Positions 1 to 64,000 of a stretch of 64,000 nucleotides of DNA are shown one piece after another. Position 1 is the first letter of the stretch. Every line of letters starts with the position of its first letter. The notes under the pieces were generated by a model. It was not told the DNA's origin, searched no databases, and was given only the letters and a program-made list of their open reading frames with translations. A program made the position numbers and the translations under genes. This stretch comes from an uncultured Gammaproteobacteria bacterium (GTDB lineage: Bacteria > Patescibacteriota > Microgenomatia > UBA1406 > GWC2-37-13), in contig CAZLGV010000001.1 of assembly GCA_964559705.1 (NCBI GenBank), positions 447,322-511,321 of the forward strand, in the 5' to 3' direction.

Positions 1-873
1 TTAAGTAATCTTCTGACCACGACCACGGTTGAGTTCTCATCTAAATTTAAAAATGACGAAGTGCTTATTGATGGAAAAAAAGATGATAAAGAAGCGAGGC
101 GTGTTATTAAACATTTAAACAGAATAAGAAAATTAGCGAAAATAAATACAGAGGCAAAAGTTGTTTCCAAAAACAATTTTCCAGCTTCAACCGGACTTTC
201 ATCTTCTGCCTCGGGTTTCGCAGCCTTAACTATTGCGGCAACAAAAGCAGCCGGGCTTAATCCCGATCAAAAAGAGCTCTCGATTCTAGCCCGCCAAGGC
301 TCTGGTTCTGCTTGTAGATCGATTCCTGATGGATTTGTTGAGTGGCTAGAAGGCGATAGCAGTGAAACTTCATATGCCCTATCTATTTTTCCACCAGATC
401 ATTGGGATATAGCCGATGTGGTTGTCATTGTTAGTAAGGATAAAAAAGATGTCCCAACAACAAAAGGACATAAACTAGTAGCTTCGAGCCCTTTTTTTGC
501 AGAGAGACTAAAAAAAATAAAAGAGAAAATAGAAAAAATTAAGGTATTAATAAAACAAAAAAAATTTGAGGAATTTGGAGAACTTATTGAAACAGAAGCA
601 CTTGAGCTGCATGCAATAATGCTAACTTCAAAGCCATCACTTTTATATTGGCTTCCCTCAACTGTGCAAATTATGAGGCAGGTGAGAATTTTAAGAAACG
701 AAGGACTTCCGGTTTACTTTACAGTTAATACAGGTCAAGATATTCATTTAATTGTTGAAGGCAAAAACGTAAACTCTTTACTAACGAAGTTAAAACCAGA
801 GAAATATATCAAAAAAATTATAATTAATAAACCAGGAAAGGGAATCTCATTATCAAACAAACATCTCTTTTAA
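1..873 (+). CDS. mvaD: Diphosphomevalonate decarboxylase (mevalonate pathway), 5' end off-window
   Basis: Frame 1 is open from base 1 (LSNLLTTTTVEFSSKFKNDE precedes the tracked GTG at 61). GHMP-fold motifs NFPASTGLSSSASGFAAL and ARQGSGSACRS. Confidence 0.8.
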   Translation, partial: LSNLLTTTTVEFSSKFKNDEVLIDGKKDDKEARRVIKHLNRIRKLAKINTEAKVVSKNNFPASTGLSSSASGFAALTIAATKAAGLNPDQKELSILARQGSGSACRSIPDGFVEWLEGDSSETSYALSIFPPDHWDIADVVVIVSKDKKDVPTTKGHKLVASSPFFAERLKKIKEKIEKIKVLIKQKKFEEFGELIETEALELHAIMLTSKPSLLYWLPSTVQIMRQVRILRNEGLPVYFTVNTGQDIHLIVEGKNVNSLLTKLKPEKYIKKIIINKPGKGISLSNKHLF

Positions 874-874
874 A

Positions 875-1222
875 TTAAGGAGTATCAATTGAAGGAATTT
901 CTATCGGGCAGCTTAAACCGAAACAAAAACGCTCATTAAAAACGAATTGTTCAAGCGTATAGACAATTGTTAGAACAACAAAAATAAGAGTGATTCCCAG
1001 AACTGCATTGCCTATTCTTTGTCTGGCAGTAGAAACCTTTTCTTTATCTCCAGCTGAGGTTATCCAATCAAAAGTCCCCCAAAATAAAAAATATAAGGCA
1101 GTAACTCCAGCAATTATAAAAAAAATTTTCAGAGCAACCCCGATGAGTGTTCCAATAACCTGTCGTGGGTCGTCCGCAAAACCCGAAACTGGAGGTGTTA
1201 TTTTCCCAACAAAATCATTCAT
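875..1222 (-). CDS. Small two-helix membrane protein, TrbC/VirB2-like (T4SS-pilin-like) paralog
   Basis: Two hydrophobic helices flank the motif ITSAGDKEKVSTARQRIGNAVLG. The same motif recurs in ORFs ending at 1548, 19108 and 26726. Confidence 0.6.
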   Translation of the reverse strand: MNDFVGKITPPVSGFADDPRQVIGTLIGVALKIFFIIAGVTALYFLFWGTFDWITSAGDKEKVSTARQRIGNAVLGITLIFVVLTIVYTLEQFVFNERFCFGLSCPIEIPSIDTP

Positions 1223-1548
1223 AAGGGAAGATCAACATCTAAAATTATTTCTATAATCTTTACAATTAGAAAGCTCAAAATAATAATTATTAATCCACCG
1301 ATGGCTGAACCAAATATTTTTTGAGCCCGTTTAAATTTATCACTATTTCCACCGGCCGTCAACATAGTAAAAGCTGCGTAAAGTGCCATGCCAAGTGTAG
1401 CTACTCCAGCTCCGCCAACTAAAATAGGAACGATTAAATTTACAATAGAAGCAATGTCAGAAAATTTTGCCGCCGGGAAGGTTGTCGGATTGATCTCTAA
1501 GGCATAAACCATAATGTATACTATACAAAATGCTAACACATTTGGCAA
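1219..1548 (-). CDS. Small two-helix membrane protein, TrbC/VirB2-like (T4SS-pilin-like) paralog
   Basis: Motif LTAGGNSDKFKRAQKIFGSAIGG between two hydrophobic helices. 4-nt overlap with the downstream paralog. The exact start is uncertain because the N-terminus overlaps the uppS start. Confidence 0.55.
   Translation of the reverse strand: MPNVLAFCIVYIMVYALEINPTTFPAAKFSDIASIVNLIVPILVGGAGVATLGMALYAAFTMLTAGGNSDKFKRAQKIFGSAIGGLIIIILSFLIVKIIEIILDVDLPL
1517..1522 (+). promoter_or_regulatory. -10-like box TATACT, 7 nt upstream of the uppS ATG
   Basis: tgTATACTatacaaaATG; no Shine-Dalgarno between the box and the start. Confidence 0.4.
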
Positions 1549-2213
1549 TTATTCCCGATGGAAACAGAAGATGGGCACAAAAACGAGGGTTACCAACTTT
1601 TGAAGGACATAGAAGAGGATTTGAAAGAATAAAAGAACTAGGAAAAAAAGCAAGAGAAATGGGAATAAAAATATTTACGGTTTGGGCTTTTTCTACAGAA
1701 AATTGGGCAAGATCAAAAAAAGAGATCCATTATTTGATGGGAATTTATAAACAATGGATCGATGAAAATCTTAAACAAGCAATTAAAGATAAGATACACA
1801 TAGTTCACCTCGGCAGAAAAGATAGAATTCCAAGTGTTTTAAAAAAAAAGATTGTTGAAGCAGAAGAAAAAACAAAAAGATTTAATGCTCATTATTTTGT
1901 CATAGCTTTAGATTATGGGGGAAGAGACGAAGTGTTGCGTGCAACGCAACAAGTTCAAAGTTCAAAGTTCAAAGTTCAAAATTTAACCGAGGAGACGTTT
2001 ACACAATTTCTTGACACGAGGGATTTGCCTTACCCTTATCCTGATTTGGTAATTCGGACAAGTGGCGAGATACGCATGTCAGGTTTTATGCCTTGGCAGG
2101 CAGCTTATTCAGAATGGATTTTCTACCCTAAGTATTTACCTGATTTTACAGCTAATGACCTGGAACATTGTATCAAGCAATTTGAGGACAGGAAGAGAAG
2201 ATTCGGGAAATAA
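1530..2213 (+). CDS. uppS: Undecaprenyl-diphosphate synthase (isoprenyl transferase)
   Basis: IIPDGNRRWA, FSTENWAR and DLVIRTSGE..S.F..WQ motifs of cis-prenyltransferases. Confidence 0.9.
   Translation: MLTHLAIIPDGNRRWAQKRGLPTFEGHRRGFERIKELGKKAREMGIKIFTVWAFSTENWARSKKEIHYLMGIYKQWIDENLKQAIKDKIHIVHLGRKDRIPSVLKKKIVEAEEKTKRFNAHYFVIALDYGGRDEVLRATQQVQSSKFKVQNLTEETFTQFLDTRDLPYPYPDLVIRTSGEIRMSGFMPWQAAYSEWIFYPKYLPDFTANDLEHCIKQFEDRKRRFGK
1951..1981. repeat. Perfect tandem heptanucleotide repeat (AAGTTCA x4.4) inside uppS
   Basis: aagttca aagttca aagttca aagttca aaa read directly; it encodes QVQSSKFKVQN. Confidence 0.9.
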
Positions 2214-2224
2214 GCGGGAAAAAT

Positions 2225-2233
2225 TGCTATAAT
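2225..2233 (+). promoter_or_regulatory. Extended -10 promoter TGcTATAAT, 7 nt upstream of ATG 2241
   Basis: aaatTGcTATAATaattttgATG; no SD. Confidence 0.5.
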
Positions 2234-2240
2234 AATTTTG

Positions 2241-3284
2241 ATGTTTCAACCTTCATTTACAATAACCAACAAAATCTTAAACAGTATTGCCAAAATAGAG
2301 GCCGCAGAGGAAACAATTAGGCACGCTCCACTTCTGCCTCTCTGGGAGAAGCAATTTCAAGAGGACGCCGTTGTCAGATCTGTTTATCACGGAACTCACA
2401 TAGAAGGAAACCTGCTTCATAAAGACGATGCAAAAAATTTATTGCTGGGAAAAGACGTGCTTGGCAGACCAAGGGATATTCAAGAGGTGATAAATTATAG
2501 GAAAGTAGTTGATTTTATAGATGATGAAGCAAAAAAACACATCGATAAAATAACTGAACAGCTTATCAAAAAACTCCATCGCATTATAACAGAAAAAATA
2601 ATGCCGTCAGAGCAAGCTGGAGAGTACAGAACAAAACAAGTGGTCATAAAAAATTCCCAAACTGGAGAAATCACTTTTAAACCACCCCCACCAATGGAAA
2701 TTCCTTTCTTAATGAGAGAATTTACCTATTGGATAAATCGACAAGGAAAAGAGGATCTACATCCCCTCTTAAAAGCAGGAATAGCTCATTATGAGCTGGT
2801 CCATATTCATCCTTTCTTTGATGGTAACGGACGAGTTGCCAGAGCCTTAGCAACCTTAATTTTATTTCTTGACGGCTATGATATTAGAAGGTTTTTTTCC
2901 TTTGAGGAATATTATGATAAGGATGCTGTCATCTATTATGAACATCTGCAAAAAGCCTCAGCCGGGAACTTAACCTCCTGGCTTGAGTATTTTACCTATG
3001 GAGCAGCTATAGAGTTTGATAAAGTTAGAGAAAAAGTATTAAGACTATCTAAGGATGCCAAACTAAAAGAAAGATTTGGAGGCAGACAAATTTTTTTAAC
3101 AGAGCGACAGGTAAAAATTATTGAATACATGCAAGAAGTAGGGCAATTACAGAATAAATTGTTCTCCACACTTTTCCCCGACGTTTCAGAAGATACAGTT
3201 TTGCGTGATATTCAAGAGCTTATCAAAAATAATCTTATTAAAAAAGTTGGCAGCACGAAAGCAGCCAGATATGTTTTAATTTAA
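2241..3284 (+). CDS. Fic family protein (AMPylase-type) with C-terminal winged-helix region
   Basis: Canonical Fic motif HPFFDGNGRVARA. N-terminal THIEGN resembles the inhibitory-helix ..xIEGN motif. The ORF track starts at TTG 2238, but ATG 2241 fits the promoter spacing. Confidence 0.85.
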   Translation: MFQPSFTITNKILNSIAKIEAAEETIRHAPLLPLWEKQFQEDAVVRSVYHGTHIEGNLLHKDDAKNLLLGKDVLGRPRDIQEVINYRKVVDFIDDEAKKHIDKITEQLIKKLHRIITEKIMPSEQAGEYRTKQVVIKNSQTGEITFKPPPPMEIPFLMREFTYWINRQGKEDLHPLLKAGIAHYELVHIHPFFDGNGRVARALATLILFLDGYDIRRFFSFEEYYDKDAVIYYEHLQKASAGNLTSWLEYFTYGAAIEFDKVREKVLRLSKDAKLKERFGGRQIFLTERQVKIIEYMQEVGQLQNKLFSTLFPDVSEDTVLRDIQELIKNNLIKKVGSTKAARYVLI

Positions 3285-3294
3285 AAACACAAAA

Positions 3295-3480
3295 ATGAGT
3301 AACTATTCCTGGGAAATTATCTATATAGGATTTCTTTTGCCAAGCCTTTTTTCAATAACCTTGATTATAGAGGGGATATATAAAATATATAAACATGAGG
3401 AAGGACTATTTACATTTTTAATGGGGGTTTTTTTTATAATAGGATTAGCCCTTTTTTATTTATTCTTGATTCCAAAATGA
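3295..3480 (+). CDS. Small two-TM membrane protein, unknown function
   Basis: 61 aa with two hydrophobic helices; ATGA overlap with the ligase start. Confidence 0.4.
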   Translation: MSNYSWEIIYIGFLLPSLFSITLIIEGIYKIYKHEEGLFTFLMGVFFIIGLALFYLFLIPK

Positions 3481-5264
3481 AATTTAAAGAACTATCACTG
3501 TATTTCAAAAAAGTAGAAGATACTGCTTCTAGACTTGAAATCACGCGTCTTCTTGCGGAACTTTTTAAAAAATTGACAGCGAAAGAGATAGATAAGACTA
3601 TGTATCTCCTTCAGGGACGGGTTGTTCCAATGTTTGATCCGGTGGAGTTTGGTTTTGCCGAGAAAATGGTTATCAGAAGTGCCGTTTCTGCCTTAAGCAT
3701 AGATAAAGATAAGTTTATAGGCGAATATGGAAAAATTGGAGATATTGGAAAAACTGTTGAGCGCTTTAAAAAAAGTTCAAAGCGGGATTTAGAAATAATT
3801 GAGGTTTTTAATGAGCTTTCGAGATTAGCAAACAGTGGGGGAAAGGGCTCACAAGAGATAAAAGTAACCATTCTTTCTAACCTAATTAGCCAATTGGATT
3901 CTTTATCTTGTCGTTATCTAGTCCGAATAGTCCTTGGAGTCATGCGACTTGGATTCTCCGATATGACTGTACTCGATTCGTTATCCTGGATGATTAAGAA
4001 TAATAAGAGCTTGCGGCCAGCAATTGAGGGAGCCTACCATGTGCGGCCAGACCTTGGTTTTTTGGCTAAATTTATAAAAGAGAATAATGGAAAGAAGCTT
4101 GATAGAATACAACCCAATCTTTTTACTCCAATTCTAATGATGAAAGCAGAAAGACTTTCATCTGCCCAAGACATATTAAAAAAAATTGGAGAATGCGCTG
4201 TCGAACCCAAATATGATGGATTTCGTCTCCAGGTCCACTATAAAAAAAATCCGCCAGCTGGCGGAGAAGCACGTTTATATTCGCGAAATCTTGAGGAAGT
4301 ATCAAGGATGTATCCGGATTTAATAGAGGCGGTAAAAAGGCAAGTTTCTGCAAAGGAAATAATTTTTGAAGGTGAGGCAATTGGTTTTGATCCCTACAGT
4401 GGAAACTTTCTTCCCTTCCAAGAAACAGTTCAGAGAAAAAGAAAGTACAGAATAGAAGAGATGGCCAAACAAATTCCCCTGAAACTTTTTACATTCGAAT
4501 TGCTTTATTTGAATGGAAAAAGTTATATTAACCAAGCTTTTTCGCAAAGGAGAAAACATCTAGCTAAAATCATTAAATCAAGTGGAGATGAGTTCAAAGA
4601 CATCATCTTAGTTTCCCAGGAAGAGATAATAAAAGATGAAAAAAAATTGGAAATTATGTTTGAGGAAGCTCTTTCAAAGGGATTGGAAGGAGTAGTGGCC
4701 AAGAAATTAACTGGAGTTTACCAGCCTGGAGCCAGAGGATGGAATTGGATAAAGTTCAAAAGAAGTTATTCTGCAAAAGTTGAGGATACGATAGATTGTT
4801 TGGTCATGGGTTACGATTTCGGGAGAGGAAAAAGAGCGGGGTTTGGCATAGGAGCATTTTTGGTCGGAGTTTACGACCAGAAAAAAGATAATTTTGTAAC
4901 TGTTGCAAAAATTGGTACTGGATTATCAGATCAAGAATGGAAACAATTAAAAGTTAAAAGTGAAAAGTTAAAAATTGAGAAAAAACCTGCGCTTTATAAT
5001 GTAGATAAACAAATGTATACAGATGTCTGGGTAAAGCCTGCCCTAGTGGTTGAGATTAAAGCTGATGAGATAACTCGCTCTCCGGTGCATACAGCAGGCA
5101 GAGTGATGAAAAAGTCAAAAAGTGGGTCTGCCCTTGATGTTGATACTCCAGGATTTGCTCTTAGATTTCCCCGACTTAAACATTTTAGAGATGATAGAAG
5201 ACCAGAAGATGCAACAACTCTTCGGGAAGTTGAAAAGATGTTTAAAGCTCAAGGAAAAAAATAG
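3477..5264 (+). CDS. lig: ATP-dependent DNA ligase, archaeal/eukaryotic Lig1-like three-domain type
   Basis: Adenylation motif I EPKYDGFR, EGEA, EGVVAK and WIKFK motifs. The 595-aa length includes an N-terminal DNA-binding domain. Confidence 0.9.
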   Translation: MKFKELSLYFKKVEDTASRLEITRLLAELFKKLTAKEIDKTMYLLQGRVVPMFDPVEFGFAEKMVIRSAVSALSIDKDKFIGEYGKIGDIGKTVERFKKSSKRDLEIIEVFNELSRLANSGGKGSQEIKVTILSNLISQLDSLSCRYLVRIVLGVMRLGFSDMTVLDSLSWMIKNNKSLRPAIEGAYHVRPDLGFLAKFIKENNGKKLDRIQPNLFTPILMMKAERLSSAQDILKKIGECAVEPKYDGFRLQVHYKKNPPAGGEARLYSRNLEEVSRMYPDLIEAVKRQVSAKEIIFEGEAIGFDPYSGNFLPFQETVQRKRKYRIEEMAKQIPLKLFTFELLYLNGKSYINQAFSQRRKHLAKIIKSSGDEFKDIILVSQEEIIKDEKKLEIMFEEALSKGLEGVVAKKLTGVYQPGARGWNWIKFKRSYSAKVEDTIDCLVMGYDFGRGKRAGFGIGAFLVGVYDQKKDNFVTVAKIGTGLSDQEWKQLKVKSEKLKIEKKPALYNVDKQMYTDVWVKPALVVEIKADEITRSPVHTAGRVMKKSKSGSALDVDTPGFALRFPRLKHFRDDRRPEDATTLREVEKMFKAQGKK

Positions 5265-5271
5265 AGCAATT

Positions 5272-6438
5272 CTACTTTTGAATCAGAGAAGAATATAATG
5301 ACTCGAGTTTTTTGATGGTGTTGACCATGGAATATTTTTTTGCCAATTTTAAAGACGCTTTTCTATACTGATTTTGTAATTTGGAAGAGTTGGCAATTGT
5401 CCTAAGGGCATTTGCAAATGCTTCTGTATTATCTGGTTGGCAAAGAATACCGTTTTTAGAAACCAACTCTGGAATACCTTTTGCCTTTACTCCGATGATT
5501 GGCAATCCAAATAATAGTGTTTCTAAAATACTAATTGGCTGATTTTCGCTGGTACTGGCTGTGACAAAAGCAATAGCGTCCTTTATAATGTTAGAGTTCA
5601 TCAATGTTTCATGTGGGATTTGACCCATAAATAATACGCGTTTATCTAATTTATACCCTTTTGTTAAAGCTTCTAGTTTTTCACGGGCTGGTCCATCGCC
5701 GACTATTACTAACATGTGTTTGTTATCACTTTGAAAAAACTTGTAAAAAGATTCTATGAGTTTATCGATATTTTTTTCAAAACTTATTCTGCCGATGAAG
5801 AGAAAGTAGGATTTTGCCAAAGGAAACTTTTTACTTGAATTTTTTTTTGAATTAGTTACATTGAATGAAACACCAACTGGGATTACTTTGATTGGCCGAG
5901 TTACACCATGAGTTAACAATTCTTTTTTGGCAAATTGTGATGGAGAAATAACAACATCGGCTGCGTTATAGAAAAGATTATTATAGAACCAGCCAATTTT
6001 ATTAACTGTAAGGTTAGTGTCAAGTCCTATTTTATCAAGCCCAACCACCCTTAAATATTCAGGTTCCATAAAATATGTATGAAATGTTCCAACCAGTGGA
6101 ATTTTTAATAATTTTGAAACCATTACTCCATTGCTTCCCACCGTGAAAGGAGTGTGGAAATGGATTATCTCAGCCTGAAATTCTCTGACCGTATTAAGAA
6201 CATCTAAAGATAACGGAAAAGTTATTCTAAAATCTTTGTAAATTGGATTTGGGACAGCCGGTAAATAATGTATTTTTATTGCAGATAGGGACGTTTTTTT
6301 AATAGCTGAAGCGGGTTTGGGCGCACATATAAGAATCTTATGACCTCTTTCTTTCAAGTTTTTTGTTGATTCTATAATGTGTGTAACTACACCATTGACC
6401 TGGGGTAAAAAAGAATCTGTAAATATCGCTAGTTTCAT
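5272..6438 (-). CDS. Glycosyltransferase family 4 (GT-B)
   Basis: N-terminal FTDSFLPQVNGV and C-terminal SENQPISILETLLFGLPIIG (EX7E-like) motifs. Confidence 0.8.
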   Translation of the reverse strand: MKLAIFTDSFLPQVNGVVTHIIESTKNLKERGHKILICAPKPASAIKKTSLSAIKIHYLPAVPNPIYKDFRITFPLSLDVLNTVREFQAEIIHFHTPFTVGSNGVMVSKLLKIPLVGTFHTYFMEPEYLRVVGLDKIGLDTNLTVNKIGWFYNNLFYNAADVVISPSQFAKKELLTHGVTRPIKVIPVGVSFNVTNSKKNSSKKFPLAKSYFLFIGRISFEKNIDKLIESFYKFFQSDNKHMLVIVGDGPAREKLEALTKGYKLDKRVLFMGQIPHETLMNSNIIKDAIAFVTASTSENQPISILETLLFGLPIIGVKAKGIPELVSKNGILCQPDNTEAFANALRTIANSSKLQNQYRKASLKLAKKYSMVNTIKKLESLYSSLIQK

Positions 6439-7562
6439 AATTTAGTCAAAATTTGAAAATAAAATTGTTCGGTTTTTCTTGCTGTTTCGTCCCAGTTATA
6501 CTTTCTGCTTTCTCTTAAACCCCAGTTCTTAAGCTTATCACGTAACTCCGCATCTTTTATAAGTTTTTTTAAAACATTGGCTAGAGCAAAATAATTTCTT
6601 GGTTTAACCAGTAATTCAGGCTGGGGATAGTTTTTTAATGATTCCTTAAAGGCCTCATTTTTAAAACCCACAACAGAACAACCACAAGCCAGTGCTTCCA
6701 AGACAGTCAAACCGTAACCTTCATCAACGTAGGGCGCGCAGAAGATATCGGCTTGTTGGTAATGCCGTCTTTTTACAAGATCTGAAACTGAGCCAACGAA
6801 CTTAACATTCTGGTTGAGTCCAGATTCAATAACAAAGTTTTCAAACTTCTTCCTCTCATTGCCATCACCAACAATGACCAATTTAATTTTGGGAAACTCC
6901 TTGACTAGAATTTCCATTGCCTTTAAAAGATAGATAAGTCCCTTTTTAGAAATAAGCCTAGCCAGAAAAAGAATTTTTATATTACCGTCTGCCTTATTAT
7001 TTTCTTCCGGAAAATATAGTGCATGGTCCAAACCGTTTAATATTGTTTTTTGTGGAACTCTTCTATCACAGAGTCTAATAAACCTTTTTTTAGTTATTTC
7101 TGAAACATAGATTGCTCCATTAATATAGGAAGAAAATTGTTTTTTAAAAAAAGGAAAGATCAAATTGAGAACATTGCCTACAGAATTATTATCCCAGGAA
7201 ACATGGAAGGTAACGATTTTGGGAATGTTAACATTTTTCAATAATTCCCAGGATATAAAAGGAGCAAGAGGTTCTTCTATATGGCAGATATCAAAATTTC
7301 CTTTATTTATTATTTCCGAAGGCTTTCTACCGTTTGGCCAGAAATTTATATCTGCCCATTCTCCATTTGGCATAGGAACGTTTATTGATTTGCCAATTGA
7401 ACGATAACTACGATAGCGCTTTGTATTAGCTGCTCCAAAAATTGTAATTTTATGCCCAAGCTTGTTTAATGCATTTGATAAATAATAAACATGCTCTTGT
7501 ACACCTCCATGAGTCGATGGATTAGAAGATAAAAACATAGCAATCCTTAAACGTTTTTTCAT
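6435..7562 (-). CDS. Glycosyltransferase family 4 (GT-B)
   Basis: HGGVQEHV near the N-terminus and EGYGLTVLEALACGCSVVG. 4-nt overlap with the downstream GT4. Confidence 0.8.
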   Translation of the reverse strand: MKKRLRIAMFLSSNPSTHGGVQEHVYYLSNALNKLGHKITIFGAANTKRYRSYRSIGKSINVPMPNGEWADINFWPNGRKPSEIINKGNFDICHIEEPLAPFISWELLKNVNIPKIVTFHVSWDNNSVGNVLNLIFPFFKKQFSSYINGAIYVSEITKKRFIRLCDRRVPQKTILNGLDHALYFPEENNKADGNIKILFLARLISKKGLIYLLKAMEILVKEFPKIKLVIVGDGNERKKFENFVIESGLNQNVKFVGSVSDLVKRRHYQQADIFCAPYVDEGYGLTVLEALACGCSVVGFKNEAFKESLKNYPQPELLVKPRNYFALANVLKKLIKDAELRDKLKNWGLRESRKYNWDETARKTEQFYFQILTKL

Positions 7563-7572
7563 AAAAATAATT

Positions 7573-8292
7573 TTAAATTTGAAACTCTGTAATGATGGGA
7601 AAATGGTCTGATTGGACAGAAAAAAGTTTAATGTTTGACTTCAATTTTAAATTTTTGTAGAGCACATAATCCAGTTTTAACTTGAGTGAAATTTTTTTCA
7701 ATATTCTTCGCTCCAGAGTGAAATTAACATTAGTTGTAGCTTCTTCAAGCTCATAATTTTTAATTAATAATTCAAATTTTCTCCTGCCATAAGGATAATT
7801 AAAATCACCAGCTAAGATGGTGGCAATATTTTTTTCAAGTGGAAGATCGTCTAGAGTATTTTGTATCTGTTTTATCCGAAGACTATTTGTGGAAGCAGGA
7901 GTTAGGTGAATATTATAAACAGAGACTTTTTTACCACTTTTTTTAAATACAAATTCATTTCTCAGAACTGTCCGTGGATTTCTATTCCTATGCAATATAA
8001 AGGAGATAATCTGATATAAATTTGTAGGCAAATTAAAGCTGCGAGAGCTTATGAGTTGACAGCTTAGAGGACTATAAAAACTTGCAACTCCATATATTTT
8101 TTTTGAGCGTATAAAGGTATTTGAAAAATCAGCAAGTTGATATTTATATTTTTCTACTTTTTTTAAATTCTGATCAGAGGTATCTATTTCCTGAAAACAG
8201 AGAATATCAGGCCTAAATTCATTTAGTATTCCTCCGATTTCATCTATTGCTCTATTAAGCATTAGGTTGTAGGTCAGTAGCTGAAGCTTCAT
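7573..8292 (-). CDS. Endonuclease/exonuclease/phosphatase (EEP) family protein
   Basis: ILCFQEI, GDFN and terminal SDHFPI motifs. Confidence 0.75.
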   Translation of the reverse strand: MKLQLLTYNLMLNRAIDEIGGILNEFRPDILCFQEIDTSDQNLKKVEKYKYQLADFSNTFIRSKKIYGVASFYSPLSCQLISSRSFNLPTNLYQIISFILHRNRNPRTVLRNEFVFKKSGKKVSVYNIHLTPASTNSLRIKQIQNTLDDLPLEKNIATILAGDFNYPYGRRKFELLIKNYELEEATTNVNFTLERRILKKISLKLKLDYVLYKNLKLKSNIKLFSVQSDHFPIITEFQI

Positions 8293-8397
8293 AAAACAGA
8301 TGTCTAATTATACAAAAAAGAACAGTTTTTAGAGGAAGAAGCAGACTGAATATTTCTATAGGACGTCTTATAGCAGGAGACTTTTTTTCTATAGGTC

Positions 8398-8426
8398 TTG
8401 ACAAATTATTTCAAGGGGTGTATATT
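8398..8426 (+). promoter_or_regulatory. Near-consensus sigma70 promoter TTGACA-N17-TATATT
   Basis: -35 at 8398-8403 and -10 at 8421-8426, with ATG 8434 exactly 7 nt downstream. A 10-nt direct repeat TTTCTATAGG lies at 8353 and 8386 just upstream. Confidence 0.55.
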
Positions 8427-8433
8427 GATTTTT

Positions 8434-8586
8434 ATGAAATTACTTGCATTATTAGGAAGGGCTAAAACGCAAATAAGCAGAATGAAGAAAAGAAAAAGGG
8501 AAGAATTTATCGATTTTGCAGCCAGTCAATTCAAAGAATTAAAGCAAAGAAATCTTAATATTCCAGTTACACTCTTCCATTTATAG
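8434..8586 (+). CDS. Small basic protein (50 aa), unknown function
   Basis: MKLLALLGRAKTQISRMKKRKREEFIDFAASQFKELKQRNLNIPVTLFHL. Promoter placement suggests a leaderless ATG. The track's TTG 8398 start coincides with the -35 box. Confidence 0.35.
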   Translation: MKLLALLGRAKTQISRMKKRKREEFIDFAASQFKELKQRNLNIPVTLFHL

Positions 8587-8591
8587 GCGAA

Positions 8592-8646
8592 TAAAAAAGA
8601 GCATCACTACCGCTCGTGTAAGGGGACGACGAGTAGTAATGCTCTT
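8592..8646 (-). terminator. Rho-independent terminator hairpin for the DUF2298 gene, possibly bidirectional
   Basis: A 13-bp stem (agagcatcactac / gtagtaatgctct, 1 mismatch) plus a 4-bp upper stem. It is followed on the minus strand by TTTTTTAT. Confidence 0.5.
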
Positions 8647-8684
8647 GTGGTAAACAATAGCATAAATAAAAATACTTGTCAAGT

Positions 8685-10883
8685 CTACTCAAGTTTAAGT
8701 TGATACAAAGCCCCAAATTTGTTATTACTCTCGAATATTTTGTTTCCAATCACCTCAAACTTGTCTTCTGATAAGTTTTTGTATTTTTCACGTTCTAATA
8801 ACGAGACAATCACGTATTTGACATTATATTTTTTAAGAAGAGCATAAGTTCGGGCCAAATCAGCAGATTGATAAATTGTTTCAATATCAGAAATTCTTCC
8901 TCCGACAACATCCGGTGATCCGCGCCATAGCCATTCGTGTACCCACCAGCCTGCAACAGTAGGGATCCCTGTGTAAGCGGAAATTCGATCGTAATCGGTA
9001 TAAGAATCACCTTGAGCTTCTAATATAACAGGCTGACTTTCAATGTTTGAATTAATGTATTCAATAATTTCTTTATCTTGAGAGAATCCATCCTGCATCC
9101 ACAAAGAACCATCTAATTGAACAGGCTTTTTCAGATTGCCGTAATAGGATGGAAAGGCGAAAAAAGGATAAAGAAATATAAGAAAAAATAAAGCCAGGAA
9201 AATAAATTTAAGAGGGTATTTTAGCTTTATTTTTATTAATGAAATTCTGTAAAAAGTGAAGGCAGACGCAATTCCCATCATTATGAAAGCCTGATAGCCT
9301 AGCTTGAACATAGTATTGGCTCTAAAATGAGCCGGATAAATGTCTTTGACATAAAAAAACTCCGGAATCACAAGTAGCAATGTTCCTATCCAGAAAATAA
9401 TCAATATAAAGTTATCGATAGGATTAGGATTTCGTCGTTTAACCATGACAAATAGAATGAAATTTACGAAGAAAAATCCCCAAAGCACAAAGAGCATCCA
9501 GAGAGGTGAAACCTGACAGTTACCTTGTTCAAAAATAAAAGGACCAAGTTTTTGTAGTCTGACCAAAAAATCCGGGCTACAATTTATCCCTATTCCAGAA
9601 ACAAAAGTTTTGAAGTTAAGTGTAAAGGGAAGAGAAAAAACAATGAAGAATATTATAGTTGAGAAGATTGTTATCAAGAAATTTAATGTTGGGCCAAGCA
9701 TATAAAAGAAGACTGCGGCAGTAAGAAGTAGATATATCGGACCGTCAAAAGCATTGGTCATGTAGTGGACTGCAATCATGAAGCCCAGGAATAAAGCGCT
9801 TAATATGAAATTTTTTGTCTCAATGGGAACCCTAATCCAACTCAAGTCCTTAGGTATCCCAAATCGCAAAAAATTTATATTTTCACGCTTTTTAACTCTG
9901 GGCGCTTTTATTATCACAACAAGCAAGATTGCGAGCGTCAGCAGGACAAACGGTATATCAAATACATGGCCGTGGAGGTCGGCGACGACATAAGAATAGG
10001 AGGGGAATTCATGGATAGTAAAGGGGATAAATCGTGTGGCATTTGGATACCAATATTTGGCTGGGTTAAATGTCGAGAGTATTTTCCAAAAGGGAATAGG
10101 GCTTTCGTTTGGATAACCCGTTGTGAAAAGATAAATAGTATGTAGATTGCCTCCCAGATTGACAATAAAGCTTCCAAGAAGACCAAAAAAGATCAGAGAT
10201 TTAAGAGATATGGCCTTTATCTTAAGAGCTATTTTTTTGAAGAGATGAACGAGATTTAGCGAAAGAGAGAAAGCCAAGGTTACGCCCTGAGCAAATATGG
10301 TAGCTAAAATCAGGTTATAACCAATTGTCGGTTTTATTGCCGAGAGCTTCATCAGAAAAGCTCCTGTCAGATGGCCAAAATAATAGTAATTAATTGGATA
10401 GCCTTGGGGATGAGAAGGATCAGCAGACAACCACATATCTAGGGGAGGAAAATATTTTGAGCGCAGGATTGAGTTCATGAATCCGAAATCCATGAATTTC
10501 TCAAGTCCGCGAATTGAAGGCTCTTGCCCGCGTATAAAGGCGAGGAAAAAAAGTGAAGCCAAAAAAAGAATTTCCTCAAGCAATATAATTTGACGGGTCC
10601 TGTCAGAGGATCCTTCCCGCGACGCCCTAAGTCGCAAAAAAATTGGTAAAGCAAATAATATAATCAGGACGATTAAGCTAGTTCGACTAAACGGAAGCAA
10701 TTTTAAGGTACCAAGAACAAATGCGGCATAACTTAAAACTAAAATAGCAATGGTTTTGCTGAAAGCATATCCTTGGTCAAAAAATGAGGAAAACAATTTT
10801 TTGGTAATTGGAAAGAAAAGAAGGCCTAAAACGAAAAGAATGAAATACCAATATAAGGTTGTCCAGACCCAATCCATAAGCAT
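8685..10883 (-). CDS. Large polytopic membrane protein, DUF2298 (Chlor_Arch_YYY) / GT-C-like
   Basis: More than 15 hydrophobic segments. Signature INYYYFGHLTGAF and a C-terminal soluble domain. The start could be M3 (10877). Confidence 0.75.
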   Translation of the reverse strand: MLMDWVWTTLYWYFILFVLGLLFFPITKKLFSSFFDQGYAFSKTIAILVLSYAAFVLGTLKLLPFSRTSLIVLIILFALPIFLRLRASREGSSDRTRQIILLEEILFLASLFFLAFIRGQEPSIRGLEKFMDFGFMNSILRSKYFPPLDMWLSADPSHPQGYPINYYYFGHLTGAFLMKLSAIKPTIGYNLILATIFAQGVTLAFSLSLNLVHLFKKIALKIKAISLKSLIFFGLLGSFIVNLGGNLHTIYLFTTGYPNESPIPFWKILSTFNPAKYWYPNATRFIPFTIHEFPSYSYVVADLHGHVFDIPFVLLTLAILLVVIIKAPRVKKRENINFLRFGIPKDLSWIRVPIETKNFILSALFLGFMIAVHYMTNAFDGPIYLLLTAAVFFYMLGPTLNFLITIFSTIIFFIVFSLPFTLNFKTFVSGIGINCSPDFLVRLQKLGPFIFEQGNCQVSPLWMLFVLWGFFFVNFILFVMVKRRNPNPIDNFILIIFWIGTLLLVIPEFFYVKDIYPAHFRANTMFKLGYQAFIMMGIASAFTFYRISLIKIKLKYPLKFIFLALFFLIFLYPFFAFPSYYGNLKKPVQLDGSLWMQDGFSQDKEIIEYINSNIESQPVILEAQGDSYTDYDRISAYTGIPTVAGWWVHEWLWRGSPDVVGGRISDIETIYQSADLARTYALLKKYNVKYVIVSLLEREKYKNLSEDKFEVIGNKIFESNNKFGALYQLKLE

Positions 10884-10900
10884 TAATTATATAGATTTCC

Positions 10901-10909
10901 TGCTATAAT
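10901..10909 (+). promoter_or_regulatory. Extended -10 promoter TGcTATAAT, 12 nt upstream of the valS ATG
   Basis: ccTGcTATAATttctttattttcATG; no SD. Confidence 0.5.
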
Positions 10910-10921
10910 TTCTTTATTTTC

Positions 10922-12997
10922 ATGGATAAGACTTATCAACCTTCAAAGTTTGAGACTGAAATCTATAACTTCTGGGAAAAAAAAGGGTTTACTAAGTTAA
11001 GTAAGAACAAGTCTTACACTATTTTGATGCCACCACCCAATGCAAATGCTTCTCTTCATGCAGGTCATGGCATGTATACAGTTGATGACATACTGATTCG
11101 TTATAAAAGACTTCAAGGATTTGCCAGCCTCTGGATACCTGGATTAGATCACGCAGGCTTCGAAACCCAGTATGTTTATGAGCAGTATCTCAAAAAACAG
11201 GGCAAATCGCGCTTTGATTTTGATAGAAAAACACTTTATGAAGATATTTTTAATTTTGTAAAGGAAAACTCAGGTCTTATCTTCAAACAATTTAGAAGAC
11301 TTGGTTTTTTGGCCGATTGGACAAGAAGTGTATATACCTTAGATAAACATGTAATAGAACGTGTTCACAAAACGTTTAAGCAGATGTGGGATGAGGGATT
11401 GGTTTATAGAAACGACTATATAGTAAACTATTGTATCCATTGTGGTACATCTCTTTCAGAGCTGGAAACTGAATACATTGAGAGAAAAGACCCCCTTTAT
11501 TATCTAAAATATGGCCCGTTTATTTTGGCAACAGTACGACCAGAAACTAAATTTGGCGATACTGCAGTTGCCGTTAATCCAGACGATAAACGTTATAAGA
11601 AATGGATAGGTAAAGAAATCGAAGTAGAAGGTTTAATTGATCAATTTAGGTTAAAGGTCATCGCTGATAAAGCGGTTGATCCAGAGTTTGGGACAGGGGT
11701 AGTCAAAGTTACTCCAGCACACGATCCTAACGATTTTGAAATAGCTAGGCGGCATAATCTTAAGTTAAAAAAAATCATTAATCTTGATGGACGACTCAAT
11801 GAAGCCACTGGGCCATATAGGGGACTAACGATTAAAAAGGCACGAAAAATAATTGTTGAAGACCTGCAGAAGAAAGGCTTAATTGAGAAAATTAATAAAA
11901 ACTACGAGCATTCTGTTGCCGTTTGCTACAGATGCAGAAATGATCTTGAGCCTACGGTTATTCCTAATTGGTTTATTCAAGTAAGCGAATTAAAAAAACC
12001 AGTTATTGAAGTAGTTAAAAAGGAAAAAGTAAAGTTTTATCCCAAAAAATTCAAAAAACAAATGCTTGCTTGGTTGGAGCAGATGCATGACTGGCCAATT
12101 TCAAGACAAATAGTTTGGGGTATTCGAATTCCTGCTTGGCAGTGCAAAAATTGCCAAGAGTGGACCGTAACAGCCGGAGTTACACCGCGGGGGTGTAACA
12201 AATGCGGCAGTAGTGAGTTGGTTCAGGACGAAGACACGTTTGATACCTGGTTTTCTTCAGGTCAATGGCCGCTGGTTACCTTAAAAAAAGAAGAATATAA
12301 GACTCGTTTTCCAACTGATCTGATGGGAACACTTTCAGATATTCTTAAACTCTGGGTTTCGAGAATGATTATGTTTTCCTTGTATATTAAGGATGAAGTT
12401 CCATTTAAAGATGTTTTCTTATGGTCTCTAGTAGCTGATGCAAAAGGCGTCAAAATGAGCAAAAGCAAAGGCAATGTAATCAATCCTATTGATTTGGTTG
12501 ACAAGTATGGAGCAGATGCCTTCAGAACTACATTATTTTTTGGTCTTTCTCAAGCAGGTAAAGTTAATCTCTCGGAAGATAAGGTCAGGGGAATGAGAAA
12601 TTTTACCAATAAGGTATGGAACATAGGACGATTCATTTATATGAATAGACAAGTTAAAAGTGAAAAATTAAAAGTGAAAAATTACAATTCAAAATTAAAA
12701 AATTTAATCAAAGAATTTGAAGAAGAGAAAAAGGACTATTTCAAATATATGGATAGTTATCAATTTTCTAGGGCTTTTGATTTGGTTTATGAATTTTTGT
12801 GGCATAGATTTGCGGATTTTTATGTCGAGGAGTTGAAAGAAGAGCTAAAAAATGGTAGGATTGAAGCTTATACGGTTTTGGAGCAAGTATATCTAGAGAA
12901 TCTAAAATTCCTGCATCCATTCATGCCGTTTACAACAGAAGCAGTTTGGAAAATATTTAAAGGTCAAAACGAATCTATTCTAAATTCTAAATTTTAA
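10922..12997 (+). CDS. valS: Valyl-tRNA synthetase (short form, lacks the C-terminal coiled coil)
   Basis: PPPNANASLHAGH (HIGH region), KMSKSKGN, DTWFSS, and Cys clusters CIHCG/CYRC. Confidence 0.85.
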   Translation: MDKTYQPSKFETEIYNFWEKKGFTKLSKNKSYTILMPPPNANASLHAGHGMYTVDDILIRYKRLQGFASLWIPGLDHAGFETQYVYEQYLKKQGKSRFDFDRKTLYEDIFNFVKENSGLIFKQFRRLGFLADWTRSVYTLDKHVIERVHKTFKQMWDEGLVYRNDYIVNYCIHCGTSLSELETEYIERKDPLYYLKYGPFILATVRPETKFGDTAVAVNPDDKRYKKWIGKEIEVEGLIDQFRLKVIADKAVDPEFGTGVVKVTPAHDPNDFEIARRHNLKLKKIINLDGRLNEATGPYRGLTIKKARKIIVEDLQKKGLIEKINKNYEHSVAVCYRCRNDLEPTVIPNWFIQVSELKKPVIEVVKKEKVKFYPKKFKKQMLAWLEQMHDWPISRQIVWGIRIPAWQCKNCQEWTVTAGVTPRGCNKCGSSELVQDEDTFDTWFSSGQWPLVTLKKEEYKTRFPTDLMGTLSDILKLWVSRMIMFSLYIKDEVPFKDVFLWSLVADAKGVKMSKSKGNVINPIDLVDKYGADAFRTTLFFGLSQAGKVNLSEDKVRGMRNFTNKVWNIGRFIYMNRQVKSEKLKVKNYNSKLKNLIKEFEEEKKDYFKYMDSYQFSRAFDLVYEFLWHRFADFYVEELKEELKNGRIEAYTVLEQVYLENLKFLHPFMPFTTEAVWKIFKGQNESILNSKF

Positions 12998-13000
12998 ATT

Positions 13001-13138
13001 ATGCCAAAGAGAACCTATCAGCCCAAAAAATTAAAAAGAAAAAGAAAACACGGCTTTAGAAAGAGAATGAAAAATAAAGGAGGACAAAAAGTAGTTAAAA
13101 GAAGAAGACTAAAAGGAAGAAAAAAACTTTCAATTTAA
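13001..13138 (+). CDS. rpmH: 50S ribosomal protein L34
   Basis: Not in the ORF track (45 aa). Hand translation gives [45 protein letters not shown]. Confidence 0.9.
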
Positions 13139-13139
13139 G

Positions 13140-13943
13140 ATGCTTAATCCTAACTTTTTTAACACGGTTTTCGTTTTTCCCATTCTTAATTTATTGGTAT
13201 TATTCTACAGTCTCTTTGTCTTCTTGAAAATTCCTGGCGCTTTCGGTTTTGCCATAATAGGCTTGACTGTTCTTGTTCGTTTTCTTCTGCAGCCTTTTTT
13301 TCATCAACAGATGAAAACAGCAAAAAAGATGCAAGAGTTGAAACCTCATCTTGATCGATTAAGCGAAAAACACAAAAGCGACAAAAAAACACTCCAACAA
13401 GAACAAATGAAACTCTATAAACAAGCTGGAATTAATCCAGCCTCGGGCTGTTTATTTATGATAATTCAAATACCGATTTTCATAGCTTTATATAACACCC
13501 TGTCCCTTTTTTTACGAAATGGCAACATGGCCAAAGTTATTGTGGAAATAAACAAGGCTTTGTATTTCTCATTTCTAAAAATAACTACTATTGATCCTTG
13601 GTTTTTCGGATTTAATCTGGCCCTGACTCCTCAAAAAGCCGGCCTTTGGTATTATTATCTGATTCCTGTTCTAACAGCATTCTTACAATATTATCAGGTC
13701 CGAGTTTCAACTCCACAAACACCAACTCCAACCCCGGAGGTTAAAGAGAAAAAAGATTCGTCTGGCGATTTCCAAAAAGCCATGAATACCCAAATGAAGT
13801 TTTTCTTTCCTGTTTTGATTGGTTGGTTTTCTTACAGCTTACCGGTCGGACTTTCTCTTTATTGGAATATATTTTCGATCTTCAGTATAATACAGTACAG
13901 ACAACTAAAAGCTAAAGGCGCAAATGTAAAAACAAATGGATAA
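13140..13943 (+). CDS. yidC: Membrane protein insertase YidC/Oxa1 family
   Basis: Canonical position after rpmH; five TM segments; motifs LQPFFHQQMKTAKKMQELKP and LYKQAGINP. Confidence 0.85.
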   Translation: MLNPNFFNTVFVFPILNLLVLFYSLFVFLKIPGAFGFAIIGLTVLVRFLLQPFFHQQMKTAKKMQELKPHLDRLSEKHKSDKKTLQQEQMKLYKQAGINPASGCLFMIIQIPIFIALYNTLSLFLRNGNMAKVIVEINKALYFSFLKITTIDPWFFGFNLALTPQKAGLWYYYLIPVLTAFLQYYQVRVSTPQTPTPTPEVKEKKDSSGDFQKAMNTQMKFFFPVLIGWFSYSLPVGLSLYWNIFSIFSIIQYRQLKAKGANVKTNG

Positions 13944-14424
13944 AGTTAAGCTCATTCAGACTGAAGCGGAAGACCTTCTTAAAAAAATTATTGGCAAGCC
14001 AGAACTCGAAGTAAGCGAAGATAGTGGTGTTTATCATATTGTGATCAAGACAGAGGATGACGCTCCTGTTGTTATCGGTCGTCACGGAGAAACAATAAAA
14101 GCAATTCAAAAGATTCTCGAAGTCGTTCTTTATAAAAAACTTGGCGAGTCAGTTGAGATTTTGGTCAATGTTAATGATTATCGAGAAAAACAAAAGGAAA
14201 GACTGGAGCAGCTGGCAGATAAATTTGCCCAAAAAACTAAAGACTTAAGGAACTCTTCTTATATAAAAGGACTTTCATCTTATGAGCGAAAATTGGTGCA
14301 TGAGTATATAGTTGCGAATTATCCCGAGTTGACATCATATTCAACAGGCGAAGGCAAAGACAGACGCCTAGTTATTGACCTTAAGGAAAATGCACCCCAA
14401 ACTGCAGACGAAAACTCTGAGTAA
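13936..14424 (+). CDS. jag: Jag/KhpB-like KH + R3H RNA-binding protein
   Basis: KH-like VVIGRHGETIKAIQ and R3H-like LSSYERKLVHEYI. Canonical position after yidC. Confidence 0.75.
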   Translation: MDKVKLIQTEAEDLLKKIIGKPELEVSEDSGVYHIVIKTEDDAPVVIGRHGETIKAIQKILEVVLYKKLGESVEILVNVNDYREKQKERLEQLADKFAQKTKDLRNSSYIKGLSSYERKLVHEYIVANYPELTSYSTGEGKDRRLVIDLKENAPQTADENSE

Positions 14425-14610
14425 GTTCTTAATAATTTTTTTACCTGCGATCATTGTCTTTGATTTGATTTATTACTTTTATACCCGTTCCTCTTGCTTA
14501 AACTGCGGTGGTGTGGTAGAATTCTTCAAAACTTCATCATTATCTACTTTCATAATTTACAGTAGTCTAAAGAACTTCAAAAAATAAACCCAATCTTGAT
14601 AAAAGTTTGA

Positions 14611-14619
14611 TGCTATACT
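14611..14619 (+). promoter_or_regulatory. Extended -10 promoter TGcTATACT, 6 nt upstream of the giant ORF ATG
   Basis: gaTGcTATACTgaaaatATGgcc; no SD. Confidence 0.5.
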
Positions 14620-14625
14620 GAAAAT

Positions 14626-17600
14626 ATGGCCGACGGACTTAATGAAACGCCACGACAGGGCGATAGCGAATACAGAGCCGCTCGTGAGCCGGATGCGGTA
14701 AGAGAGGCAGTGGAGGAGGTTGACAGAAGAATTGAAGAAACAGAAGCTAATCCACAGCAAAGAGAACGATTGGAACAAGAACTAAGAGATGAATTGACCC
14801 GGCTTGAGGCTTTGGCAATTGAGGTCGGAGCTGCAGCAGAAAGAAATGTACAGGCTCCTGGGACTGTGCCGGAAAATAAAAAAGAAGAGGCGCAGAAGAT
14901 ACAAGTTTCTGTTGCCAAAGTACTACGGGCAGTTGAAAAAGGAGTGATCAAGCCGCCTGAAAAATCACAAGCAGTACTTTCTCGTTTAGCCAGACAAGAC
15001 CTCAGTGCCCAAGCTTCAACCAGTCTTTATAATTTTGTTACAAAATATCTAAGAGAAGATATTGCAGTTTCTCAACCTGGTCAATCCCAGACAAGTTTTG
15101 AGCAGGCACTTGACACTTTAAGAGCCAGAGACCCTGGTGCAGCAGCAGCAGTCAGGAGCGCTTTAATTGCTGAGGCGGCAACACTTGGACTTACTTCAGA
15201 GCAAGCTAGCCAAAAATTTGCGGGCGAAGTTAGAGAACAACCAGCAGAAACAAGGACCAGACCGCAAACCATGGTCGAAACCTTACGCCAGAGAGGAGTG
15301 GATATTCCGGAAGATGTCTTTGCCGAAGATTATTATGAGCGAGGAATGGTCAGGGAGTTTTTTAAAGAACCACAAGATTATAGAGTATGGCGTGCGCTTT
15401 TGAATATCGAAGACACAGTTGACCCGCAAACAGGGAGAGTTACTGATAGAGGCTTCAGAAGCTATGTGAATGAAACCAGAGAAGAAATAAGTGCAAAATA
15501 TCCAGGTGATGAACAAAAAATCCGTAAAGAAACCAGTGAGAAAATTACTCGTGATGTTGTTCGGCTATTTACCAGACTTTATGAAACCTTGGATAATCAA
15601 CATCCGGAAAAACTATATGAGGAGATTGAGAGAGAAGGTTATTCTGCCTCGATTGAGGTAGCCAAAGGAATTTTTGCCAGAAGACTAATCAGGCTAACCA
15701 ACAGTCTAGTATCTGATGAAAACTATGAGCAGTGGAAAAACTTTTTCTATAGAGAAGTTTCAATAGCAGACGTAAATGTCAGAGAGGTTCAGAAACAATT
15801 CCCAGATAAAAAAGAGCCGCTTACCCAATATGTTATTGAGGGAAAGGTAGTTCCTCTTCTTGATATAGAAATGTCTGACGCGCCAGATTTCATAAGAAGT
15901 ATACTGGTTCATGTCCGAACAACTGAAGGATTGATGAAATATACCCATAATGTCAATGCGCTTTTTCACCGCAGAGGATCCGCAGATCAGGGCTTTTGGG
16001 GCCAAATTGCTAAATATTCAGAGGAGTTTACTACAGGTTCTATTGACGAGCTGATGGTTCTGCCTGACGGCTGGTTGATCATGGAGGCACACAATTTATA
16101 TCGAAAATATCTTGAAGAAGAGCTTGTCAAGTCGAACTGGATGCATCAGCCACAGTTACTTACTGCCAGACGAGGAAATTTCGTTAATGAAATACAAAGA
16201 ATGGTTTTTGAGGATCTTAAGAGAATGTATGCTTCGGAATTTGGCGATACTCCTGATGAACAGCGTAAAGAAGAGTGGAGGGTGAGAAGAGCAGTTGGAG
16301 TTGCTCTTGGTTTATCCAGAGGAGTATTTTTGAGTGAGGTGGAACCGGCTGCCTGGGCAGATCCATTACTTGATCCTCTTACCGGCGACCCGACACACAT
16401 AAGCTATGGTACCAACGAAGCAGATCCTTATACAGCTTTTAATCCTCAACATCATTTTTTGCGCTGGCAACATGAGACTCATAAAAAAGGAGCCCTACTT
16501 TTTGCCCTGACCAATTTTGACCGAAAAAAACACCGTTTTTGGGATCACTACAAGGCTTTTGAGGAAATGAAGAAGTATCGTGAGACTTTTTATAGAGGAT
16601 CAGATTGGTTGAGAAGAAAAGATCCTGATGAACGCAGATTCTATGAGATTTTGCCTGGTTTAACCCGAGTCGGAAGCCTGCTTTTTAGAGGAGCTTGGAG
16701 ACTGAATGCGTATGACTATTGGATGGTCAAATATCCAGGAGTTGAAGGCACTGGTTCTCTGGCTGGTCAAAAAGACTTATTGAGTTGCTTTAAGGCTTTG
16801 GAAAATATTGGTTATGATGTCACATTCCATTTTAGCGAGGGTGACATTTTGGGCAATTGGAATTTTTTATTAGATAAAGATCCCGCAGTTGCAGCCGAAC
16901 GCCAAAAGCTTTTTGAATATGTTTACAACAAATATATACGCGATCCGCAGGGCAGAACTGGACAGTCCTTGGATGATTATTTACGCCAGATTCGACCAAG
17001 AGTAGAAGAGAAAGTAGATCGACTTATCAAGAGAGGAGATCTGGATAAAAGTGCGCGCCAAGACTGGATTATTGTTGAATCATATAAAACTTTAATGTAT
17101 AGGGGGTTAGCAGGACTGCTTCTGCAGCATGTGCCAACCAAACTTATCAAACTTGAGAGAAACAGACTAGCTGAAGATGGTGTGCGAGCCTGGGATAAAG
17201 TTAGGCAGCGCTTAGGCTGGGGAAATACGGCGGAAGGACTTACCAGAATGGACGTTGCCATGCGAAATCTTTCCATGGTTGAGAGTTTACTGCGAAGAAA
17301 GATGAGTAAGGCGATGAGGGAACACGTCGAGAGACAAGGCATGCGAAAATCACTCCACGACTTTGATTCCCAGACCAACAGGTTTGTGGTCACAGAGGAT
17401 TTAATCAGAGAAGAGTTGGCCAGAATGGGTATAGAGAGCGCTGATGTAATATCACTTTTTAGAACTATACACAATTTTGTTTTGGAAGGAAATCTTACAG
17501 AAACATTTATTGATAAATTTGCTGGCAAGTTGATAAAGAATGAGAAGATTAGAGTAGGCTATGACAGCCAAGGCCGCGGTGAAGACATAAACGAATTTAG

Positions 17601-18324
17601 AGATTTCTTTCCGATGCAGATTGGAAATGACGATATAGATAATACATTTCTTAACTGGAGTAACACCGGAGCTGGAGCTCTTAACCGAGCCGTCAGAGAG
17701 GTGGCCGAGGCAGAAATGCAGGTTTTCACACCCCTAAAAGAATTGTGGGACGCCTTGCCACAGGTGGCTATTGACCCCAATCGAGATATTTCGCCTTTGA
17801 TCAAGCCTCTTAAAGTTATGCATGAGCACCTACAGTCTATTCATGACAAATTATATGCTATAAAAGTCATGGACCAGGTGGCCTCTGGAATAATTGCTTA
17901 TTTTAGAAAAGATACCATTGCCAAAGTTTTTCCTTTCAGATTTGCCAGATTTGGTAAAGTTAACTCTATTGCCGCAGAGTTGGTTGGACCGTTTAAGGGA
18001 GTTTGGGAATGGGAGGCAAAAGATATCCACAATTTTCTGGTTGAACTGCAAAGGCAGGAACTTGTTCCGCACTATCCACGAGAGCTTTGGCAAAAAGCTC
18101 CGGATGTAAAAGCTCGACCCAGACTTTTTGGTCTGTTTAGACCTAGAGTTGAATATCATCCAGCTACCAAATACTATGCCCGAAATCTGGCAGATCGGGC
18201 TGGTGCACGCTGGTGGCACCTTGGCTGGGAATACATTAATAAATATTTGCCATTGATAATTGGCTATCTTCTCTGGCAAGCTTTATCTAAGGCATTTAAA
18301 GAAGAGTATGAAGGACAGAGATAA
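14626..18324 (+). CDS. 1232-aa orphan protein, apparently tail-anchored, no recognised domain
   Basis: Single uninterrupted ORF. Acidic/Ala-rich N-terminus and a single hydrophobic helix YLPLIIGYLLWQALSKAF about 10 aa from the C-terminus. I found no Walker A or HExxH and only one Cys. Confidence 0.7.
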   Translation: MADGLNETPRQGDSEYRAAREPDAVREAVEEVDRRIEETEANPQQRERLEQELRDELTRLEALAIEVGAAAERNVQAPGTVPENKKEEAQKIQVSVAKVLRAVEKGVIKPPEKSQAVLSRLARQDLSAQASTSLYNFVTKYLREDIAVSQPGQSQTSFEQALDTLRARDPGAAAAVRSALIAEAATLGLTSEQASQKFAGEVREQPAETRTRPQTMVETLRQRGVDIPEDVFAEDYYERGMVREFFKEPQDYRVWRALLNIEDTVDPQTGRVTDRGFRSYVNETREEISAKYPGDEQKIRKETSEKITRDVVRLFTRLYETLDNQHPEKLYEEIEREGYSASIEVAKGIFARRLIRLTNSLVSDENYEQWKNFFYREVSIADVNVREVQKQFPDKKEPLTQYVIEGKVVPLLDIEMSDAPDFIRSILVHVRTTEGLMKYTHNVNALFHRRGSADQGFWGQIAKYSEEFTTGSIDELMVLPDGWLIMEAHNLYRKYLEEELVKSNWMHQPQLLTARRGNFVNEIQRMVFEDLKRMYASEFGDTPDEQRKEEWRVRRAVGVALGLSRGVFLSEVEPAAWADPLLDPLTGDPTHISYGTNEADPYTAFNPQHHFLRWQHETHKKGALLFALTNFDRKKHRFWDHYKAFEEMKKYRETFYRGSDWLRRKDPDERRFYEILPGLTRVGSLLFRGAWRLNAYDYWMVKYPGVEGTGSLAGQKDLLSCFKALENIGYDVTFHFSEGDILGNWNFLLDKDPAVAAERQKLFEYVYNKYIRDPQGRTGQSLDDYLRQIRPRVEEKVDRLIKRGDLDKSARQDWIIVESYKTLMYRGLAGLLLQHVPTKLIKLERNRLAEDGVRAWDKVRQRLGWGNTAEGLTRMDVAMRNLSMVESLLRRKMSKAMREHVERQGMRKSLHDFDSQTNRFVVTEDLIREELARMGIESADVISLFRTIHNFVLEGNLTETFIDKFAGKLIKNEKIRVGYDSQGRGEDINEFRDFFPMQIGNDDIDNTFLNWSNTGAGALNRAVREVAEAEMQVFTPLKELWDALPQVAIDPNRDISPLIKPLKVMHEHLQSIHDKLYAIKVMDQVASGIIAYFRKDTIAKVFPFRFARFGKVNSIAAELVGPFKGVWEWEAKDIHNFLVELQRQELVPHYPRELWQKAPDVKARPRLFGLFRPRVEYHPATKYYARNLADRAGARWWHLGWEYINKYLPLIIGYLLWQALSKAFKEEYEGQR

Positions 18325-18340
18325 AATAGATTATTAATTT

Positions 18341-18349
18341 TGGTATGAT
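18341..18349 (+). promoter_or_regulatory. Extended -10 promoter TGgTATGAT, 6 nt upstream of ATG 18356
   Basis: ttTGgTATGATcaagatATG. Confidence 0.45.
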
Positions 18350-18355
18350 CAAGAT

Positions 18356-19108
18356 ATGAAGCGTTGGCTTTTCTTTTTTGTCAGTGCCTTAATTTTTTTA
18401 TATGCTTTTTTGCCTAAAGTACATGCTGCAGATACTCCCTCGGTTAACGCAATAGGCGGAGAAGGAGATGTAGCCGGCTTAAACTGCGGAGTAGCCAAAG
18501 AAGGAGGAGGATTAGATAGATGTTGCAGTACCCAACCCAGAAGCTTACCCGATATTCCGCTTTCAGGACTGTTGAGCCATCTTCCATTTGTCGGTTCAAT
18601 AATTGATCAGTATGTTAAAGCAGATGAAAATATGGAAGAACTTCAAAGAGAAAGTCTGACTGCCTGTATTTCTGGAGAGCCAACAAGCGATCCAACTGAC
18701 CCAAGTTGCCGCTGTGAACTTTCGGCTGATGCAGGAGCAATCCCTCCAATTGCAGACCTCTGCCAAAAATATATAACTGATCCAGATGAGCTTAGAAAAT
18801 GCAATGATTGTACTGGGCCCAGCAAGGGAGGATTTTACAGTGGTTTTGGCTGCGTACCTCTGACCCTACAAGGCTTTGTCTCGAACTTTTTACTTTCAAT
18901 TGGAGTAAACGTGGCCTTTGTGGTAGCTCTTCTTTGTATTATTTATTCTGCTTTTATGCTCCAGACATCGCAGGGGAATCCGGAAAGGCTAAAAAAAGCC
19001 AGAGAATATCTAACTTCTTGTATTGTCGGTCTGGTATTAATACTCTTCTCGGTATTTCTGTTAAGACTGATTGGAGTGAGTATTCTGGGAATACCAGGGC
19101 TTATATAG
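18356..19108 (+). CDS. Secreted Cys-rich protein with a C-terminal TrbC/VirB2-like pilin module
   Basis: Signal peptide ...LPKVHA/AD, 10 Cys in the ectodomain, and a C-terminal two-helix module with QTSQGNPERLKKAREYLTSCIVG. Confidence 0.65.
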   Translation: MKRWLFFFVSALIFLYAFLPKVHAADTPSVNAIGGEGDVAGLNCGVAKEGGGLDRCCSTQPRSLPDIPLSGLLSHLPFVGSIIDQYVKADENMEELQRESLTACISGEPTSDPTDPSCRCELSADAGAIPPIADLCQKYITDPDELRKCNDCTGPSKGGFYSGFGCVPLTLQGFVSNFLLSIGVNVAFVVALLCIIYSAFMLQTSQGNPERLKKAREYLTSCIVGLVLILFSVFLLRLIGVSILGIPGLI

Positions 19109-20816
19109 TATATTGGCCTGAGGCTGGACTACTTCCGCTACCTCCTTTAGGCGGCTTAGGTTTTCCTCTATTTGCTAACCAGTCTCTGACCATATTTATA
19201 CCATGCTGGGCATAGAAAAGGCCACTAAACTGACTCATACTACCCATGACTCCTTTTGTAGCTCCAGTGATTCCGGTAAAGAAGACCGAGGGGCTAACTC
19301 CCAGATCCAGAGGCTTAGGAAGGATGGCTTTTTTAACTGTTTGAACCAGATTTGGCGCAGCAAATAAGAACCACATAGCAATCACAATTGAAAAATTTCC
19401 CGGATCGATACCGTACAAGAAGGGTAGACGGATAAATTCTCCAGAGGAAGACCCTCCGAGATTAAAAATAATTAAAGCGAAAATGAAAACAGTAATAACC
19501 AGAGGAAAAGTTAAAAGCTCGTTGATTAGACTTTTAAACCAGCTGGGCAGGGCCGCTTTGCCTGGGAAGAGCTCGCGCAAAAGATAAACAGGTGCGGTGA
19601 TAATCAGAAGTATTATTTTAATATAGGCAGAAAGCAGAAGAATCAGAATTCGAAAAAAAATAAAAACAATAGAGATGAAAAAAATAACTCCCAGCAGGAA
19701 AGGGATAATAATGAAAATGCCAATAGCCGCAGCCACAGGAATTAAAAGGCGATATATACCTCCCTGAACTATCCCGTTAACAAAACCATGCAAGGCAGCA
19801 CTAACTCCTCCTAAACTGAAACCAAATATTGATGGTTTGGCTTCAGCTCCCGCTTCTACACGCACAACCTTTTCCACCCATCCAAATTTTTGAGCAAGCT
19901 TAAGATAGATAAAAAAATATCCAATCAGCGCGCCTATGATATTTTTAATCACCGCAATAGGGCCAAGTAGATTTAGCATGGCATTAGGAAAAGTCCAAAA
20001 TAAATTGATAAAACTGAATTTTGCCAGACTAGAAAAAATATCCGATGGTCTAGCCTGTATATAGCGAGCCTGAAGAGAGTTTATATCCAGCCCGCCGGCT
20101 TGGCCCAGAATGAAAATAATAAGAACAATAAATACGTACATAAGGTCGATCAGAAAACCAGCGATAGCAAAAGAAAAAGTGATAAAAATAAGCGAAACAA
20201 CTATCCGGGGAATTGTATTTTCAATCGAAATAACTGTTTGGGGATTTATTTTGACCCTAAACATGATTAGAAATCCAAAGGTGATCAGAACTATAACCAG
20301 AAAAACATAGGCAACATTTCTAATACCTGTCCAAACGTCAGCTAAAGGTTTGATTGAGGCAAAACCTATTCCTTCGACGGCATAAGTTTTGGGAATAAAT
20401 CCTGCCCGTTGAAGACTCTGTTGAGCCCAATATACGCCTGATGCAGGTGGATTAAAGTAAGGAAACATGAGTAAATTTACTCCTTTGCCGATAAGACTGT
20501 TGTCAAAATTTATATTTCCATCCTGCGGATTATCGGTGCAGGCTTCACCCAAAAGTCCGCACATGGTTGCCCGATAAAGAAGGATAACTTGTTTTCCTTC
20601 TTTGGTTTTGTTCAGTTCTGGGTCTTTGATGACTTTGTAAATTTCATCTCTGTTCCTTTTGATCGGATCGACAGTTGCCTTTGGCTTATCGCGATTGATG
20701 AAATAGGCAAAAAGCCCAAAGACGATAAAATAAACTGCGAGAACAAGAAAAATCTTATTGGCAATTTTAAAACCCTTTTTAATATAGGTTTTCAAAAAAG
20801 CAAACATCAATTTCAT
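19101..20816 (-). CDS. Polytopic membrane protein (about 10 TM), possibly VirB6/TrbL-like
   Basis: N-terminal TM, an approximately 130-aa loop with Cys (CGLLGEAC), then many TM helices. The VirB6-like call rests only on topology and context. The start may be M4 (20807). Confidence 0.55.
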   Translation of the reverse strand: MKLMFAFLKTYIKKGFKIANKIFLVLAVYFIVFGLFAYFINRDKPKATVDPIKRNRDEIYKVIKDPELNKTKEGKQVILLYRATMCGLLGEACTDNPQDGNINFDNSLIGKGVNLLMFPYFNPPASGVYWAQQSLQRAGFIPKTYAVEGIGFASIKPLADVWTGIRNVAYVFLVIVLITFGFLIMFRVKINPQTVISIENTIPRIVVSLIFITFSFAIAGFLIDLMYVFIVLIIFILGQAGGLDINSLQARYIQARPSDIFSSLAKFSFINLFWTFPNAMLNLLGPIAVIKNIIGALIGYFFIYLKLAQKFGWVEKVVRVEAGAEAKPSIFGFSLGGVSAALHGFVNGIVQGGIYRLLIPVAAAIGIFIIIPFLLGVIFFISIVFIFFRILILLLSAYIKIILLIITAPVYLLRELFPGKAALPSWFKSLINELLTFPLVITVFIFALIIFNLGGSSSGEFIRLPFLYGIDPGNFSIVIAMWFLFAAPNLVQTVKKAILPKPLDLGVSPSVFFTGITGATKGVMGSMSQFSGLFYAQHGINMVRDWLANRGKPKPPKGGSGSSPASGQYTI

Positions 20817-20844
20817 TCTAGAGGATTTATCAAGCCATTGTCAA
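20815..20844 (-). promoter_or_regulatory. Promoter TTGACA-N18-TAGAAT, 7 nt upstream of ATG 20807
   Basis: The minus strand reads TTGACAatggcttgataaatcctcTAGAATgaaattgATG. Confidence 0.4.
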
Positions 20845-20856
20845 CAAACGACAGTT

Positions 20857-22095
20857 TTAGCAATTAGGTGCATGGTAAGGACCTTTGGGTAGATTAATAT
20901 CGATATGGAAATGATTATCATGCCCCTCAATGCATTTCATCTGTTCCAAGGATAATTTATTAGCCCGAGCATAACTGATCACAGCGCTGTTAACCGCGCT
21001 ATCACAGTACCAAATATTTTTAATCAGATTAGTATCAACGAACATTTTCCCAAGTTGAATAGTTGCCTCCCGGCTATAGCTACCTTTGGTATAGTCGGCT
21101 GCTCTGGGATTACAACAAGCATCAACATCAACAGCAATCCCTCCATTGTGAGTTTTATGCGGAGAGCCAGCATTTATATCACCTATCCAAAGTTCAGAAT
21201 CTTTCTGGGCCTCGGCATATCTTAAAGCAGTAGTGTAGAGGACTCCGACTAATTCTTTTTTTCCATAACCTCGGGCCGAGCAGTGATAAAGAGTATATTC
21301 TCCTTTTGGCGCAACAGGCATTTTATAATAACCCAGTGAATTTGGGCTGCCTAAATTTGGAGGATAGAGAAGTCCCTCATAGGAGGGTAAAGGTCCTGTA
21401 TCAGGTGCTTGGGTCGGACCAGGTGTAAGTCCTCCAATATCAAAAGAAAATAAAGCGTCAAAAATATTTGTAATTCTCTCAACTTCTTTATCCTGTGGAG
21501 TTTTACCTTTTTCTCCTTCCTTCAGGAATTCGCTTTTTTCTTGTTCTATATAATCACTTCCAGGATGTTCCAGGTCGTCGACAATATCATTTTTCGAGTC
21601 TTCTATAGCCTGGTCGATTACAGGATTTTGACTAACCACTATAATTTCTGATCCTCCTTCATAAAGATCCAAAAGATTATTTTCTCGAAGATAGTCCTTT
21701 AATTTATCATAACCTTGAGGAGTTTTTAAAGAAATAAAAAGCTGGTTTAACTCCGTAGAATACTTAATATCGAAATCTTCAGAGGAATAAGGTAGTTTTT
21801 CTTTGAATTTATTTATATTTTCCAATTGTTGTGCAGTTAAAGCATTGTCGGTTTCTTCGGCCAGCTCTTTCAGCTTTTTTCTTTTTTCTTCAGTAGTCAA
21901 GCTTCGAGTCTGGTTTAAGAATTGCTTATCTGTTCCGCTCGTTGTGCGTTGTTCAAAGGAGCCAGTTGGACTAGGAATCTGTTTTTGATCTTCTTTGATT
22001 CTTCCTAGCATCTGGGTCAGAAATATTGTGACAGCAATTAGAAAAACCAAAACAGCAGCCGCAATCAAGATAAATTTATTAGCTAGTTTATTCAT
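20857..22095 (-). CDS. Membrane-anchored cell-wall peptidase, LAS/M15-like zinc hydrolase domain
   Basis: N-terminal TM. C-terminal THNGGIAVDVD fits the xHxxGxAxD motif, and GHDNHFHIDI fits HxH. The N-terminal approximately 215 aa are paralogous to the upstream ORF. Confidence 0.6.
   Translation of the reverse strand: MNKLANKFILIAAAVLVFLIAVTIFLTQMLGRIKEDQKQIPSPTGSFEQRTTSGTDKQFLNQTRSLTTEEKRKKLKELAEETDNALTAQQLENINKFKEKLPYSSEDFDIKYSTELNQLFISLKTPQGYDKLKDYLRENNLLDLYEGGSEIIVVSQNPVIDQAIEDSKNDIVDDLEHPGSDYIEQEKSEFLKEGEKGKTPQDKEVERITNIFDALFSFDIGGLTPGPTQAPDTGPLPSYEGLLYPPNLGSPNSLGYYKMPVAPKGEYTLYHCSARGYGKKELVGVLYTTALRYAEAQKDSELWIGDINAGSPHKTHNGGIAVDVDACCNPRAADYTKGSYSREATIQLGKMFVDTNLIKNIWYCDSAVNSAVISYARANKLSLEQMKCIEGHDNHFHIDINLPKGPYHAPNC
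21433..21492. repeat. 60-nt segment 57/60 identical to 22635-22694
   Basis: tccaatatcaaaagaaaataaagcgtcaaaaatatttgt... encodes the shared peptide DKEVERITNIFDALFSFDIG (minus strand). Confidence 0.9.
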
Positions 22096-23255
22096 TTATT
22101 TTTAGAATAATAATCCCAGACCCTCTGAAAATAACTTTGGGTTGATGAGGGAATACTGTTTGGGTATCGGCTGCAACCAGCATTGTAACAAACGACGGCC
22201 CTTCGTACATGCTCATAGTTCCAATCAAGACCAAAGGCTAAACTATCCAGTTTTAATTTTTTGGCTGCGGCATATACACTGTCTAGAATATTTTCAATAT
22301 AAGGCTTACGTGTATATCCTCCAATAGTATTGACTGCATTTGCGTAACCAGTCCAAGTTGTGGGTAAAAATTGCATTGGTCCACTGGCTCCAATTCCATT
22401 TCGAAAACAGGGATGCGAAGGTGGAATCCCCTTGCCTGCCTGCGAGTACTCAGCTATCTTTGGCCCAGTCAGATCAAATATAAATCCACATTCAATACTC
22501 ATCACAGCATGGAGTATTGATGGAGGAGTCTTAGCTTTTAGTCCAGCTTCGTTAAAAATACTCTCCAAGGAGGAGAGATCTGCACTGGGTATATTATCAA
22601 TTGTTCCTCCTGGTGGTGTTCCTTCTGATATTTCTCCAATATCAAAAGAAAATAAAGCGTCAAAAATATTTGTGATCCGCTCAACTTCTTTATCGGGTTT
22701 TGACTCTTTCTCTTTCTGTTCTTGCTGATATTGTTGTTCTATTTTTTCTCGCTCTTCTTCTTTTTGCTCAAATATTTTTTCTTCATCTTGATTAATTGCT
22801 TGATCGACAGGTTTGTCGGTAGTTACAAACAGGTCCTCAAATTCTTGACTTATCTCGAAAAGTCCGTTGTCTTTTAGGAATTGGTCAATTTTTTCATTGG
22901 CTTGTGGTGTTTTTTTGCGCATATAGAATTTACCTAGGTAATCAGAATAGCCCATATCAAAATCATCAGAGGTATAGGGCAATTTTTCCTTGAATTTATT
23001 AATTATTTCTTCCTGTTGGGGTGAAAAATACTTCAATGCTTTTGCTTGCTCTTCTAATTTTTCTTCTTCTTCCGGCCTTAGAGTAGGAGACCGTCTGCTA
23101 TCTGTGCCTACAGGCTCATAGCTACCAGTTGGAAGAGGAATTTTTTTTAACGCCTCCTCTTTTTTTCTAAAAAAGCTTTGGAGGAGTAGAGTCAGAAAAA
23201 TAAGAATAACTAAGGCTCCAACAGCCAGTGCAATAAGTTTGTTTTGTGTTGACAT
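22092..23255 (-). CDS. Membrane-anchored lytic transglycosylase (SLT, family 1)
   Basis: N-terminal TM. C-terminal motifs MSIECGF (catalytic Glu), GASGPMQF and CYNAG. ATGA overlap with the downstream paralog. Confidence 0.7.
   Translation of the reverse strand: MSTQNKLIALAVGALVILIFLTLLLQSFFRKKEEALKKIPLPTGSYEPVGTDSRRSPTLRPEEEEKLEEQAKALKYFSPQQEEIINKFKEKLPYTSDDFDMGYSDYLGKFYMRKKTPQANEKIDQFLKDNGLFEISQEFEDLFVTTDKPVDQAINQDEEKIFEQKEEEREKIEQQYQQEQKEKESKPDKEVERITNIFDALFSFDIGEISEGTPPGGTIDNIPSADLSSLESIFNEAGLKAKTPPSILHAVMSIECGFIFDLTGPKIAEYSQAGKGIPPSHPCFRNGIGASGPMQFLPTTWTGYANAVNTIGGYTRKPYIENILDSVYAAAKKLKLDSLAFGLDWNYEHVRRAVVCYNAGCSRYPNSIPSSTQSYFQRVWDYYSKNK
22635..22694. repeat. 60-nt segment 57/60 identical to 21433-21492
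   Basis: Direct comparison of the two stretches shows 3 mismatches. Confidence 0.9.
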
Positions 23256-23283
23256 TCAATCAATTTTTAGTCAAAATGACAAT

Positions 23284-26109
23284 ATGTCCTCTTTTTTTGA
23301 TTTTATAAGAAAAGACAATCCCAAGTCAACTCCGCCTTCGGCCGGACCAACCCCGCCCCAGCCAACAACACCCCAACAAACAGTCCAAAGTAGCCAGCAG
23401 GTAACCAAAACTGTCCAAGCCTATTCAGGAATAGGACAGCCACCTCAACCGCCGCAGCAGCAACTCCATGTCAGCCCAACCCCAGTTCCAACTCCTGGTT
23501 TAACCGCTACTTCAAGAGGCGGAGATATTGATTTAATGACACATTTGACCCAAAGATCAAATAGAGTATTTTTGGGAGCTCAAAATAAAGCTAGAGGATT
23601 GCAAAATCGCTTTGTTGATAGTGAACATTTACTACATGGACTTCTTTTAGACTCGGAAATTTATAAAGTTTTGACAGAGCTTAAAATCCAGCCCCAACTT
23701 GTAGAAGAAGAGCTAAACAAAGTTTATAAAAAAGAATCATACATGGGTGCTCCGCAAGTTTCTCCGCGGATAAAAAGAATTATTGATAACTCTCTGGTTA
23801 TAGCCAGAAAACTGGGCTTTGAATTTATTTCTCCAGAACATATTCTGGTTGCCCTCTACGAAGAGGGTGAGGGAGTAGGAGCAAAGATTTTGCAGAAGTT
23901 CGCTTTAAAAAAAGAAGATCTTAATAAAAAAGTTGTCGGTAAAAAAGAAGGAGTGGATGGGGAAGCGGCCAAACACAAAAGTGCGCTTGATGAATACACA
24001 ATCAATCTCACGGAGAAAGCTAAACAGGGACTTCTTGATCCTGTGGTTGAGCGCTCTGATGTAATAGAGCGGGTAATTCATATTTTATCTCGAAGAACAA
24101 AAAACAATCCTGCTTTGGTTGGTGAGGCAGGGGTAGGCAAGACCGCGATTGTCGAGGGACTAGCTCAAAAAATTGCCTCCAAACAAGTTCCAGAACCCCT
24201 TCTGGATAAAAGAATTCTCCAGCTTGATTTGATGAGTATCATAGCAGGAGCTTCCCATAGAGGAGATTTTGAGGAAAGGATGAAAAATTTGATCGAAGAG
24301 GTAAAAAAGAATCAAGGTAAGGTAATTTTATTTATAGACGAGATTCACAATATAGTTGGCGCAGGCTCATCTGGCGAGGGAGCTCTTGATGCTTCAAATT
24401 TCTTAAAACCTGCTCTGGCCCGAGGAGAAATGCAACTTATTGGAGCGACTACTCTGACAGAATACAGAAAATACATTGAAAAAGATCCAGCCTTAGAAAG
24501 ACGTTTTCAACCGGTTTTGGTTCCCGAACCTACAGAAGAACAAGCAATTAAAATGTTAAAAGCCATAAAAGATAAATACGAAGCCTTTCATCGAGTAAAA
24601 ATTCCAGATTTAGCCATAGATGCAGCTGTAAAACTATCCAAAAGATATGTTGGAGATAGGTTCTTGCCCGATAAAGCAGTTGATTTGATGGATGAAGCTG
24701 CCTCAGCTGTGAGATTGCCTTTAATTTCTTTGCCTGAAGAAATAAAATCTCTTGAAACAAGATTGTCAGAATTTAACCAGGAATTGAAAGAAGCGGAAAA
24801 AAGGGGAGATAAAGTTAGACAAAACATCCTTCAGCCCAAAATAGATGAAATTTCAAAAAATCTTAAGGAAAAAAAAGAACAGTACGAATTAAAAAAAGCC
24901 CAAACTACAAGCGAAGTCAATCCAGAGTTGATTCGAGATATAGTTTCTCGCTGGACCGGAATACCAGTTTCCAAAATTACGGAATCAGAAGTTGAAAAAC
25001 TTTCCAAACTTGAAGAAGCAATTCATCAACGGATGATTAATCAAGAAGAGGCAGTTTCGGTTATTGCCCAAGCCGTAAGAAGAGGCAGAGCAGGCTTAAA
25101 ATCAGCCCAACGCCCAACCGGAAGTTTCATATTTCTTGGGCCAACAGGAGTTGGTAAAACAGAACTGGCTAAAACTCTGGCAGAAATACTTTTTGGTCAG
25201 GAGGAAGCAATGACCAGACTTGATATGACTGAATATATGGAGAAGCATGAGGTGGCAAAATTGATCGGTGCCCCGCCTGGATATGTTGGCTATGAAGAGG
25301 GAGGAAAATTAACCGAGGCAGTTCGCAGAAAACCTTATTCTGTCGTTCTTTTTGATGAAGTTGAAAAGGCACACCCTGATATTTTCAATATTCTTCTCCA
25401 GATCTTGGATGATGGAAGATTGACCGATAACAAAGGCAGAACAATATCTTTTAAAAATACAGTAGTTATCTGTACTTCCAACCTAGGAACGAAATTCATC
25501 CAAGATGAACTACTAAAACAAAATAAGAAACAAGAAACAATAACCAAGAAACAAACTGGAACTGATAAAAAAGCTTTTGCTGCGATAAGAGAGAAAGTTC
25601 TAGCAGAGCTGAGAAAATTTTTCAGACCCGAACTTATAAACAGATTTGATGAAATTATTGTCTTTGAACCTCTTTCATTTGAAGATATGGTTAAAATTGT
25701 CAGATTGCAATTAAAGAGTGTGGGAAAGCTTCTTGAAGACCAAGACATAGGATTTTATTTCGCAGATCGCGCAATAGAAGAAATCGCTCAAATAGGATTT
25801 GATCCTATTTTTGGAGCAAGACCATTGAGGCGGGCTATCCAAAAATTTATAGAAAATCCTATCTCGACCTTAATCATAAAGGGAGATGTGCATGGAGCAG
25901 ACACGGTAAAGGTTGATTTCAAAGATAACGAATTCAAGTTTAATATAGAGCACAGCCAATCTAAACAAAATGGTAAAGCCCGACAACGAGTGAAGCTCAC
26001 CTGTGATAATTGTAAAAACGTTTTCGAAACAGAGAAAATCGGTAACTCGACAACAATATGTTCAAAATGCGCATCCAAAAAAGTTAGAGATAATACCTTA
26101 TATGCCTAA
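23284..26109 (+). CDS. ClpB/ClpC-family double-AAA+ ATPase with a Pro/Gln-rich N-extension and a C-terminal zinc ribbon
   Basis: Clp_N repeats; NBD1 [13 protein letters not shown] / ILFIDEIH; NBD2 [15 protein letters not shown] / [12 protein letters not shown] saw no [LIV]G[FL] ClpP loop. C-terminal CDNC...CSKC. Start moved to ATG 23284 because the tracked 23239 start overlaps the divergent gene. Confidence 0.85.
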
Positions 26110-26413
26110 AAATTACACTCCTTTAGATACTGAAAAACTCAGAAAGAAATATTCTGTAAAGCAAACAAACAAACTAAACACTGTTTTGATAGTGATTGCC
26201 GCAATTACAGCAATTGTTCTAGCAGTTGTTCTTGTAGTTTTGATGCAAAAGAGAACAAATGTCGAAAAAGAGCCCACTGCTCCTAGCTCTGCCCCAACTC
26301 CCATGGTTTCACCCACTGTAGAACCAACAGCTTCTCCTTCCGCGATCCCAACTTTGGAGGCAACTATCACTCCGGAAGCAAGCCAAAGTCCAAGCGTAAG
26401 TCCTACTCCTTGA
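26102..26413 (+). CDS. Membrane-anchored Pro/Thr/Ser-rich protein
   Basis: MPKNYTPL..., one TM (VLIVIAAITAIVLAVVLVVLM), then PTAPSSAPTPMVSPTVEPTASPS... The tracked 26003 start lies inside the clp gene. Confidence 0.45.
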   Translation: MPKNYTPLDTEKLRKKYSVKQTNKLNTVLIVIAAITAIVLAVVLVVLMQKRTNVEKEPTAPSSAPTPMVSPTVEPTASPSAIPTLEATITPEASQSPSVSPTP

Positions 26414-26414
26414 T

Positions 26415-26726
26415 ATGAGATATCTAGCACAAACAATTAATATAAATGGCAGGATCATTACAGGACCATTGAAAGGAATAAATAATCTGAGTGATGTTAT
26501 AAACATAATTGTAAAAAACTTAATATTAATTGCTGGAGTTATTTTATTTCTCATTTTGATTATAGGAGGTTACGGATTCATCACTTCCGCAGGCAATCCT
26601 GAAAAATTGAAATCCGCCAGAGCAAAAATATCAACAGGAATAATAGGTTTTGTTCTGCTGATCGTGTCGTATCTAATTGTTAAACTTATTTCAGTTATCT
26701 TTGGTCTGGGAGAGGGTATTTTTTAG
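26415..26726 (+). CDS. Small two-helix membrane protein, TrbC/VirB2-like (T4SS-pilin-like) paralog
   Basis: ITSAGNPEKLKSARAKISTGIIGF between two hydrophobic helices. It starts 1 nt after the preceding stop. Confidence 0.6.
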   Translation: MRYLAQTININGRIITGPLKGINNLSDVINIIVKNLILIAGVILFLILIIGGYGFITSAGNPEKLKSARAKISTGIIGFVLLIVSYLIVKLISVIFGLGEGIF

Positions 26727-26740
26727 TAAACTTCTTTTTT

Positions 26741-27793
26741 ATGTTGCTTAAACAGATCAATCTTCATAACTTTCGTAATTTCGATAAAAAAGAATTTAAA
26801 TTCAGCCCATTTTTAACCATCATAATCGGAGAAAATGCACGAGGAAAAACAAATATTTTAGAATCAATATATTTTTTAATAAATGGAATAGGTTTTCGAG
26901 AAACTCGAGAATTTGAACTGGTCAATTTTAATTTTGGCAATACCGCTTCGGTGGAAGGAAATTTTATTGAAGCCGACAAAACTTTTAATTTTGGCATTCG
27001 TCTTTTAAGGAAAAAGGAATTGATTCAAAAAACTTTTTTGGTTAATAAGTCTAAAAAAAAACAATTTCAATATTCCCAAGAACAAACAAAGGCAATTCTT
27101 TTTACGCCCCAACAAATAGAAATTCTTACCGGCTCTCCAGATAAAAGAAGAGACTATTTCAACAAGACAATTTCATTTTATGATCTGGAATATAAAAGGA
27201 GGCTGATGAATTATGAGAATGCTTTGCGAAAAAGAAATAAAATATTAGAACGACATATTGATCAGGCAAGACTTAAAGAAGAGATTAGTTTCTGGAATGA
27301 GTATTTGATAGAACAATCAGAGTATTTAATCAAAAAAAGAGAGAATTATGTTTTATTCTTAAACAGTCACGATAAAATTGATTCAAAAAAATTTTCAATT
27401 GAGTATGTCAAAAATGAATTTTCAAAAAAAAGATTGGAAGACTTTTCTCAGGTAGAGGCCAGGCTTAGAAAGACCTTAATAGGACCGCAAAAAGATGATT
27501 TTCTGATAAGTTTACAAAATCCGCCAGCTGGCGAAAAGGATATACATAAATTCGGATCAAGAAGTGAGCAGAGACTGGCAATTCTTTGGCTAAAGATGAA
27601 TGAAATTAGTTTTCACGAAAATTTAACCAAAAAGAAACCAATTCTTCTTTTTGATGATGTTTTCTCGGAACTTGATATTAAAAATAAAAAATTGGTCTTA
27701 GATCTTTTTAAAAAATACCAAACAATCGCTACAACAACAGAAGTGGAAGTTTTAGAGCTAGCCCATATACCAAAATCCGTGATAAAATTGTAG
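26741..27793 (+). CDS. recF: DNA replication and repair protein RecF
   Basis: N-terminal L.L.NFRN and Walker A GENARGKTNILESIYFL; C-terminal LLFDDVFSELD. Confidence 0.8.
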   Translation: MLLKQINLHNFRNFDKKEFKFSPFLTIIIGENARGKTNILESIYFLINGIGFRETREFELVNFNFGNTASVEGNFIEADKTFNFGIRLLRKKELIQKTFLVNKSKKKQFQYSQEQTKAILFTPQQIEILTGSPDKRRDYFNKTISFYDLEYKRRLMNYENALRKRNKILERHIDQARLKEEISFWNEYLIEQSEYLIKKRENYVLFLNSHDKIDSKKFSIEYVKNEFSKKRLEDFSQVEARLRKTLIGPQKDDFLISLQNPPAGEKDIHKFGSRSEQRLAILWLKMNEISFHENLTKKKPILLFDDVFSELDIKNKKLVLDLFKKYQTIATTTEVEVLELAHIPKSVIKL

Positions 27794-27798
27794 TAGCA

Positions 27799-29331
27799 AT
27801 GCATTATAGCCTTCACAGACATTCTATTTATCCTCAAGGTGAAGTGTATAGAAATTTGCCAATTGCTGATCTTGTCTCTCAAGCTATAAAGAAAAAAGAA
27901 GCGGTCTTGAGTAAAAAAGGTGCAGTTGTTGTCTACACAGGGAAATATACGGGAAGATCACCAAATGATAAATTTATTGTTGACACAGCCTCGGTCCATA
28001 ACAAGATTGACTGGGGGAAGATAAATGTTCCAATCAGCCAGAAATATTTTAAGCGACTTTATAAAAAAATAACTTCATATCTTTCAGGACTTGATCATTT
28101 ATATCTTTTTGACGGATTTGTCGGTGCAGATGAAAAATATAAATTGCATGTTCGGGTAATTTCGGAATATGCATATCAATCGCTTTTCATGCAGCATTTG
28201 CTTCGCCGTCCAACAGCGGAAGAACTTACTAGACATTCTCCTCAATTTACAGTTTTATCTGCTCCTGGTTGTATTTCGGATCCAAATGAGGATGGAACGA
28301 ACTCCGAAGTATTTATTGTTCTGAATTTCGAAAGAAGGGTAGTTTTAATCGGTGGTACCAAATACGCAGGAGAAATGAAGAAATCAATTTTCAGCCTAAT
28401 GAATTATCTTTTACCACTGAAAGGTGTTTTACCGATGCATGCCTCAGCTAATATTGGTCAAGATGGAAGCTGCGCTTTGTTTTTTGGTTTATCTGGTACA
28501 GGAAAAACCACATTATCTGCTGATCCCAAGAGAATGTTGATTGGTGATGATGAACATGGATGGTCGGAAAATGGCATATTTAACTTTGAGGGAGGTTGTT
28601 ATGCCAAATGCATTAACTTGAAACAAGAAAACGAACCCTTAATTTGGGATGCTATCCGAGATGGTGCTTTGGTCGAAAATGTAGTTATGAGAAAAGATGG
28701 ATCATTTGACTTTACAAATAAAAGCATTACCGAGAATACAAGAGTTGGCTACCCACTTGACTATATTAAGAACGCAGTTATATCCGGAGTCGGCCCACAC
28801 CCCAAAACTATCATTTTTCTTACAGCCGACGCCTTTGGTTTGTTGCCACCGGTGGCAAAATTAACTACCCAATCTGCAATCTATCATTTTTTATCTGGTT
28901 ATACCTCAAAACTGGCTGGAACAGAACGGGGAATAGTCACTCCCAAAGCCACATTTTCTGCCTATTTCGGAGCTCCCTTTATGCCTCTTAAGCCTAAAGT
29001 TTATGCTGATCTGTTAAAAAAATATCTCAGCCAATATAAAAGTCAGGTCTATTTGATCAATACCGGTTGGATTGGCGGCCCCTATGGTGTTGGTAAGCGC
29101 ATTAGTATTGGGGATACGCGAAAGATTGTAGACGCTGTTTTAAAGAGTAAAATACCAGAGAGTTTCCGACACGATACGGTCTTTAATCTGGCAGTGCCAA
29201 AAAAAATTGTCGGCATTGATACAAAACTACTCAATCCAAGATCACTGTGGAAAGATAAGAAAGCTTACGATAAAAAAGCCAGAGAGTTAGCCAATCTTTT
29301 TCAGGATAATTTCCGAAAGTTTTCATTATGA
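27799..29331 (+). CDS. pckA: Phosphoenolpyruvate carboxykinase (ATP)
   Basis: YTGRSPNDKF, GLSGTGKTTLS, GDDEHGW and NTGW motifs. Confidence 0.9.
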   Translation: MHYSLHRHSIYPQGEVYRNLPIADLVSQAIKKKEAVLSKKGAVVVYTGKYTGRSPNDKFIVDTASVHNKIDWGKINVPISQKYFKRLYKKITSYLSGLDHLYLFDGFVGADEKYKLHVRVISEYAYQSLFMQHLLRRPTAEELTRHSPQFTVLSAPGCISDPNEDGTNSEVFIVLNFERRVVLIGGTKYAGEMKKSIFSLMNYLLPLKGVLPMHASANIGQDGSCALFFGLSGTGKTTLSADPKRMLIGDDEHGWSENGIFNFEGGCYAKCINLKQENEPLIWDAIRDGALVENVVMRKDGSFDFTNKSITENTRVGYPLDYIKNAVISGVGPHPKTIIFLTADAFGLLPPVAKLTTQSAIYHFLSGYTSKLAGTERGIVTPKATFSAYFGAPFMPLKPKVYADLLKKYLSQYKSQVYLINTGWIGGPYGVGKRISIGDTRKIVDAVLKSKIPESFRHDTVFNLAVPKKIVGIDTKLLNPRSLWKDKKAYDKKARELANLFQDNFRKFSL

Positions 29332-30494
29332 TTTCTCAACAAGCAAAAAATATTTCTCCATCAGCAACACTGGCTATAAACGCCCAGGCGAAAGCCATGA
29401 AAAAGCAGGGGATAGATGTAATATCTTTTGCTGCAGGAGAACCGGATTTTGATACTCCCCCAAATATCAAACAGGCTGCAATTCAGGCAATAAAATCAGG
29501 ATTCACCAAATATACTCCAACCAGCGGTATCCCAGAACTGAAACAGGTTATCGCGGAAAAATTCCAGAGAGATAATGGACTGAACTATACTCCGTCTCAA
29601 ATTTTGGTTTCAAACGGAGCAAAACACTGCCTCTATAATATTTTTCAAGCATTACTCGACCCAGGTGATGAAGTACTTATTCCTGTTCCATACTGGGTTT
29701 CATACGAAGAGGAAGTCAAACTTGCTGGCGGGAGATGTATTTTTGTTCCCGCAAATAGCAACTTTAAAATTAACCAGAAAGTTTTAAATAAATTTATGAC
29801 ATTAAAAACCAAAGCCCTGATCATCAACTCTCCTGCAAATCCCACAGGAGTTGTTTATGAAAAAAAAGAACTCCAGGAGATTTCGAAATTTTGTTTAAAA
29901 AACAAGATCTATGTTATCAGTGATGAGATTTATGAAAAGCTAATTTATGGTAAAAAGCATTACAGTATTGCCGCACTTAATAAAGATATATATGGTTTGT
30001 CTATTATCGTCAATGGAGTTTCTAAAACCTACGCAATGACTGGTTGGCGAATCGGCTATTGCGCGGGGCCAGAGGATTTGATAAAAGCAGCCAGTGCCCT
30101 TCAAGATCATTCGACATCTAATCCAAATAGCATTGCTCAGAAAGCAGCCTTGGCGGCGCTGGCAGGGTCGCAGGCTAGCGTTACAAAGATGAAAAAAGAA
30201 TATCTTAAGCGCAGAAATTATATGGCCAATCGACTTAATCAGATGAAAAATATTTCAGCTCATAGGCCAGATGGAGCATTTTATGTTTTTGTTGATGTTT
30301 CAAATTTATATACCAAAGAAATTCCAGGGTCAACAGCTTTCTGTGAAAAATTATTAAGCAAGTATTATGTGGCAGCAGTGCCGGGAATTGCTTTCGGAGA
30401 CGACCGCTTTATTCGCTTAAGTTTTGCCACCGGTATGCAAGCGATAAAAAAAGGCCTCGATAGGCTGGAAGAGTTCGTTAACAAAAATTCTTAG
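29328..30494 (+). CDS. Pyridoxal-phosphate-dependent aminotransferase class I (aspartate aminotransferase-like)
   Basis: GEPDFDTP, NSPANPTG, and SKTYAMTGWRIGY (PLP lysine). Confidence 0.85.
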   Translation: MISQQAKNISPSATLAINAQAKAMKKQGIDVISFAAGEPDFDTPPNIKQAAIQAIKSGFTKYTPTSGIPELKQVIAEKFQRDNGLNYTPSQILVSNGAKHCLYNIFQALLDPGDEVLIPVPYWVSYEEEVKLAGGRCIFVPANSNFKINQKVLNKFMTLKTKALIINSPANPTGVVYEKKELQEISKFCLKNKIYVISDEIYEKLIYGKKHYSIAALNKDIYGLSIIVNGVSKTYAMTGWRIGYCAGPEDLIKAASALQDHSTSNPNSIAQKAALAALAGSQASVTKMKKEYLKRRNYMANRLNQMKNISAHRPDGAFYVFVDVSNLYTKEIPGSTAFCEKLLSKYYVAAVPGIAFGDDRFIRLSFATGMQAIKKGLDRLEEFVNKNS

Positions 30495-31153
30495 ATCATT
30501 TTGTTTTCTTTCAGACTGAAGTATTCAGTTTCGCAAACTATAACATGGTCAATCACCTCGATACCCAGTAATTTACCCGATTCAATTAATTTCTTTGTTA
30601 TTTCCAAATCTTCACTTGAAGGTTGAGGATCAGAAGAAGGATGGTTATGAGCAAGAATTATTTGAGCTGCTAAATTGCGAATAGCAGGTTCAAATACTTC
30701 TCTAGGATGAACAAGACTTGCATTGAGTGTTCCAATGGATATTGTCTCTTTTCTTATTATTTGGTTTCTGATATCAAGATAAAAAGTCACAAAATATTCC
30801 TTTTTACTGCCTCGAATATCTTTCAATTCTAGAAATATTTCCTTTGGGGACATAACAAAAATTGCTTTTTTTCCTTTAAGAATTCTTTTACCCAGTTCTA
30901 TGCAGGCGATTATCTGGCTTGCTTTAATTAAGCCGATGCCTTTGATAAATGTTAAGTTCTTTAAAGTAACTTTATCTAAATCTTCTGTATTAATTTTATT
31001 CAAAACTTTTTTTGCTACTCCAACTACATTTTCTCCTTTTGCTCCTGAACCCAGGATTATTGCCAAAAGTTCTGCAGTGCTTAATTTATTAACTCCGTAT
31101 TTTAATAATTTCTCTCTGGGTCTATCAATCTTCAACAAATCTTTAATTCGCAT
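30491..31153 (-). CDS. radC: RadC-family JAB/MPN domain protein
   Basis: HhH region plus JAMM motif HNHPSSDPQPSSED. Confidence 0.85.
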   Translation of the reverse strand: MRIKDLLKIDRPREKLLKYGVNKLSTAELLAIILGSGAKGENVVGVAKKVLNKINTEDLDKVTLKNLTFIKGIGLIKASQIIACIELGKRILKGKKAIFVMSPKEIFLELKDIRGSKKEYFVTFYLDIRNQIIRKETISIGTLNASLVHPREVFEPAIRNLAAQIILAHNHPSSDPQPSSEDLEITKKLIESGKLLGIEVIDHVIVCETEYFSLKENKMI

Positions 31154-31246
31154 AAGTGTGTATGTTTTTACATGTTCGATGTTAGTTATTTATTGGCAAG
31201 TAGTCAATGGATTATAAGCCACAAAATTAGTAAAATAGAAGGTGCT

Positions 31247-31333
31247 GGAGAGGTGCCAGAGCGGTTGAATGGGCTGGTTTCGAAAACCAGTATGACTGCA
31301 AGGTCATCGTGGGTTCAAATCCCACCCTCTCCG
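31247..31333 (+). tRNA. tRNA-Ser (anticodon CGA), long variable arm, CCA not encoded
   Basis: Acceptor GGAGAGG/CCTCTCC; anticodon stem-loop CTGGT-TTCGAAA-ACCAG; variable arm TATGACTGCAAGGTCATCG; T-loop GGTTCAAATCC. The layout closely parallels E. coli tRNA-Ser(CGA). Confidence 0.9.
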
Positions 31334-32491
31334 CAATAGTTTTGTTGCGAAATCTACTTTGCCCTCATCAAGTAGGGGATAAATTCTTTTGGCTTTCTCA
31401 ATTTTTTTATCTTCAGAAAAAAGCGTAGGTTGTTGTATTTGAGAGTCTTCAAGATCAGAAATTGTGCAGCCGGTAGTCCGATAGACAAGCTCTGGATTAT
31501 AGACTTTTGCAAAGGCTTCCCTAAGTTCTTCTCTAATGATCAGAGGTAAATTAGTTTTTTGGTTAAGTTTGATTTCCACTGTTTGGTATTTAAATTGCTG
31601 GGTTTTTAAATAGATATGAATTTTTCCAACTTGGTATTGATAGCGGCGGGCCGTTTCGAAAGCATCTTCAACATGGTGAAGTAACTGCGACCACAAAAAA
31701 TCCTTATTTTTTGTTGGCGGAGTAAATGTTTGGGATCTAGTTATGGATTTATATGTTTCTTTAGGATTAGTATCTAATTCGTAGACTTTTTCTCCTCGAA
31801 GTTCTCGCCAGATCTCAAAAAAAGGTTTAGTTAAATTTTTTCTAATAAACTCCTCCTTTTTTAAAGCAAAATCAAGAGCTGATTTTACTCCCAGTTTTTT
31901 AAGATAAGAAGATGTATTTTCTCCAACACCCCAAACTTCTTCTATTTTTGTTGATTGAAGAAACTTTTCTATGCTTAAGCCGTCGATAAGCGTTAATCCA
32001 GAAGGTCTTTTGAAAGACGAAGCTACTTTGGAGAGTGTTTTGGTTAAGGAAATTCCAATCGAAACAGTTATATTTAGAGAATTTTCTATTTTATCCTTCA
32101 ATTCTTGTCCGATCTGCCGATAGCTCATCTTAAGGGGTCTTCTTAGACCCTTGAGATCGGCAAAACCTTCATCTATTGAATATTCTTCAACCGCAGGAGA
32201 AAACAGATCTAAAATTTGGAAGATTTTTTTGGAAAAAAGACTGTAAAGCTCATAGTCAGAATTGATAACTTTGCATTGGGGAAATTTCTTTCTGATCTCA
32301 AAAACAGGCATGGCTCTGGTTATACCTAACTTTTTTGCTTCTTGGGACATTGATGTGGCTACTCCTCGTTCTGCACCAGTTACAACAGGTTTTCCTTTAT
32401 AGCCGGGATTTAGAGCTTGAAAAACAGACACGAAGAAAGAATCTCCATCAAGGTGCAGAATTACGTTTGGCCACTTACGGACTTGAAACAT
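31304..32491 (-). CDS. dinB: DNA polymerase IV (Y-family)
   Basis: ILHLDGDSFFVSV and IDEGFADL motifs. The last 30 nt are antisense to tRNA-Ser. Confidence 0.85.
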   Translation of the reverse strand: MFQVRKWPNVILHLDGDSFFVSVFQALNPGYKGKPVVTGAERGVATSMSQEAKKLGITRAMPVFEIRKKFPQCKVINSDYELYSLFSKKIFQILDLFSPAVEEYSIDEGFADLKGLRRPLKMSYRQIGQELKDKIENSLNITVSIGISLTKTLSKVASSFKRPSGLTLIDGLSIEKFLQSTKIEEVWGVGENTSSYLKKLGVKSALDFALKKEEFIRKNLTKPFFEIWRELRGEKVYELDTNPKETYKSITRSQTFTPPTKNKDFLWSQLLHHVEDAFETARRYQYQVGKIHIYLKTQQFKYQTVEIKLNQKTNLPLIIREELREAFAKVYNPELVYRTTGCTISDLEDSQIQQPTLFSEDKKIEKAKRIYPLLDEGKVDFATKLLRRGWDLNPR

Positions 32492-33060
32492 TAATTACGC
32501 AACTTTCGTACCACCGCTTTAACGATTCCGAAGATTCGAAGCTCGGAACTTGGATAAAAAGGTGGATATTTGGGGTTTGCTGCTTCCAAATAGATAGATT
32601 TTTCGCTGTCTTTTTTGAGAATTTTAAGAGTCCACTCTCTATCGATTTCTGCCAGAACTATATCTCCAGGCAACGCGTCTTTTCTTCTCTCGACAACTAC
32701 AACGTCGCCTTCATAGATCCCAACTCCTATCAGAGAGTCCCCTTTGACTGTAAAAAGAAAAGAAGATATAGGGTCGCCTATCAAATACTCATCCAAAGTA
32801 AGATATTTTCTGTCCTCATCGGCAATGATTGGAAATCCGGCAGGAACAGTTCCCAAGAGGGGCAGAGCAAAGAATTTATCGGTTGGAGCAAGTTTATTAT
32901 TCATCTTCTTAATAAAGCCTTCTTCAATAAACTTTTGCACCAGTCTAAATATTGATTTTTTTGAGCGAAAACCAAACAAAGCTAGCATTTCAGAGTAAGA
33001 AGGTAAACGACGATTTTTTCGGTAGAATTTTTTAAGTTGGGATAGAAAATCGTTTCTCAT
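32491..33060 (-). CDS. lexA: LexA-like SOS repressor (S24 peptidase)
   Basis: N-terminal wHTH, cleavage-site-like VPAGFP, catalytic GDSL Ser and a downstream Lys (TLKILKK). The stop overlaps the dinB ATG (TAATG). Confidence 0.8.
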   Translation of the reverse strand: MRNDFLSQLKKFYRKNRRLPSYSEMLALFGFRSKKSIFRLVQKFIEEGFIKKMNNKLAPTDKFFALPLLGTVPAGFPIIADEDRKYLTLDEYLIGDPISSFLFTVKGDSLIGVGIYEGDVVVVERRKDALPGDIVLAEIDREWTLKILKKDSEKSIYLEAANPKYPPFYPSSELRIFGIVKAVVRKLRN

Positions 33061-33068
33061 ATAAACTT

Positions 33069-33086
33069 AGTAAACTTTCGTTTACT
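33069..33086. promoter_or_regulatory. Putative LexA operator 1: perfect palindrome AGTAAAC-N4-GTTTACT
   Basis: agtaaacTTTCgtttact, located 2 nt downstream of the lexA -10 (covers the expected TSS). Confidence 0.65.
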
Positions 33087-33087
33087 T

Positions 33088-33117
33088 AGTATAGTAAACA
33101 ATTGTTTACTTTGTCAA
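33088..33117 (-). promoter_or_regulatory. lexA promoter TTGACA-N18-TATACT
   Basis: The minus strand reads cccTTGACAaagtaaacaattgtttacTATACTaagtaaac...; 27-nt leader to the ATG. Confidence 0.55.
33093..33110. promoter_or_regulatory. Putative LexA operator 2: perfect palindrome AGTAAAC-N4-GTTTACT
   Basis: agtaaacAATTgtttact fills the spacer between the -35 and -10 of the lexA promoter. Confidence 0.65.
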
Positions 33118-33146
33118 GGGCAAAATAGGGTTATAAAAATTATAAG

Positions 33147-33155
33147 TGTTATAAT
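33147..33155 (+). promoter_or_regulatory. Extended -10 promoter TGtTATAAT, 6 nt upstream of the mscL ATG
   Basis: agTGtTATAATgcttatATG. Confidence 0.5.
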
Positions 33156-33161
33156 GCTTAT

Positions 33162-33473
33162 ATGAAAGGCTTCATTGAGTTTATAAGAGAGCGAGGAGTA
33201 GTTGGTTTTGCGATTGGTTTCATATTTGGTGGAGCAGTCACCAAGCTTGTTTCTGCATTAGTCACCGATATTATCAATCCCTTTGTTGGTCTTTTTTTTG
33301 GCTTTACAAAAAGCTTAGAAAAAGCCTATTTTCAAATCGGTCCGGCCAAAATACTCTGGGGAGATTTTGTTGCCACGCTGATTGACTTTATTATTTTAGC
33401 AGTAGTTATTTATCTTATCTTTAAAGGACTAAAATTAGAAAAGCTCGATATTAAGAAGAAAGAGACAAAATAA
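33162..33473 (+). CDS. mscL: Large-conductance mechanosensitive channel
   Basis: MKGFIEFIRERGVVGFAIGFIFGGAVTKLVSALVTDIINP is the typical MscL N-terminus/TM1; two TMs. Confidence 0.85.
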   Translation: MKGFIEFIRERGVVGFAIGFIFGGAVTKLVSALVTDIINPFVGLFFGFTKSLEKAYFQIGPAKILWGDFVATLIDFIILAVVIYLIFKGLKLEKLDIKKKETK

Positions 33474-33476
33474 CCA

Positions 33477-35579
33477 TTACCGCTTAGTTTCGGTCATGGC
33501 TCTTATTATGTTCTGAGGAACTTCTTCATAATGTGATGGTTCCATGTAGGAAACTCCTCTTCCTTCTGTCAATGAACGCAGAATTGTAACATAACCAGAT
33601 AATTCAGCCAGAGGAGCGTAAGATTTAATGATTACTGCCTTACCTCTTTTTTCCGTCCCCAAGATTTTGCCCCTTTTACTAGAAATATCTCCAATTACAA
33701 CTCCCATAAATTCTTCTGGCACTGTCACCTCGAGTTTCATAATCGGTTCAATAAGGGTTAAGCCTGCTTTTTTTGCGCCATCTTGTAGAGCCATGGAACC
33801 AGCTATTTTAAAGGCTATATCCGATGAATCTACATCATGGAAACTACCATCGTATAAAGTAACTTGAAGATCTGTTAGGGGATAGCCAAGGAGAACTCCT
33901 TTTTCCAAAGCTTCGATAACTCCTTTCTCAACTGAGGGGATAAACTCCGAGGGAATTGCTCCGCCTCTTATTTTATTAACAAACTTAAAGCCGGAATTAC
34001 GAGGCAAGGGCTCAATTTTTATCAGACAGTGACCGTATTGTCCGCGACCTCCGGTTTGTCTTATATATTTTCCTTCTGCCTCAGCAGATTTTTGGACAGT
34101 TTCTTTGTAGGCTACTTGAGGTTTGCCAACATTTGCGTTCATGCCCATTTCTCGCTTCATTCGATCTACCAGAATCTCAAGATGAAGTTCTCCCATTCCG
34201 GACATTATTGTCTGGCCGGTTTCATGATTTATTTTTACCCTAAATGTTGGGTCCTCGTCTGATAAGCGTTGGAGCGAAAAAGCTAATTTTTCCTGATCGG
34301 CTTTGGTTTTAGGTTCAATAGCCAAAGAAATCACAGGTTCGGGAAAGGTAATTTTCTCAAGAAGTATAGGAGCAGCTTGATCAGCTAAAGTATCACCTGT
34401 TGTTGTCTCCTTAGGACCAACCAAGGCAACAATTTCACCGGCATATGCGGTATCAACTTCTTCTCTTTGATTGGCGTGCATCAAGAGAATTCTACTTACC
34501 CTTTCCTGTTTTTCCTTTGTCGCATTAAAGACATAAGATCCTGATTTGATCATTCCGGAATAAATTCTGGTGTAAGTTATTTTTCCCACATGAGGATCAA
34601 GTTGTATCTTAAACGCCAGGGCTGAAAATTTTTCATCGGGTCTAAGTGCTCTTTTCTCATCATGACCTGTTTTAGGATTAATGCCTTTTACTTCTTTAAG
34701 ATCCAAAGGAGAAGGAAGATAATCTACTATTGCGTCAAGGATCGGTTGAACACCTTTATTTCGCAAAGAAGTACCACAATAAACAGGGATAAGTTTATAA
34801 GCAATAACAGCTTTACGAAGTGCAGCTTTTAATTCCTCGACTCTAATCTCATGAGTTTCGAGATATTTATGAAGCAATGCATCGTCGGTTTCGGCAATTT
34901 TTTCTACTAACCAGGATCGTTGTTCATTCACTTTTTGTTTTAAATCTTGCGGAATTGAATCGGAAATAGAATATTGGGTACCCTGTGGATCTTTATCCCA
35001 GATTAGAGCTTTCATTGTCAAAAGGTCAACCACTCCTTTGAAGTCTTGTTCTTTTCCAATAGGATAAGTCATGACTACTGGATTTGCTCCCAAACGGTCT
35101 CTTATTTCGGAGACCGTTTCTGTAAAGTTAGCGCCCAATTTGTCCATTTTGTTAATAAAACAAATCCTTGGAACTTTATATTTATCAGCCTGCCTCCAGA
35201 CTGTCTCGGATTGGCTTTGAACCCCTTCTTCTGCATCAAAAACGACAACACCTCCATCAAGAACACGAAGAGATCTCTCAACCTCTGCGGTGAAATCAAC
35301 ATGACCTGGAGTGTCAATGATGTTTATACGAACATCCTTCCAAAAGGTTGTTGTTGCCGCAGAAACAATAGTTATCCCTCTTTCTCTTTCTTGAGGCATC
35401 CAGTCCATTTGGGTGGTTCCGGCATCAATATCGCCAATTTTATAAGTTCTTCCTGTATAGAAAAGGATGCGCTCTGTTGTAGTTGTTTTACCAGAATCAA
35501 TATGGGCAATAATTCCCACATTTCTGATCGCATCCTGAGGGACATTCCGATCTTTTGTGATTATATGTTGTTGAGCCAT
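33477..35579 (-). CDS. fusA: Elongation factor G
   Basis: [17 protein letters not shown] and NKMD G-motifs; full 700-aa EF-G architecture. Confidence 0.95.
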
Positions 35580-35589
35580 AAGAGGAGTA

Positions 35590-36063
35590 TTACCACTTCA
35601 GGTGAGCGAAGGCTTTGTTCGCTTCTGCCAATTTCTCTGTTTGTAAACGCTTTGTAACCGCTTGGCCTTGATTTTCTGCTGCCTGCGTCAATTCGACATA
35701 GAGTTTTTTAGCAAAAGACTTGTATTCTTTTGAGGATCGCGACTGGGCTGCTTGAATAATCCAGTTAAGAGCCAAGAATAACTTTCTTTCTTTTCTGACC
35801 TCGATTGGGACAAGATATGAGGCTCCACCCAATCTTCTTGGTTTGACTTCATAGTTGGGAGCAACATTATTTATTGCCTGATGCAAAGTTTTTAAAGGCT
35901 CTTTTTTATCTTTTTTCAAAAATTCAAAAACAGCATAAACAATCCTTTGAGCAACAGTTTTTTTACCACCCTTCATGATGTAATTAACCAATTTTTCTAC
36001 CTCCTGACTTTTGTAAACAGGATCGGGCTTTGTATTAATTTTTTTAAATGGTCGACGTGGCAT
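35590..36063 (-). CDS. rpsG: 30S ribosomal protein S7
   Basis: MPRR..., conserved S7 core; str-operon position. Confidence 0.95.
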
Positions 36064-36064
36064 T

Positions 36065-36490
36065 TTAAGTAGTAGCCTTTGCTGTTCCTAATTTTGTTCC
36101 GTATTTTGAGCGAGAAGTTTTGCGATCAACAACTCCAGCCGTATCGAATTTTCCTCTAACAATATGATATTTAACTCCAGACAGATCTTTAACTCTTCCC
36201 CCTCTAACTAAAACAATTGAGTGCTCTGCAAGATTATGACCAATTCCTTGAATATAAGCGGTAACCTCCATCTTGTTTGAAAGTCTGACTCTGGCAACCT
36301 TTCGTAAGGCAGAATTTGGTTTTCTTGGAGTCATTGTTCTAACCACCGTGCAAACACCTCTTTTCAAAGGGCTAATAGTATCAACATACCTTCTTTTCAA
36401 GCTATTGAAGCTTGTTTTTAAAGCAACGGTTCTAGATTTTTTTAGTCTCTTTTTTCTCCCCTTCTTTATCAATTGGTTGACTGTGGGCAT
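36065..36490 (-). CDS. rpsL: 30S ribosomal protein S12
   Basis: [13 protein letters not shown]...[17 protein letters not shown]. Confidence 0.95.
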
Positions 36491-39400
36491 ATTTATTAAA
36501 AAACTTACTGTAATACAGCTCGATTAATTCTTTTGTAACAGGAATTAATCTTCCAATTATAACATTTTCTTTTAAGCCCAACAAGTAATCTACCTGACCT
36601 TTAATTGCTGCACTACTTAGAACACTTGTTGTTTGTTCGAAGGAAGCAGCAGATAACCAAGAGTCGGTATAAATTGCAGCTTTGGTAATTCCCAAGATCG
36701 AGACTTTTCCAACTGCAGGTTTTCCCCCTTGAGCAAGTATTTTTTTATTCTCTTCCTCAAAGCGTATTTTTGAAACAACTTCATCTTTAATAAACGATGT
36801 ATCACCTTCATCTTCGATAATAACTTTTTCACTCATTTTTCTGATGATTACCTCGAAATGCTTATCATGTATCATTATTCCCTGTGACTCATAAACCTGT
36901 TGGATCTCGTCAAGCAGATAGGTTTGGGCACTATGGAGTCCTTTAATTGCAAGCACATCATTTATATCCAGATAACCTTCAGAAAGAGGAGCCCCACGAA
37001 CAATTAAATCCCCATCACCGACTTTCAAATTCTGTGAGATTGGAATAATAAACTCTTGCTCTTGGGGATTGTCTTTATCCGTAGAAGTTACTTTGACAAC
37101 GAAAACCTCTTTAGTTGTGTCTTCTTTAACCGAAACTTTTCCATTAAATTCTGCAATCGGGGAGACGACTTTTGGTGTTCTGGCTTCAAACAATTCCTCG
37201 ACACGAGGTAAACCCTGGGTTACGTCGGAGATAACGATTCCTCCAAAATGCCTTACTCTCATTGTCAATTGTGTTCCCGGTTCTCCAATTGATTGAGCAG
37301 CCATAACACCTATTGGAGTTCCGACTTCGACAACCTCATTGGTTGCAAGATCTATACCGTAGCATTTTTGACACATTCCGTATCTTGATTGACAATAAAG
37401 AGGAGAACGGACAATGACCTTTTTAACATTATTTTTTTGTAAATGACCAATATTTGCTTCATCCAAAAGATCATTTCTTTTCAAAACAGTAGCCTTAGTT
37501 TCAGAAACTAAATCAGCAGCCAAAAACCTTCCTTTCAATCTGTCTATAAATTTAGCCCCTCTCTCCTGCATTAAAGAAATAATCAGTCCATCTTTAGTAT
37601 TGCAGTCTTCTTCCTTAATTATGACGTCATGGGTAACATCAACAAGCCTTCTGGTCAGATATCCAGCATCAGCTGTTTTTAGAGCAGAATCAGTAAGACC
37701 TTTTCTGGCACCTCTGGCGGAGATTACATATTCAAAGATAGATAGTCCTTCTCGATAATTAGATTTAGTTGGAACCTCAATTATTTTTCCCAGAGGATCA
37801 ACAACTAAACCTTTTATTGCAGAAAGCTGTTTAAGCTGTTCTCTAGAAGCTCTGGCACCTCCTGATTTGATGATAATTTTTACAGGATTTTCTTCGTCTA
37901 GAGAACCCCAGGTTTTGTCTGCAAGTTTTTCGGTTGTTTCGATCCATAATTTATTGGAATATCGTCTTTTTTCTTCGAGCGTAAGCAATCCTTGACTATA
38001 ACTTTTATTTACTTTTTCTATCTCTTTCTCGGTTGTGTTTACAATGGTTTGTTTTTCCGGAATAATTTTACAATCGAATACGGAAATGGATTGTCCTGCG
38101 CAGACTGTTGCAGCCCAGAAACCAATCTCTTTTAATTTATCAATAAGTTCTCCTACTTTATAGTCCTCTTCATAAATTTTTGCAGCCTCAACGATGATGG
38201 TTTTTATGTCAGAAGCCTTGACGTCGTTGTTAATAAACCTTAATTTATCCGGAAGTGATTGGTTAAAGATAATTCTTCCCACGCTGGTTTTTACCACTTT
38301 ATCAGCAATTTTTACAAAAATAGGTTGCCGCAGTTCAATCCTGCCTAAGTCATATGAACTTATGGCTTCATTTTCGCCATAAAATACCTTGAGACTCTCA
38401 TCTTCAACTTCATTGAAGCGGTTGTCTACAGTGGTCAGATAATAAATTCCAAGAGCCATTTCTTTATTAGGAAGGACTATTGGAGAACCATCTGCAGGTT
38501 TGAGTAAATTGTGGTAAGAAAGCATTCTTTTTTTAACTTCTTCAATAGAATTATTTGAGAGAGGTAAGAACACACCCATAGCATCACCGTCAAAATCCGC
38601 ATTATATCCTGCACAAACAGTAGGGTGGAGTTTAATAGCATAAGAGTCGGTAAGGACTGGATAAAAGGCAAGTACTGATAATTTGTGTAAAGTAGGAGCA
38701 CGGTTAAGTAATACTGGATGGTCTCTGGTTACTTCCTCAAGAATGTCATAGATAACAGGATCTTTTTGTTCAAGAAAATTTTTGGCGCTTTTAATATTGG
38801 GAGCAAGCCCTCTCAAGATGATCTCTCGAAGCAAGTGAGGTTTGAAGAGCTCGAGAGCCATCTCTTTTGGTATACCACATTGGTCTATTCGTAGTTCAGG
38901 ACCAACAATAATTGTTGATCGGCCGGAATAATCCACTCTTTTTCCAAGAAGGTTTTGTCTAAATCTACCCTGTTTTCCTCTCAAGATGTCAGAAAGCGAC
39001 TTTTGAATTTTCGAAGCTGCTCCTTGGGTTCTTGTTCGCCCCCTTGATTTCTGTAGATCCAAAAGAGAATCGACCGCTTCTTGTAACATCCTTTTTTCGT
39101 TACGCAGAATTATCTCTGGAGCACCAAGATCAATTAATTGTTTTAATCTGTTATTGCGATTGATTACACGACGATAAAAATCATTCAAATCTGAAGTTGC
39201 AAACTTGCCTCCAGGAAGTTGAACAACAGGCCGCAGATCCGGCGGGATTACTGGTAGAACTGTCAAAACTGTCCAGGCAGGAGAAGTTGAACTTTTGATG
39301 AATGATTCGATAACCCTAACCTTTTTGAGAAGCTTATTTCTTCTTTCTCCTTTTGCTTCTGCAAGTTCGTTAAGCGAATCAGCATAAATTTTAGCCAGAT

Positions 39401-40235
39401 CCATTTTAGACATAGATTCAAATACCACTTCTGAACCCATACCAACTCCGATGAAGCTTTCCAAGTCCTGTTCTCGAAGATACAAATAATCATCCTCTTC
39501 TAAAGTATCATGCTCCTTTAGGGATTTGACTATTTTTGTTATTCTGTCAAAAAAAGCTGTAATTTGAGATTTTTTTTCGACATACTTATTAGAAAGTTGT
39601 TTAAATTGTTCTTTTTCCTTCAGTTCAAGTTCTTGAAAAGCCAATTCTTGTTGTTCTTTATGACTTATTTTTTCTTTAAGCTCTTCTTTTTGTTTATCAA
39701 TAGAATCTCGAAGTTCATCTTTTTCTTTTTTGTACTCTTCTTCTTCCTTGTTTAACTGCTTTTTTTTAAGTTCCTCAAGATGAGATATCGCTTTTTTTTG
39801 TTTTTCTTTATCGACGGAGGTAACCAAATACAAAGCGTAATAAATAATTCGCTCCAAAGATTGTGATGGCAATTCTAATAATATATTTATAGGAGCAGAA
39901 GGCCCCTTAAAATACCATATATGAGCAACGGGCGAAGCAAGTTTGATATGTCCCATTCTTTCACGACGAACAGCAGATGTAGTTACTTCAACGCCACAAC
40001 GATCACAAACGATTCCTTTGTATCTGATTCTTTTATATTTTCCACAGTAACATTCATAATCTTTGGTCGGCCCAAAAATTCTTTCATCAAATAAACCATC
40101 CTTTTCTGGTCTGAGAGTTCGGTAATTTATGGTTTCTGGTTTTGTAACCTCTCCTTTTGACCAGGACTGGATGTCTTCAGGAGAAGCAAGTCTGATTTTC
40201 AAGCCACTAAAGTCCAAAATATTTGATTCATCCAT
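36432..40235 (-). CDS. rpoC: DNA-directed RNA polymerase subunit beta'
   Basis: Zn-finger [23 protein letters not shown], catalytic NADFDGD, and trigger-loop regions. Confidence 0.95.
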
Positions 40236-40237
40236 AT

Positions 40238-43200
40238 TTATTTTATGTAATCAATTGATAGTCCCAGTGCATTTAATTCTTTCAAGAGGACATGAAAAGA
40301 CTCCGGAACATTTGATTGCGGAATGTCCAAGCCTTTAATTATTGACTCAAAAGCCTTAACTCGTCCTCTCAGGTCATCACTTTTTATGGTCAACATTTCT
40401 TGTAGAGTGTAGGGGACTCTATGTGCTTCAAGAGCCCAAACTTCCATTTCCCCAAATCTCTGTCCTCCCATTTGCGATTTTCCTCCAAGCGGCTGTTGTG
40501 TAACTAATGAGTATGGCCCTACAGATCTAGCATGAAATTTGTCTTCAATCATATGAATTAATTTCATAATATAGCCGACGCCAACCAAAGCTTTTTTCTC
40601 AAAAGGTTTTCCAGTCTGTCCATCATAAATAGTTGTTTTCCCATCCACGGGGAGATCATATTTTTTAAGCTCGTTGATTATAAAATCTTCTCGAATTTTT
40701 TCAAAAACTGGAAAGGATATTGTGGCTCCACTTGCTTGAGCAACTAAACCAATCAGTGTCTCGTAGAGTTGACCAAGATTCATACGAGAAAGTATTGAAA
40801 GGGGAGAGAGAATAATATCAACCGGAGTACCGTCTTCAAGATAGGGCATATCCCATTCTGGTAAAATTCTGGAAATAACACCTTTGTTTCCGTGTCTACC
40901 AGCTAATTTATCACCAACAGATATTTTTCTAAGTTGAGCCATGGTAACTAGCATTCTTTTTATTACACTTGGTTCGAGTTCATTTGGATCTTTTTTTGCA
41001 TCTATAGTCTGAACATCAACAACAACCCCTCTTTTGCCATAGGGTATACGAAGCGATGTATCCTTGACGTCTTTTGCTTTTTCTCCAAAAATTGCCCTGA
41101 GCAATCTTTCCTCTGCAGAGAGTTCTTTTTCCCCTTTTGGAGCTACTTTACCAACCAAGATATCTCCTCCTTTTACTTCAGTTCCCAAAACCACCAAACC
41201 ATCCTTGTCTAGATTTTGCAAAACCTCTTCACGGACATTTGGAATATCTCTGGTTAACTCTTCAGGACCCAACTTTGTATCAACAAGATCGGCAACAAAT
41301 TCTTCGCTGGAAATTGATGTCAGCACGTCTTCCTTAACCAACCTTTCTGATATTACGAAGCCGTCTTCATAACCAAGACCATTTAATGAAGTATAGGCAA
41401 TAACCAAATTTTGTCCCAAAGCCAACTTCCCATTGTCTGTTGCCGGTCCGTCAATGATAATATCTCCTTTTTTAACTTTTTGTCCAGGCTCTACTCTTGG
41501 TCTTTGATCAAAAACGACATCTTTGTTTGTCTTGGTGAATCTTTCAAGAGGGTATTGATATTTCTTACCGCTTTTTCCTTTTATTACAATTCTTTCGCTA
41601 TCAACATAATCAACCGTTCCATCTTCCTGGGCAAAGGAAGTTCTTTTTAAAGCAGAGGAAACTTTTTTTTCCATTCCGGTTCCAACCAGAGGTGCGTGTG
41701 GTTTGACCAGAGGAACTGCTTGACATTGCATGTGTGTGCCCATTAAAGCACGACTGGCATCGTTATTTTGCAAGAAGGGTATCAATGAAGCTGATGCTCC
41801 TACTATCTGTCGGGGAGAAATATCAATAAAATCTAATTTTTCTGCTGGAATCTCAACAATCTCTCCCTGATAACGAGCAACAATATTTTTATCAATAATA
41901 ATGTTGTTATTAGTATTGACTGTGTCGGCAGTAATATAATAATTTTCTTCATCATCAGCCTGTAAATAAACTATGTCATTTGTGATCTTGGCTACGGTCT
42001 TGCCTCCACTTTTGGTCTTTTCTATTTTTCTATAAGAAGTTTCTAAAAAACCGTATTTATTAACAGCGCCATAGAGAGCCATATAAGTTACAACTCCAAT
42101 GTTTGGTCCCTCTGGAGAACGAATAGGGCAAATTCTTCCGTACTGCGAGGATGATATATCGCGGATTGAAAAAGAAGCCCTCTCTTTTTCTATACCTCCC
42201 GGGCCACCCACGGTTATTCTTCTTAAATTATCAAGTTCCGATAGGGGATTTGTTTGATCGACGATTGTTGATAATTGACTAGTTCTAAAAAATGAATTTA
42301 GAGCAACAGTTAAAGGTTTGGAATTTACTATTTGTGACGGGTTAACCGAGGTATCACTGGTAATCAAGCTCATTCTTTCTTTTATTTCCCTCTCGGCCCG
42401 TACCATACCTACTCTTATGCCATACATGCCGACAAGTTCACCGACGGTTCTAAGTCTTCTATTGCCAAGATGGTCTATATCATCAAAGTTGCCTCTTCCA
42501 ACAGTAATGTTTATTAGGTACTTGAGCGTCGCTATAATATCAGTTTTGTTTAAAAGATAGTTATCTTTTTTAATTTCAAAATCCAATTTAAGTTTTTTAT
42601 TAAGCTTGTACCTTCCCACGTCTCCCATTGAATAACGTCTGGGATTAAAGAATAAATTATTGATTGTTTCATAAGCGTTGTCGAGAATAAGAGGCTCTCC
42701 CGGCTTTACTTTTCTATAGATTTCCAAGACTGCGTCATCTTTAGTCTGTGTTTGGTCTTTGTTCAGAGTGGGAAGTATAAATTTTTCAACCAAGCTTTGA
42801 TCGCTATCTTTGAAATATTGTAAAATTTGATTCTTATTATCTCCGTCAAACGCCTTGATTAAGACGCTGCCTAAAAATTTTCTTTTTTTGTTTACTTTAA
42901 CCTCGATCAGATTATTTTTACTAATCGTTATATCTAGCCAAGCTCCAATGTAAGGTCTTATTTCCGCGTTATATAAAGTAAGGCCGGTTGTTTTATCAAT
43001 TTCAGCGGTAAAATAAACTCCAGGTGATCGGACTAATTGGTTTATTACAACGCGTTCAATACCGTTTATAATAAAAGTTCCTCTGGCTGTCATTTTGGGC
43101 AGATTGAAGAAATAAACATCTTGTTTTCTTTCTCCACCGGTTTTTTTATTTAAAAGTCGCAGCCGCAGATAAATTGGAGTATCGTAGGTCAGCTTCTTTT

Positions 43201-43492
43201 GCAAGCATAGTTCAAGTGGATAACGAGGTTCTCCAAAAAATAATCCATCAAAATGAAGTACAAATTTTTTACCAGTATAGTCTTCAATCGGAAAGAATTC
43301 ATTCAATATTTCTTTTAGGGAATTTTCTACGAAGTTATTCCAAGATTCTTTCTGGACTTCAATCAAATCAAGGGCTTCTAATTTTGGTTCTTTTTTTCCA
43401 ACTGTAATTTCTTTTTGTGGATTCTCGTTATTAAGTTTTTGCTGTTTTCTTTTGCTGACAGATTTACGCATCTGGTGTTTTTGAGGTAACAA
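40238..43492 (-). CDS. rpoB: DNA-directed RNA polymerase subunit beta
   Basis: Conserved beta blocks (GRHGNKGV, GGQRFGEMEVWALE). TTG start preceded by GGGAG-N6, one of the few SD-like sites I saw. Confidence 0.95.
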   Translation of the reverse strand: MLPQKHQMRKSVSKRKQQKLNNENPQKEITVGKKEPKLEALDLIEVQKESWNNFVENSLKEILNEFFPIEDYTGKKFVLHFDGLFFGEPRYPLELCLQKKLTYDTPIYLRLRLLNKKTGGERKQDVYFFNLPKMTARGTFIINGIERVVINQLVRSPGVYFTAEIDKTTGLTLYNAEIRPYIGAWLDITISKNNLIEVKVNKKRKFLGSVLIKAFDGDNKNQILQYFKDSDQSLVEKFILPTLNKDQTQTKDDAVLEIYRKVKPGEPLILDNAYETINNLFFNPRRYSMGDVGRYKLNKKLKLDFEIKKDNYLLNKTDIIATLKYLINITVGRGNFDDIDHLGNRRLRTVGELVGMYGIRVGMVRAEREIKERMSLITSDTSVNPSQIVNSKPLTVALNSFFRTSQLSTIVDQTNPLSELDNLRRITVGGPGGIEKERASFSIRDISSSQYGRICPIRSPEGPNIGVVTYMALYGAVNKYGFLETSYRKIEKTKSGGKTVAKITNDIVYLQADDEENYYITADTVNTNNNIIIDKNIVARYQGEIVEIPAEKLDFIDISPRQIVGASASLIPFLQNNDASRALMGTHMQCQAVPLVKPHAPLVGTGMEKKVSSALKRTSFAQEDGTVDYVDSERIVIKGKSGKKYQYPLERFTKTNKDVVFDQRPRVEPGQKVKKGDIIIDGPATDNGKLALGQNLVIAYTSLNGLGYEDGFVISERLVKEDVLTSISSEEFVADLVDTKLGPEELTRDIPNVREEVLQNLDKDGLVVLGTEVKGGDILVGKVAPKGEKELSAEERLLRAIFGEKAKDVKDTSLRIPYGKRGVVVDVQTIDAKKDPNELEPSVIKRMLVTMAQLRKISVGDKLAGRHGNKGVISRILPEWDMPYLEDGTPVDIILSPLSILSRMNLGQLYETLIGLVAQASGATISFPVFEKIREDFIINELKKYDLPVDGKTTIYDGQTGKPFEKKALVGVGYIMKLIHMIEDKFHARSVGPYSLVTQQPLGGKSQMGGQRFGEMEVWALEAHRVPYTLQEMLTIKSDDLRGRVKAFESIIKGLDIPQSNVPESFHVLLKELNALGLSIDYIK

Positions 43493-43571
43493 AAAATACT
43501 CCCAAGGTCCAAAGGGATAGAAATAAAACTCATATAATATACATTAAAAAGATCTTTAAGTCAAGCGTAGT

Positions 43572-43868
43572 TTAAGAAGTATTTTTTGCCAATGACTTTA
43601 CTTTTTCTATAACATTATGAAGAGTATTGGAAACCTCGCTACTTTCTTCAGGAAGAACATTAGACTCAAGCTCTTTAGAAAAATCAGCAATATAATCATC
43701 AATATTCTCGGCTATATCAATAAACTTTTTTAGATAGACTCTGCCCTTCTTAGTCCCAAGGAAAAAAGAGGCTACAACCGACAAAGTTATGCCCATACTG
43801 AAGCCGAACCAGAAGTTGGTTATTCTATGCTGATTTGTGTTTTCCATTTTTTCTATGAGTGATTGCAT
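43572..43868 (-). CDS. Small membrane-anchored protein, YtxH-like
   Basis: One N-terminal TM followed by an amphipathic helix. The start is uncertain because of the overlap with the upstream ORF. Confidence 0.4.
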   Translation of the reverse strand: MQSLIEKMENTNQHRITNFWFGFSMGITLSVVASFFLGTKKGRVYLKKFIDIAENIDDYIADFSKELESNVLPEESSEVSNTLHNVIEKVKSLAKNTS

Positions 43869-44094
43869 CTATAATCTTGAGGATGCTCTTAAAACCTGAT
43901 AAAAATCCAACAATTTCATTATAACTGTGTTCAATTCCCCCCCCCATTTTTTCAAATCCTTCAACTATATTGTTTACCTTTTTTAAGGCAGTCCGAAGTT
44001 CTCGCAAGACAAAAATAAGTTGTATTCCAACCACTATGAGGAAAACAGTAGTCACAATCAGGGTTGCGCTTAATAATAATTGAGTCGTATCCAT
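43825..44094 (-). CDS. Small membrane-anchored protein, DUF948-like
   Basis: N-terminal TM (LLLSATLIVTTVFLIVVGIQLIFVL), then a helical region. Confidence 0.4.
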   Translation of the reverse strand: MDTTQLLLSATLIVTTVFLIVVGIQLIFVLRELRTALKKVNNIVEGFEKMGGGIEHSYNEIVGFLSGFKSILKIIDAITHRKNGKHKSA

Positions 44095-44101
44095 ATATTA
44101 A

Positions 44102-44839
44102 TTATAATTCACCCGCTTTTACTTTTTCGGCGACCAGGTTGTTTGCACGCAGAAGCTCGTCGGCGGAATTACCTGCATCAATCCACCAATTCAGCATCTG
44201 ACACTCAAGCGTTCCCTCCTGAAGATAAAAGTTATTAAGATCTGTTACTTCAAGTTCGCCGCGTGCTGAAGGCTTAAGTTTTCGAATAAAATCAAAAACT
44301 CTATTATCATACATATAAATACCAGTTTGGGCGATATCAGACTTCGGGTGTTCAGGCTTTTCTTCAATCGATAAGACTTTGCCGTCTTTATCCATCTCTA
44401 TAACTCCATAAAAGCGTGATTCAGTTGCCATTCGGAGACCAAAGACTATCGCTCCTTTTGCCTTTTTTTTAAATTGTTCTACAACTGGTTTTAGATTGAA
44501 ACCAAAAATATTATCTCCTAATATAACCAGTAGATTTTCTCCACGAGCAAATTCTTCAGCCAAGCCTATGGCGTGAGAAATTCCTGCCTGTGGGTTTTGC
44601 TGAACTGAATAATAAAGTTTTAAACCAAAATCTTCTCCTGCTTTCAACAAATTTGCAAATTGTCCAGCATGATCTGGAGAGCTGGAAATCAACACTTCTT
44701 TGATTCCAGCTTTTACCATGGAGTTTAGCGGATAATAGATCATTGGTTTATCGTAGACGGGCAAAAGATGCTTGTTCGTTACCCAGGTTAAAGGACGAAG
44801 TCGGGTACCCAATCCACCAGCTAAAATAAGTCCTTTCAT
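44102..44839 (-). CDS. Sugar-phosphate nucleotidyltransferase (glucose-1-phosphate thymidylyl/uridylyltransferase-like)
   Basis: MKGLILAGGLGTRLRPLT signature; short 245-aa form. Confidence 0.8.
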   Translation of the reverse strand: MKGLILAGGLGTRLRPLTWVTNKHLLPVYDKPMIYYPLNSMVKAGIKEVLISSSPDHAGQFANLLKAGEDFGLKLYYSVQQNPQAGISHAIGLAEEFARGENLLVILGDNIFGFNLKPVVEQFKKKAKGAIVFGLRMATESRFYGVIEMDKDGKVLSIEEKPEHPKSDIAQTGIYMYDNRVFDFIRKLKPSARGELEVTDLNNFYLQEGTLECQMLNWWIDAGNSADELLRANNLVAEKVKAGEL

Positions 44840-44843
44840 ATCT

Positions 44844-45104
44844 TCAGAGCGAAAAAATAAAAATCAGTAATAAAATAATCGTAAAGCCGATGAAAATATA
44901 TTCTATCACACTCTTCAGACGAAGAGTTTTTTCTCTAATATGATAGTATATACCCCAAAGAATATAAAAAGAAACAAAGAGTAGAATAACTGTAAAACTT
45001 TTGAGCCTTTCTCCTTGAAACATCTGAAGAAAAAGTAGGAAAAAAATACTGCTAGTTAAAAGAATTAGATAGTCCAAAATATTTTTTTTCAAATAGTTTT
45101 TCAT
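44844..45104 (-). CDS. Small three-TM membrane protein
   Basis: Hydrophobic 86-aa ORF with a 4-nt overlap to the upstream gene. Confidence 0.35.
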   Translation of the reverse strand: MKNYLKKNILDYLILLTSSIFFLLFLQMFQGERLKSFTVILLFVSFYILWGIYYHIREKTLRLKSVIEYIFIGFTIILLLIFIFSL

Positions 45105-45970
45105 AAGATTGCTCCTTTAGAGAAAAATAACCAAAGACCTAAGAAAATCGAGGCAAGAAATATTAAATGAGCAATATTTTTTCCATGAAAGTGTAATATG
45201 TTTAATTTTGTAGCAAAATAAAAATCAACAACTAGAGCAATCAAAAGAAAGACAATAAACAGATAGGTAAAATCAAAAGAAATTTTGGTAAGATTGACCT
45301 GTGGTTTTTGCTCTGCTTGGTTTGATAGAACATTCTCTGCTGCTGTGACAGTTTTGACCGGAGGTTGTTTTTCTTCAGCCTGAGCTGTTATTTGTGTGCT
45401 TGATGGTTTACCAAACATCTGAACAACTAGGGTAGTTTCTTCCCCATTCAAAACACCATTGACCACAGCGAACCCAACATCTGTAAACTCACTCCGCAAT
45501 ATATTTTCTCTGTGCGTTTGTGAATCCATCCAAGCATCAACAACATTATCGGAAAATAAAAAATTTTTTGCTAGGTTCTCACCTGCATATTCATATCGGT
45601 AACCCGAGGATAATATAAAAGCCCAAGGACTATTGCCATCGGGAGAAAAATGCGCCCAATAGTTTTTGCCAAACATGTCTTGAGCCTTAGCGTAGGCCGC
45701 TAAAGCAAGCTCATCGCTGTAAGAAAAGGCAGACAGGTTATTTTTGAGGCGCTGTTTATTTGTCAGTTCGTATAGTTTGTTGGCAGTAATATCTGTTGCG
45801 AAGCCTAAAATATTTGTTAATTGGGGGCTGAAATTCCTAATTACAAAAACGAAAAGAAAAGCCAGAAGAAGATAAAAGGTCAGAAAATCATTATGCAGCA
45901 CCTTGGCCCTTAAATTATTTTTTTCGCTCGGGATGAAAAGATAGTGAAAAAAATCTCTTAATATATGCAT
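45101..45970 (-). CDS. CAP/SCP (YkwD-like) domain protein with flanking TM segments
   Basis: AQDMFGKNYWAHFSPDG...YAGENLA...W..S..HRENIL pattern. Confidence 0.65.
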   Translation of the reverse strand: MHILRDFFHYLFIPSEKNNLRAKVLHNDFLTFYLLLAFLFVFVIRNFSPQLTNILGFATDITANKLYELTNKQRLKNNLSAFSYSDELALAAYAKAQDMFGKNYWAHFSPDGNSPWAFILSSGYRYEYAGENLAKNFLFSDNVVDAWMDSQTHRENILRSEFTDVGFAVVNGVLNGEETTLVVQMFGKPSSTQITAQAEEKQPPVKTVTAAENVLSNQAEQKPQVNLTKISFDFTYLFIVFLLIALVVDFYFATKLNILHFHGKNIAHLIFLASIFLGLWLFFSKGAIL

Positions 45971-46283
45971 ACATTAAGAATACACCAAAAGAATCAATAA
46001 TAACATCTCGCAGTTTGCCTTCTCTGGTTGGGACAAAGGTTTGATGGACTTCATCCAGGATTGCATATAAAATCGCAAAGATTACTGAAAAAAGGGGATT
46101 TTTTGAAGCCCGAAACAAAAGGAAATATAAAATTGCATATTCGGCGACATGGAGAGTTTTAAAGAATAAAAAATTAATAATATCTTTTTCAGAAACTTCT
46201 ACCCGTTGGAGGGAGGAGAAATAAAAAATAATCCCCATCCAGACGAGAGGCGGTAACCAGCGGGATAAAAATTTTTTAAACAC
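45915..46283 (-). CDS. VanZ-like family membrane protein
   Basis: HVAEYAILYFLL and DEVHQTFVPTREGKLRDVIIDSFG. Confidence 0.65.
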   Translation of the reverse strand: MFKKFLSRWLPPLVWMGIIFYFSSLQRVEVSEKDIINFLFFKTLHVAEYAILYFLLFRASKNPLFSVIFAILYAILDEVHQTFVPTREGKLRDVIIDSFGVFLMYAYIKRFFSLSFHPERKK

Positions 46284-47490
46284 TAAATTTCATTTTAAGC
46301 AATATTGAAAGGAGAGTCAAAATAGAGTAGGAGAAGGAGACAAAGGAGAAGGCTCTACTTAAATTGTTAGATTGCTGCATGGTTGCATGGTTATTATTAA
46401 GGGACGTTCCTAAGACTTCACCTTGTTGGTTAGTGGTTGTTCCATTTATTAAAGTTGTCGGCTGGTTAGTAATTGAAGTCACCGAAGCGGTATTTCTTAC
46501 AGTTGAGGTAGGAGTTGCTGCTTGGCCTAATTCCACCGAGTCGGTGGAATTGGTATCGAGGCAGGGGAAATTACTAAAGCCTTTTGATGGTTCTTGTAGG
46601 CAAACACTATCATCTTCAAAGTCTATTCTTCCCAATGACTTTCCCTTTTCTGATGTTTCATATTCGAAACCATCTTTATCTAATTTATTAAAATCCAATA
46701 GACGCACAGAATCCCCATCGTTATTAAAGATAGAAGAACTGAGTTCAAAGACAGAATAACTTTTGGCAGGAATCACCATAGAAAAAACCTTTACTGGTGA
46801 GCCGGAATTTTCAAGATCATCAATGTACCAATTGTCTAAAGTCACCTGAAAATTATTATCGTTGTAGATTTCTAGCCATTCTTTTTCTCCCGAGTTGGGG
46901 TCTGCCATGACTTCCGAGATATAAACATTGTCATATGAGATTTGTTGTTGTACGATGGACGTTGGTGCTTGAGTTGAAGCCAAAGTTGGAATGAGTGTTG
47001 GGCTAGAGGTAGGTAGAATTAGACAAGAATTGCCGGTTAGATTAAAAAGGTTAAGTGATGCAGGAGCCGTGGCCCAAATAGGGAGACCATCCGGTATTCG
47101 CTGAAAGGTTATTGCCGATCCGGAACTTGCTTTATAGGAAAAAGAATCCAGGAGAATGGCGGAAGATGAAGAGGGTGGAGCAGTGCTGTCAAAAAGTCTT
47201 ATCGTGTCTGAAGATGTTTTATTTAAATTGAAATCCGAGGTAAAAGAGAGACAAGAGGAGGGATAAATAATATTTCCTTGGGGAATTGTAAAATAAGTTG
47301 CTCCGCCAGAATCGTCAATATACCAGCTCGAGATATCAACTGAGTCAGTTCCTTTATTAAATAGTTCTACGACTTGAGGAGTCGGCTCAATCTGAAATTC
47401 ATTGATGACAACATTTGCGTAAGAGTAGGAAACGTAGAACATGGAACATAGAACAAAAATAAAAAATAAACTGGATTTAAATTTAAACAT
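46276..47490 (-). CDS. Secreted protein with two lamin-tail domains (LTD) and a C-terminal TM anchor
   Basis: VVINEFQIEP...VELFNKG...ISSWYIDD and VYISEVMADP...WLEIYN...LDNWYIDD. Also a signal peptide and a Thr/Ser-rich stalk. Confidence 0.65.
   Translation of the reverse strand: MFKFKSSLFFIFVLCSMFYVSYSYANVVINEFQIEPTPQVVELFNKGTDSVDISSWYIDDSGGATYFTIPQGNIIYPSSCLSFTSDFNLNKTSSDTIRLFDSTAPPSSSSAILLDSFSYKASSGSAITFQRIPDGLPIWATAPASLNLFNLTGNSCLILPTSSPTLIPTLASTQAPTSIVQQQISYDNVYISEVMADPNSGEKEWLEIYNDNNFQVTLDNWYIDDLENSGSPVKVFSMVIPAKSYSVFELSSSIFNNDGDSVRLLDFNKLDKDGFEYETSEKGKSLGRIDFEDDSVCLQEPSKGFSNFPCLDTNSTDSVELGQAATPTSTVRNTASVTSITNQPTTLINGTTTNQQGEVLGTSLNNNHATMQQSNNLSRAFSFVSFSYSILTLLSILLKMKFSV
47427..47454. 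repeat. Array of four heptamers NNNGAAC (plus strand), in codons 13-21 of the LTD gene
   Basis: AGGAAAC GTAGAAC ATGGAAC ATAGAAC, which is inverted relative to the array at 47491-47518. Confidence 0.7.
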
Positions 47491-47518
47491 GTTACACGTT
47501 CCAAGTTACATGTTTCAC
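47491..47518. repeat. Array of four heptamers GTTNCAN immediately upstream of the LTD gene start
   Basis: GTTACAC GTTCCAA GTTACAT GTTTCAC. A related ATTACAA GTTCCAA GTTATTG lies at 50773-50793. Confidence 0.7.
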
Positions 47519-47586
47519 GACGATTGTCAATGGACTATATGCTACAAAAGAGGCTATTTAGAGGTTATTTAATAGTAGTAGCAGCA

Positions 47587-48714
47587 TTATGGTATGTGCC
47601 AATAGAGAGTAACTAAACCATTTTTGTGATCAACTACTATTCCCTTACCTACAGGACTTCCTCCGGCAATGTTATAGCTGCATGAAGCTGAAGTAGCATA
47701 AGCTTCACCTGACTCAATTGCCCGAATCGGCGTTCCAAAAGGATTAGCGATATCTATTCCAGTATGGGTACCTAAAAAATAAACTTCTCCATACCAGGTT
47801 GTTACACTTCCCGAATAACCTGGTACAGGCTGAGCATAGCTTGAGTTTTCTAGGTATGGTTTTGGGTCTGTTCTGTTTCCTACTATTCTTCCTCCCTCGA
47901 CTTTAGCATCAGTATAAACCTCAAAGTGTAAATGCGGACCCGTTGAGCATCCACTTGACCCAACTCCGGCTATAATATCTCCTTTGTTAACTGGTCCAAT
48001 CTTTTCGCCAATATTGCCAATGGCGGCATTAATGGAAGCTGCATCTGCTTTAAGTTTCGCAATAAGTAGTTGATAGTTTCGCTCATTATTTTGAGTGACA
48101 GCAAGAAGATCTTGCTTTTGTTTCTTCTGATTATTGAGGTCGGCTTTTTGGTTATCCAAAGTAACTTTTAATTGGTCGAGTTCGGCTTTCTTTTGTTCGC
48201 GAAGTTTCTTTTGCTCTTCAAAATTCAGTTTTGCCTCTTGGACCTGAAAGGCAACCCGCCTGTCATTTTCTTGGGTAGTTTGAGTATACTTCCAGCGATT
48301 AACCAAGGTTGAAGCATTATCCGAATCCAAAAAGATGTTTATAAAAGGGACCTCTCTTCTTTTGTAGCCATCGACTATCTTACTAAGCAAAATTTTGGTC
48401 AGATAATTCAAGGAAGTATCCAATCCCTCAATTCTGGCAGTCAAATTCTCGATCTCCTCTTCAGTTTTTTTAATGTTGTATTCAGTGTCCTGAATTCGCA
48501 GTGTGGTTAGATAAATTTGGGTATCCATGAACTGGATCTGTGAGGAAAGAGTATTTTTTTGATTTCTTACATCGTTAAGCTTTTGTTCATATTCATTTAT
48601 TAATTTCTGACACTCATCTTTATTGCTACAACTCTGGGCAAAAGTGAGTTTGGACGAAAAATTAAGAGCAGTAAGAAGAAGAAAAAAAAGTGTGATTGTA
48701 ACTAGCTTTTTCAT
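47587..48714 (-). CDS. M23 family metallopeptidase with an N-terminal coiled coil (EnvC/PcsB-like)
   Basis: Signal peptide, a long coiled coil, and the M23 motifs GPHLHFEV and HTGIDI. Confidence 0.8.
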   Translation of the reverse strand: MKKLVTITLFFLLLTALNFSSKLTFAQSCSNKDECQKLINEYEQKLNDVRNQKNTLSSQIQFMDTQIYLTTLRIQDTEYNIKKTEEEIENLTARIEGLDTSLNYLTKILLSKIVDGYKRREVPFINIFLDSDNASTLVNRWKYTQTTQENDRRVAFQVQEAKLNFEEQKKLREQKKAELDQLKVTLDNQKADLNNQKKQKQDLLAVTQNNERNYQLLIAKLKADAASINAAIGNIGEKIGPVNKGDIIAGVGSSGCSTGPHLHFEVYTDAKVEGGRIVGNRTDPKPYLENSSYAQPVPGYSGSVTTWYGEVYFLGTHTGIDIANPFGTPIRAIESGEAYATSASCSYNIAGGSPVGKGIVVDHKNGLVTLYWHIP

Positions 48715-49610
48715 TCATTAATATATTTTGATGTCGAGAAATAATTGCCTATAAAACCGATGATAACCCCAAAGATGACAGTAACTAAGTAAGAAAGAAT
48801 TACGAAATTGAAACTTGGAGGCCAGACAAACAGATTCAAATTGGACAGATTATAAAAAGATAATGAGGGGACCCCCGACAGATAAGAGCTCAAGAAAGGA
48901 CTGAAATACAAATAAATTAAATAAAAGATTGCAAATGCCAGCGTCCCACTGACCAAACCAAAAAGCACACCTTCATAAAGAAATGGTTTTTTGATATAAA
49001 ATGTCGAAGCACCAAGCAGTCTTTGCAGTTCTATCTCGTCTTTTTTAAGAGCGATTTTAAATGCGGTTGTGGTCATAAGAACTATAAAAGCAATGGTCAG
49101 AAGAAAAAGTAAAATGAACATGGAGATCCTTCGCAAGACTGTGGTTAGTCCAAGAAGTTTGTCAACAATATCTTTTTGAAAAATCACTTCATCAATACCA
49201 GGCTGTTTTTTAAGATACTCGGCAATCTCCGAAAGATAAACCGGTTTGCTGGCAAAAATCTCAAGTGAGGCAGGTAGAATATCTGCGGAGACCATCTCCA
49301 AGAGTAGAGGATTATTTTTATTTAACTCGCGATAAATCCTCAGAGCTTCCTGTTTAGATACATATTTTAGGGAAAGAGCCTTTCCCGAGGCTTTTATTGA
49401 GTCTCTAATTTTAAAAATCTCGTTCTCCCTGGTCTGGTTTTGAAAATAGACGGTGACCTGAGGTTTTGTTTCAACAAAAGACAATATGCCATTGAAAAAA
49501 GAAGTCATGTTAAAGAAAAAAAGGCTTAAAAATAGAGTGAAGAAAAGTATTAAAAAAGAAGCCAGAGATTGATATGGAGTGCGTTTTATCGAGGTTAAAA
49601 TATCATTCAT
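48711..49610 (-). CDS. ftsX: Cell division permease FtsX
   Basis: Four-TM FtsX topology with a large first loop. 4-nt overlaps with ftsE and the M23 gene. Confidence 0.8.
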   Translation of the reverse strand: MNDILTSIKRTPYQSLASFLILFFTLFLSLFFFNMTSFFNGILSFVETKPQVTVYFQNQTRENEIFKIRDSIKASGKALSLKYVSKQEALRIYRELNKNNPLLLEMVSADILPASLEIFASKPVYLSEIAEYLKKQPGIDEVIFQKDIVDKLLGLTTVLRRISMFILLFLLTIAFIVLMTTTAFKIALKKDEIELQRLLGASTFYIKKPFLYEGVLFGLVSGTLAFAIFYLIYLYFSPFLSSYLSGVPSLSFYNLSNLNLFVWPPSFNFVILSYLVTVIFGVIIGFIGNYFSTSKYINE

Positions 49611-50284
49611 ATTTCATAACCTCCCTTTTTGACATCTTTTTCCAGCTTGCCTTCTTTGAGAAATAAGACTCTCTTTCTCAAACTATTGACAATATCTGCA
49701 TTGTGTGTGGCGAAAAGGATAGTTTTTTCTTTTTCGATTTTTTTAAAAATTTTCATAATTTCCCAGGCAGTTTTGGGATCTAGATTGCCTGTCGGCTCGT
49801 CGGCCAGAACAATTTCTCTATGTCCAACAACCGCTCTGGCAATAGCTACTCTCTGAAGCTCGCCTGCCGAAAGTTGGGAGGGGAAAAAACCCTCTCTTCC
49901 CTCAAGGTTTACAAGTTCAAGAGCTTCTTTAATCTCCTCTTTTATCTGTTTTTCACTGATTCCGAGTATTTTTAGTCCCAAGGCAATATTTTCAAAGACG
50001 TTTTTATCCCACAATACCTTAAAATCCTGAAAAACCACTCCAATTTTTCTTCGCAAGTGCTCTATCTCCTTAAATTCCTTTGCCGAAACATCAAGATCAT
50101 TAATTATTACACTGCCTGTGGAAGGGAGAAGTTGTCGAAGTATCATTTTAAGAATGGTAGTTTTTCCTGCTCCAGAAGGCCCAACCAAAAAAACAAATTC
50201 AGCCTTGTCAATCTCAAAAGAGACATCAACCAAAGCTTTATTTCCCAGTGGAAAGTTTTTACTAACATTGTCGAACTTGATCAT
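49607..50284 (-). CDS. ftsE: Cell division ATP-binding protein FtsE
   Basis: GPSGAGKTT, LSAGELQRVAIARA and VLADEPTGNLD. Confidence 0.9.
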   Translation of the reverse strand: MIKFDNVSKNFPLGNKALVDVSFEIDKAEFVFLVGPSGAGKTTILKMILRQLLPSTGSVIINDLDVSAKEFKEIEHLRRKIGVVFQDFKVLWDKNVFENIALGLKILGISEKQIKEEIKEALELVNLEGREGFFPSQLSAGELQRVAIARAVVGHREIVLADEPTGNLDPKTAWEIMKIFKKIEKEKTILFATHNADIVNSLRKRVLFLKEGKLEKDVKKGGYEI

Positions 50285-50296
50285 GATAAAAGAATT

Positions 50297-50740
50297 TTAT
50301 AAAACTTCAACATAGCCAACATCCATAAGCCAGCCGGCTTTTTCTCCTTGAAAGGTTTCACCCCAGACCCTTATTTTTTTACCCACAAAGGCAGATAAAT
50401 CGACAATACTTGAGGTAAGGTAGACATTTTGAGATTCGCCACCCGGACGCTCTAGATGGAAATTTCCTTCTCCATCGATTCCTCCTTCTTTAAGTTTTCC
50501 TTCAGCTTTATCTGGGAATTTCTTTTTATCAAATACTCCAACAGTTGTTTTACCATCGGCCTTTTTGCTTGATCCGACAGTTGAAGAAGAACCGCTAAAG
50601 CTTGTAGCTAGAAGATAGCCTCCCCCTGCTCCCAAAACAAGCATTAATAAAAGGACAACGATTAAAGTTGGAAGCTTTACTTTTGCAGGTTCGGTTTTTG
50701 TGTCCAAATTATGGACAAGCTTTGCGCTTTCCTCTACCAT
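50297..50740 (-). CDS. Membrane-anchored exported protein, unknown function
   Basis: One TM (LPTLIVVLLLMLVLGAGGGYLL), a Ser-rich linker and an approximately 90-aa C-terminal domain. Confidence 0.45.
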   Translation of the reverse strand: MVEESAKLVHNLDTKTEPAKVKLPTLIVVLLLMLVLGAGGGYLLATSFSGSSSTVGSSKKADGKTTVGVFDKKKFPDKAEGKLKEGGIDGEGNFHLERPGGESQNVYLTSSIVDLSAFVGKKIRVWGETFQGEKAGWLMDVGYVEVL

Positions 50741-50787
50741 TCTAAAATTAAGAATAGCAATATTATAGGCAAATTACAAGTTCCAAG

Positions 50788-51786
50788 TTATTGCTTTAGG
50801 TAGGCTTCAATGAAGCCGTCAAGGTCACCGTCGAGAATGTTGTCTACTTGAGAGCTTTCAAAGTTTGTTCGAAGATCCTTAATTAACTTATAAGGATGGA
50901 GGACGTAAGAGCGAATTTGCCTTCCCCAACTGGCTATTTTTTCTTTTTTTAATCCTGACATTTCTTTTTGCTTTTTTTCTTCCTCAAGCTGCCAAAGCTT
51001 GGCTCGAAGTAGTTTAAGAGCATTTTCTCTATTTTGCCCCTGCTGACGTTCTGTTTGGCAGGTTACGGTTATACCTGTTGGCTTGTGTGTTAATCTCACT
51101 GCGGTTGAGACCTTATTTACATTTTGTCCGCCTTTTCCGCCCGATCTGAAAAATTGCCATTCCAAATCTTCTTCATTCACTTCAACTAATTTCTCCTCAA
51201 CCATAGGTAAAACCTCAACTAAGGCAAACGAAGTTTGACGAAGCTTGTCTGCATTAAAAGGTGATTGACGAACCAAGCGATGAACACCTGCCTCTGCTTT
51301 TAAAAGACCATAAGTATAGCTTCCCGAAACATTCAAGGTAACGCTCTTTATTCCGGCTTCCTCTCCTGGTACTCTATCGATTTCCTCAAGTTTCCAGCCT
51401 TTTCTTTCAAAATATCGGCTATACATACGAAGTAACATTTCGCTCCAATCCATTGCCTCGGTTCCTCCCTGTCCGGCATGGATGGCGAAGATTGCGTTTT
51501 GGCGATCGTATTTTCCGGATAAAAAAAGAAGAGTTTCGTATTTTTTAAGCAGTTTTTCAGCTTCTTTATACTCTTTTTCTTCGTATAAAAGTTGAAGCAT
51601 TTCGATATCTTCAACTTCTTTTTTAAGTTCAGTTATTCGCTGTGAGACGTTTTTTGATTCTTCTCTAGATTTCCAAAACTCCGGATCATAGGTTTTTTTC
51701 TCCAATTTAGAGAGCTCCTCCTTTTTGGCCTTGAGGTTTACCTTTTGCAAAATATTTTCCAGTCTTCTCCTAAGCTCATCTTCCAT
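50788..51786 (-). CDS. prfB: Peptide chain release factor 2, single contiguous frame
   Basis: SPF tripeptide (VRQSPFN) and GGQ motif ([10 protein letters not shown]). The N-terminal region is continuous with no in-frame TGA. Confidence 0.9.
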
Positions 51787-51851
51787 AATTATTTAATTAA
51801 ATTTGTGCACAAATTATATAAAAAATCAGCCCAAATTACTATCCTCCTCTT

Positions 51852-51860
51852 TGATATAAT
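51852..51860 (+). promoter_or_regulatory. Extended -10 promoter TGaTATAAT, 6 nt upstream of GTG 51867
   Basis: ttTGaTATAATtttggaGTG. Confidence 0.45.
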
Positions 51861-51866
51861 TTTGGA

Positions 51867-52439
51867 GTGAATCTCTATTTAGTTCGTCATACTAAATACG
51901 ACAATCCCGATAACATTTTCCCTTTTCATTTGCCTGTCTATTTATCAACAGATGGTAGAAAACATGCGAAAAGAATAGGAAAGTGGTTTAAACAAAATGC
52001 AGCCCCGAAAATAAAAATCTACTCAAGTCCTATTGTAAGAGCTTTACAAACAGCAGAAATTATCGCGTCTTCTACTAACTCCTTTGTCCAAATAGACACA
52101 TTGCTTACAGAAACATTATGCGAAAAACTCCAGGGAACTAAAAAACCAAAAGTTGACGCTTGGAAAGTTGAATATGATTATTTAGTTAGAGAACCGATAG
52201 AAAAAGTAAAACAAAGAGCCATAAAAAGCTTTAAAGAGAAGGCGAGCAAAAACAAAAACTGCATTTTAGTTTCTCATGGAGATCCTCTAACTATCCTGTT
52301 TTATTATCTATCTAAAAAAGAAATGCCCAACGACTATTATCACCCAAAATATGATAAAGATTATCTAAAAAGAGGCGAAATTGTTAAAGTTGCCCTAAGT
52401 AGTAAAGAAGTACAAACTTTAGAACGAATCATCGTTTAA
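51867..52439 (+). CDS. Histidine phosphatase (phosphoglycerate mutase-like) family protein
   Basis: LYLVRHT (RH catalytic motif) near the N-terminus, and SHGDPL later. Confidence 0.65.
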   Translation: MNLYLVRHTKYDNPDNIFPFHLPVYLSTDGRKHAKRIGKWFKQNAAPKIKIYSSPIVRALQTAEIIASSTNSFVQIDTLLTETLCEKLQGTKKPKVDAWKVEYDYLVREPIEKVKQRAIKSFKEKASKNKNCILVSHGDPLTILFYYLSKKEMPNDYYHPKYDKDYLKRGEIVKVALSSKEVQTLERIIV

Positions 52440-52450
52440 AAAGAGAGGAT

Positions 52451-53911
52451 CTATTTTAGGTCGGAGCCGACAATTATAATGATGTCGGAGTTTTCATCCT
52501 CGGGCAGAGTTTCAACTTTGGGATTGATTACAGAATCGGCGAGGTCTTTCTTTAAGACGTCGGCTGCCCCAGTCAACTGACTCTTGACCTGAATGACTGT
52601 TCTTGTGTAGTCAAAATTGTCTGCATTACCAGTGACTATTTCTTGATAACCAGTTTTCTGAAGAAGTTCTTTCACTTCGGACGCCTTTCCGGCTGTTCCC
52701 GAACCGTTAAGAACTTTTATCTTCAATTCTTCTTTGTTGACAGAAGGAGCAGGTACGGCAGTAGGTTTTGCTTTAGAGGAAGCAGGAGAAGGAGATGATT
52801 TAGTCAATTGCTTGGGAATAAGATTTTGGACATTCAAATTTATATTCAATTTAGATAGCCCGACAAAAATAAGGAAAGAGATAACCGCGGAGGCAAGAAA
52901 TATCAAAAATTCCTTCCTAAATATAGGCAATTTTGGAACAGAAAATGAAACGGGCGACTTGAATCTCAAAGGCTTTCGCAACATCTGAAAATCTTTATTT
53001 TCTTGCGAGAAAATAAAAGCTCCAAGGCAAACATCAAACGAGAGGACTGGAAAAGTTTTTTCTTTGGTCACAAAAAGCTTTAAATAATCTTGATAAAAAT
53101 CCGGAATAATTCTTTTTAAAGGGTTTGTCCAGACCCCAACTTCTTTTGTAAATGTGTCTTGCCTTATTTTTTCAGATTTTTGGCCGGACAATATAATTCG
53201 GTTGAGCTTAATATCTTTGTTCTCAAAATATTTTTTTCTTTCTTTAAGAGTATCTTTAAGCTCTGTGTCTTTGCTTATTTCTTTTTCCCATACGTCCTCG
53301 GAAATTAAGCCTCCAGAATCATAAAGATAGCCATAGGTTACAGATTCACTATAAGAGACATATAATATATTTTCTTTCTTCTCTCGTCTTAATGTTTTCT
53401 CGAACAGCTTAAATAGGGCAAGGGTCTCTGGCAGTAGAGAGACAAGTTTCAATCCCAAAAGGCCCAAGATCTGGAGATATTTTTCTATTACTTCAACATC
53501 GGCCGAGTAAAAAGAAACCTGTTTTTGTTTATCTGTTTCTTTGACAAAATAACTATAAAAGAAATTTTCTATATTTGATGAAAGATGAACGCGGGCTTTA
53601 TCTTTTATAAATGAGCTTAGAGCAGAAGGAGAGATGTCTTTTGGAACATCAGCTTTTAGAAAAGAAAAACTTTCTTGCGGCAAGATTAAGACTATTTGTT
53701 TCTCCTGAAGCCCTGATAATTGATTCAAACCTTCTTTAATAGCTGAGGCCAAAACATCAACATTTACAACCCTGCCTTTGTTTAAAAGATCTAATTCGTG
53801 TTTTTTTTCAAAAAAATTAGCTTCATACTGTCCCAATAACGACTTTTTTAAATAAAGGATTTTTATCTGATTCTTATCAAGATAGATATACAGCATAGCT
53901 ATATATATCAT
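52451..53911 (-). CDS. Membrane protein with a C-terminal LytR_C domain
   Basis: Cytoplasmic N-domain, one TM (FLIFLASAVISFLIFVGL), a Pro/Ser linker, and LKIKVLNGSGTAGKASEV... typical of LytR_C. Confidence 0.55.
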   Translation of the reverse strand: MIYIAMLYIYLDKNQIKILYLKKSLLGQYEANFFEKKHELDLLNKGRVVNVDVLASAIKEGLNQLSGLQEKQIVLILPQESFSFLKADVPKDISPSALSSFIKDKARVHLSSNIENFFYSYFVKETDKQKQVSFYSADVEVIEKYLQILGLLGLKLVSLLPETLALFKLFEKTLRREKKENILYVSYSESVTYGYLYDSGGLISEDVWEKEISKDTELKDTLKERKKYFENKDIKLNRIILSGQKSEKIRQDTFTKEVGVWTNPLKRIIPDFYQDYLKLFVTKEKTFPVLSFDVCLGAFIFSQENKDFQMLRKPLRFKSPVSFSVPKLPIFRKEFLIFLASAVISFLIFVGLSKLNINLNVQNLIPKQLTKSSPSPASSKAKPTAVPAPSVNKEELKIKVLNGSGTAGKASEVKELLQKTGYQEIVTGNADNFDYTRTVIQVKSQLTGAADVLKKDLADSVINPKVETLPEDENSDIIIIVGSDLK

Positions 53912-53957
53912 AAGGCAAAAGGCCCGTCTACGTCAAGACTTCGACGAGCAAGCAAAA

Positions 53958-53966
53958 TGGTAAAAT
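53958..53966 (+). promoter_or_regulatory. Extended -10 promoter TGgTAAAAT, 9 nt upstream of the dnaG ATG
   Basis: aaaTGgTAAAATagacctgcaATG. Confidence 0.45.
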
Positions 53967-53975
53967 AGACCTGCA

Positions 53976-55745
53976 ATGAATGGCCCGGTTGAAGACATAA
54001 AAAAAAGAATAGATATTGTAGATTTTATTGGAAGTTTTATAAGCTTAAAAAAAGCAGGTAGAAATTTTAAGGCCCTGTGTCCCTTTCATCAAGAAAGATC
54101 AGCCTCATTTGTTGTTTCACCAGAACGCCAGATATGGCATTGTTTTGGTGCCTGCGCTGAAGGAGGAGACATTTTCAAATTCTTAATGAAATGGGAAAAT
54201 ATTACTTTTTCTGAGGCATTAAAAGAATTAGCGGAAAAAGCAGGAGTTAAGCTACAAAGATTGGCTTTTGAAGACAAGGTTTGGAAAAAGAAAGAACGAT
54301 TAATACAGCTCAATACGCTTGCCGCAGAATATTTCCATTTCGTTCTGTTCCAGACCAATTTTGGCAAAAAAGCTTTAAATTATCTAAATTCCAGAAACAT
54401 CAATCCTAAAATTGCAAAAAAATTCCAACTAGGTTATTCTCCGTCATCCTGGGATTCCTTACTTTCTTTTTTGAAAAAGAAAAACTATGAGATGAATGAG
54501 ATTTCTGAATCAGGCTTGGTTGTTAGAGGCGAGAGGGGGAGCTATTACGATCGTTTCCGAGGTAGATTGATTTTTCCAATAAAGGACGTAAGAGGAAATG
54601 TAATTGGATTTTCCGGAAGAAGCTTAGACAAGGAAGAAAAATCGGCCAAATATATTAATACTCCAGAGACGCCGATTTATCATAAACGGGAAAGTTTATA
54701 TGGTGTAGACCTGACAAAAGAAGCTATTAAAAAAGAAAAAAATGTTTATTTAGTTGAAGGAGAATTTGACGTTATAACGCCCTATCAGCATAGAATTGAA
54801 AATATAGTTGCAATCAAAGGATCAGCTGTAACCAGAGAACAGTTGATGTTTATAAAACGCTATACAAACAGGATTACTCTGGCTCTTGATGCAGACAACA
54901 CAGGAGAAGATGCAATAAGAAGAGGAATTGAAGATGCGGAGAGTCTCGATTTCGAAATAGAGGTTGTTTATTTTGATTTTGCTAAGGATCCTGATGAAGC
55001 AGTTCGCAAAGATATATCTAAATTCAAAAAAGCATTAAGAGAGAGGGTCTCAGTTTATGATTTCATAATCCAAACCGCTCAAAAAAAATATCCTGGAGAT
55101 GATCCGTTTAACAAAAAAAAGATAGGGGATATGGTGATTCCATTCATAGAAAGAGTAAACAATCCCATTGTTCAATCTCATTACATTAAGAAATTAGCAG
55201 ACATTCTTAATGTAAGCGAAAAAAGCATTCTAATTTTGATTAGGAATATAAAACAAAAGAAAAAACAACAGCAATTTTTCAAAATAAATAAAAAAAAGGT
55301 AGAAGAGGAAGCAAGAGAGCTAAATATTCAGAAATATGTTTTGAGCATGCTTTTTCAAAGTGATAACCCTTATAGAACATCGAATAAGCTCTTTTCAATA
55401 GTTGAAATAAATGATTTTTCAGTCCCATCTTACAAAGAATTATTATCAATTTTTCTGGATTTTAAAGCAAAAAATCCTAAAGAATTTGATACTAAAAAAT
55501 ATGTTGCCAATTTAAATCCCCAATTACAGTCAGTGTTTGACGAATTGTATTTATATGCCTCTTATGAGGCTGATTTTGAAGATGTAAATTTAGAAAAACT
55601 ATTTTATGAGATCAAAAAAAATAGTTTGAAAAGGCAAATAAAAGAGAAGACCTTGGCCCAAGAGATATCCCAGGTAGATGAAGCGGTTCTAAAGAGACTT
55701 AGCCTGTCTCTAAAAGAGGTAGAAAAAAACCTACTCGCGTTATAA
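53976..55745 (+). CDS. dnaG: DNA primase
   Basis: CHC2 zinc finger CPFHQERSASF...WHCFGC, and a TOPRIM region EGEFDV...DADNTGEDA. Confidence 0.9.
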   Translation: MNGPVEDIKKRIDIVDFIGSFISLKKAGRNFKALCPFHQERSASFVVSPERQIWHCFGACAEGGDIFKFLMKWENITFSEALKELAEKAGVKLQRLAFEDKVWKKKERLIQLNTLAAEYFHFVLFQTNFGKKALNYLNSRNINPKIAKKFQLGYSPSSWDSLLSFLKKKNYEMNEISESGLVVRGERGSYYDRFRGRLIFPIKDVRGNVIGFSGRSLDKEEKSAKYINTPETPIYHKRESLYGVDLTKEAIKKEKNVYLVEGEFDVITPYQHRIENIVAIKGSAVTREQLMFIKRYTNRITLALDADNTGEDAIRRGIEDAESLDFEIEVVYFDFAKDPDEAVRKDISKFKKALRERVSVYDFIIQTAQKKYPGDDPFNKKKIGDMVIPFIERVNNPIVQSHYIKKLADILNVSEKSILILIRNIKQKKKQQQFFKINKKKVEEEARELNIQKYVLSMLFQSDNPYRTSNKLFSIVEINDFSVPSYKELLSIFLDFKAKNPKEFDTKKYVANLNPQLQSVFDELYLYASYEADFEDVNLEKLFYEIKKNSLKRQIKEKTLAQEISQVDEAVLKRLSLSLKEVEKNLLAL

Positions 55746-55755
55746 AATTTGATCC

Positions 55756-56847
55756 ATGACAAAACAGAGACTTCCCAGAACGCTGGATGATTTGCTAAAA
55801 CAGGGAGACGAAGACGGATTTTTGGTCCAGGATGATATCCTTTTGGTTTATCCGGAACCCGAAAAGCATCTAGAGGAAATAGATATTTTTTTTGACAAGG
55901 CTCTAAAAAAAGGAATAGATATTTTTGAAACCGTTTCAACCAGAGAGGAAGAAGATGCCAAGAAATCTGCAGAAGAAATTGAAAAAGAAATAAAACAATT
56001 AATTTCAACCAGGCATGGAGAATCTCTGGATCCGATTAAAAAATATCTAAAAGAAATAGGAAAAACCTCTCTTCTGACTTTCGAAGAAGAAGTAAATCTT
56101 GCCAAGAAATATGAGAAAGGCGATCAAAAAGCCAAAGAGCGCCTGATTAAAGCAAACCTAAGACTTGTCGTCTCTATAGCAAAAAAATATCTGGGGAGAA
56201 GATTGTCGTTTTTGGACTTGATACAAGAAGGGAATAAAGGACTGATCAGAGGAGTGGAGAAATATGACTGGAGAAGAGGATTTAAATTTTCAACATACGC
56301 AACTTGGTGGATCAGACAGGCAATTACCAGGGCAATCGCAGATCAATCTAGAACAATCAGAATTCCAGTGCATATGGTTGATCAAATTAACCGATTTTAT
56401 AAGACCCAAAGACGCTTGACTCAAAAATTAGGCAGAGAACCTAAAGTTAAGGAAATAGCCAGGGAAATGCAGATTGGTATTGATGAGGTGGAGAATCTTA
56501 TGAAAATATCACAACAACCGAAATCGCTCTCCACTCCAATAGGGGATGATAAAGAAACAACTCTTGAGCAATTTATTGCTGATCAAAATCAACCTACGTT
56601 GTACGATAAAGTTTCCAAAGAGTTACTTAAAGACGCATTAAATAAAGTTTTGGAAACACTTTCTCCCAGAGAAAGAAAAGTCTTGATAATGAGATTTGGC
56701 CTTGAGGATTCGAAACCGAAAACACTGGAAGAAGTTGGTAAAGAATTCAAGGTGACAAGAGAAAGAATAAGACAGATAGAGGCAAAAGCCATAAGAAAAC
56801 TTAAACACCCAACCAGAGCCAGAAGACTGCGCGATTTTCTGGAGTGA
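55756..56847 (+). CDS. rpoD: RNA polymerase sigma factor RpoD (sigma-70, short N-terminus)
   Basis: Region 2 [16 protein letters not shown], and region 4 [27 protein letters not shown]. Confidence 0.9.
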
Positions 56848-56963
56848 ATTGTACATTATAAGCCACAGTATATAAAGAAATAAATATCCTTTTATAGCAA
56901 ACCAAATCTTCAATTTTGTGGATTATAGTCCACTGACACCAGGCGGCTTATTAGGTATCTTCT

Positions 56964-57188
56964 TTGGTAATGAAGGGAAATTTCTTCTACCAGAGACTAG
57001 GTGAAAGAATAATAGCTGAAAGAAAAAGAAAAAAATTATCGCAGGAACAACTTTCCATGCTGTCGGACATAGATAGAACTTACTTGGCCCGAATTGAAGA
57101 AGGTAAGGCGAATCCTTCAATGAAGGTTTTGTATAAAATTTCTCGCGTTTTGAAAATAAAAATTCATAGACTGATTCTAGGTGTATAA
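56964..57188 (+). CDS. XRE-family helix-turn-helix transcriptional regulator
   Basis: LSQEQLSMLSDIDRTYLARIEEGKANPSMKVLYKISRVL. The start is either TTG 56964 or ATG 56970. Confidence 0.65.
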   Translation: MVMKGNFFYQRLGERIIAERKRKKLSQEQLSMLSDIDRTYLARIEEGKANPSMKVLYKISRVLKIKIHRLILGV

Positions 57189-57846
57189 TAAAATTAAAAT
57201 GGCGGAAAAAAAGTCTAGGAGTTCGTATACGGAAAAAATTTTAAATGTCTGGGCAATTAGTTTAATTCTCTGGAGCATATACAGGGCAAATTTTAAAACA
57301 GATTTAGGACTCGAATTTGATGAATTTTTTGCCAAACCGCTTATTTTTATTATTCCGGCATATATCTTTATCAAAAAAATAGAAAAAGTAAATTTTTTTA
57401 AAGCAATCGCACTTTCTACTAAAAATTTTCTTCGAGAATTGCTAATCGGTACAACAATCGGAATAATTTTTTTTGTTGCTGTGATTTGGGTAAATGCAGG
57501 GAAATTTGATATAGCTAATAATAAAATTTTTTATTTCCTGGCAATAGCCGCAGCGGCAGCAATATCGGAAGAAATCTTATCTCGTGGTTTTGTCTTAAAA
57601 AGATTATATGAGCAATCAAAAAATATATATAGCTCTTCTTTTTTAGCCAGTCTTCTGTTTTTCTTTCTCCATGTTCCCATACTCTTCACGAGTAGTTCTA
57701 TTAATGGTCTTTTACTACTGCAGGTGATGTTATCCGATCTGGTTTTAAGTCTTTCTCTATCTTTCCTATTTCTCCTGCGAGGTAATCTTATTGCTCCGAT
57801 ATTAGTTCATGCATTTTATACCTTGGGTTTATTGATTTTGATTTAA
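57181..57846 (+). CDS. CPBP (CAAX/Abi) family intramembrane metalloprotease
   Basis: EEILSRGF (EExxxR) and FFFLH motifs; multi-TM. 8-nt overlap with the XRE gene. Confidence 0.75.
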   Translation: MYNKIKMAEKKSRSSYTEKILNVWAISLILWSIYRANFKTDLGLEFDEFFAKPLIFIIPAYIFIKKIEKVNFFKAIALSTKNFLRELLIGTTIGIIFFVAVIWVNAGKFDIANNKIFYFLAIAAAAAISEEILSRGFVLKRLYEQSKNIYSSSFLASLLFFFLHVPILFTSSSINGLLLLQVMLSDLVLSLSLSFLFLLRGNLIAPILVHAFYTLGLLILI

Positions 57847-59432
57847 AGTTCATAAATCCAAAAGATCTCCTCCTTGCCGATTTTGATTTTTTTAATTCCA
57901 GTTCTATTGGGATAGATATTTTGATCACTGAAATCATGTGGATAGGCTATTAATGAGACGTTTTTCTGATTAGAACTTCCACTAAGAGTGAATATAAATT
58001 TATCAAATTTTTCAATTTGGCCAAAACCATATTTATCAGGCGAGGTTAAATTTGCCTGTTTTTGATATAGAACTGGAGGATAATTCAGATAAAATAGCAA
58101 AAAAATATAAGGTTCGCCATGTTCGGGAGATATGTAAAAGCGATCAAATTTATTGTAATGATCTTTTATATATTTGCCTAACTCTCTATAACCACACTGC
58201 GAAGCTCTTATGGTCACTCCTCGTTTTTGGTAGTGATTAAAATAAAAATTCCAGCCAGTTAAAAGAAAAAATAGTTCCAGGGCCAGGACAGGTATAAAAA
58301 TTATTCTAAGTCGACTAGGCTTAAGATTGGTAAAAAATGAAATTGCTCCATAAGATAAAATCATAATAGCCGGAACAAATAATATTAATGATCGGCTAAG
58401 TGAAGCTCCAGCCCAGGATAGTGATGCCGAGAGGGGAGAAAATAATAAAAATCCAAGGATAAAAAATCTCCATTTCTCTTTATTTTTCAAAAGATAATAT
58501 AAACCTATTAATATAAAAATGTACTCGATAATAGTCTGTGGAGCCATTCCTGGGAAGCCAAAACGATAGTTCTCATCACCATTGATTGCCAGGAATTGAG
58601 GCGAAAAGTATTTAATGTATTCCGAAGTAGTATCCTTAAAGCCAACAGTAAGCTTATTGTATAGAAGTCCGCTGCCGCCTTCGTTCCTAAGCTCATTTAT
58701 TTTAGCTGAGAATCCGGGCGTGTTAAAAAAAATAAGATTTTTTATTCTCTCTGGTTTATATATGAAATCAGTAAGTGTGAAGAGGAAAAAAACTAAAAGA
58801 GTTAAAGTTATAAGTAAGCTTATATATTTTTTTCTATAAGCAAGAGCAAAGATTATAAAAAAGATTATAAAAATTCGAGTGAAATGATAACTAAGTAGAG
58901 ACAAAAAGAAAAAGATAAGAAAAAATATTGTATTTCGGAGGCTGACTTTTTTTAATAATTTTATAAAAAATAAGCAGGCAAAACTAATTATAAAAGTTGT
59001 TAAATATGCCTCATGAGCTTGTCGGCTTATAATATAAAGCCCAAGACTAATACTTGTCATGAAGGCTGAAAGAAGAGCAACAGACGTTTTATTGAAGGCC
59101 TCTTTAGCTAAAAGATAGACTACCAGAGGTAAAAGGATGGCAATAAATTTATTCAGCAGTCTGATAGATAAATCATTGAGCCCAAATATTTTTATGAAAG
59201 GAATAGAAAGATAACTATAGAGAGGCATTTTATAATCGCCAAAAGATTTTAAACGCAGGGGAAATTTTTGGCCATACTCATCGGCTCCTGTTTGTAAGAT
59301 TGAGTAAGCGTTATAACCGAAGCTTGCCTCATCGGCATTAATACACCTAGGAATATCGTTTATCTTATAAAATTGCAAAAAAAATGAAAGAACTACGATT
59401 AATACTAGAACTAACAAAGTTTTTTTACTCAT
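57843..59432 (-). CDS. GT-C glycosyltransferase, PMT_2/ArnT-like (GT39/GT83-like)
   Basis: N-terminal INADEASFGYNAYSIL..G.DEYG..FPL loop typical of the family; more than 10 TM. Confidence 0.7.
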   Translation of the reverse strand: MSKKTLLVLVLIVVLSFFLQFYKINDIPRCINADEASFGYNAYSILQTGADEYGQKFPLRLKSFGDYKMPLYSYLSIPFIKIFGLNDLSIRLLNKFIAILLPLVVYLLAKEAFNKTSVALLSAFMTSISLGLYIISRQAHEAYLTTFIISFACLFFIKLLKKVSLRNTIFFLIFFFLSLLSYHFTRIFIIFFIIFALAYRKKYISLLITLTLLVFFLFTLTDFIYKPERIKNLIFFNTPGFSAKINELRNEGGSGLLYNKLTVGFKDTTSEYIKYFSPQFLAINGDENYRFGFPGMAPQTIIEYIFILIGLYYLLKNKEKWRFFILGFLLFSPLSASLSWAGASLSRSLILFVPAIMILSYGAISFFTNLKPSRLRIIFIPVLALELFFLLTGWNFYFNHYQKRGVTIRASQCGYRELGKYIKDHYNKFDRFYISPEHGEPYIFLLFYLNYPPVLYQKQANLTSPDKYGFGQIEKFDKFIFTLSGSSNQKNVSLIAYPHDFSDQNIYPNRTGIKKIKIGKEEIFWIYEL

Positions 59433-60319
59433 GAAAAAGATTCCAAAATTTCAGAATCGGAAATTGCATATTGCTTGTTCATTTTTCTTTTAGCTAAAAT
59501 TTCGGGCAGTTTTGCCAGAGCTTGAAATAATCCTTTAAAAAAATTTAAATCTCCCTTTAAAAGAAAGAGAATGAGATTAGGAATAAATAAAATAAAATGG
59601 GAAAATAAAAGTTTTTTGTCTGTAATATTTTTCCAAATGAAGATTAATTGATTTCTATAGGCAATTGTGTTTATGGTTTTTTTTGAGAAAAAAGAACCAA
59701 TTGTTGATTCATGATAATGTCTAACTTTAATTTGCGAAACAAAAAAAATTTCAAGACCGCTTCTCCAAGCCCGATAAGAAAGATCGATATCTTCCCAATA
59801 GAATGGACTATAGAGCATATCAAAACCCGCAAGATTTAAAAATTTTTCTCTATCGATAATACTTGCTCCACCCTCAGCCCAGGCATTTTTTCCCAGCAAT
59901 AAGTCTCTTGCTTTTTGATGACGAAAAAAGCCATTTCTCCAATAAATTATATTTTTTCCAACAATTGACATGTCTTGTTCTTCTTGAGCAAAGCTTACAG
60001 CGAAAAGCTTATGGTTTTTCCTAAAATATGGCAAAGCTTTTATAAAAGAATTGTCGTTTAATGCGACATCAGTATTCAAAAGCATTACATATTTAGTTTT
60101 TGCCGCCTTAACACCTTTATTAACCGCACCTCCGAAGCCAAGATTTTTTTTATTTTCTAAAAGTTTGATAGGAAAATTCTCCAAATCTTTTTTAATACTG
60201 GTCCCTGGATAATCATTGACCACGATTATTTTGTATCCTCTTAAAAATGGAAGATTTTTCCTTAGATTTTTAACAAGTAGGTCTGTTTTTTTATACGCCG
60301 GAATAACAACAGTAATCAT
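59429..60319 (-). CDS. Glycosyltransferase family 2
   Basis: ITVVIPAYK, NLGFGGAVN, LLNTDV and WEDIDLSYR motifs. Confidence 0.8.
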   Translation of the reverse strand: MITVVIPAYKKTDLLVKNLRKNLPFLRGYKIIVVNDYPGTSIKKDLENFPIKLLENKKNLGFGGAVNKGVKAAKTKYVMLLNTDVALNDNSFIKALPYFRKNHKLFAVSFAQEEQDMSIVGKNIIYWRNGFFRHQKARDLLLGKNAWAEGGASIIDREKFLNLAGFDMLYSPFYWEDIDLSYRAWRSGLEIFFVSQIKVRHYHESTIGSFFSKKTINTIAYRNQLIFIWKNITDKKLLFSHFILFIPNLILFLLKGDLNFFKGLFQALAKLPEILAKRKMNKQYAISDSEILESFS

Positions 60320-61404
60320 AAAATTAACTCTTTTACTTTTTGACTAAATACTTTATAGCTGAAATTTTCCGCTACATATTTTTTTGCATTTTTTTGAATC
60401 TCGTTTTGTAGAGCTTGATTTTTGAGGATGTTTAAAGTTTTTTTGAATAATTCAGTTTCGTTTTGAAAAATAAAGCCATTTTCTCCATCTTTTATAAGTT
60501 CTTTTGGTCCGCCTGCATTGTAAACAAATGTTAAGCATCCTGAGGCCATTGCTTCAAGCGGTGTAATCCCAAGGTGTTCAACTAACTCTGGATTTTTATC
60601 CTCATCAATTCCAAAACCTGCAAAATGCCAATAAACTAGGGATTTTTTATACAAATTAAGAAGTTGATTATAGGGTAGATTTGCCTCTAGAGTTATTGAA
60701 GGGTCTTTGTCTATTAATTTTTTTAGGCGATTGAAATAATCTTGATCTTCTTTTTTTAATCCGCCAGCTAAAATTAATTTAAAGTCTTTCATCTCCGGAT
60801 GTTTATTTTTAATTTTCTTAAAGAGCTTGATTATTAGATCGTGTTTTTTTGCATGTAAATGGGTGAAAAAACGACCAACACTCAAGATTATTTTTTCTTT
60901 GTTTAACTGAGCAAGATCAATTTTAAGAAAATTATCATCGAGATAGAGATACAAGACACTGGCTTCAACTCCCCATTTAGTAAGCCATTTTTTTGTGAAG
61001 TTTGAATTAACAAGAAACTTCCAATTGTTGGTTTTTAATTTATTAATTAGGCTCATATTGTATAAATCCTTTTTTGGCACGAAACAAAAAACAAAATTGT
61101 TCCTAGCGGCTGAAAAAAAATAACTGCCGTCGGTTAGATAAAAAAAATAATCAAACTGTTTTAATACAAAAAATTTTTTAATAAGTGAAGTTTTTTGTTT
61201 AAAAATATTTGGGCGAAACGTAATCAGATATTTAAAAGAGAGATCTAATTGGACTTTGAAATCATCCTGAAGATTTGAGTCCCAAAAAATATTTATATCG
61301 TAATTTTCGTCTTCCAGGACCTTCAATATCGATAGAATGTGTTTTTCACCACCACCTAAAACATCAAGGTAAGGATCATATAGAGCGGCGAGCCTTTTTT
61401 TCAT
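60316..61404 (-). CDS. Glycosyltransferase family 4 (GT-B)
   Basis: GGGEKH near the N-terminus, and EHLGITPLEAMASGCLTF. Confidence 0.75.
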   Translation of the reverse strand: MKKRLAALYDPYLDVLGGGEKHILSILKVLEDENYDINIFWDSNLQDDFKVQLDLSFKYLITFRPNIFKQKTSLIKKFFVLKQFDYFFYLTDGSYFFSAARNNFVFCFVPKKDLYNMSLINKLKTNNWKFLVNSNFTKKWLTKWGVEASVLYLYLDDNFLKIDLAQLNKEKIILSVGRFFTHLHAKKHDLIIKLFKKIKNKHPEMKDFKLILAGGLKKEDQDYFNRLKKLIDKDPSITLEANLPYNQLLNLYKKSLVYWHFAGFGIDEDKNPELVEHLGITPLEAMASGCLTFVYNAGGPKELIKDGENGFIFQNETELFKKTLNILKNQALQNEIQKNAKKYVAENFSYKVFSQKVKELIL

Positions 61405-62149
61405 AAAGAAATAGATAGGTTATGGTTTTTGAGAAAGCCTGATAAACACTCTCAATTATACCAATTGCCCCGTCCAGAAAGCCTTTGTTTTTAATAAGCC
61501 TACGATAGAGCTCTCCCAAAAATTTTCTGAAAAAGGTTGGTGCTGATACCTTTCGGCCTGCCTTGAGTAAAAGATCGGATTCAATATTCTCAAAAATAAT
61601 GGTTTTTTTGACCATCTCTTCAAAATTACCATGAAAGAAATGTAAAAGGGGAGTTTTAAGATATCCACATTGCCCCTGGATAATAGGAGTGGAATGTATT
61701 TCTTTTGGCCATTCTACAAAGTATTTCTTGGAGATAAGCCTAATCTGATAATCGGGCCACCAGCCTCCGTATTTTAGCCATCCGCCAGCTGGCAGATTGC
61801 CAAATATGTTCTTGCGGGGGATTTTATAGTGAGTGAATACGTTATCCTCAACTCGATTGAGGATCTCCTTAGCTAACTCTTTACTTATCCTTTCATCTGC
61901 ATCCAGAATCAGGACCCAATCCGTATTTACCTGTTTGATAGCAAATTCTCTTGATGGCTCAACATAAGGCGTAAAAGGATAGGAGAAAATAACTGCTCCT
62001 AATTTTTTTGCGATAAAGGCAGTATTATCATTACTTTCTATATCTACGACATATACGTCATCAGTGAGAAGCTTTGCAGATCTTATTGCTCCTTCAATTT
62101 TTTGAGCTTCGTTATGTGCTGAAATTACAACTGAAATAGATTTTTTCAC
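61376..62149 (-). CDS. Glycosyltransferase family 2
   Basis: ISVVISAHNE and ILDADE motifs. GTG start. Confidence 0.8.
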   Translation of the reverse strand: MKKSISVVISAHNEAQKIEGAIRSAKLLTDDVYVVDIESNDNTAFIAKKLGAVIFSYPFTPYVEPSREFAIKQVNTDWVLILDADERISKELAKEILNRVEDNVFTHYKIPRKNIFGNLPAGGWLKYGGWWPDYQIRLISKKYFVEWPKEIHSTPIIQGQCGYLKTPLLHFFHGNFEEMVKKTIIFENIESDLLLKAGRKVSAPTFFRKFLGELYRRLIKNKGFLDGAIGIIESVYQAFSKTITYLFLYEKKARRSI

Positions 62150-62155
62150 AAGTTT

Positions 62156-62165
62156 ATTTTATCAT
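62156..62165. promoter_or_regulatory. Overlapping divergent -10 boxes: minus TGaTAAAAT (6 nt to GTG 62149) and plus TATCAT (7 nt to GTG 62173)
   Basis: Plus strand: atttTATCATttagcttGTG. Minus strand: aaTGaTAAAATaaacttGTG. Confidence 0.4.
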
Positions 62166-62172
62166 TTAGCTT

Positions 62173-63702
62173 GTGTTTTTATCTAAGAATAAAAATAAGA
62201 TTTTAATTACAATAATTATACTGCTGAATGTTTTATTTGCTGCCTGGTTTTTGCTTCAAGGAGACATTTTATTCCACACTGATATAGCCAGAGATTTTTT
62301 GCTCCTCGAGGATATTGTAAAAAACAAACCCCTAACTCTTATTGGTCCGCGATCTGGTGGAATAGGAGGAGTTTTTCACGGACCCTTATGGCTATATCTT
62401 AATTTACCCGCTTTTGTTTTAGGTAAAGGAAATCCCGTGGTTGTGGGTTGGTTCTGGTGGTTAATTTACTTACTTTATATATATATTGTATATTTATATA
62501 CGCTCAAACTTTTTAATAAACCTACTGCGGTCATAACTACAATAATAACCTCTATTGTCTTTGCAGAAGCGGTTAGAAGTTTGTTTAATCCATTTGGCGC
62601 AGTTCTTTTATTTCCAATCTTTTTTTATTTTTTTTATCAATATTTCAAGTCTAAAAAAATAAAATATTTGATAACAAGTCTTTTTCTAGTTGGACTAATG
62701 ATCCAATTCCAAATCGCATTTAGTCTACCAATTTTATTTTTAGTTACACTACTATTAGGTTATCTTGTTTACAAACACAAATTATATAAACATCTTCTTT
62801 CATACTTTATCTTACTTATTCCTTTATCAACATACGTAGTATTTGAATTAAGACATAACTTTCTGCAGACAAATGCTGTATTTCAATATTTAACAATATC
62901 TCACAAGGGAGATCTAAAACCACTTGCCTTACTTCTAGATAGGGTGAGAGGAATGTTTGTTGATAATCTAAACATCGGATTTGGAAGTGTCTGGTATTTA
63001 ACATTTCCTTTTATGGCTTGGCTAGTTTATGCAATTTATAAAGGAATAAAAAATAAAGAAAGCAAAACAAGAGACATTTATTTATTGGGACTATATTTTT
63101 ATTTTGGTTTCTGGATTCTAACCTTTTTTTTCAAAGGACAGGTATGGAGTTATTATTATTGGCCATTTAATTTCTTAGTTATCCTTTTTTTTGCCCATTC
63201 CATATCTAATTTGAAAAAAAAGACACTTGTCGTTTTTTTGTTTTATGTTTTAATTTTGAATTACATTAATCAATTTATGTCGATAGTTAATTCGCAAAAA
63301 ACGATTAGTAAAGAAGGGTCATCATGGAGATTTAATTATCTAGTCGCAAAGCAGATATATCAGGATGCTCCAGCGGAATTTGGATATTATATCTACAGCC
63401 CAGACCAGTTTGGCTATTCTCCTCGATATGCTATCAATTACGCCCAAGATGAATATAAAAATAAAATTGCATACCCTTATTCCAAAAAGGCAATAACCTA
63501 CTTAATAATTGTTCCACCACCTGCGGACAGACCCTTTTTGAATGGGGAATGGTGGAAATATAATCAGGTAAATATGTCAAGAGGTGCTGACAAAGTATAT
63601 TTATTCCCAAATAAATTCAAATTAGAGAAATATATTCTAAATGAGGATGAGCTTAAAGTTTCCTCTGATCCCAATTTGATTCAAGATCTGCATTTCAGAT
63701 AA
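62173..63702 (+). CDS. Polytopic membrane protein, putative GT-C-type glycosyltransferase
   Basis: About 11 TM segments and a C-terminal soluble domain. The function is assigned only from topology and the glycosyltransferase neighbourhood. Confidence 0.4.
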   Translation: MFLSKNKNKILITIIILLNVLFAAWFLLQGDILFHTDIARDFLLLEDIVKNKPLTLIGPRSGGIGGVFHGPLWLYLNLPAFVLGKGNPVVVGWFWWLIYLLYIYIVYLYTLKLFNKPTAVITTIITSIVFAEAVRSLFNPFGAVLLFPIFFYFFYQYFKSKKIKYLITSLFLVGLMIQFQIAFSLPILFLVTLLLGYLVYKHKLYKHLLSYFILLIPLSTYVVFELRHNFLQTNAVFQYLTISHKGDLKPLALLLDRVRGMFVDNLNIGFGSVWYLTFPFMAWLVYAIYKGIKNKESKTRDIYLLGLYFYFGFWILTFFFKGQVWSYYYWPFNFLVILFFAHSISNLKKKTLVVFLFYVLILNYINQFMSIVNSQKTISKEGSSWRFNYLVAKQIYQDAPAEFGYYIYSPDQFGYSPRYAINYAQDEYKNKIAYPYSKKAITYLIIVPPPADRPFLNGEWWKYNQVNMSRGADKVYLFPNKFKLEKYILNEDELKVSSDPNLIQDLHFR

Positions 63703-63703
63703 T

Positions 63704-64000
63704 TTATTTTTTTACTTCAGGAGGTATTTTTAAACCGATTGCTCCATTTATTGTTAAATCATTTTTGCCAGGCGGAATTCTAATCTCAACCAGAGGGTCT
63801 CTTTGCCAATTACCGCTCTGTCTAATTTCGTACCAGTCGATTAAATATTTATAACCATTGTTTGCTCCGAGTGGAGTATTTAAACTAATATTGAATTGTT
63901 TATTCAAATCTATAGAGTTTTTTAATAATTTTATGGCTCTATCCTTGTAATATAATCCTCTTGGATTTTCAGAAAGATTATATTGGTTAGCTTTAAAGTT
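63704..64000 (-). CDS. Hypothetical protein, 5' end off-window
   Basis: I hand-extended the frame and found it open from 63907 to base 64000 (...NFKANQYNLSENPRGLYYKDRAIKLLKNSIDLNKQFN...). The tracked start is TTG. Confidence 0.4.
   Translation of the reverse strand, partial: NFKANQYNLSENPRGLYYKDRAIKLLKNSIDLNKQFNISLNTPLGANNGYKYLIDWYEIRQSGNWQRDPLVEIRIPPGKNDLTINGAIGLKIPPEVKK

Follow-up and report, generated by a model that had tools for sequence, protein, structure and literature searches.

A lineage-wide chromosomal gene module of Roizmanbacteria encoding VirB2-like pilins, a polytopic membrane protein and wall hydrolases: a possible part of the Patescibacteria type IV secretion-like system

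The locus and its conservation

The window (the whole stretch of DNA that was analysed, 64 kb in length) belongs to a Roizmanbacteria-like chromosome (Microgenomatia, Candidate Phyla Radiation) of a bacterium that is ultrasmall and uncultivated. Flanked by the housekeeping genes yidC-jag on one side and recF on the other is a cluster of tightly packed genes, the ends of which overlap or nearly touch. A preliminary description had proposed eight linked genes within 12 kb, and all eight open reading frames (ORFs) were found at or near the positions it gave, mostly with the properties it had ascribed to them:

14626..18324, plus strand: giant orphan protein, 1232 aa; an ORF with no family match
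18356..19108, plus strand: Cys-rich pilin, 250 aa
19101..20816, minus strand: polytopic membrane protein, 571 aa (568 aa from the ATG at 20807); candidate functional analogue of VirB6
20857..22095, minus strand: N-module protein with a probable LAS-type metallopeptidase head, transmembrane (TM)-anchored, 412 aa
22092..23255, minus strand: N-module protein with an SLT-like lytic transglycosylase head, TM-anchored, 387 aa
23284..26109, plus strand: ClpC-like double AAA+ unfoldase, 941 aa
26102..26413, plus strand: small bitopic protein, its single TM helix leading into an extracytoplasmic tail rich in Pro, Thr and Ser; predicted start
26415..26726, plus strand: short VirB2-like pilin, 103 aa
875..1548, minus strand: two additional VirB2-like pilin genes in tandem (875-1222, 1219-1548), outside the cluster

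For the comparison, 80 of the 231 relatives in species-representative genomes were fetched and 85 loci were examined, with as much as 10 kb to the left and right of the polytopic gene. The cluster genes are syntenic and the neighbourhood recurs in the 85 loci, a linkage far beyond chance; the conservation across relatives that the preliminary description had marked for checking is thus borne out. Wherever the contig extends, the Cys-rich pilin gene has the genes for the giant and for the polytopic protein as its neighbours, and it adjoins the polytopic gene in convergent orientation in 82 of the 85 loci. A profile HMM of the giant protein finds it in 72 of the 85; four further loci have a positional equivalent, an ORF of 1294-1391 aa in the same slot ending in a TM helix and a charged tail, and the other loci are truncated contigs. 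By synteny, the core is an operon running from the giant protein to the Cys-rich pilin, convergent with an operon running from an N-module hydrolase through an N-module protein to the polytopic protein. Near this core are the short pilin and small TM proteins, usually with the ClpC-like unfoldase between them. Two loci (L055 and L066) have the block in inverted orientation, with the N-module genes relocated into the operon of the giant and the five core families still contiguous.

LeuRS-YidC-Jag, the housekeeping flank, equals the cluster in collinearity, so part of the cluster's synteny could be simple inheritance. The RecF-side neighbours differ between loci, with EF-G/S24 in some and DnaG/sigma-70 in another, and the cluster is unbroken throughout. 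The cluster is a lineage-wide chromosomal gene module of Roizmanbacteria.

Pilin-like proteins

Two of the genes had been read as pilin-like, one as a secreted protein with ten Cys fused to a TrbC/VirB2-like two-helix module and the other as the short ORF at the far end of the cluster. Both pass Pfam's own gathering cut-off for PF18895 (T4SS_pilin, 26.6 bits), the Cys-rich pilin with 27.4 bits and the short pilin with 32.3 bits, and the same match is precomputed for their relatives. The Cys-rich pilin also scores 15.4 bits with TrbC. The model for the pilin-like conjugal transfer protein of the Mycoplasma ICE Mbov_0395 family (NF045849), itself a small two-helix membrane protein like the cluster pilins, matches the short pilin at 34.5 bits and the Cys-rich pilin at 24.2 bits, below its cut-off of 40; unlike that element, the cluster has no ICE context (no integrase, TraE or TraG).

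The shared module consists of a pair of hydrophobic helices connected through a short basic loop with the conserved motif GNPE[KR]LKK, which in the short pilin links the helices as GNPEKLK. The TM-like segments span residues 178-196 and 223-241 of the Cys-rich pilin and 31-49 and 76-94 of the short one. In the Cys-rich pilin the VirB2-like module is C-terminal; it is preceded by an N-terminal hydrophobic segment, probably a signal peptide (cleavage site judged by eye), and an ectodomain of ∼150 aa with variable loops. All 10 ectodomain Cys are invariant or nearly so in 25 relatives, the TM helices hold two invariant Cys in the same set, and 12 Cys are present in 45 of 74 homologues. The short pilin occurs in 45 loci. 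Of the tandem pair outside the cluster, the gene at 875-1222 scores 30.5 bits with PF18895, and an HMM derived from the pilins of the cluster matches both members; genes of this family are scattered among housekeeping genes in the source genome.

The polytopic membrane protein

The three-gene minus-strand unit of the preliminary description (SLT protein, LAS protein, polytopic protein) lies where it had been placed. For its last gene the NCBI call starts at the ATG at 20807. The product has a basic N-terminus, a first TM helix, an ectodomain of ∼125 aa with two invariant Cys and a multi-helix membrane bundle; hydropathy gives eight strong hydrophobic segments, and the AF2 model, which is helical (pLDDT 76, pTM 0.63), contains more helices. 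This is a VirB6-type topology, with at least five TM helices and an extracytoplasmic domain. The family is large, with more than 628 homologues and 3,815 representative clusters at E<=1e-3, and no Pfam domain is recorded in any of the 120 homologues listed.

The preliminary description had likened the protein to VirB6/TrbL, a likeness that stands for the multi-TM topology with its ectodomain but not at the level of profiles. Neither the window protein nor 38 family members matched a Pfam family, transporter families included, and for TrbL/VirB6 (PF04610) there was no match even at E<=10. Comparison of the family with PrgH and Tn916 Orf15 by hhalign gave probabilities <1%, and the protein had no match among PDB sequences. 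In Foldseek, the best matches of the model were DotA (9ngy; E 0.098, prob 0.57) followed by TrwI/VirB6 chains (E 0.56-7.1) with target-normalised TM-scores of 0.31-0.40, and nothing was returned at E<=1e-3. These matches are suggestive but non-significant; the best of them are two inner-membrane stalk proteins of type IV secretion systems (T4SSs). The protein is a candidate functional analogue of VirB6. The observations that the preliminary description had named as telling against its proposal were thus not made: the genes are syntenic, the pilins are recognised by their profile and the polytopic protein matches no transporter.

Wall hydrolases with a common N-terminal module

Both hydrolase assignments of the preliminary description proved borderline by profile. 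The SLT lytic transglycosylase scores 21.1 bits with the SLT profile, just below the cut-off of 21.3. The LAS/M15-like peptidase likewise falls just short with Peptidase_M74 (24.3 bits, cut-off 25). LAS metallopeptidases carry the zinc motifs H-x(3-6)-D and H-x-H, and the 412-aa protein contains H316-x6-D and H395-x-H. Its N-terminal ∼220 aa are 39% identical to the product of the neighbouring SLT gene, and by sequence the two hydrolases are paralogues sharing one N-terminal module (the N-module).

In relatives the N-module occurs alone (∼145 aa) or fused to varied wall-hydrolase heads, and the second hydrolase gene is the N-module alone in most of them. The loci contain 118 N-module ORFs, 69 stand-alone and 49 fused to other heads, all confined to this slot. 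The heads found there include Peptidase_C39_2 (26 members) and CHAP (three), as well as VanY, Amidase_2, SLT and M74; the SLT head recurs in eight loci and the LAS head in one other locus only (L023). The hydrolases have an N-terminal TM helix. A membrane-anchored wall-hydrolase head thus adjoins the polytopic gene, a VirB1-like arrangement in which the window's own SLT head is borderline.

The giant protein and the ClpC-like ATPase

The giant protein is predicted to be cytoplasmic and all-alpha. Its designation as an orphan is upheld by the absence of any match in Pfam, NCBIfam, PHROG, PADLOC or PDB sequences. The N-terminal part is variable, a core at about residues 420-1140 is better conserved, and so is the C-terminal hydrophobic helix, the segment around it being among the better-conserved parts of a 35-sequence alignment. 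The protein had also been called tail-anchored. In the window copy the C-terminal helix (LPLIIGYLLWQAL) is short and falls below the Kyte-Doolittle TM threshold (KD 1.6), but in the four most divergent relatives a hydrophobic helix of ∼20 residues is clearly present, with a charged tail behind it. Identity to relatives is 15-29% with a single exception of 44%, so that the giant diverges much faster than its neighbours (about 40-46%). An AF2 model built from two sequences reached no more than pLDDT 38.

The AAA+ ATPase has the domain content of the class-I ClpC/ClpB proteins: Clp_N, two AAA+ modules and a D2-small domain (Pfam Clp_N, AAA, AAA_lid_9, AAA_2 and ClpB_D2-small). It carries two Walker A motifs, a Pro/Gln-rich extension at the N-terminus and a zinc ribbon at the C-terminus (CxxC at 922 and 941), and a zinc ribbon is present in the last 80 residues of 31 of 42 relatives. 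The best PDB match is ClpC, with an end-to-end alignment of 791 bits; the alignment to ClpB is split into two. The earlier assignment as a ClpB/C-like ATPase with a zinc ribbon is thereby refined to ClpC-like; the start proposed with it, a TTG at 23239, overlaps the divergent gene, and the deposited protein begins at the ATG at 23284. The gene is missing from the cluster in two loci (L058 and L083), one of them from a close relative, so it is a frequent neighbour and not a core member; the short pilin still adjoins the cluster in both.

The Pro/Thr/Ser-rich protein has the TM helix and tail previously noted, with the helix at residues 61-79 of the long ORF form, but its start is most likely 26102, judged from the sequence, rather than 26003. 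Homologues occur in 22 loci, and the exact product is absent from the protein collection.

Relation to known secretion systems

The kind of system to which these genes point has been published: Patescibacteria have T4SSs with VirB2-like PF18895 pilins, and these are essential in S. epibionticum (PMC12102498, PMC12857230), the sole genetically tested species, with a function that has been called completely unknown (PMC11665869, PMC12857230). With this MPF-FATA-like system (Southlakia epibionticum, Wang et al. 2023 as reviewed in PMC12857230; survey in PMC12102498) the cluster shares a monoderm CPR host, wall hydrolases, a polytopic membrane protein, a chromosomal location without a relaxase and VirB2-like PF18895 pilins, divergent paralogues among them. 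The published loci frequently lie around dnaA, dnaN and rpmH, and the cluster lies between yidC-jag and recF. It differs in that the published system is recognised by a virB4 gene with trsD, virB3 and virB6 nearby, and in that VirB6/TrbL profiles do not recognise the polytopic protein of the cluster. An ORF scan of the window, covering nearly every ORF of at least 100 aa not inside a larger gene, confirmed the earlier observation that VirB4, VirD4, VirB11, a relaxase and a secretin are absent from it. VirB4, VirB3, TrsD, a coupling protein (VirD4/TcpA) and a relaxase were found neither in the 64-kb window nor within 10 kb of the polytopic gene in the 85 loci.

The preliminary description had left a choice between a non-canonical machine and a dispersed system, and the second option fits the published tables, in which VirB4 and TrsD are present in two of the four Roizmanbacteria genomes compared (Table S3, positions unstated) and VirB6, VirB3 and VirB8 are listed in none of the four (PMC12102498). 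One of the two positive genomes, GWA2_35_19, carries the cluster (L049); the cluster is also found in two assemblies scored VirB4-negative in the same survey, GWC1_37_12 (L030) and GWC2_34_23 (L020), both of them fragmented. The survey did not detect VirB6, VirB3 and VirB8 in most Microgenomatia, describing VirB6 homologues there as "scarce", "suggesting extreme sequence divergence", and it placed PF18895 pilins near virB4 in 1,135 of the 1,948 VirB4-containing assemblies with such pilins (PMC12102498).

In pCF10 (PrgH/PrgK/PrgL) and Tn916 (Orf15/Orf14/Orf13), as in the cluster, a polytopic protein, a TM-anchored multi-domain hydrolase (SLT, CHAP or NlpC) and a small bitopic protein are encoded side by side. 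There is no sequence or profile similarity, and T4SS proteins of pCF10 and Tn916, including PcfC and Tn916 Orf21, found no match as queries. These Gram-positive systems also encode VirB4 and VirD4 within the operon itself and are without VirB2-type pilins (PMC12857230). The R388 TrwI/VirB6-VirB5-VirB2 platform and the Legionella DotA-IcmX protochannel each have a polytopic inner-membrane protein at the base of the T4SS stalk and provide the best, weak structural matches of the polytopic model (non-significant, E 0.098-7.1, TM-score <=0.40), but they are diderm systems with an outer-membrane complex, and the cluster is without a recognisable VirB5.

Much of the diversity of uncultivated bacteria belongs to the Patescibacteria, and the cluster suggests that virB4-centred surveys miss half of the system in Microgenomatia. 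It offers candidates for the missing parts: the polytopic family (3,815 representative clusters; none of the 120 homologues listed is annotated), the Cys-knot-headed pilin, the modular hydrolase family and a conserved orphan protein of 1,200 residues. The literature searched contained no account of the giant protein, of the N-module family or of the fusion that forms the Cys-rich pilin. All are defined targets for structure prediction, for proteomics and for cryo-electron tomography on enrichments.

Proposed mechanism and alternative readings

The cluster may be the pilus and translocon module of a dispersed T4SS-like system of Patescibacteria, carried on the chromosome in Roizmanbacteria, a reading whose chances we regard as evenly balanced. 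In its favour are the pilin profile matches, the synteny that outlasts rearrangement, the swappable hydrolase heads, the lack of any family match for the polytopic protein together with the nature of its best structural matches, and the published scarcity of VirB6 in Microgenomatia. Against it stand the absence of VirB4, VirD4, VirB3 and TrsD from the window and from the surroundings of the polytopic gene in the 85 loci, a VirB6 assignment with no sequence match and with non-significant structural matches, the equal collinearity of the housekeeping flank, the scattered PF18895 genes and the two assemblies scored VirB4-negative. Such a module would provide the membrane and extracellular parts of the apparatus, its missing membrane half. 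The two PF18895 proteins would be VirB2-type pilins inserted in the membrane as helical hairpins, and the polytopic protein would take the VirB6 role, as the platform or channel for pilin extraction and assembly. The disulphide-knotted, variable-loop head of the Cys-rich pilin would come to lie at the surface or tip of the filament, where it could act like an adhesin. TM-anchored N-module proteins with interchangeable heads (SLT, LAS, C39-like/CHAP, amidase) would open the wall in the manner of VirB1. The apparatus would draw its energy from VirB4/TrsD and coupling proteins whose genes lie at other sites in the genome. The giant protein would be tethered to the membrane through its C-terminal helix and may be a scaffold or assembly factor at the cytoplasmic face, which is a guess.

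A rather unlikely alternative is a self-contained, VirB4-independent envelope machine in which pilins, polytopic platform, N-module proteins and giant build a new type of appendage or host-contact organelle, perhaps powered or remodelled by the adjoining ClpC-like unfoldase. The lack of a T4SS ATPase near the cluster in all 85 loci, its presence in two assemblies scored VirB4-negative, the absence of known relatives of the polytopic and giant families, and a ClpC-like gene with a lineage-specific zinc ribbon adjoining the cluster in most loci that reach there are all consistent with such a machine. However, those two assemblies are incomplete, PF18895 pilins sit near virB4 in most of the pilin- and VirB4-containing assemblies surveyed, the ClpC-like protein resembles an ordinary ClpC orthologue and is missing from the cluster in two loci, and another motor has not been identified. 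We likewise think it unlikely that Roizmanbacteria possess an undescribed VirB4-independent envelope machine in which a new polytopic platform family and a membrane-tethered cytoplasmic giant assemble VirB2-like pilins into an organelle for host contact, one pilin bearing an adhesin head knotted by disulphides and the wall-cutting modules being interchangeable.

It is improbable that there is no machine at all and that the cluster is a collinear set of separate envelope genes (small membrane proteins, autolysins for growth and division of the cell's own wall, a chaperone) kept together by the yidC...recF order. The equal conservation of the housekeeping flank, the probable housekeeping nature of the ClpC-like gene, the PF18895-type genes between unrelated housekeeping genes at 875-1548 and a count of promoter-like sites not above chance would all suit such a set, but it fits poorly with a cluster that stays intact while its RecF-side neighbours change, with five core families that remain contiguous after an inversion and in a new operon arrangement, with the tight packing of overlapping or near-touching ends, and with an N-module confined to this slot in 118 ORFs. 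Least probable of all would be a host-attack effector cassette, in which polymorphic N-module hydrolases, surface-anchored or exported, act against the host wall and the variation of the giant and of the pilin head reflects an arms race. A conserved N-terminal module with swappable enzymatic heads, the rapid divergence of the giant relative to its neighbours, the variable head loops on an invariant Cys frame and the epibiotic lifestyle reported for Patescibacteria are in keeping with it; against it, the hydrolases retain their N-terminal TM anchor, and the gene that follows them is not immunity-like but the N-module alone. A cassette of this kind would in any case be compatible with the T4SS-module reading and not exclusive of it.

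Composition of the cluster

All eight linked open reading frames (ORFs) of the preliminary description are present, with three corrections to their coordinates. The AAA+ gene starts not where it had been placed but at the ATG at 23284, which gives an exact 941-aa product in a public collection; the start of the Pro/Thr/Ser-rich gene probably shifts to 26102, and the deposited start of the polytopic gene is the ATG at 20807. The window comes from the chromosome of a Candidate Phyla Radiation bacterium and is low in GC (about 0.31-0.42); the closest relatives of its proteins are in Candidatus Roizmanbacteria/Microgenomates MAGs, at 36-61% identity. Housekeeping genes surround the cluster on both sides:

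Left flank: DUF2298 membrane protein, class-I tRNA synthetase, YidC, Jag/KhpB
14626..18324 (+): giant protein
18356..19108 (+): Cys-rich pilin
19101..20816 (-): polytopic membrane protein
20857..22095 (-): LAS hydrolase
22092..23255 (-): SLT hydrolase
23284..26109 (+): ClpC-like AAA+ ATPase
26102..26413 (+): Pro/Thr/Ser-rich small TM protein
26415..26726 (+): short pilin
Right flank: RecF, PEP carboxykinase, aminotransferase, RadC, Y-family polymerase, S24 peptidase, MscL, EF-G, S7, S12, RpoC/RpoB
Further right: FtsEX, M23 peptidase, RF2, DnaG, sigma-70, glycosyltransferases

The best sigma-70-like match of the region, at 20815-20844 (-) (TTGACA-18-TAGAAT, 11/12), ends 8 nt before the deposited ATG of the polytopic gene, and a second, at 23249-23277 (+) (TTGACA-17-CAAAAT), ends 7 nt before that of the ClpC-like gene, spacings from which leaderless mRNAs would result. 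The total of sigma-70-like sites is not above that of shuffled controls.

Conservation of the neighbourhood

One genome per species was scanned, yielding 231 relatives of the polytopic protein, from which 80 loci were fetched and joined by five from exact-protein look-ups; records with a lineage name are nearly all Roizmanbacteria or Microgenomates. In a phmmer/HMM map of all ORFs, the giant, Cys-rich pilin, polytopic and N-module genes (the last named for an N-terminal module common to both hydrolases) co-occur in related loci, bearing out the proposed linkage. The polytopic gene is found in 85/85 loci, with the Cys-rich pilin adjacent and convergent in 82/85. The giant is present in 72 loci, and four more have a 1294-1391 aa ORF in its slot ending in a TM helix and charged tail; loci with neither are those whose contigs end first. 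ClpC-like, short pilin and RecF genes occur in 51, 45 and 35 loci, respectively. The common order is DUF2298, LeuRS, YidC, Jag, giant and Cys-rich pilin, then on the opposite strand polytopic, N-module and N-module hydrolase, followed by ClpC-like, small TM protein(s), pilin, a variable stretch and RecF.

The YidC-side flank is as collinear as the cluster, so collinearity alone is no proof of function. Variation in the neighbourhood does better. The RecF-side neighbours differ between loci (EF-G and S24 peptidase in some, DnaG and sigma-70 in another) with no accompanying change in the cluster. In one clade (loci L036, L055, L066 and L067) the block is inverted; in the two fully mapped cases, L055 and L066, the N-module genes lie upstream of the giant on its strand and the polytopic gene stands alone after Jag, with the five families still contiguous. 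Two further loci, L058 and L083, have no ClpC-like gene in the cluster, and the small-TM/pilin unit directly abuts the N-module operon. Synteny that persists through these changes defines a core of giant, Cys-rich pilin, polytopic protein, N-module proteins and short pilin; the ClpC-like gene, though often found alongside, is not part of it.

In some relatives an extra gene of ~210-220 aa separates the small TM protein gene from that of the short pilin (L001 3943-4575, L003 4796-5431, L005 4597-5259); it has no Pfam match and no counterpart in the window. Three MAGs have two contigs each with a polytopic and Cys-rich pilin (and giant) set (L011/L016, L007/L021, L018/L032); on these short contigs the double sets could be true paralogues or could come from two strains that ended up in one bin.

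Protein families of the cluster

Both pilin-like ORFs score above the Pfam cut-off for PF18895 T4SS_pilin (27.4 and 32.3 bits vs 26.6), in agreement with their first assignment, and both also match the Mycoplasma ICE pilin-like model NF045849 with scores under its cut-off. The Cys-rich pilin begins with a hydrophobic stretch that looks like a signal peptide and has ten ectodomain cysteines plus two within TM helices; 12/12 are strictly or almost strictly conserved across 25 relatives, with variable intervening loops. Outside the cluster, a tandem pair of further VirB2-like pilin genes, at 875-1222 (-) and 1219-1548 (-), sits between the genes for mevalonate-diphosphate decarboxylase and undecaprenyl-diphosphate synthase. 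The former scores 30.5 bits with PF18895 and the latter is matched by the family HMM only, bringing the pilin-like genes in the 64-kb window to four.

The polytopic protein belongs to a very large family without annotation. A word-indexed search gave at least 628 matches, and 0/120 homologues among the matches listed had a Pfam domain; exhaustive HMMER gave 3,815 clusters (50% identity) at E<=1e-3 and 2,290 at E<=1e-30. Its topology had been likened to VirB6/TrbL. Profiles do not bear this out, as 0/38 members match TrbL/VirB6, or transporter families, even at E<=10, and hhalign found no similarity between the family alignment and PrgH or Tn916 Orf15, a weak test since these templates are single sequences. 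A 38-sequence alignment yielded an AF2 model of fair quality (pLDDT 76, pTM 0.63). It has zero significant matches in the PDB; the DotA protochannel subunit of Legionella ranks first (E 0.098), and TrwI/VirB6 chains of R388 make up 8/18 of the matches that come next (E 0.56-7.1, target-normalised TM-score 0.31-0.40). These predicted fold matches are a lead, not a test, and the likeness to VirB6 is kept as a structural lead, with family membership not established.

The two hydrolases were described as an SLT lytic transglycosylase and a LAS peptidase. Both profile scores are borderline (21.1 vs a cut-off of 21.3 bits, and 24.3 vs 25 bits, respectively), and the assignments are supported by relatives and, for the LAS peptidase, by H-x6-D and H-x-H motifs. 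Their common N-module of ~220 aa (39% identity) combines a TM helix with a Pro/Thr linker and a conserved domain of ~70 aa. Its HMM finds 118 ORFs across the loci, every one in the hydrolase position: 69/118 stand alone (~145 aa) and 49/118 are fused to C-terminal heads. A Pfam scan of 83 proteins from this slot found Peptidase_C39_2 in 26 and CHAP in 3, with single cases of VanY, Amidase_2, M74, SLT and alpha/beta hydrolases. The common operon runs from a long form to a short form to the polytopic gene; the window is atypical because both of its genes are long forms, of which the LAS head recurs in one other locus only and the SLT head in eight.

Nothing in Pfam, NCBIfam, PHROGs, PADLOC or PDB sequences matches the giant protein. 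Conservation spans its full length at a mean column identity of about 26%, against about 40-46% for its neighbours in the same genomes, and the core (about residues 420-1140) holds well-conserved His, Asp, Glu, Arg and Trp positions. There is neither a conserved P-loop nor a signal peptide; of the tail anchor ascribed to it, a conserved hydrophobic C-terminal helix is what was found. An AF2 model from a 2-sequence alignment reached pLDDT 38, too low to be used. Profile searches of the giant, polytopic, N-module and Cys-rich pilin alignments against PDB sequences gave chance-level matches only.

The ATPase, introduced as ClpB/C-like, is ClpC-like: it aligns end to end with ClpC (791 bits) and with ClpB in two pieces only. 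Two Walker A motifs are present, as is a CxxC...CxxC at the C-terminus; no ClpP-docking [IVL]G[FL] loop was seen by eye. Its N-terminal extension (23284-23540) is Pro/Gln/Thr-rich. Relatives range from about 950 to 1620 aa owing to low-complexity N- and C-terminal tails, and 31/42 have a zinc ribbon inside the last 80 residues. A ClpV-like coupling of the ATPase to a machine was down-weighted, the gene being ClpC-like and dispensable for the cluster.

Relation to type IV secretion systems

As the preliminary description stated, the 64 kb encode no VirB4, VirD4, VirB11, relaxase or secretin, and phmmer with sixteen pCF10 and Tn916 transfer-region proteins found no match in the window or any related locus. 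T4SS-like systems with VirB2-like pilins are already published for Patescibacteria. The T4SS of Quinonero-Coronel et al. (PMC12102498) is specific to Patescibacteria and akin to the monoderm MPF-FATA class; it is detected via VirB4, with TrsD, VirB3, VirB6 and VirB2-like pilins nearby (profiles including PF18895), often near dnaA, dnaN and rpmH and usually missing a relaxase. For Microgenomatia they report that VirB3 is rarely beside VirB4, that pilin arrays are abundant and that VirB6 homologues are 'scarce', 'suggesting extreme sequence divergence'. In S. epibionticum a T4SS and a six-pilin array are essential, the system's function being 'completely unknown' (PMC12857230, PMC11665869).

The Table S3 entries of PMC12102498 for two Roizmanbacteria, GWA2_35_19 and GWA2_37_7, give VirB4 with TrsD, several coupling proteins and at most one VirB2, and no VirB6, VirB3 or VirB8. 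GWA2_35_19 also has the cluster (locus L049). Beyond RecF, the genes of L049 include S24 peptidase and EF-G, and no VirB4-like ORF is found on the stretch examined, so the VirB4 locus of this genome appears to lie elsewhere; on the same grounds, the VirB2 entered at its CDS 140 was rejected as the cluster's pilin. Two cluster-bearing assemblies, GWC1_37_12 (L030) and GWC2_34_23 (L020), are entered as VirB4-negative in the same source, both being fragmented.

The best-supported reading, which we put at about an even chance, is that the cluster encodes the membrane and extracellular half of a dispersed T4SS-like apparatus; the gene content first described is thus confirmed and its reading as a type IV secretion or conjugative-pilus locus supported in part. 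The two PF18895 proteins would be the VirB2-type pilins, assembled into a pilus; the polytopic protein could be a platform in the VirB6 role, the hydrolases on their common anchor could take the VirB1 role, and the giant may be a cytoplasmic, membrane-tethered scaffold. The ATPases, VirB4 among them, would be encoded elsewhere in the genome. Gene content, the pilins' profile membership, the family sizes and a neighbourhood that survives rearrangement are observed directly; the VirB6 role, pilus assembly, reliance on VirB4 and a role for the giant are inferred.

A new machine that works independently of VirB4 is a less probable account, perhaps one chance in a handful: the VirB4-less window and the two VirB4-negative assemblies fit it, and GWA2_35_19, with both VirB4 and the cluster, fits the dispersed apparatus. 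Somewhat less likely again is that unrelated envelope genes are together through inherited gene order, as the collinear YidC side would allow; contiguity through inversion and changing RecF-side neighbours argues for more than that. A host-directed hydrolase or effector cassette, to which the varied C-terminal heads could belong, is improbable as a separate explanation and overlaps the dispersed-apparatus reading. The cluster, the Cys-rich pilin fusion, the N-module family and the giant were not found described in a full-text literature search or in PMC12102498; relative to that literature, what is new is a conserved VirB4-less module with three unannotated families.

Genomic setting

The polytopic protein gave nothing meaningful in tblastn against 72,556 plasmids, and the viral contigs searched held no relatives. 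Hence the cluster is not carried by plasmids or phages; PHROGs and PADLOC searches ruled out known families of phage or defence proteins. GC is 0.41-0.42 across the giant, Cys-rich pilin and polytopic genes (14000-20000) vs 0.33-0.37 in the flanks, a difference that may be due to amino-acid composition, the giant being rich in Arg, Glu and Ala, and not to foreign origin.

The yidC...recF genes are origin markers in many bacteria. Here, dnaA and dnaN are absent from the window, and cumulative GC skew (1-64000) peaks near 30-32 kb, at the junction of plus-strand (about 10.9-30.5 kb) and minus-strand genes (about 30.5-51.8 kb), so that gene orientation does not obviously diverge in the yidC...recF region. 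The window also encodes:

2238-3284: Fic/DOC protein with HTH
3477-5264: ATP-dependent (archaeal/eukaryotic-type) DNA ligase
45101-45970: CAP (cysteine-rich secretory protein) domain protein
46276-47490: lamin-tail-domain protein

Among the species-representative records, many that bear the title 'uncultured Gammaproteobacteria bacterium' (from binchicken and SRP co-assemblies), including loci L007, L012, L015, L018 and L019, have the Roizmanbacteria gene order with YidC, Jag and LeuRS, and the organism names on these records look wrong.

Follow-up and report, generated by a model that had tools for sequence, protein, structure and literature searches.

A large, lineage-restricted protein of Roizmanbacteria-type Microgenomates is genetically linked to a pilin of VirB2-like type and to a membrane protein that is tentatively VirB6-like

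In this study, we ask what is encoded by the large open reading frame, hereafter BIG, that lies in a 64,000-nucleotide stretch of DNA (the window; Table 1) and that had been described, from the sequence alone, as a tail-anchored orphan of atypical composition. BIG is a genuine gene under selection, because an exhaustive HMMER search recovered 174 homologous clusters at E<=1e-3 (121 at E<=1e-30), mostly full length, because an alignment of 89 family sequences sharing 20-44% identity contains invariant or nearly invariant columns, and because AlphaFold2 (AF2) yields a confident model. The homologues are nearly all 1150-1300 aa long and come from Roizmanbacteria/Microgenomates MAGs, and the loci, retrieved by a search with the 8 closest sequences, carry titles that refer to the Microgenomates group and to Ca. 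Roizmanbacteria. The orphan label must therefore be abandoned, since these clusters and 12 GTDB species loci with conserved synteny contradict it. A word-indexed homologue search, even given the alignment, returned 2 sequences only, and the family is visible only through the exhaustive HMMER search. BIG is single-copy, fixed in position and present at every locus examined, and it belongs to an undescribed family that is inherited vertically within, and restricted to, Roizmanbacteria-type Microgenomates (CPR). It gave no match to Pfam, NCBIfam, PHROG or PADLOC profiles (best Pfam E 0.051, in the low-complexity N-terminus); Pfam searches with six long or divergent family members produced no credible match, and PDB sequence searches, run with BIG alone and with a profile of the 89 sequences, yielded nothing beyond low-complexity noise at the N-terminus. 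A role as a defence system was rejected, given the lack of a PADLOC match and the fixed core-genome position.

Table 1. Features of the BIG locus, in coordinates of the window
Feature	Position	Strand	Basis or remark
Extended -10 box TGcTATACT	14611..14619	+	Read directly; ends 6 nt before the BIG ATG
BIG ORF, 1232 aa	14626..18324	+	Member of an undescribed Roizmanbacteria/Microgenomates family
N-terminal variable region, aa ~1-212	14626..15261	+	Acidic, Ala/Glu/Arg-rich, helical or disordered
Compact, mainly alpha-helical body, aa ~213-1195	15262..18210	+	AF2
Best-conserved loop-rich block, aa 441-700	15946..16725	+	Family conservation
C-terminal 36-residue helix with conserved putative membrane anchor	18211..18321	+	AF2, family alignment, hydropathy
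VirB2-like pilin, 250 aa (partner 1)	18356..19108	+	PF18895 score 27.4 bits (gathering cut-off 26.6)
Polytopic membrane protein, 571 aa (partner 2)	19101..20816	-	Convergent with BIG and the pilin gene
Two putative peptidoglycan hydrolases	20857..23255	-	412 aa, M74/LAS-like; 387 aa, SLT-like
Second small VirB2-like pilin, 103 aa	26415..26726	+	Between clpB and recF

The base composition of BIG, together with a protein that is nameless in every database, could suggest a spurious or decaying ORF or recently acquired foreign DNA. The raised G+C that had been pointed out is real (0.429 against 0.360 for the remainder of the window, a difference of 0.069), and the region from 14 to 20 kb is the most G+C-rich of the window (z about 2). 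An atypical origin does not follow from it, however, since the GC3 of 0.354 is at the top of the window range (0.244-0.359), yet inside it. The excess lies mainly at codon position 1 (0.556), where it is driven by E/A/R/D/G/V, and the raised G+C comes mostly from the amino-acid content and not from foreign origin. The pile-up of antisense ORFs had likewise been seen correctly, with 5 ORFs of at least 80 aa and a longest of 183 aa, but much of it is reproduced by codon shuffles of BIG, which gave a mean of 2.6 antisense ORFs with a longest of 118+-36 aa and reached 183 aa in 4% of cases; it is thus mostly a by-product of codon composition, and antisense genes over BIG were rejected. Foreign origin was rejected as well, in view of the GC3 value, the conserved synteny and a tblastn search against plasmids and phages that gave no match. 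With homologous clusters of conserved length, conserved synteny and a model based on co-evolution, the chance that BIG is a spurious, decaying or newly acquired ORF is practically nil.

Several features listed in the sequence-only reading were confirmed by computation. BIG contains exactly one Cys and is rich in Arg, Trp and Tyr (R 9.1%, W 2.0%, Y 3.7%), and its first 250 residues are acidic and Ala/Glu/Arg-rich (A 13.6%, E 13.6%, R 10%, net charge -11). There are no internal repeats (self-BLAST returned the identity match only, and hhalign between segments gave probabilities of at most 1.1%), the acidic N-terminus, MADGLNETPRQGD..., lacks a signal peptide, and Walker A, HExxH and similar motifs, found in only 4-5 of the 89 members, are not conserved in the family. 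The promoter box assigned to BIG is also present, and its distance from the ATG, as read from the DNA, implies that the mRNA would be leaderless or near-leaderless. No Shine-Dalgarno sequence precedes BIG, an SD-like tetramer occurs in just 4 of 50 genes of this genome, and promoter spacing of the BIG type is common there. A TGnTAnnAT box about 6 nt ahead of the ATG is kept in at least 8 of 16 orthologous loci, and a 200-nt spacer separates the BIG promoter from the upstream genes.

The AF2 model of BIG, built with 65 homologues, is a single compact and mainly helical body (pLDDT 87.3, pTM 0.89), into which beta-hairpins are inserted around aa 374-417 and 973-990; its beginning is modelled with low pLDDT. 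The N-terminal region is typically 63-260 aa long in the family, reaching about 660 aa in two members (P0091 and P0103). Foldseek searches of PDB and BFVD with the whole model gave no match with E<=1e-3 or TM>0.5 (best matches: PDB E 0.046, TM ~0.1; BFVD E 0.0034, TM 0.06), and BIG is confidently predicted to have a shape unlike any solved structure covered by these searches. As had been anticipated, neither profile nor structure comparison linked BIG to a characterised family. Polymerases of negative-strand RNA viruses (PB1, L) recurred among the Foldseek matches at probabilities of at most 0.25, and a likeness to them was rejected because the conserved region of BIG has neither a beta-sheet palm nor a conserved GDD/SDD motif.

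Family conservation is concentrated in the block of aa 441-700, in which H441, D474, LPD479-481, K494, E573, D579, S593, R613, H641, R688, W691 and R692 are nearly invariant and which AF2 models confidently despite little regular secondary structure. This block is a candidate ligand-binding or catalytic pocket. It is possible that BIG takes part in envelope biogenesis as an enzyme or binding protein associated with the membrane, perhaps acting on lipid-linked or pilin precursors at the inner side of the membrane, in which case the link to its genetic partners would be metabolic or regulatory and not structural. The near-invariant polar residues (those listed, D481 among them, with Y770 and others), their concentration in a confidently modelled, loop-rich block and the presence of glycosyltransferase, DUF2298 and peptidoglycan-hydrolase genes near BIG are in agreement with such an activity. 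On the other hand, Pfam, NCBIfam, PDB sequence searches and Foldseek detect no known catalytic motif or fold in BIG, and the overall sequence turns over quickly, so that we regard an envelope enzyme as fairly unlikely.

BIG ends in the helix YLPLIIGYLLWQALSKAF, in which a tail of charged residues comes after the hydrophobic core, YLPLIIGYLLWQALS (aa 1207-1221, nt 18244-18288), and the anchor consensus in the family is KY(L/G)P-hydrophobic-WKxIxxAxKExEGKKK. The family median of C-terminal hydropathy (KD17, last 60 aa) is 1.72, with values of at least 1.6 in 61 of 89 members, and an additional segment reaching 1.6 occurs in only 6 of 89; the helix of BIG itself has a modest KD17 of 1.29. The family therefore combines one C-terminal hydrophobic segment with the absence of a signal peptide, which, for a segment within about 50 residues of the C-terminus, is what defines a tail anchor by sequence, and its median Cys content is 1 per ~1200 aa. 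The proposal of a tail anchor thus stands as far as the single, conserved C-terminal helix is concerned. This helix may span the bilayer, although the uncharged run of 11-22 residues (median 15) is short for a membrane-spanning helix.

BIG lies beside pilin and channel genes of type-IV-secretion-like character and is probably part of a cell-surface machine of this kind. The product of 18356-19108 scores above the gathering threshold of PF18895 and carries the signal peptide and the pair of hydrophobic helices at the C-terminus that are expected of a VirB2/T4SS_pilin protein, together with an ectodomain rich in Cys; it also matches TrbC/VirB2 (E 0.023) and NF045849 (E 2e-5), and its gene has its own TGgTATGAT box ending 6 nt ahead of the ATG. 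The 103-aa pilin (PF18895 E 1.1e-7; NF045849 E 1.2e-8) is kept in four other loci (L003, L013, L015 and L020). The polytopic partner 2 has more than 811 homologues, all unnamed and from Roizmanbacteria, and gave no profile match to PF04610/VirB6/TrbL in Pfam and NCBIfam even at E<=5. Its AF2 model, obtained with database homologues (pLDDT 80.8, pTM 0.70), weakly matched the PDB in Foldseek, where 5 of the best 6 hits were DotA or R388 chains of 7o3v/8rtd (E 0.19-1.2, probability 0.44-0.69, TM 0.27-0.39 normalised to the target). The 260-268-residue R388 chains in these entries we take to be TrwI/VirB6, and rank 6 is a 222-residue 8rtd chain (E 4.1). On this structural comparison, partner 2 may tentatively be called VirB6-like. 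The two putative hydrolases score just below the Pfam gathering cut-offs (24.3 against 25 and 21.1 against 21.3), have a paralogous N-terminal half in common as judged from cross-hits, and returned nothing in PDB sequence searches; they may have a VirB1-like role. No VirB4, VirD4, VirB3 or VirB8 gene was found among the ORFs of the 64-kb window, a part of the 804-kb genome, so a complete T4SS is hypothetical here. The Pam pilus system (bioRxiv 10.64898/2026.03.03.709456) was rejected as a distinct system, since its pilins are of the Ig-like donor-strand type and its genes lie in other surroundings.

Comparison of loci shows that this neighbourhood is conserved. The VirB2-like PF18895 pilin gene is next to BIG in all 18 loci that are informative on it, as is the gene of partner 2 in 17 of 17, and the trio survives rearrangement, the pilin gene being inverted in locus L002 and upstream of BIG in L015. 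Genetic linkage thus ties BIG firmly to a VirB2-like pilin and to a protein that is tentatively VirB6-like, with putative hydrolases nearby. Most of the loci come from one broad lineage, and the adjacency could partly be inherited synteny. In most loci BIG also directly follows yidC and jag (KhpB/EloR), which would fit an elongation or division scaffold working with these two genes, the pilin being adjacent by coincidence. We consider such a scaffold very unlikely, because the trio occurs in other wider contexts in L016 and L021, without yidC and jag, and because BIG has a promoter of its own beyond the 200-nt spacer.

Identity between loci is 22-32% for BIG, 30-46% for its partners and 47-79% for housekeeping neighbours, and BIG is barely detectable in locus L022. 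Such divergence, very fast relative to every neighbour, together with the hypervariable N-terminal region and a conserved, moderately hydrophobic C-terminal block with a basic end (...GKKK), raises the possibility that the adjacent T4SS-like apparatus exports BIG, as a substrate or effector, by means of a C-terminal signal, after which BIG would become tail-anchored in the membrane of the host bacterium that carries the CPR cell. T4SS substrates carry C-terminal signals that are often positively charged, and the transmembrane segments of exported membrane-protein effectors tend toward reduced hydrophobicity; transmembrane-bearing T3SS and T4SS effectors resemble BIG in their moderately hydrophobic C-terminal segment and quick divergence. 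Unlike these effectors, BIG belongs to the fixed core genes of its lineage, and its export is hypothetical. A single-copy gene of fixed position that occurs at every locus examined resembles a core component more than an accessory effector, its conserved size and compact fold mean that export of some 1200 compact residues would need unfolding, and neither a coupling protein nor VirB4 is encoded nearby. An exported effector is therefore improbable in our judgement.

The gene neighbourhood by itself suggests that BIG is a cytoplasmic-face, membrane-anchored subunit of a pilus module derived from type IV secretion, a placement that we favour as plausible while rating it somewhat short of probable. 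BIG would be made in the cytoplasm, because a signal peptide is lacking and Cys is almost absent, by contrast with the Cys-rich ectodomain of the adjacent pilin. The conserved C-terminal hydrophobic helix would then tether it post-translationally to the cytoplasmic membrane, so that the compact helical body of about 1000 residues and the acidic N-terminal arm, which varies between members, would face the cytoplasm. Post-translational insertion with the assistance of YidC is the route taken by bacterial C-tail-anchored proteins such as TssL. Within the pilus or stalk module BIG might be a platform, a regulator or an enzyme that docks on, or acts at, a VirB6-like site of pilin assembly, with the polar loop-rich block as a possible pocket for binding or catalysis. 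Mace et al. (2022) reportedly proposed, for the R388 T4SS structure, that the VirB2 pilus is assembled at VirB6. Some observations sit uneasily with a subunit role, namely a divergence unusual for a core structural subunit, the weak VirB6 assignment of partner 2, which has no HMM support, the absence of VirB4, VirD4, VirB3 and VirB8 genes from the window, and the shortness of the anchor.

Known secretion machines offer partial parallels. TssL and DotU (IcmH), which belong to the type VI and type IVB secretion machines, are subunits held in the inner membrane by a C-terminal tail anchor, and BIG is like them in having a presumably cytoplasmic bulk, a single C-terminal hydrophobic helix and a gene in a secretion-like cluster; its insertion would likewise be post-translational. 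However, TssL and DotU have about 200-260 aa and a small, known helical fold, whereas BIG has about 1200 aa, and PDB sequence searches and Foldseek found no sequence or structural similarity to them. VirB4, TrsD, VirD4 and VirB11 are T4SS subunits of the cytoplasmic face; as is proposed for BIG, they are large, reside in the cytoplasm or at the membrane, and have VirB2 and VirB6 genes as neighbours, but in contrast to these ATPases BIG lacks Walker A and B motifs (4 of 89 members have chance matches) and gave no AAA/P-loop match in Pfam or NCBIfam and no P-loop NTPase match in Foldseek. It may be, although we hold this to be a speculative and improbable extension, that BIG represents a new structural class, in which a giant non-NTPase, C-tail-anchored subunit takes the place of an ATPase at the base of a VirB2/VirB6-type pilus or is delivered into the host membrane and anchored there; either way it would define a minimal, CPR-specific T4SS derivative, not recognised before, for an epibiotic lifestyle.

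A recent survey of MPF-FATA-like T4SS loci in CPR (Quinonero-Coronel et al., 10.1101/2025.01.22.634366) describes, in the part drawn on here, PF18895 VirB2-like pilins, often in arrays in Microgenomates, and loci that lie near rpmH, rnpA and replication genes and lack relaxases, which suggests a non-conjugative role. According to the same part, VirB6 homologues detected by HMM are scarce in Microgenomates whereas VirB2 arrays are abundant, and no tail-anchored protein of about 1200 aa is described (10.1101/2025.01.22.634366). The BIG module shares the VirB2-like PF18895 pilins with these loci, but the survey, as far as that part goes, is centred on virB4 neighbourhoods and the BIG module has no virB4 within 64 kb (10.1101/2025.01.22.634366).

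BIG, the VirB2-like pilin and, tentatively, the VirB6-like protein make up a conserved and compact unit of three genes. CPR bacteria rely on their hosts, and T4SS-like genes are reportedly essential in Saccharibacteria, said to be the sole CPR lineage tested. In Microgenomates, standard profiles miss VirB6 and further core components. If BIG were only a lineage-specific accessory, it would be another large CPR 'hypothetical' whose value is mainly one of annotation; its confident model and family alignment provide a basis for defining a new family. The three-gene unit, for its part, may be the form that the pilus-assembly core, so far missing, takes in Microgenomates.

We show here that the large ORF lying between jag and a pilin gene, which encodes a protein of 1232 residues (here termed BIG) and is present as a sequence-only reading had called it, belongs to a real, conserved and lineage-restricted family. 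That reading had labeled the protein an orphan. A word-indexed search returned BIG itself and one relative (42% identical, 1310 aa); an exhaustive HMMER scan covering 1.84 billion representatives recovered 174 clusters at E ≤ 1e-3, of which 121 also passed E ≤ 1e-30, and almost all measured 1150-1300 aa and aligned over their whole length. A scan of GTDB species genomes found 12 loci, whose informative titles name the Microgenomates group or Candidatus Roizmanbacteria. The orphan label is therefore abandoned. None of the family members carries a database name, and the protein family is undescribed. In alignments of 65-106 members, which are 20-44% identical to BIG, G729 and P837 are invariant and about 40 further residues nearly so. 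The clustering of invariant polar residues would favor a membrane-associated enzyme of envelope biogenesis, a reading that we consider unlikely. The N-terminal ~210 residues vary in sequence and length, reaching ~660 residues in two members (P0091 and P0103) whose extended N-terminal regions had no Pfam match. Moreover, the positional orthologue in another genome (locus L022), which has the same ...YGP-hydrophobic-KNKKK ending and neighbors 43-65% identical to their counterparts in the window, went undetected by tblastn and by hmmsearch at default settings (bias filter) and was found only with hmmsearch --max (E 1.5e-20, six colinear pieces). Its escape from default searches indicates that standard searches underestimate the size of the family, which is broader than phmmer detects.

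Features of the BIG region, its surroundings and related sites (nucleotide positions in the window unless stated)
Feature	Position	Strand	Remark
BIG	14626-18324	+	1232 aa
Beta-hairpin inserts, two	near aa 374-417 and 973-990 of BIG		AlphaFold2 model
Well-conserved loop-rich block	aa 441-700 of BIG		conservation and AlphaFold2; confidently modelled
Terminal helix	aa 1196-1231 of BIG		36 residues; AlphaFold2 model
TGcTATACT box	14611-14619		
Possible second promoter	14494-14522	+	TTGCTT, 17-nt spacer, TGgTAGAAT
G+C-richest part of window	14001-20000		z about 2; spans BIG, pilin gene and VirB6-like gene
T4SS_pilin gene (PF18895)	18356-19108	+	250 aa
Polytopic, VirB6-like gene	19101-20816	-	571 aa
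M74/LAS-like hydrolase-like gene	20857-22095	-	412 aa; Pfam score just under gathering cut-off
SLT-like hydrolase-like gene	22092-23255	-	387 aa; Pfam score just under gathering cut-off
Second VirB2-like pilin gene, between clpB and recF	26415-26726	+	103 aa; PF18895 E 1e-7
tRNA-Ser(CGA)	31247-31334	+	only tRNA in window
IMS/dinB-like ORF	31304-32491	-	
Genes notable for a small CPR genome	61-873, 2238-3284, 3477-5264, 31304-33060, 45101-47490		
BIG orthologue	3460-7524 of L022	-	1354 aa

Profile and structure searches placed BIG in no characterized family. Pfam, NCBIfam, PHROG, PADLOC and PDB-sequence searches had no match for BIG, six divergent members or the family profile. The AlphaFold2 model, built from residues 201-1232 and 65 homologues (mean pLDDT 87.3, pTM 0.89), is a single compact, mostly helical body, and in Foldseek searches it had no match at E ≤ 1e-3 in PDB or BFVD, with TM-scores of about 0.1. 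This confident model thus resembles no solved structure, which is as far as the PDB and BFVD searches reach. Recurrent, very weak Foldseek matches to negative-strand RNA virus polymerases (probability ≤0.25) were dismissed because the BIG region has neither a beta-sheet palm nor a conserved acidic triad.

The descriptive part of the sequence-only reading was accurate. BIG has one Cys, is rich in Arg, Trp and Tyr (R 9.1%, W 2.0%, Y 3.7%), has an acidic, Ala/Glu/Arg-rich N-terminus (net charge -11 over residues 1-250) and lacks a signal peptide, conserved Walker A, HExxH or similar motifs across the family, and internal repeats (self-BLAST gave the identity match alone, and hhalign among five segments a probability ≤1.1%). 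As to the composition called atypical in that reading, G+C is raised (0.429 against 0.360 in the remaining window). The excess lies mostly at codon position 1 (0.556), where it stems from E, A, R, D, G and V codons. Since position-1 G+C is comparable in jag, fusA and clpB (0.525-0.552) and GC3 (0.354) is within the window range of 0.244-0.359, near its top, BIG is high within the normal range rather than foreign in appearance. In 12 orthologous loci the gene exceeds its flanks by a mean of only 0.012 G+C, against an excess of 0.069 for BIG relative to the remaining window. The antisense ORFs reported across BIG, up to 183 aa, are there (five of at least 80 aa), but they are hardly unusual, as codon shuffles gave a mean of 2.6 such ORFs with a longest of 118±36 aa and reached 183 aa in 4%; we treat this mild excess as a by-product of composition. 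That the ORF is spurious or foreign is a negligible prospect.

With regard to the membrane, a putative C-terminal hydrophobic anchor is conserved in the family. Among 89 members, the best 17-residue hydropathy window of the C-terminal 60 residues scores 1.72 at the median and at least 1.6 in 61, and only 6 of the 89 have a comparable hydrophobic segment elsewhere. The C-terminal consensus is KY(L/G)P, a hydrophobic run and WKxIxxAxKExEGKKK, and the Pro at 1209 is nearly invariant. With just 11-22 residues (median 15), the uncharged run suits either a short tail anchor or one that is interfacial; of the tail-anchor claim, the hydrophobic segment stands and the transmembrane topology stays putative. 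Cys is nearly absent throughout the family (median 1), in contrast to the Cys-rich ectodomain of the adjoining pilin, a difference that weakly fits a cytoplasmic location of the body.

The gene order in the window is DUF2298 (-), a class I aminoacyl-tRNA synthetase (previously read as valS), yidC, jag, BIG, the 250-aa pilin gene, the 571-aa polytopic gene (-), the 412-aa M74-like (-) and 387-aa SLT-like (-) genes, clpB, the 103-aa pilin gene and recF. BIG is robustly linked to the VirB2-like pilin gene, a homologue of which adjoins it in 18 of 18 informative loci, and also to the polytopic gene (17/17), tentatively labeled VirB6-like. The linkage is kept where the pilin gene is inverted (L002) or upstream of BIG (L015), and in changed wider contexts in L016 (Big_5 ... 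GT4, Na_Ca_ex) and L021 (NUDIX, Peptidase_S11, aspS). Both yidC and jag are absent from L016 and L021, which makes mere inheritance of synteny with yidC-jag less plausible; these two loci also speak against BIG as a Jag-linked morphogenesis scaffold, which seems very improbable. Compared with orthologues in BIG-linked loci, BIG has the lowest identity (22-32%) and is thus the fastest-evolving gene of the neighborhood, followed by the 250-aa pilin (30-46%), the polytopic protein (32-42%, full length), the synthetase (47-59%), DUF2298 (53-59%), YidC (56-70%), Jag (55-79%) and ClpB (62-77%). Its rapid divergence, together with a basic C-terminus that is conserved, could also suit a translocated effector anchored in the host membrane, but BIG is single-copy at a fixed core position, and we find this reading quite doubtful. 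In five contexts (L015, L018/L019, L020, L021, L022) a gene of ~146-163 aa without a Pfam match lies directly beside the VirB6-like gene; no separate gene of this size is present at the corresponding window site. If mutually related, these genes could represent a further module member.

The 250-aa pilin passes the PF18895 gathering threshold (27.4 against 26.6), shows weak matches to TrbC/VirB2 and to a mycoplasma ICE family of pilin-like conjugal-transfer proteins, and has a signal peptide and two C-terminal hydrophobic helices. The 103-aa pilin matches NF045849 (Mbov_0395 pilin-like conjugal transfer protein, E 1e-8), and its gene is kept at the same site in L003, L013, L015 and L020. The 571-aa protein had no match in profile libraries and has more than 811 homologues, all without a protein name and from Roizmanbacteria wherever the source is named. 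Its AF2 model (pLDDT 80.8, pTM 0.70) had only 17 Foldseek matches in PDB, and five of the top six were either DotA from Legionella or chains that we take to be TrwI/VirB6 in the R388 entries 7o3v and 8rtd (E 0.19-1.2, probability 0.44-0.69, target-normalised TM 0.27-0.39); the sixth-ranked was a 222-residue 8rtd chain (E 4.1). These model-based matches are individually weak but specific as a set. HMMs are reported to find VirB6 scarce and VirB2 arrays abundant in Microgenomates (10.1101/2025.01.22.634366), and a tentatively VirB6-like protein that profiles miss fits this scarcity. The two hydrolase-like genes overlap by 4 nt and share a paralogous N-terminal half (~220 aa) with differing C-terminal domains; given their sub-cut-off Pfam scores, a VirB1-like role as putative peptidoglycan hydrolases is only suggested. 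No VirB4, VirD4, VirB3 or VirB8 gene was found within the 64-kb window.

The extended -10 box 6 nt from the BIG ATG is where it had been read, and, with no Shine-Dalgarno sequence upstream, it implies a predicted leaderless transcript. A TGnTAnnAT box is found at the same spacing in at least 8 of 16 orthologues. This pattern is general to the genome rather than specific to BIG, as such boxes end 4-8 nt before the start codon of many first-in-operon genes (for example at 1530, 2238, 14626, 18356, 33162, 51867 and 55756), including TGgTATGAT 6 nt 5' of the 250-aa pilin ATG. An SD-like tetramer precedes only 4 of 50 window genes, and a loose TAnnnT criterion, a raw count in AT-rich DNA, is met by 19 of 50; leaderless mRNAs may be widespread in this genome. 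The possible second promoter, left unflagged by the promoter scan because only 3/6 of its -35 hexamer match, lies in the 200-nt jag-BIG spacer ~100 nt 5' of the BIG start. Elsewhere, the window holds an ATP-dependent (archaeal/eukaryotic-type) DNA ligase, a diphosphomevalonate decarboxylase-like gene, a Fic-HTH protein, a umuD/dinB-like pair (Peptidase_S24 plus IMS), and CAP-domain and lamin-tail-domain proteins; ~31 nt of the tRNA gene overlap the oppositely oriented IMS/dinB-like ORF at its 3' (stop-codon) end.

We tentatively propose, at somewhat below an even chance, that BIG has a cytoplasmic body tethered at the membrane and would act with the pilin and VirB6-like pair at the pilin-assembly site as a platform, regulator or enzyme. 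In putative topology and genomic setting, BIG is similar to tail-anchored secretion-machine subunits of the TssL/DotU type; however, every test of membership places it outside that type, and it lacks all features that define T4SS ATPases. The most fitting description of the module around BIG is a new variant within the MPF-FATA-like T4SS repertoire of CPR bacteria. BIG is thus a solid lead and not an anomaly, an undescribed, fast-evolving, apparently membrane-anchored family with no solved-structure match, linked in Roizmanbacteria to pilus genes of T4SS-like character.
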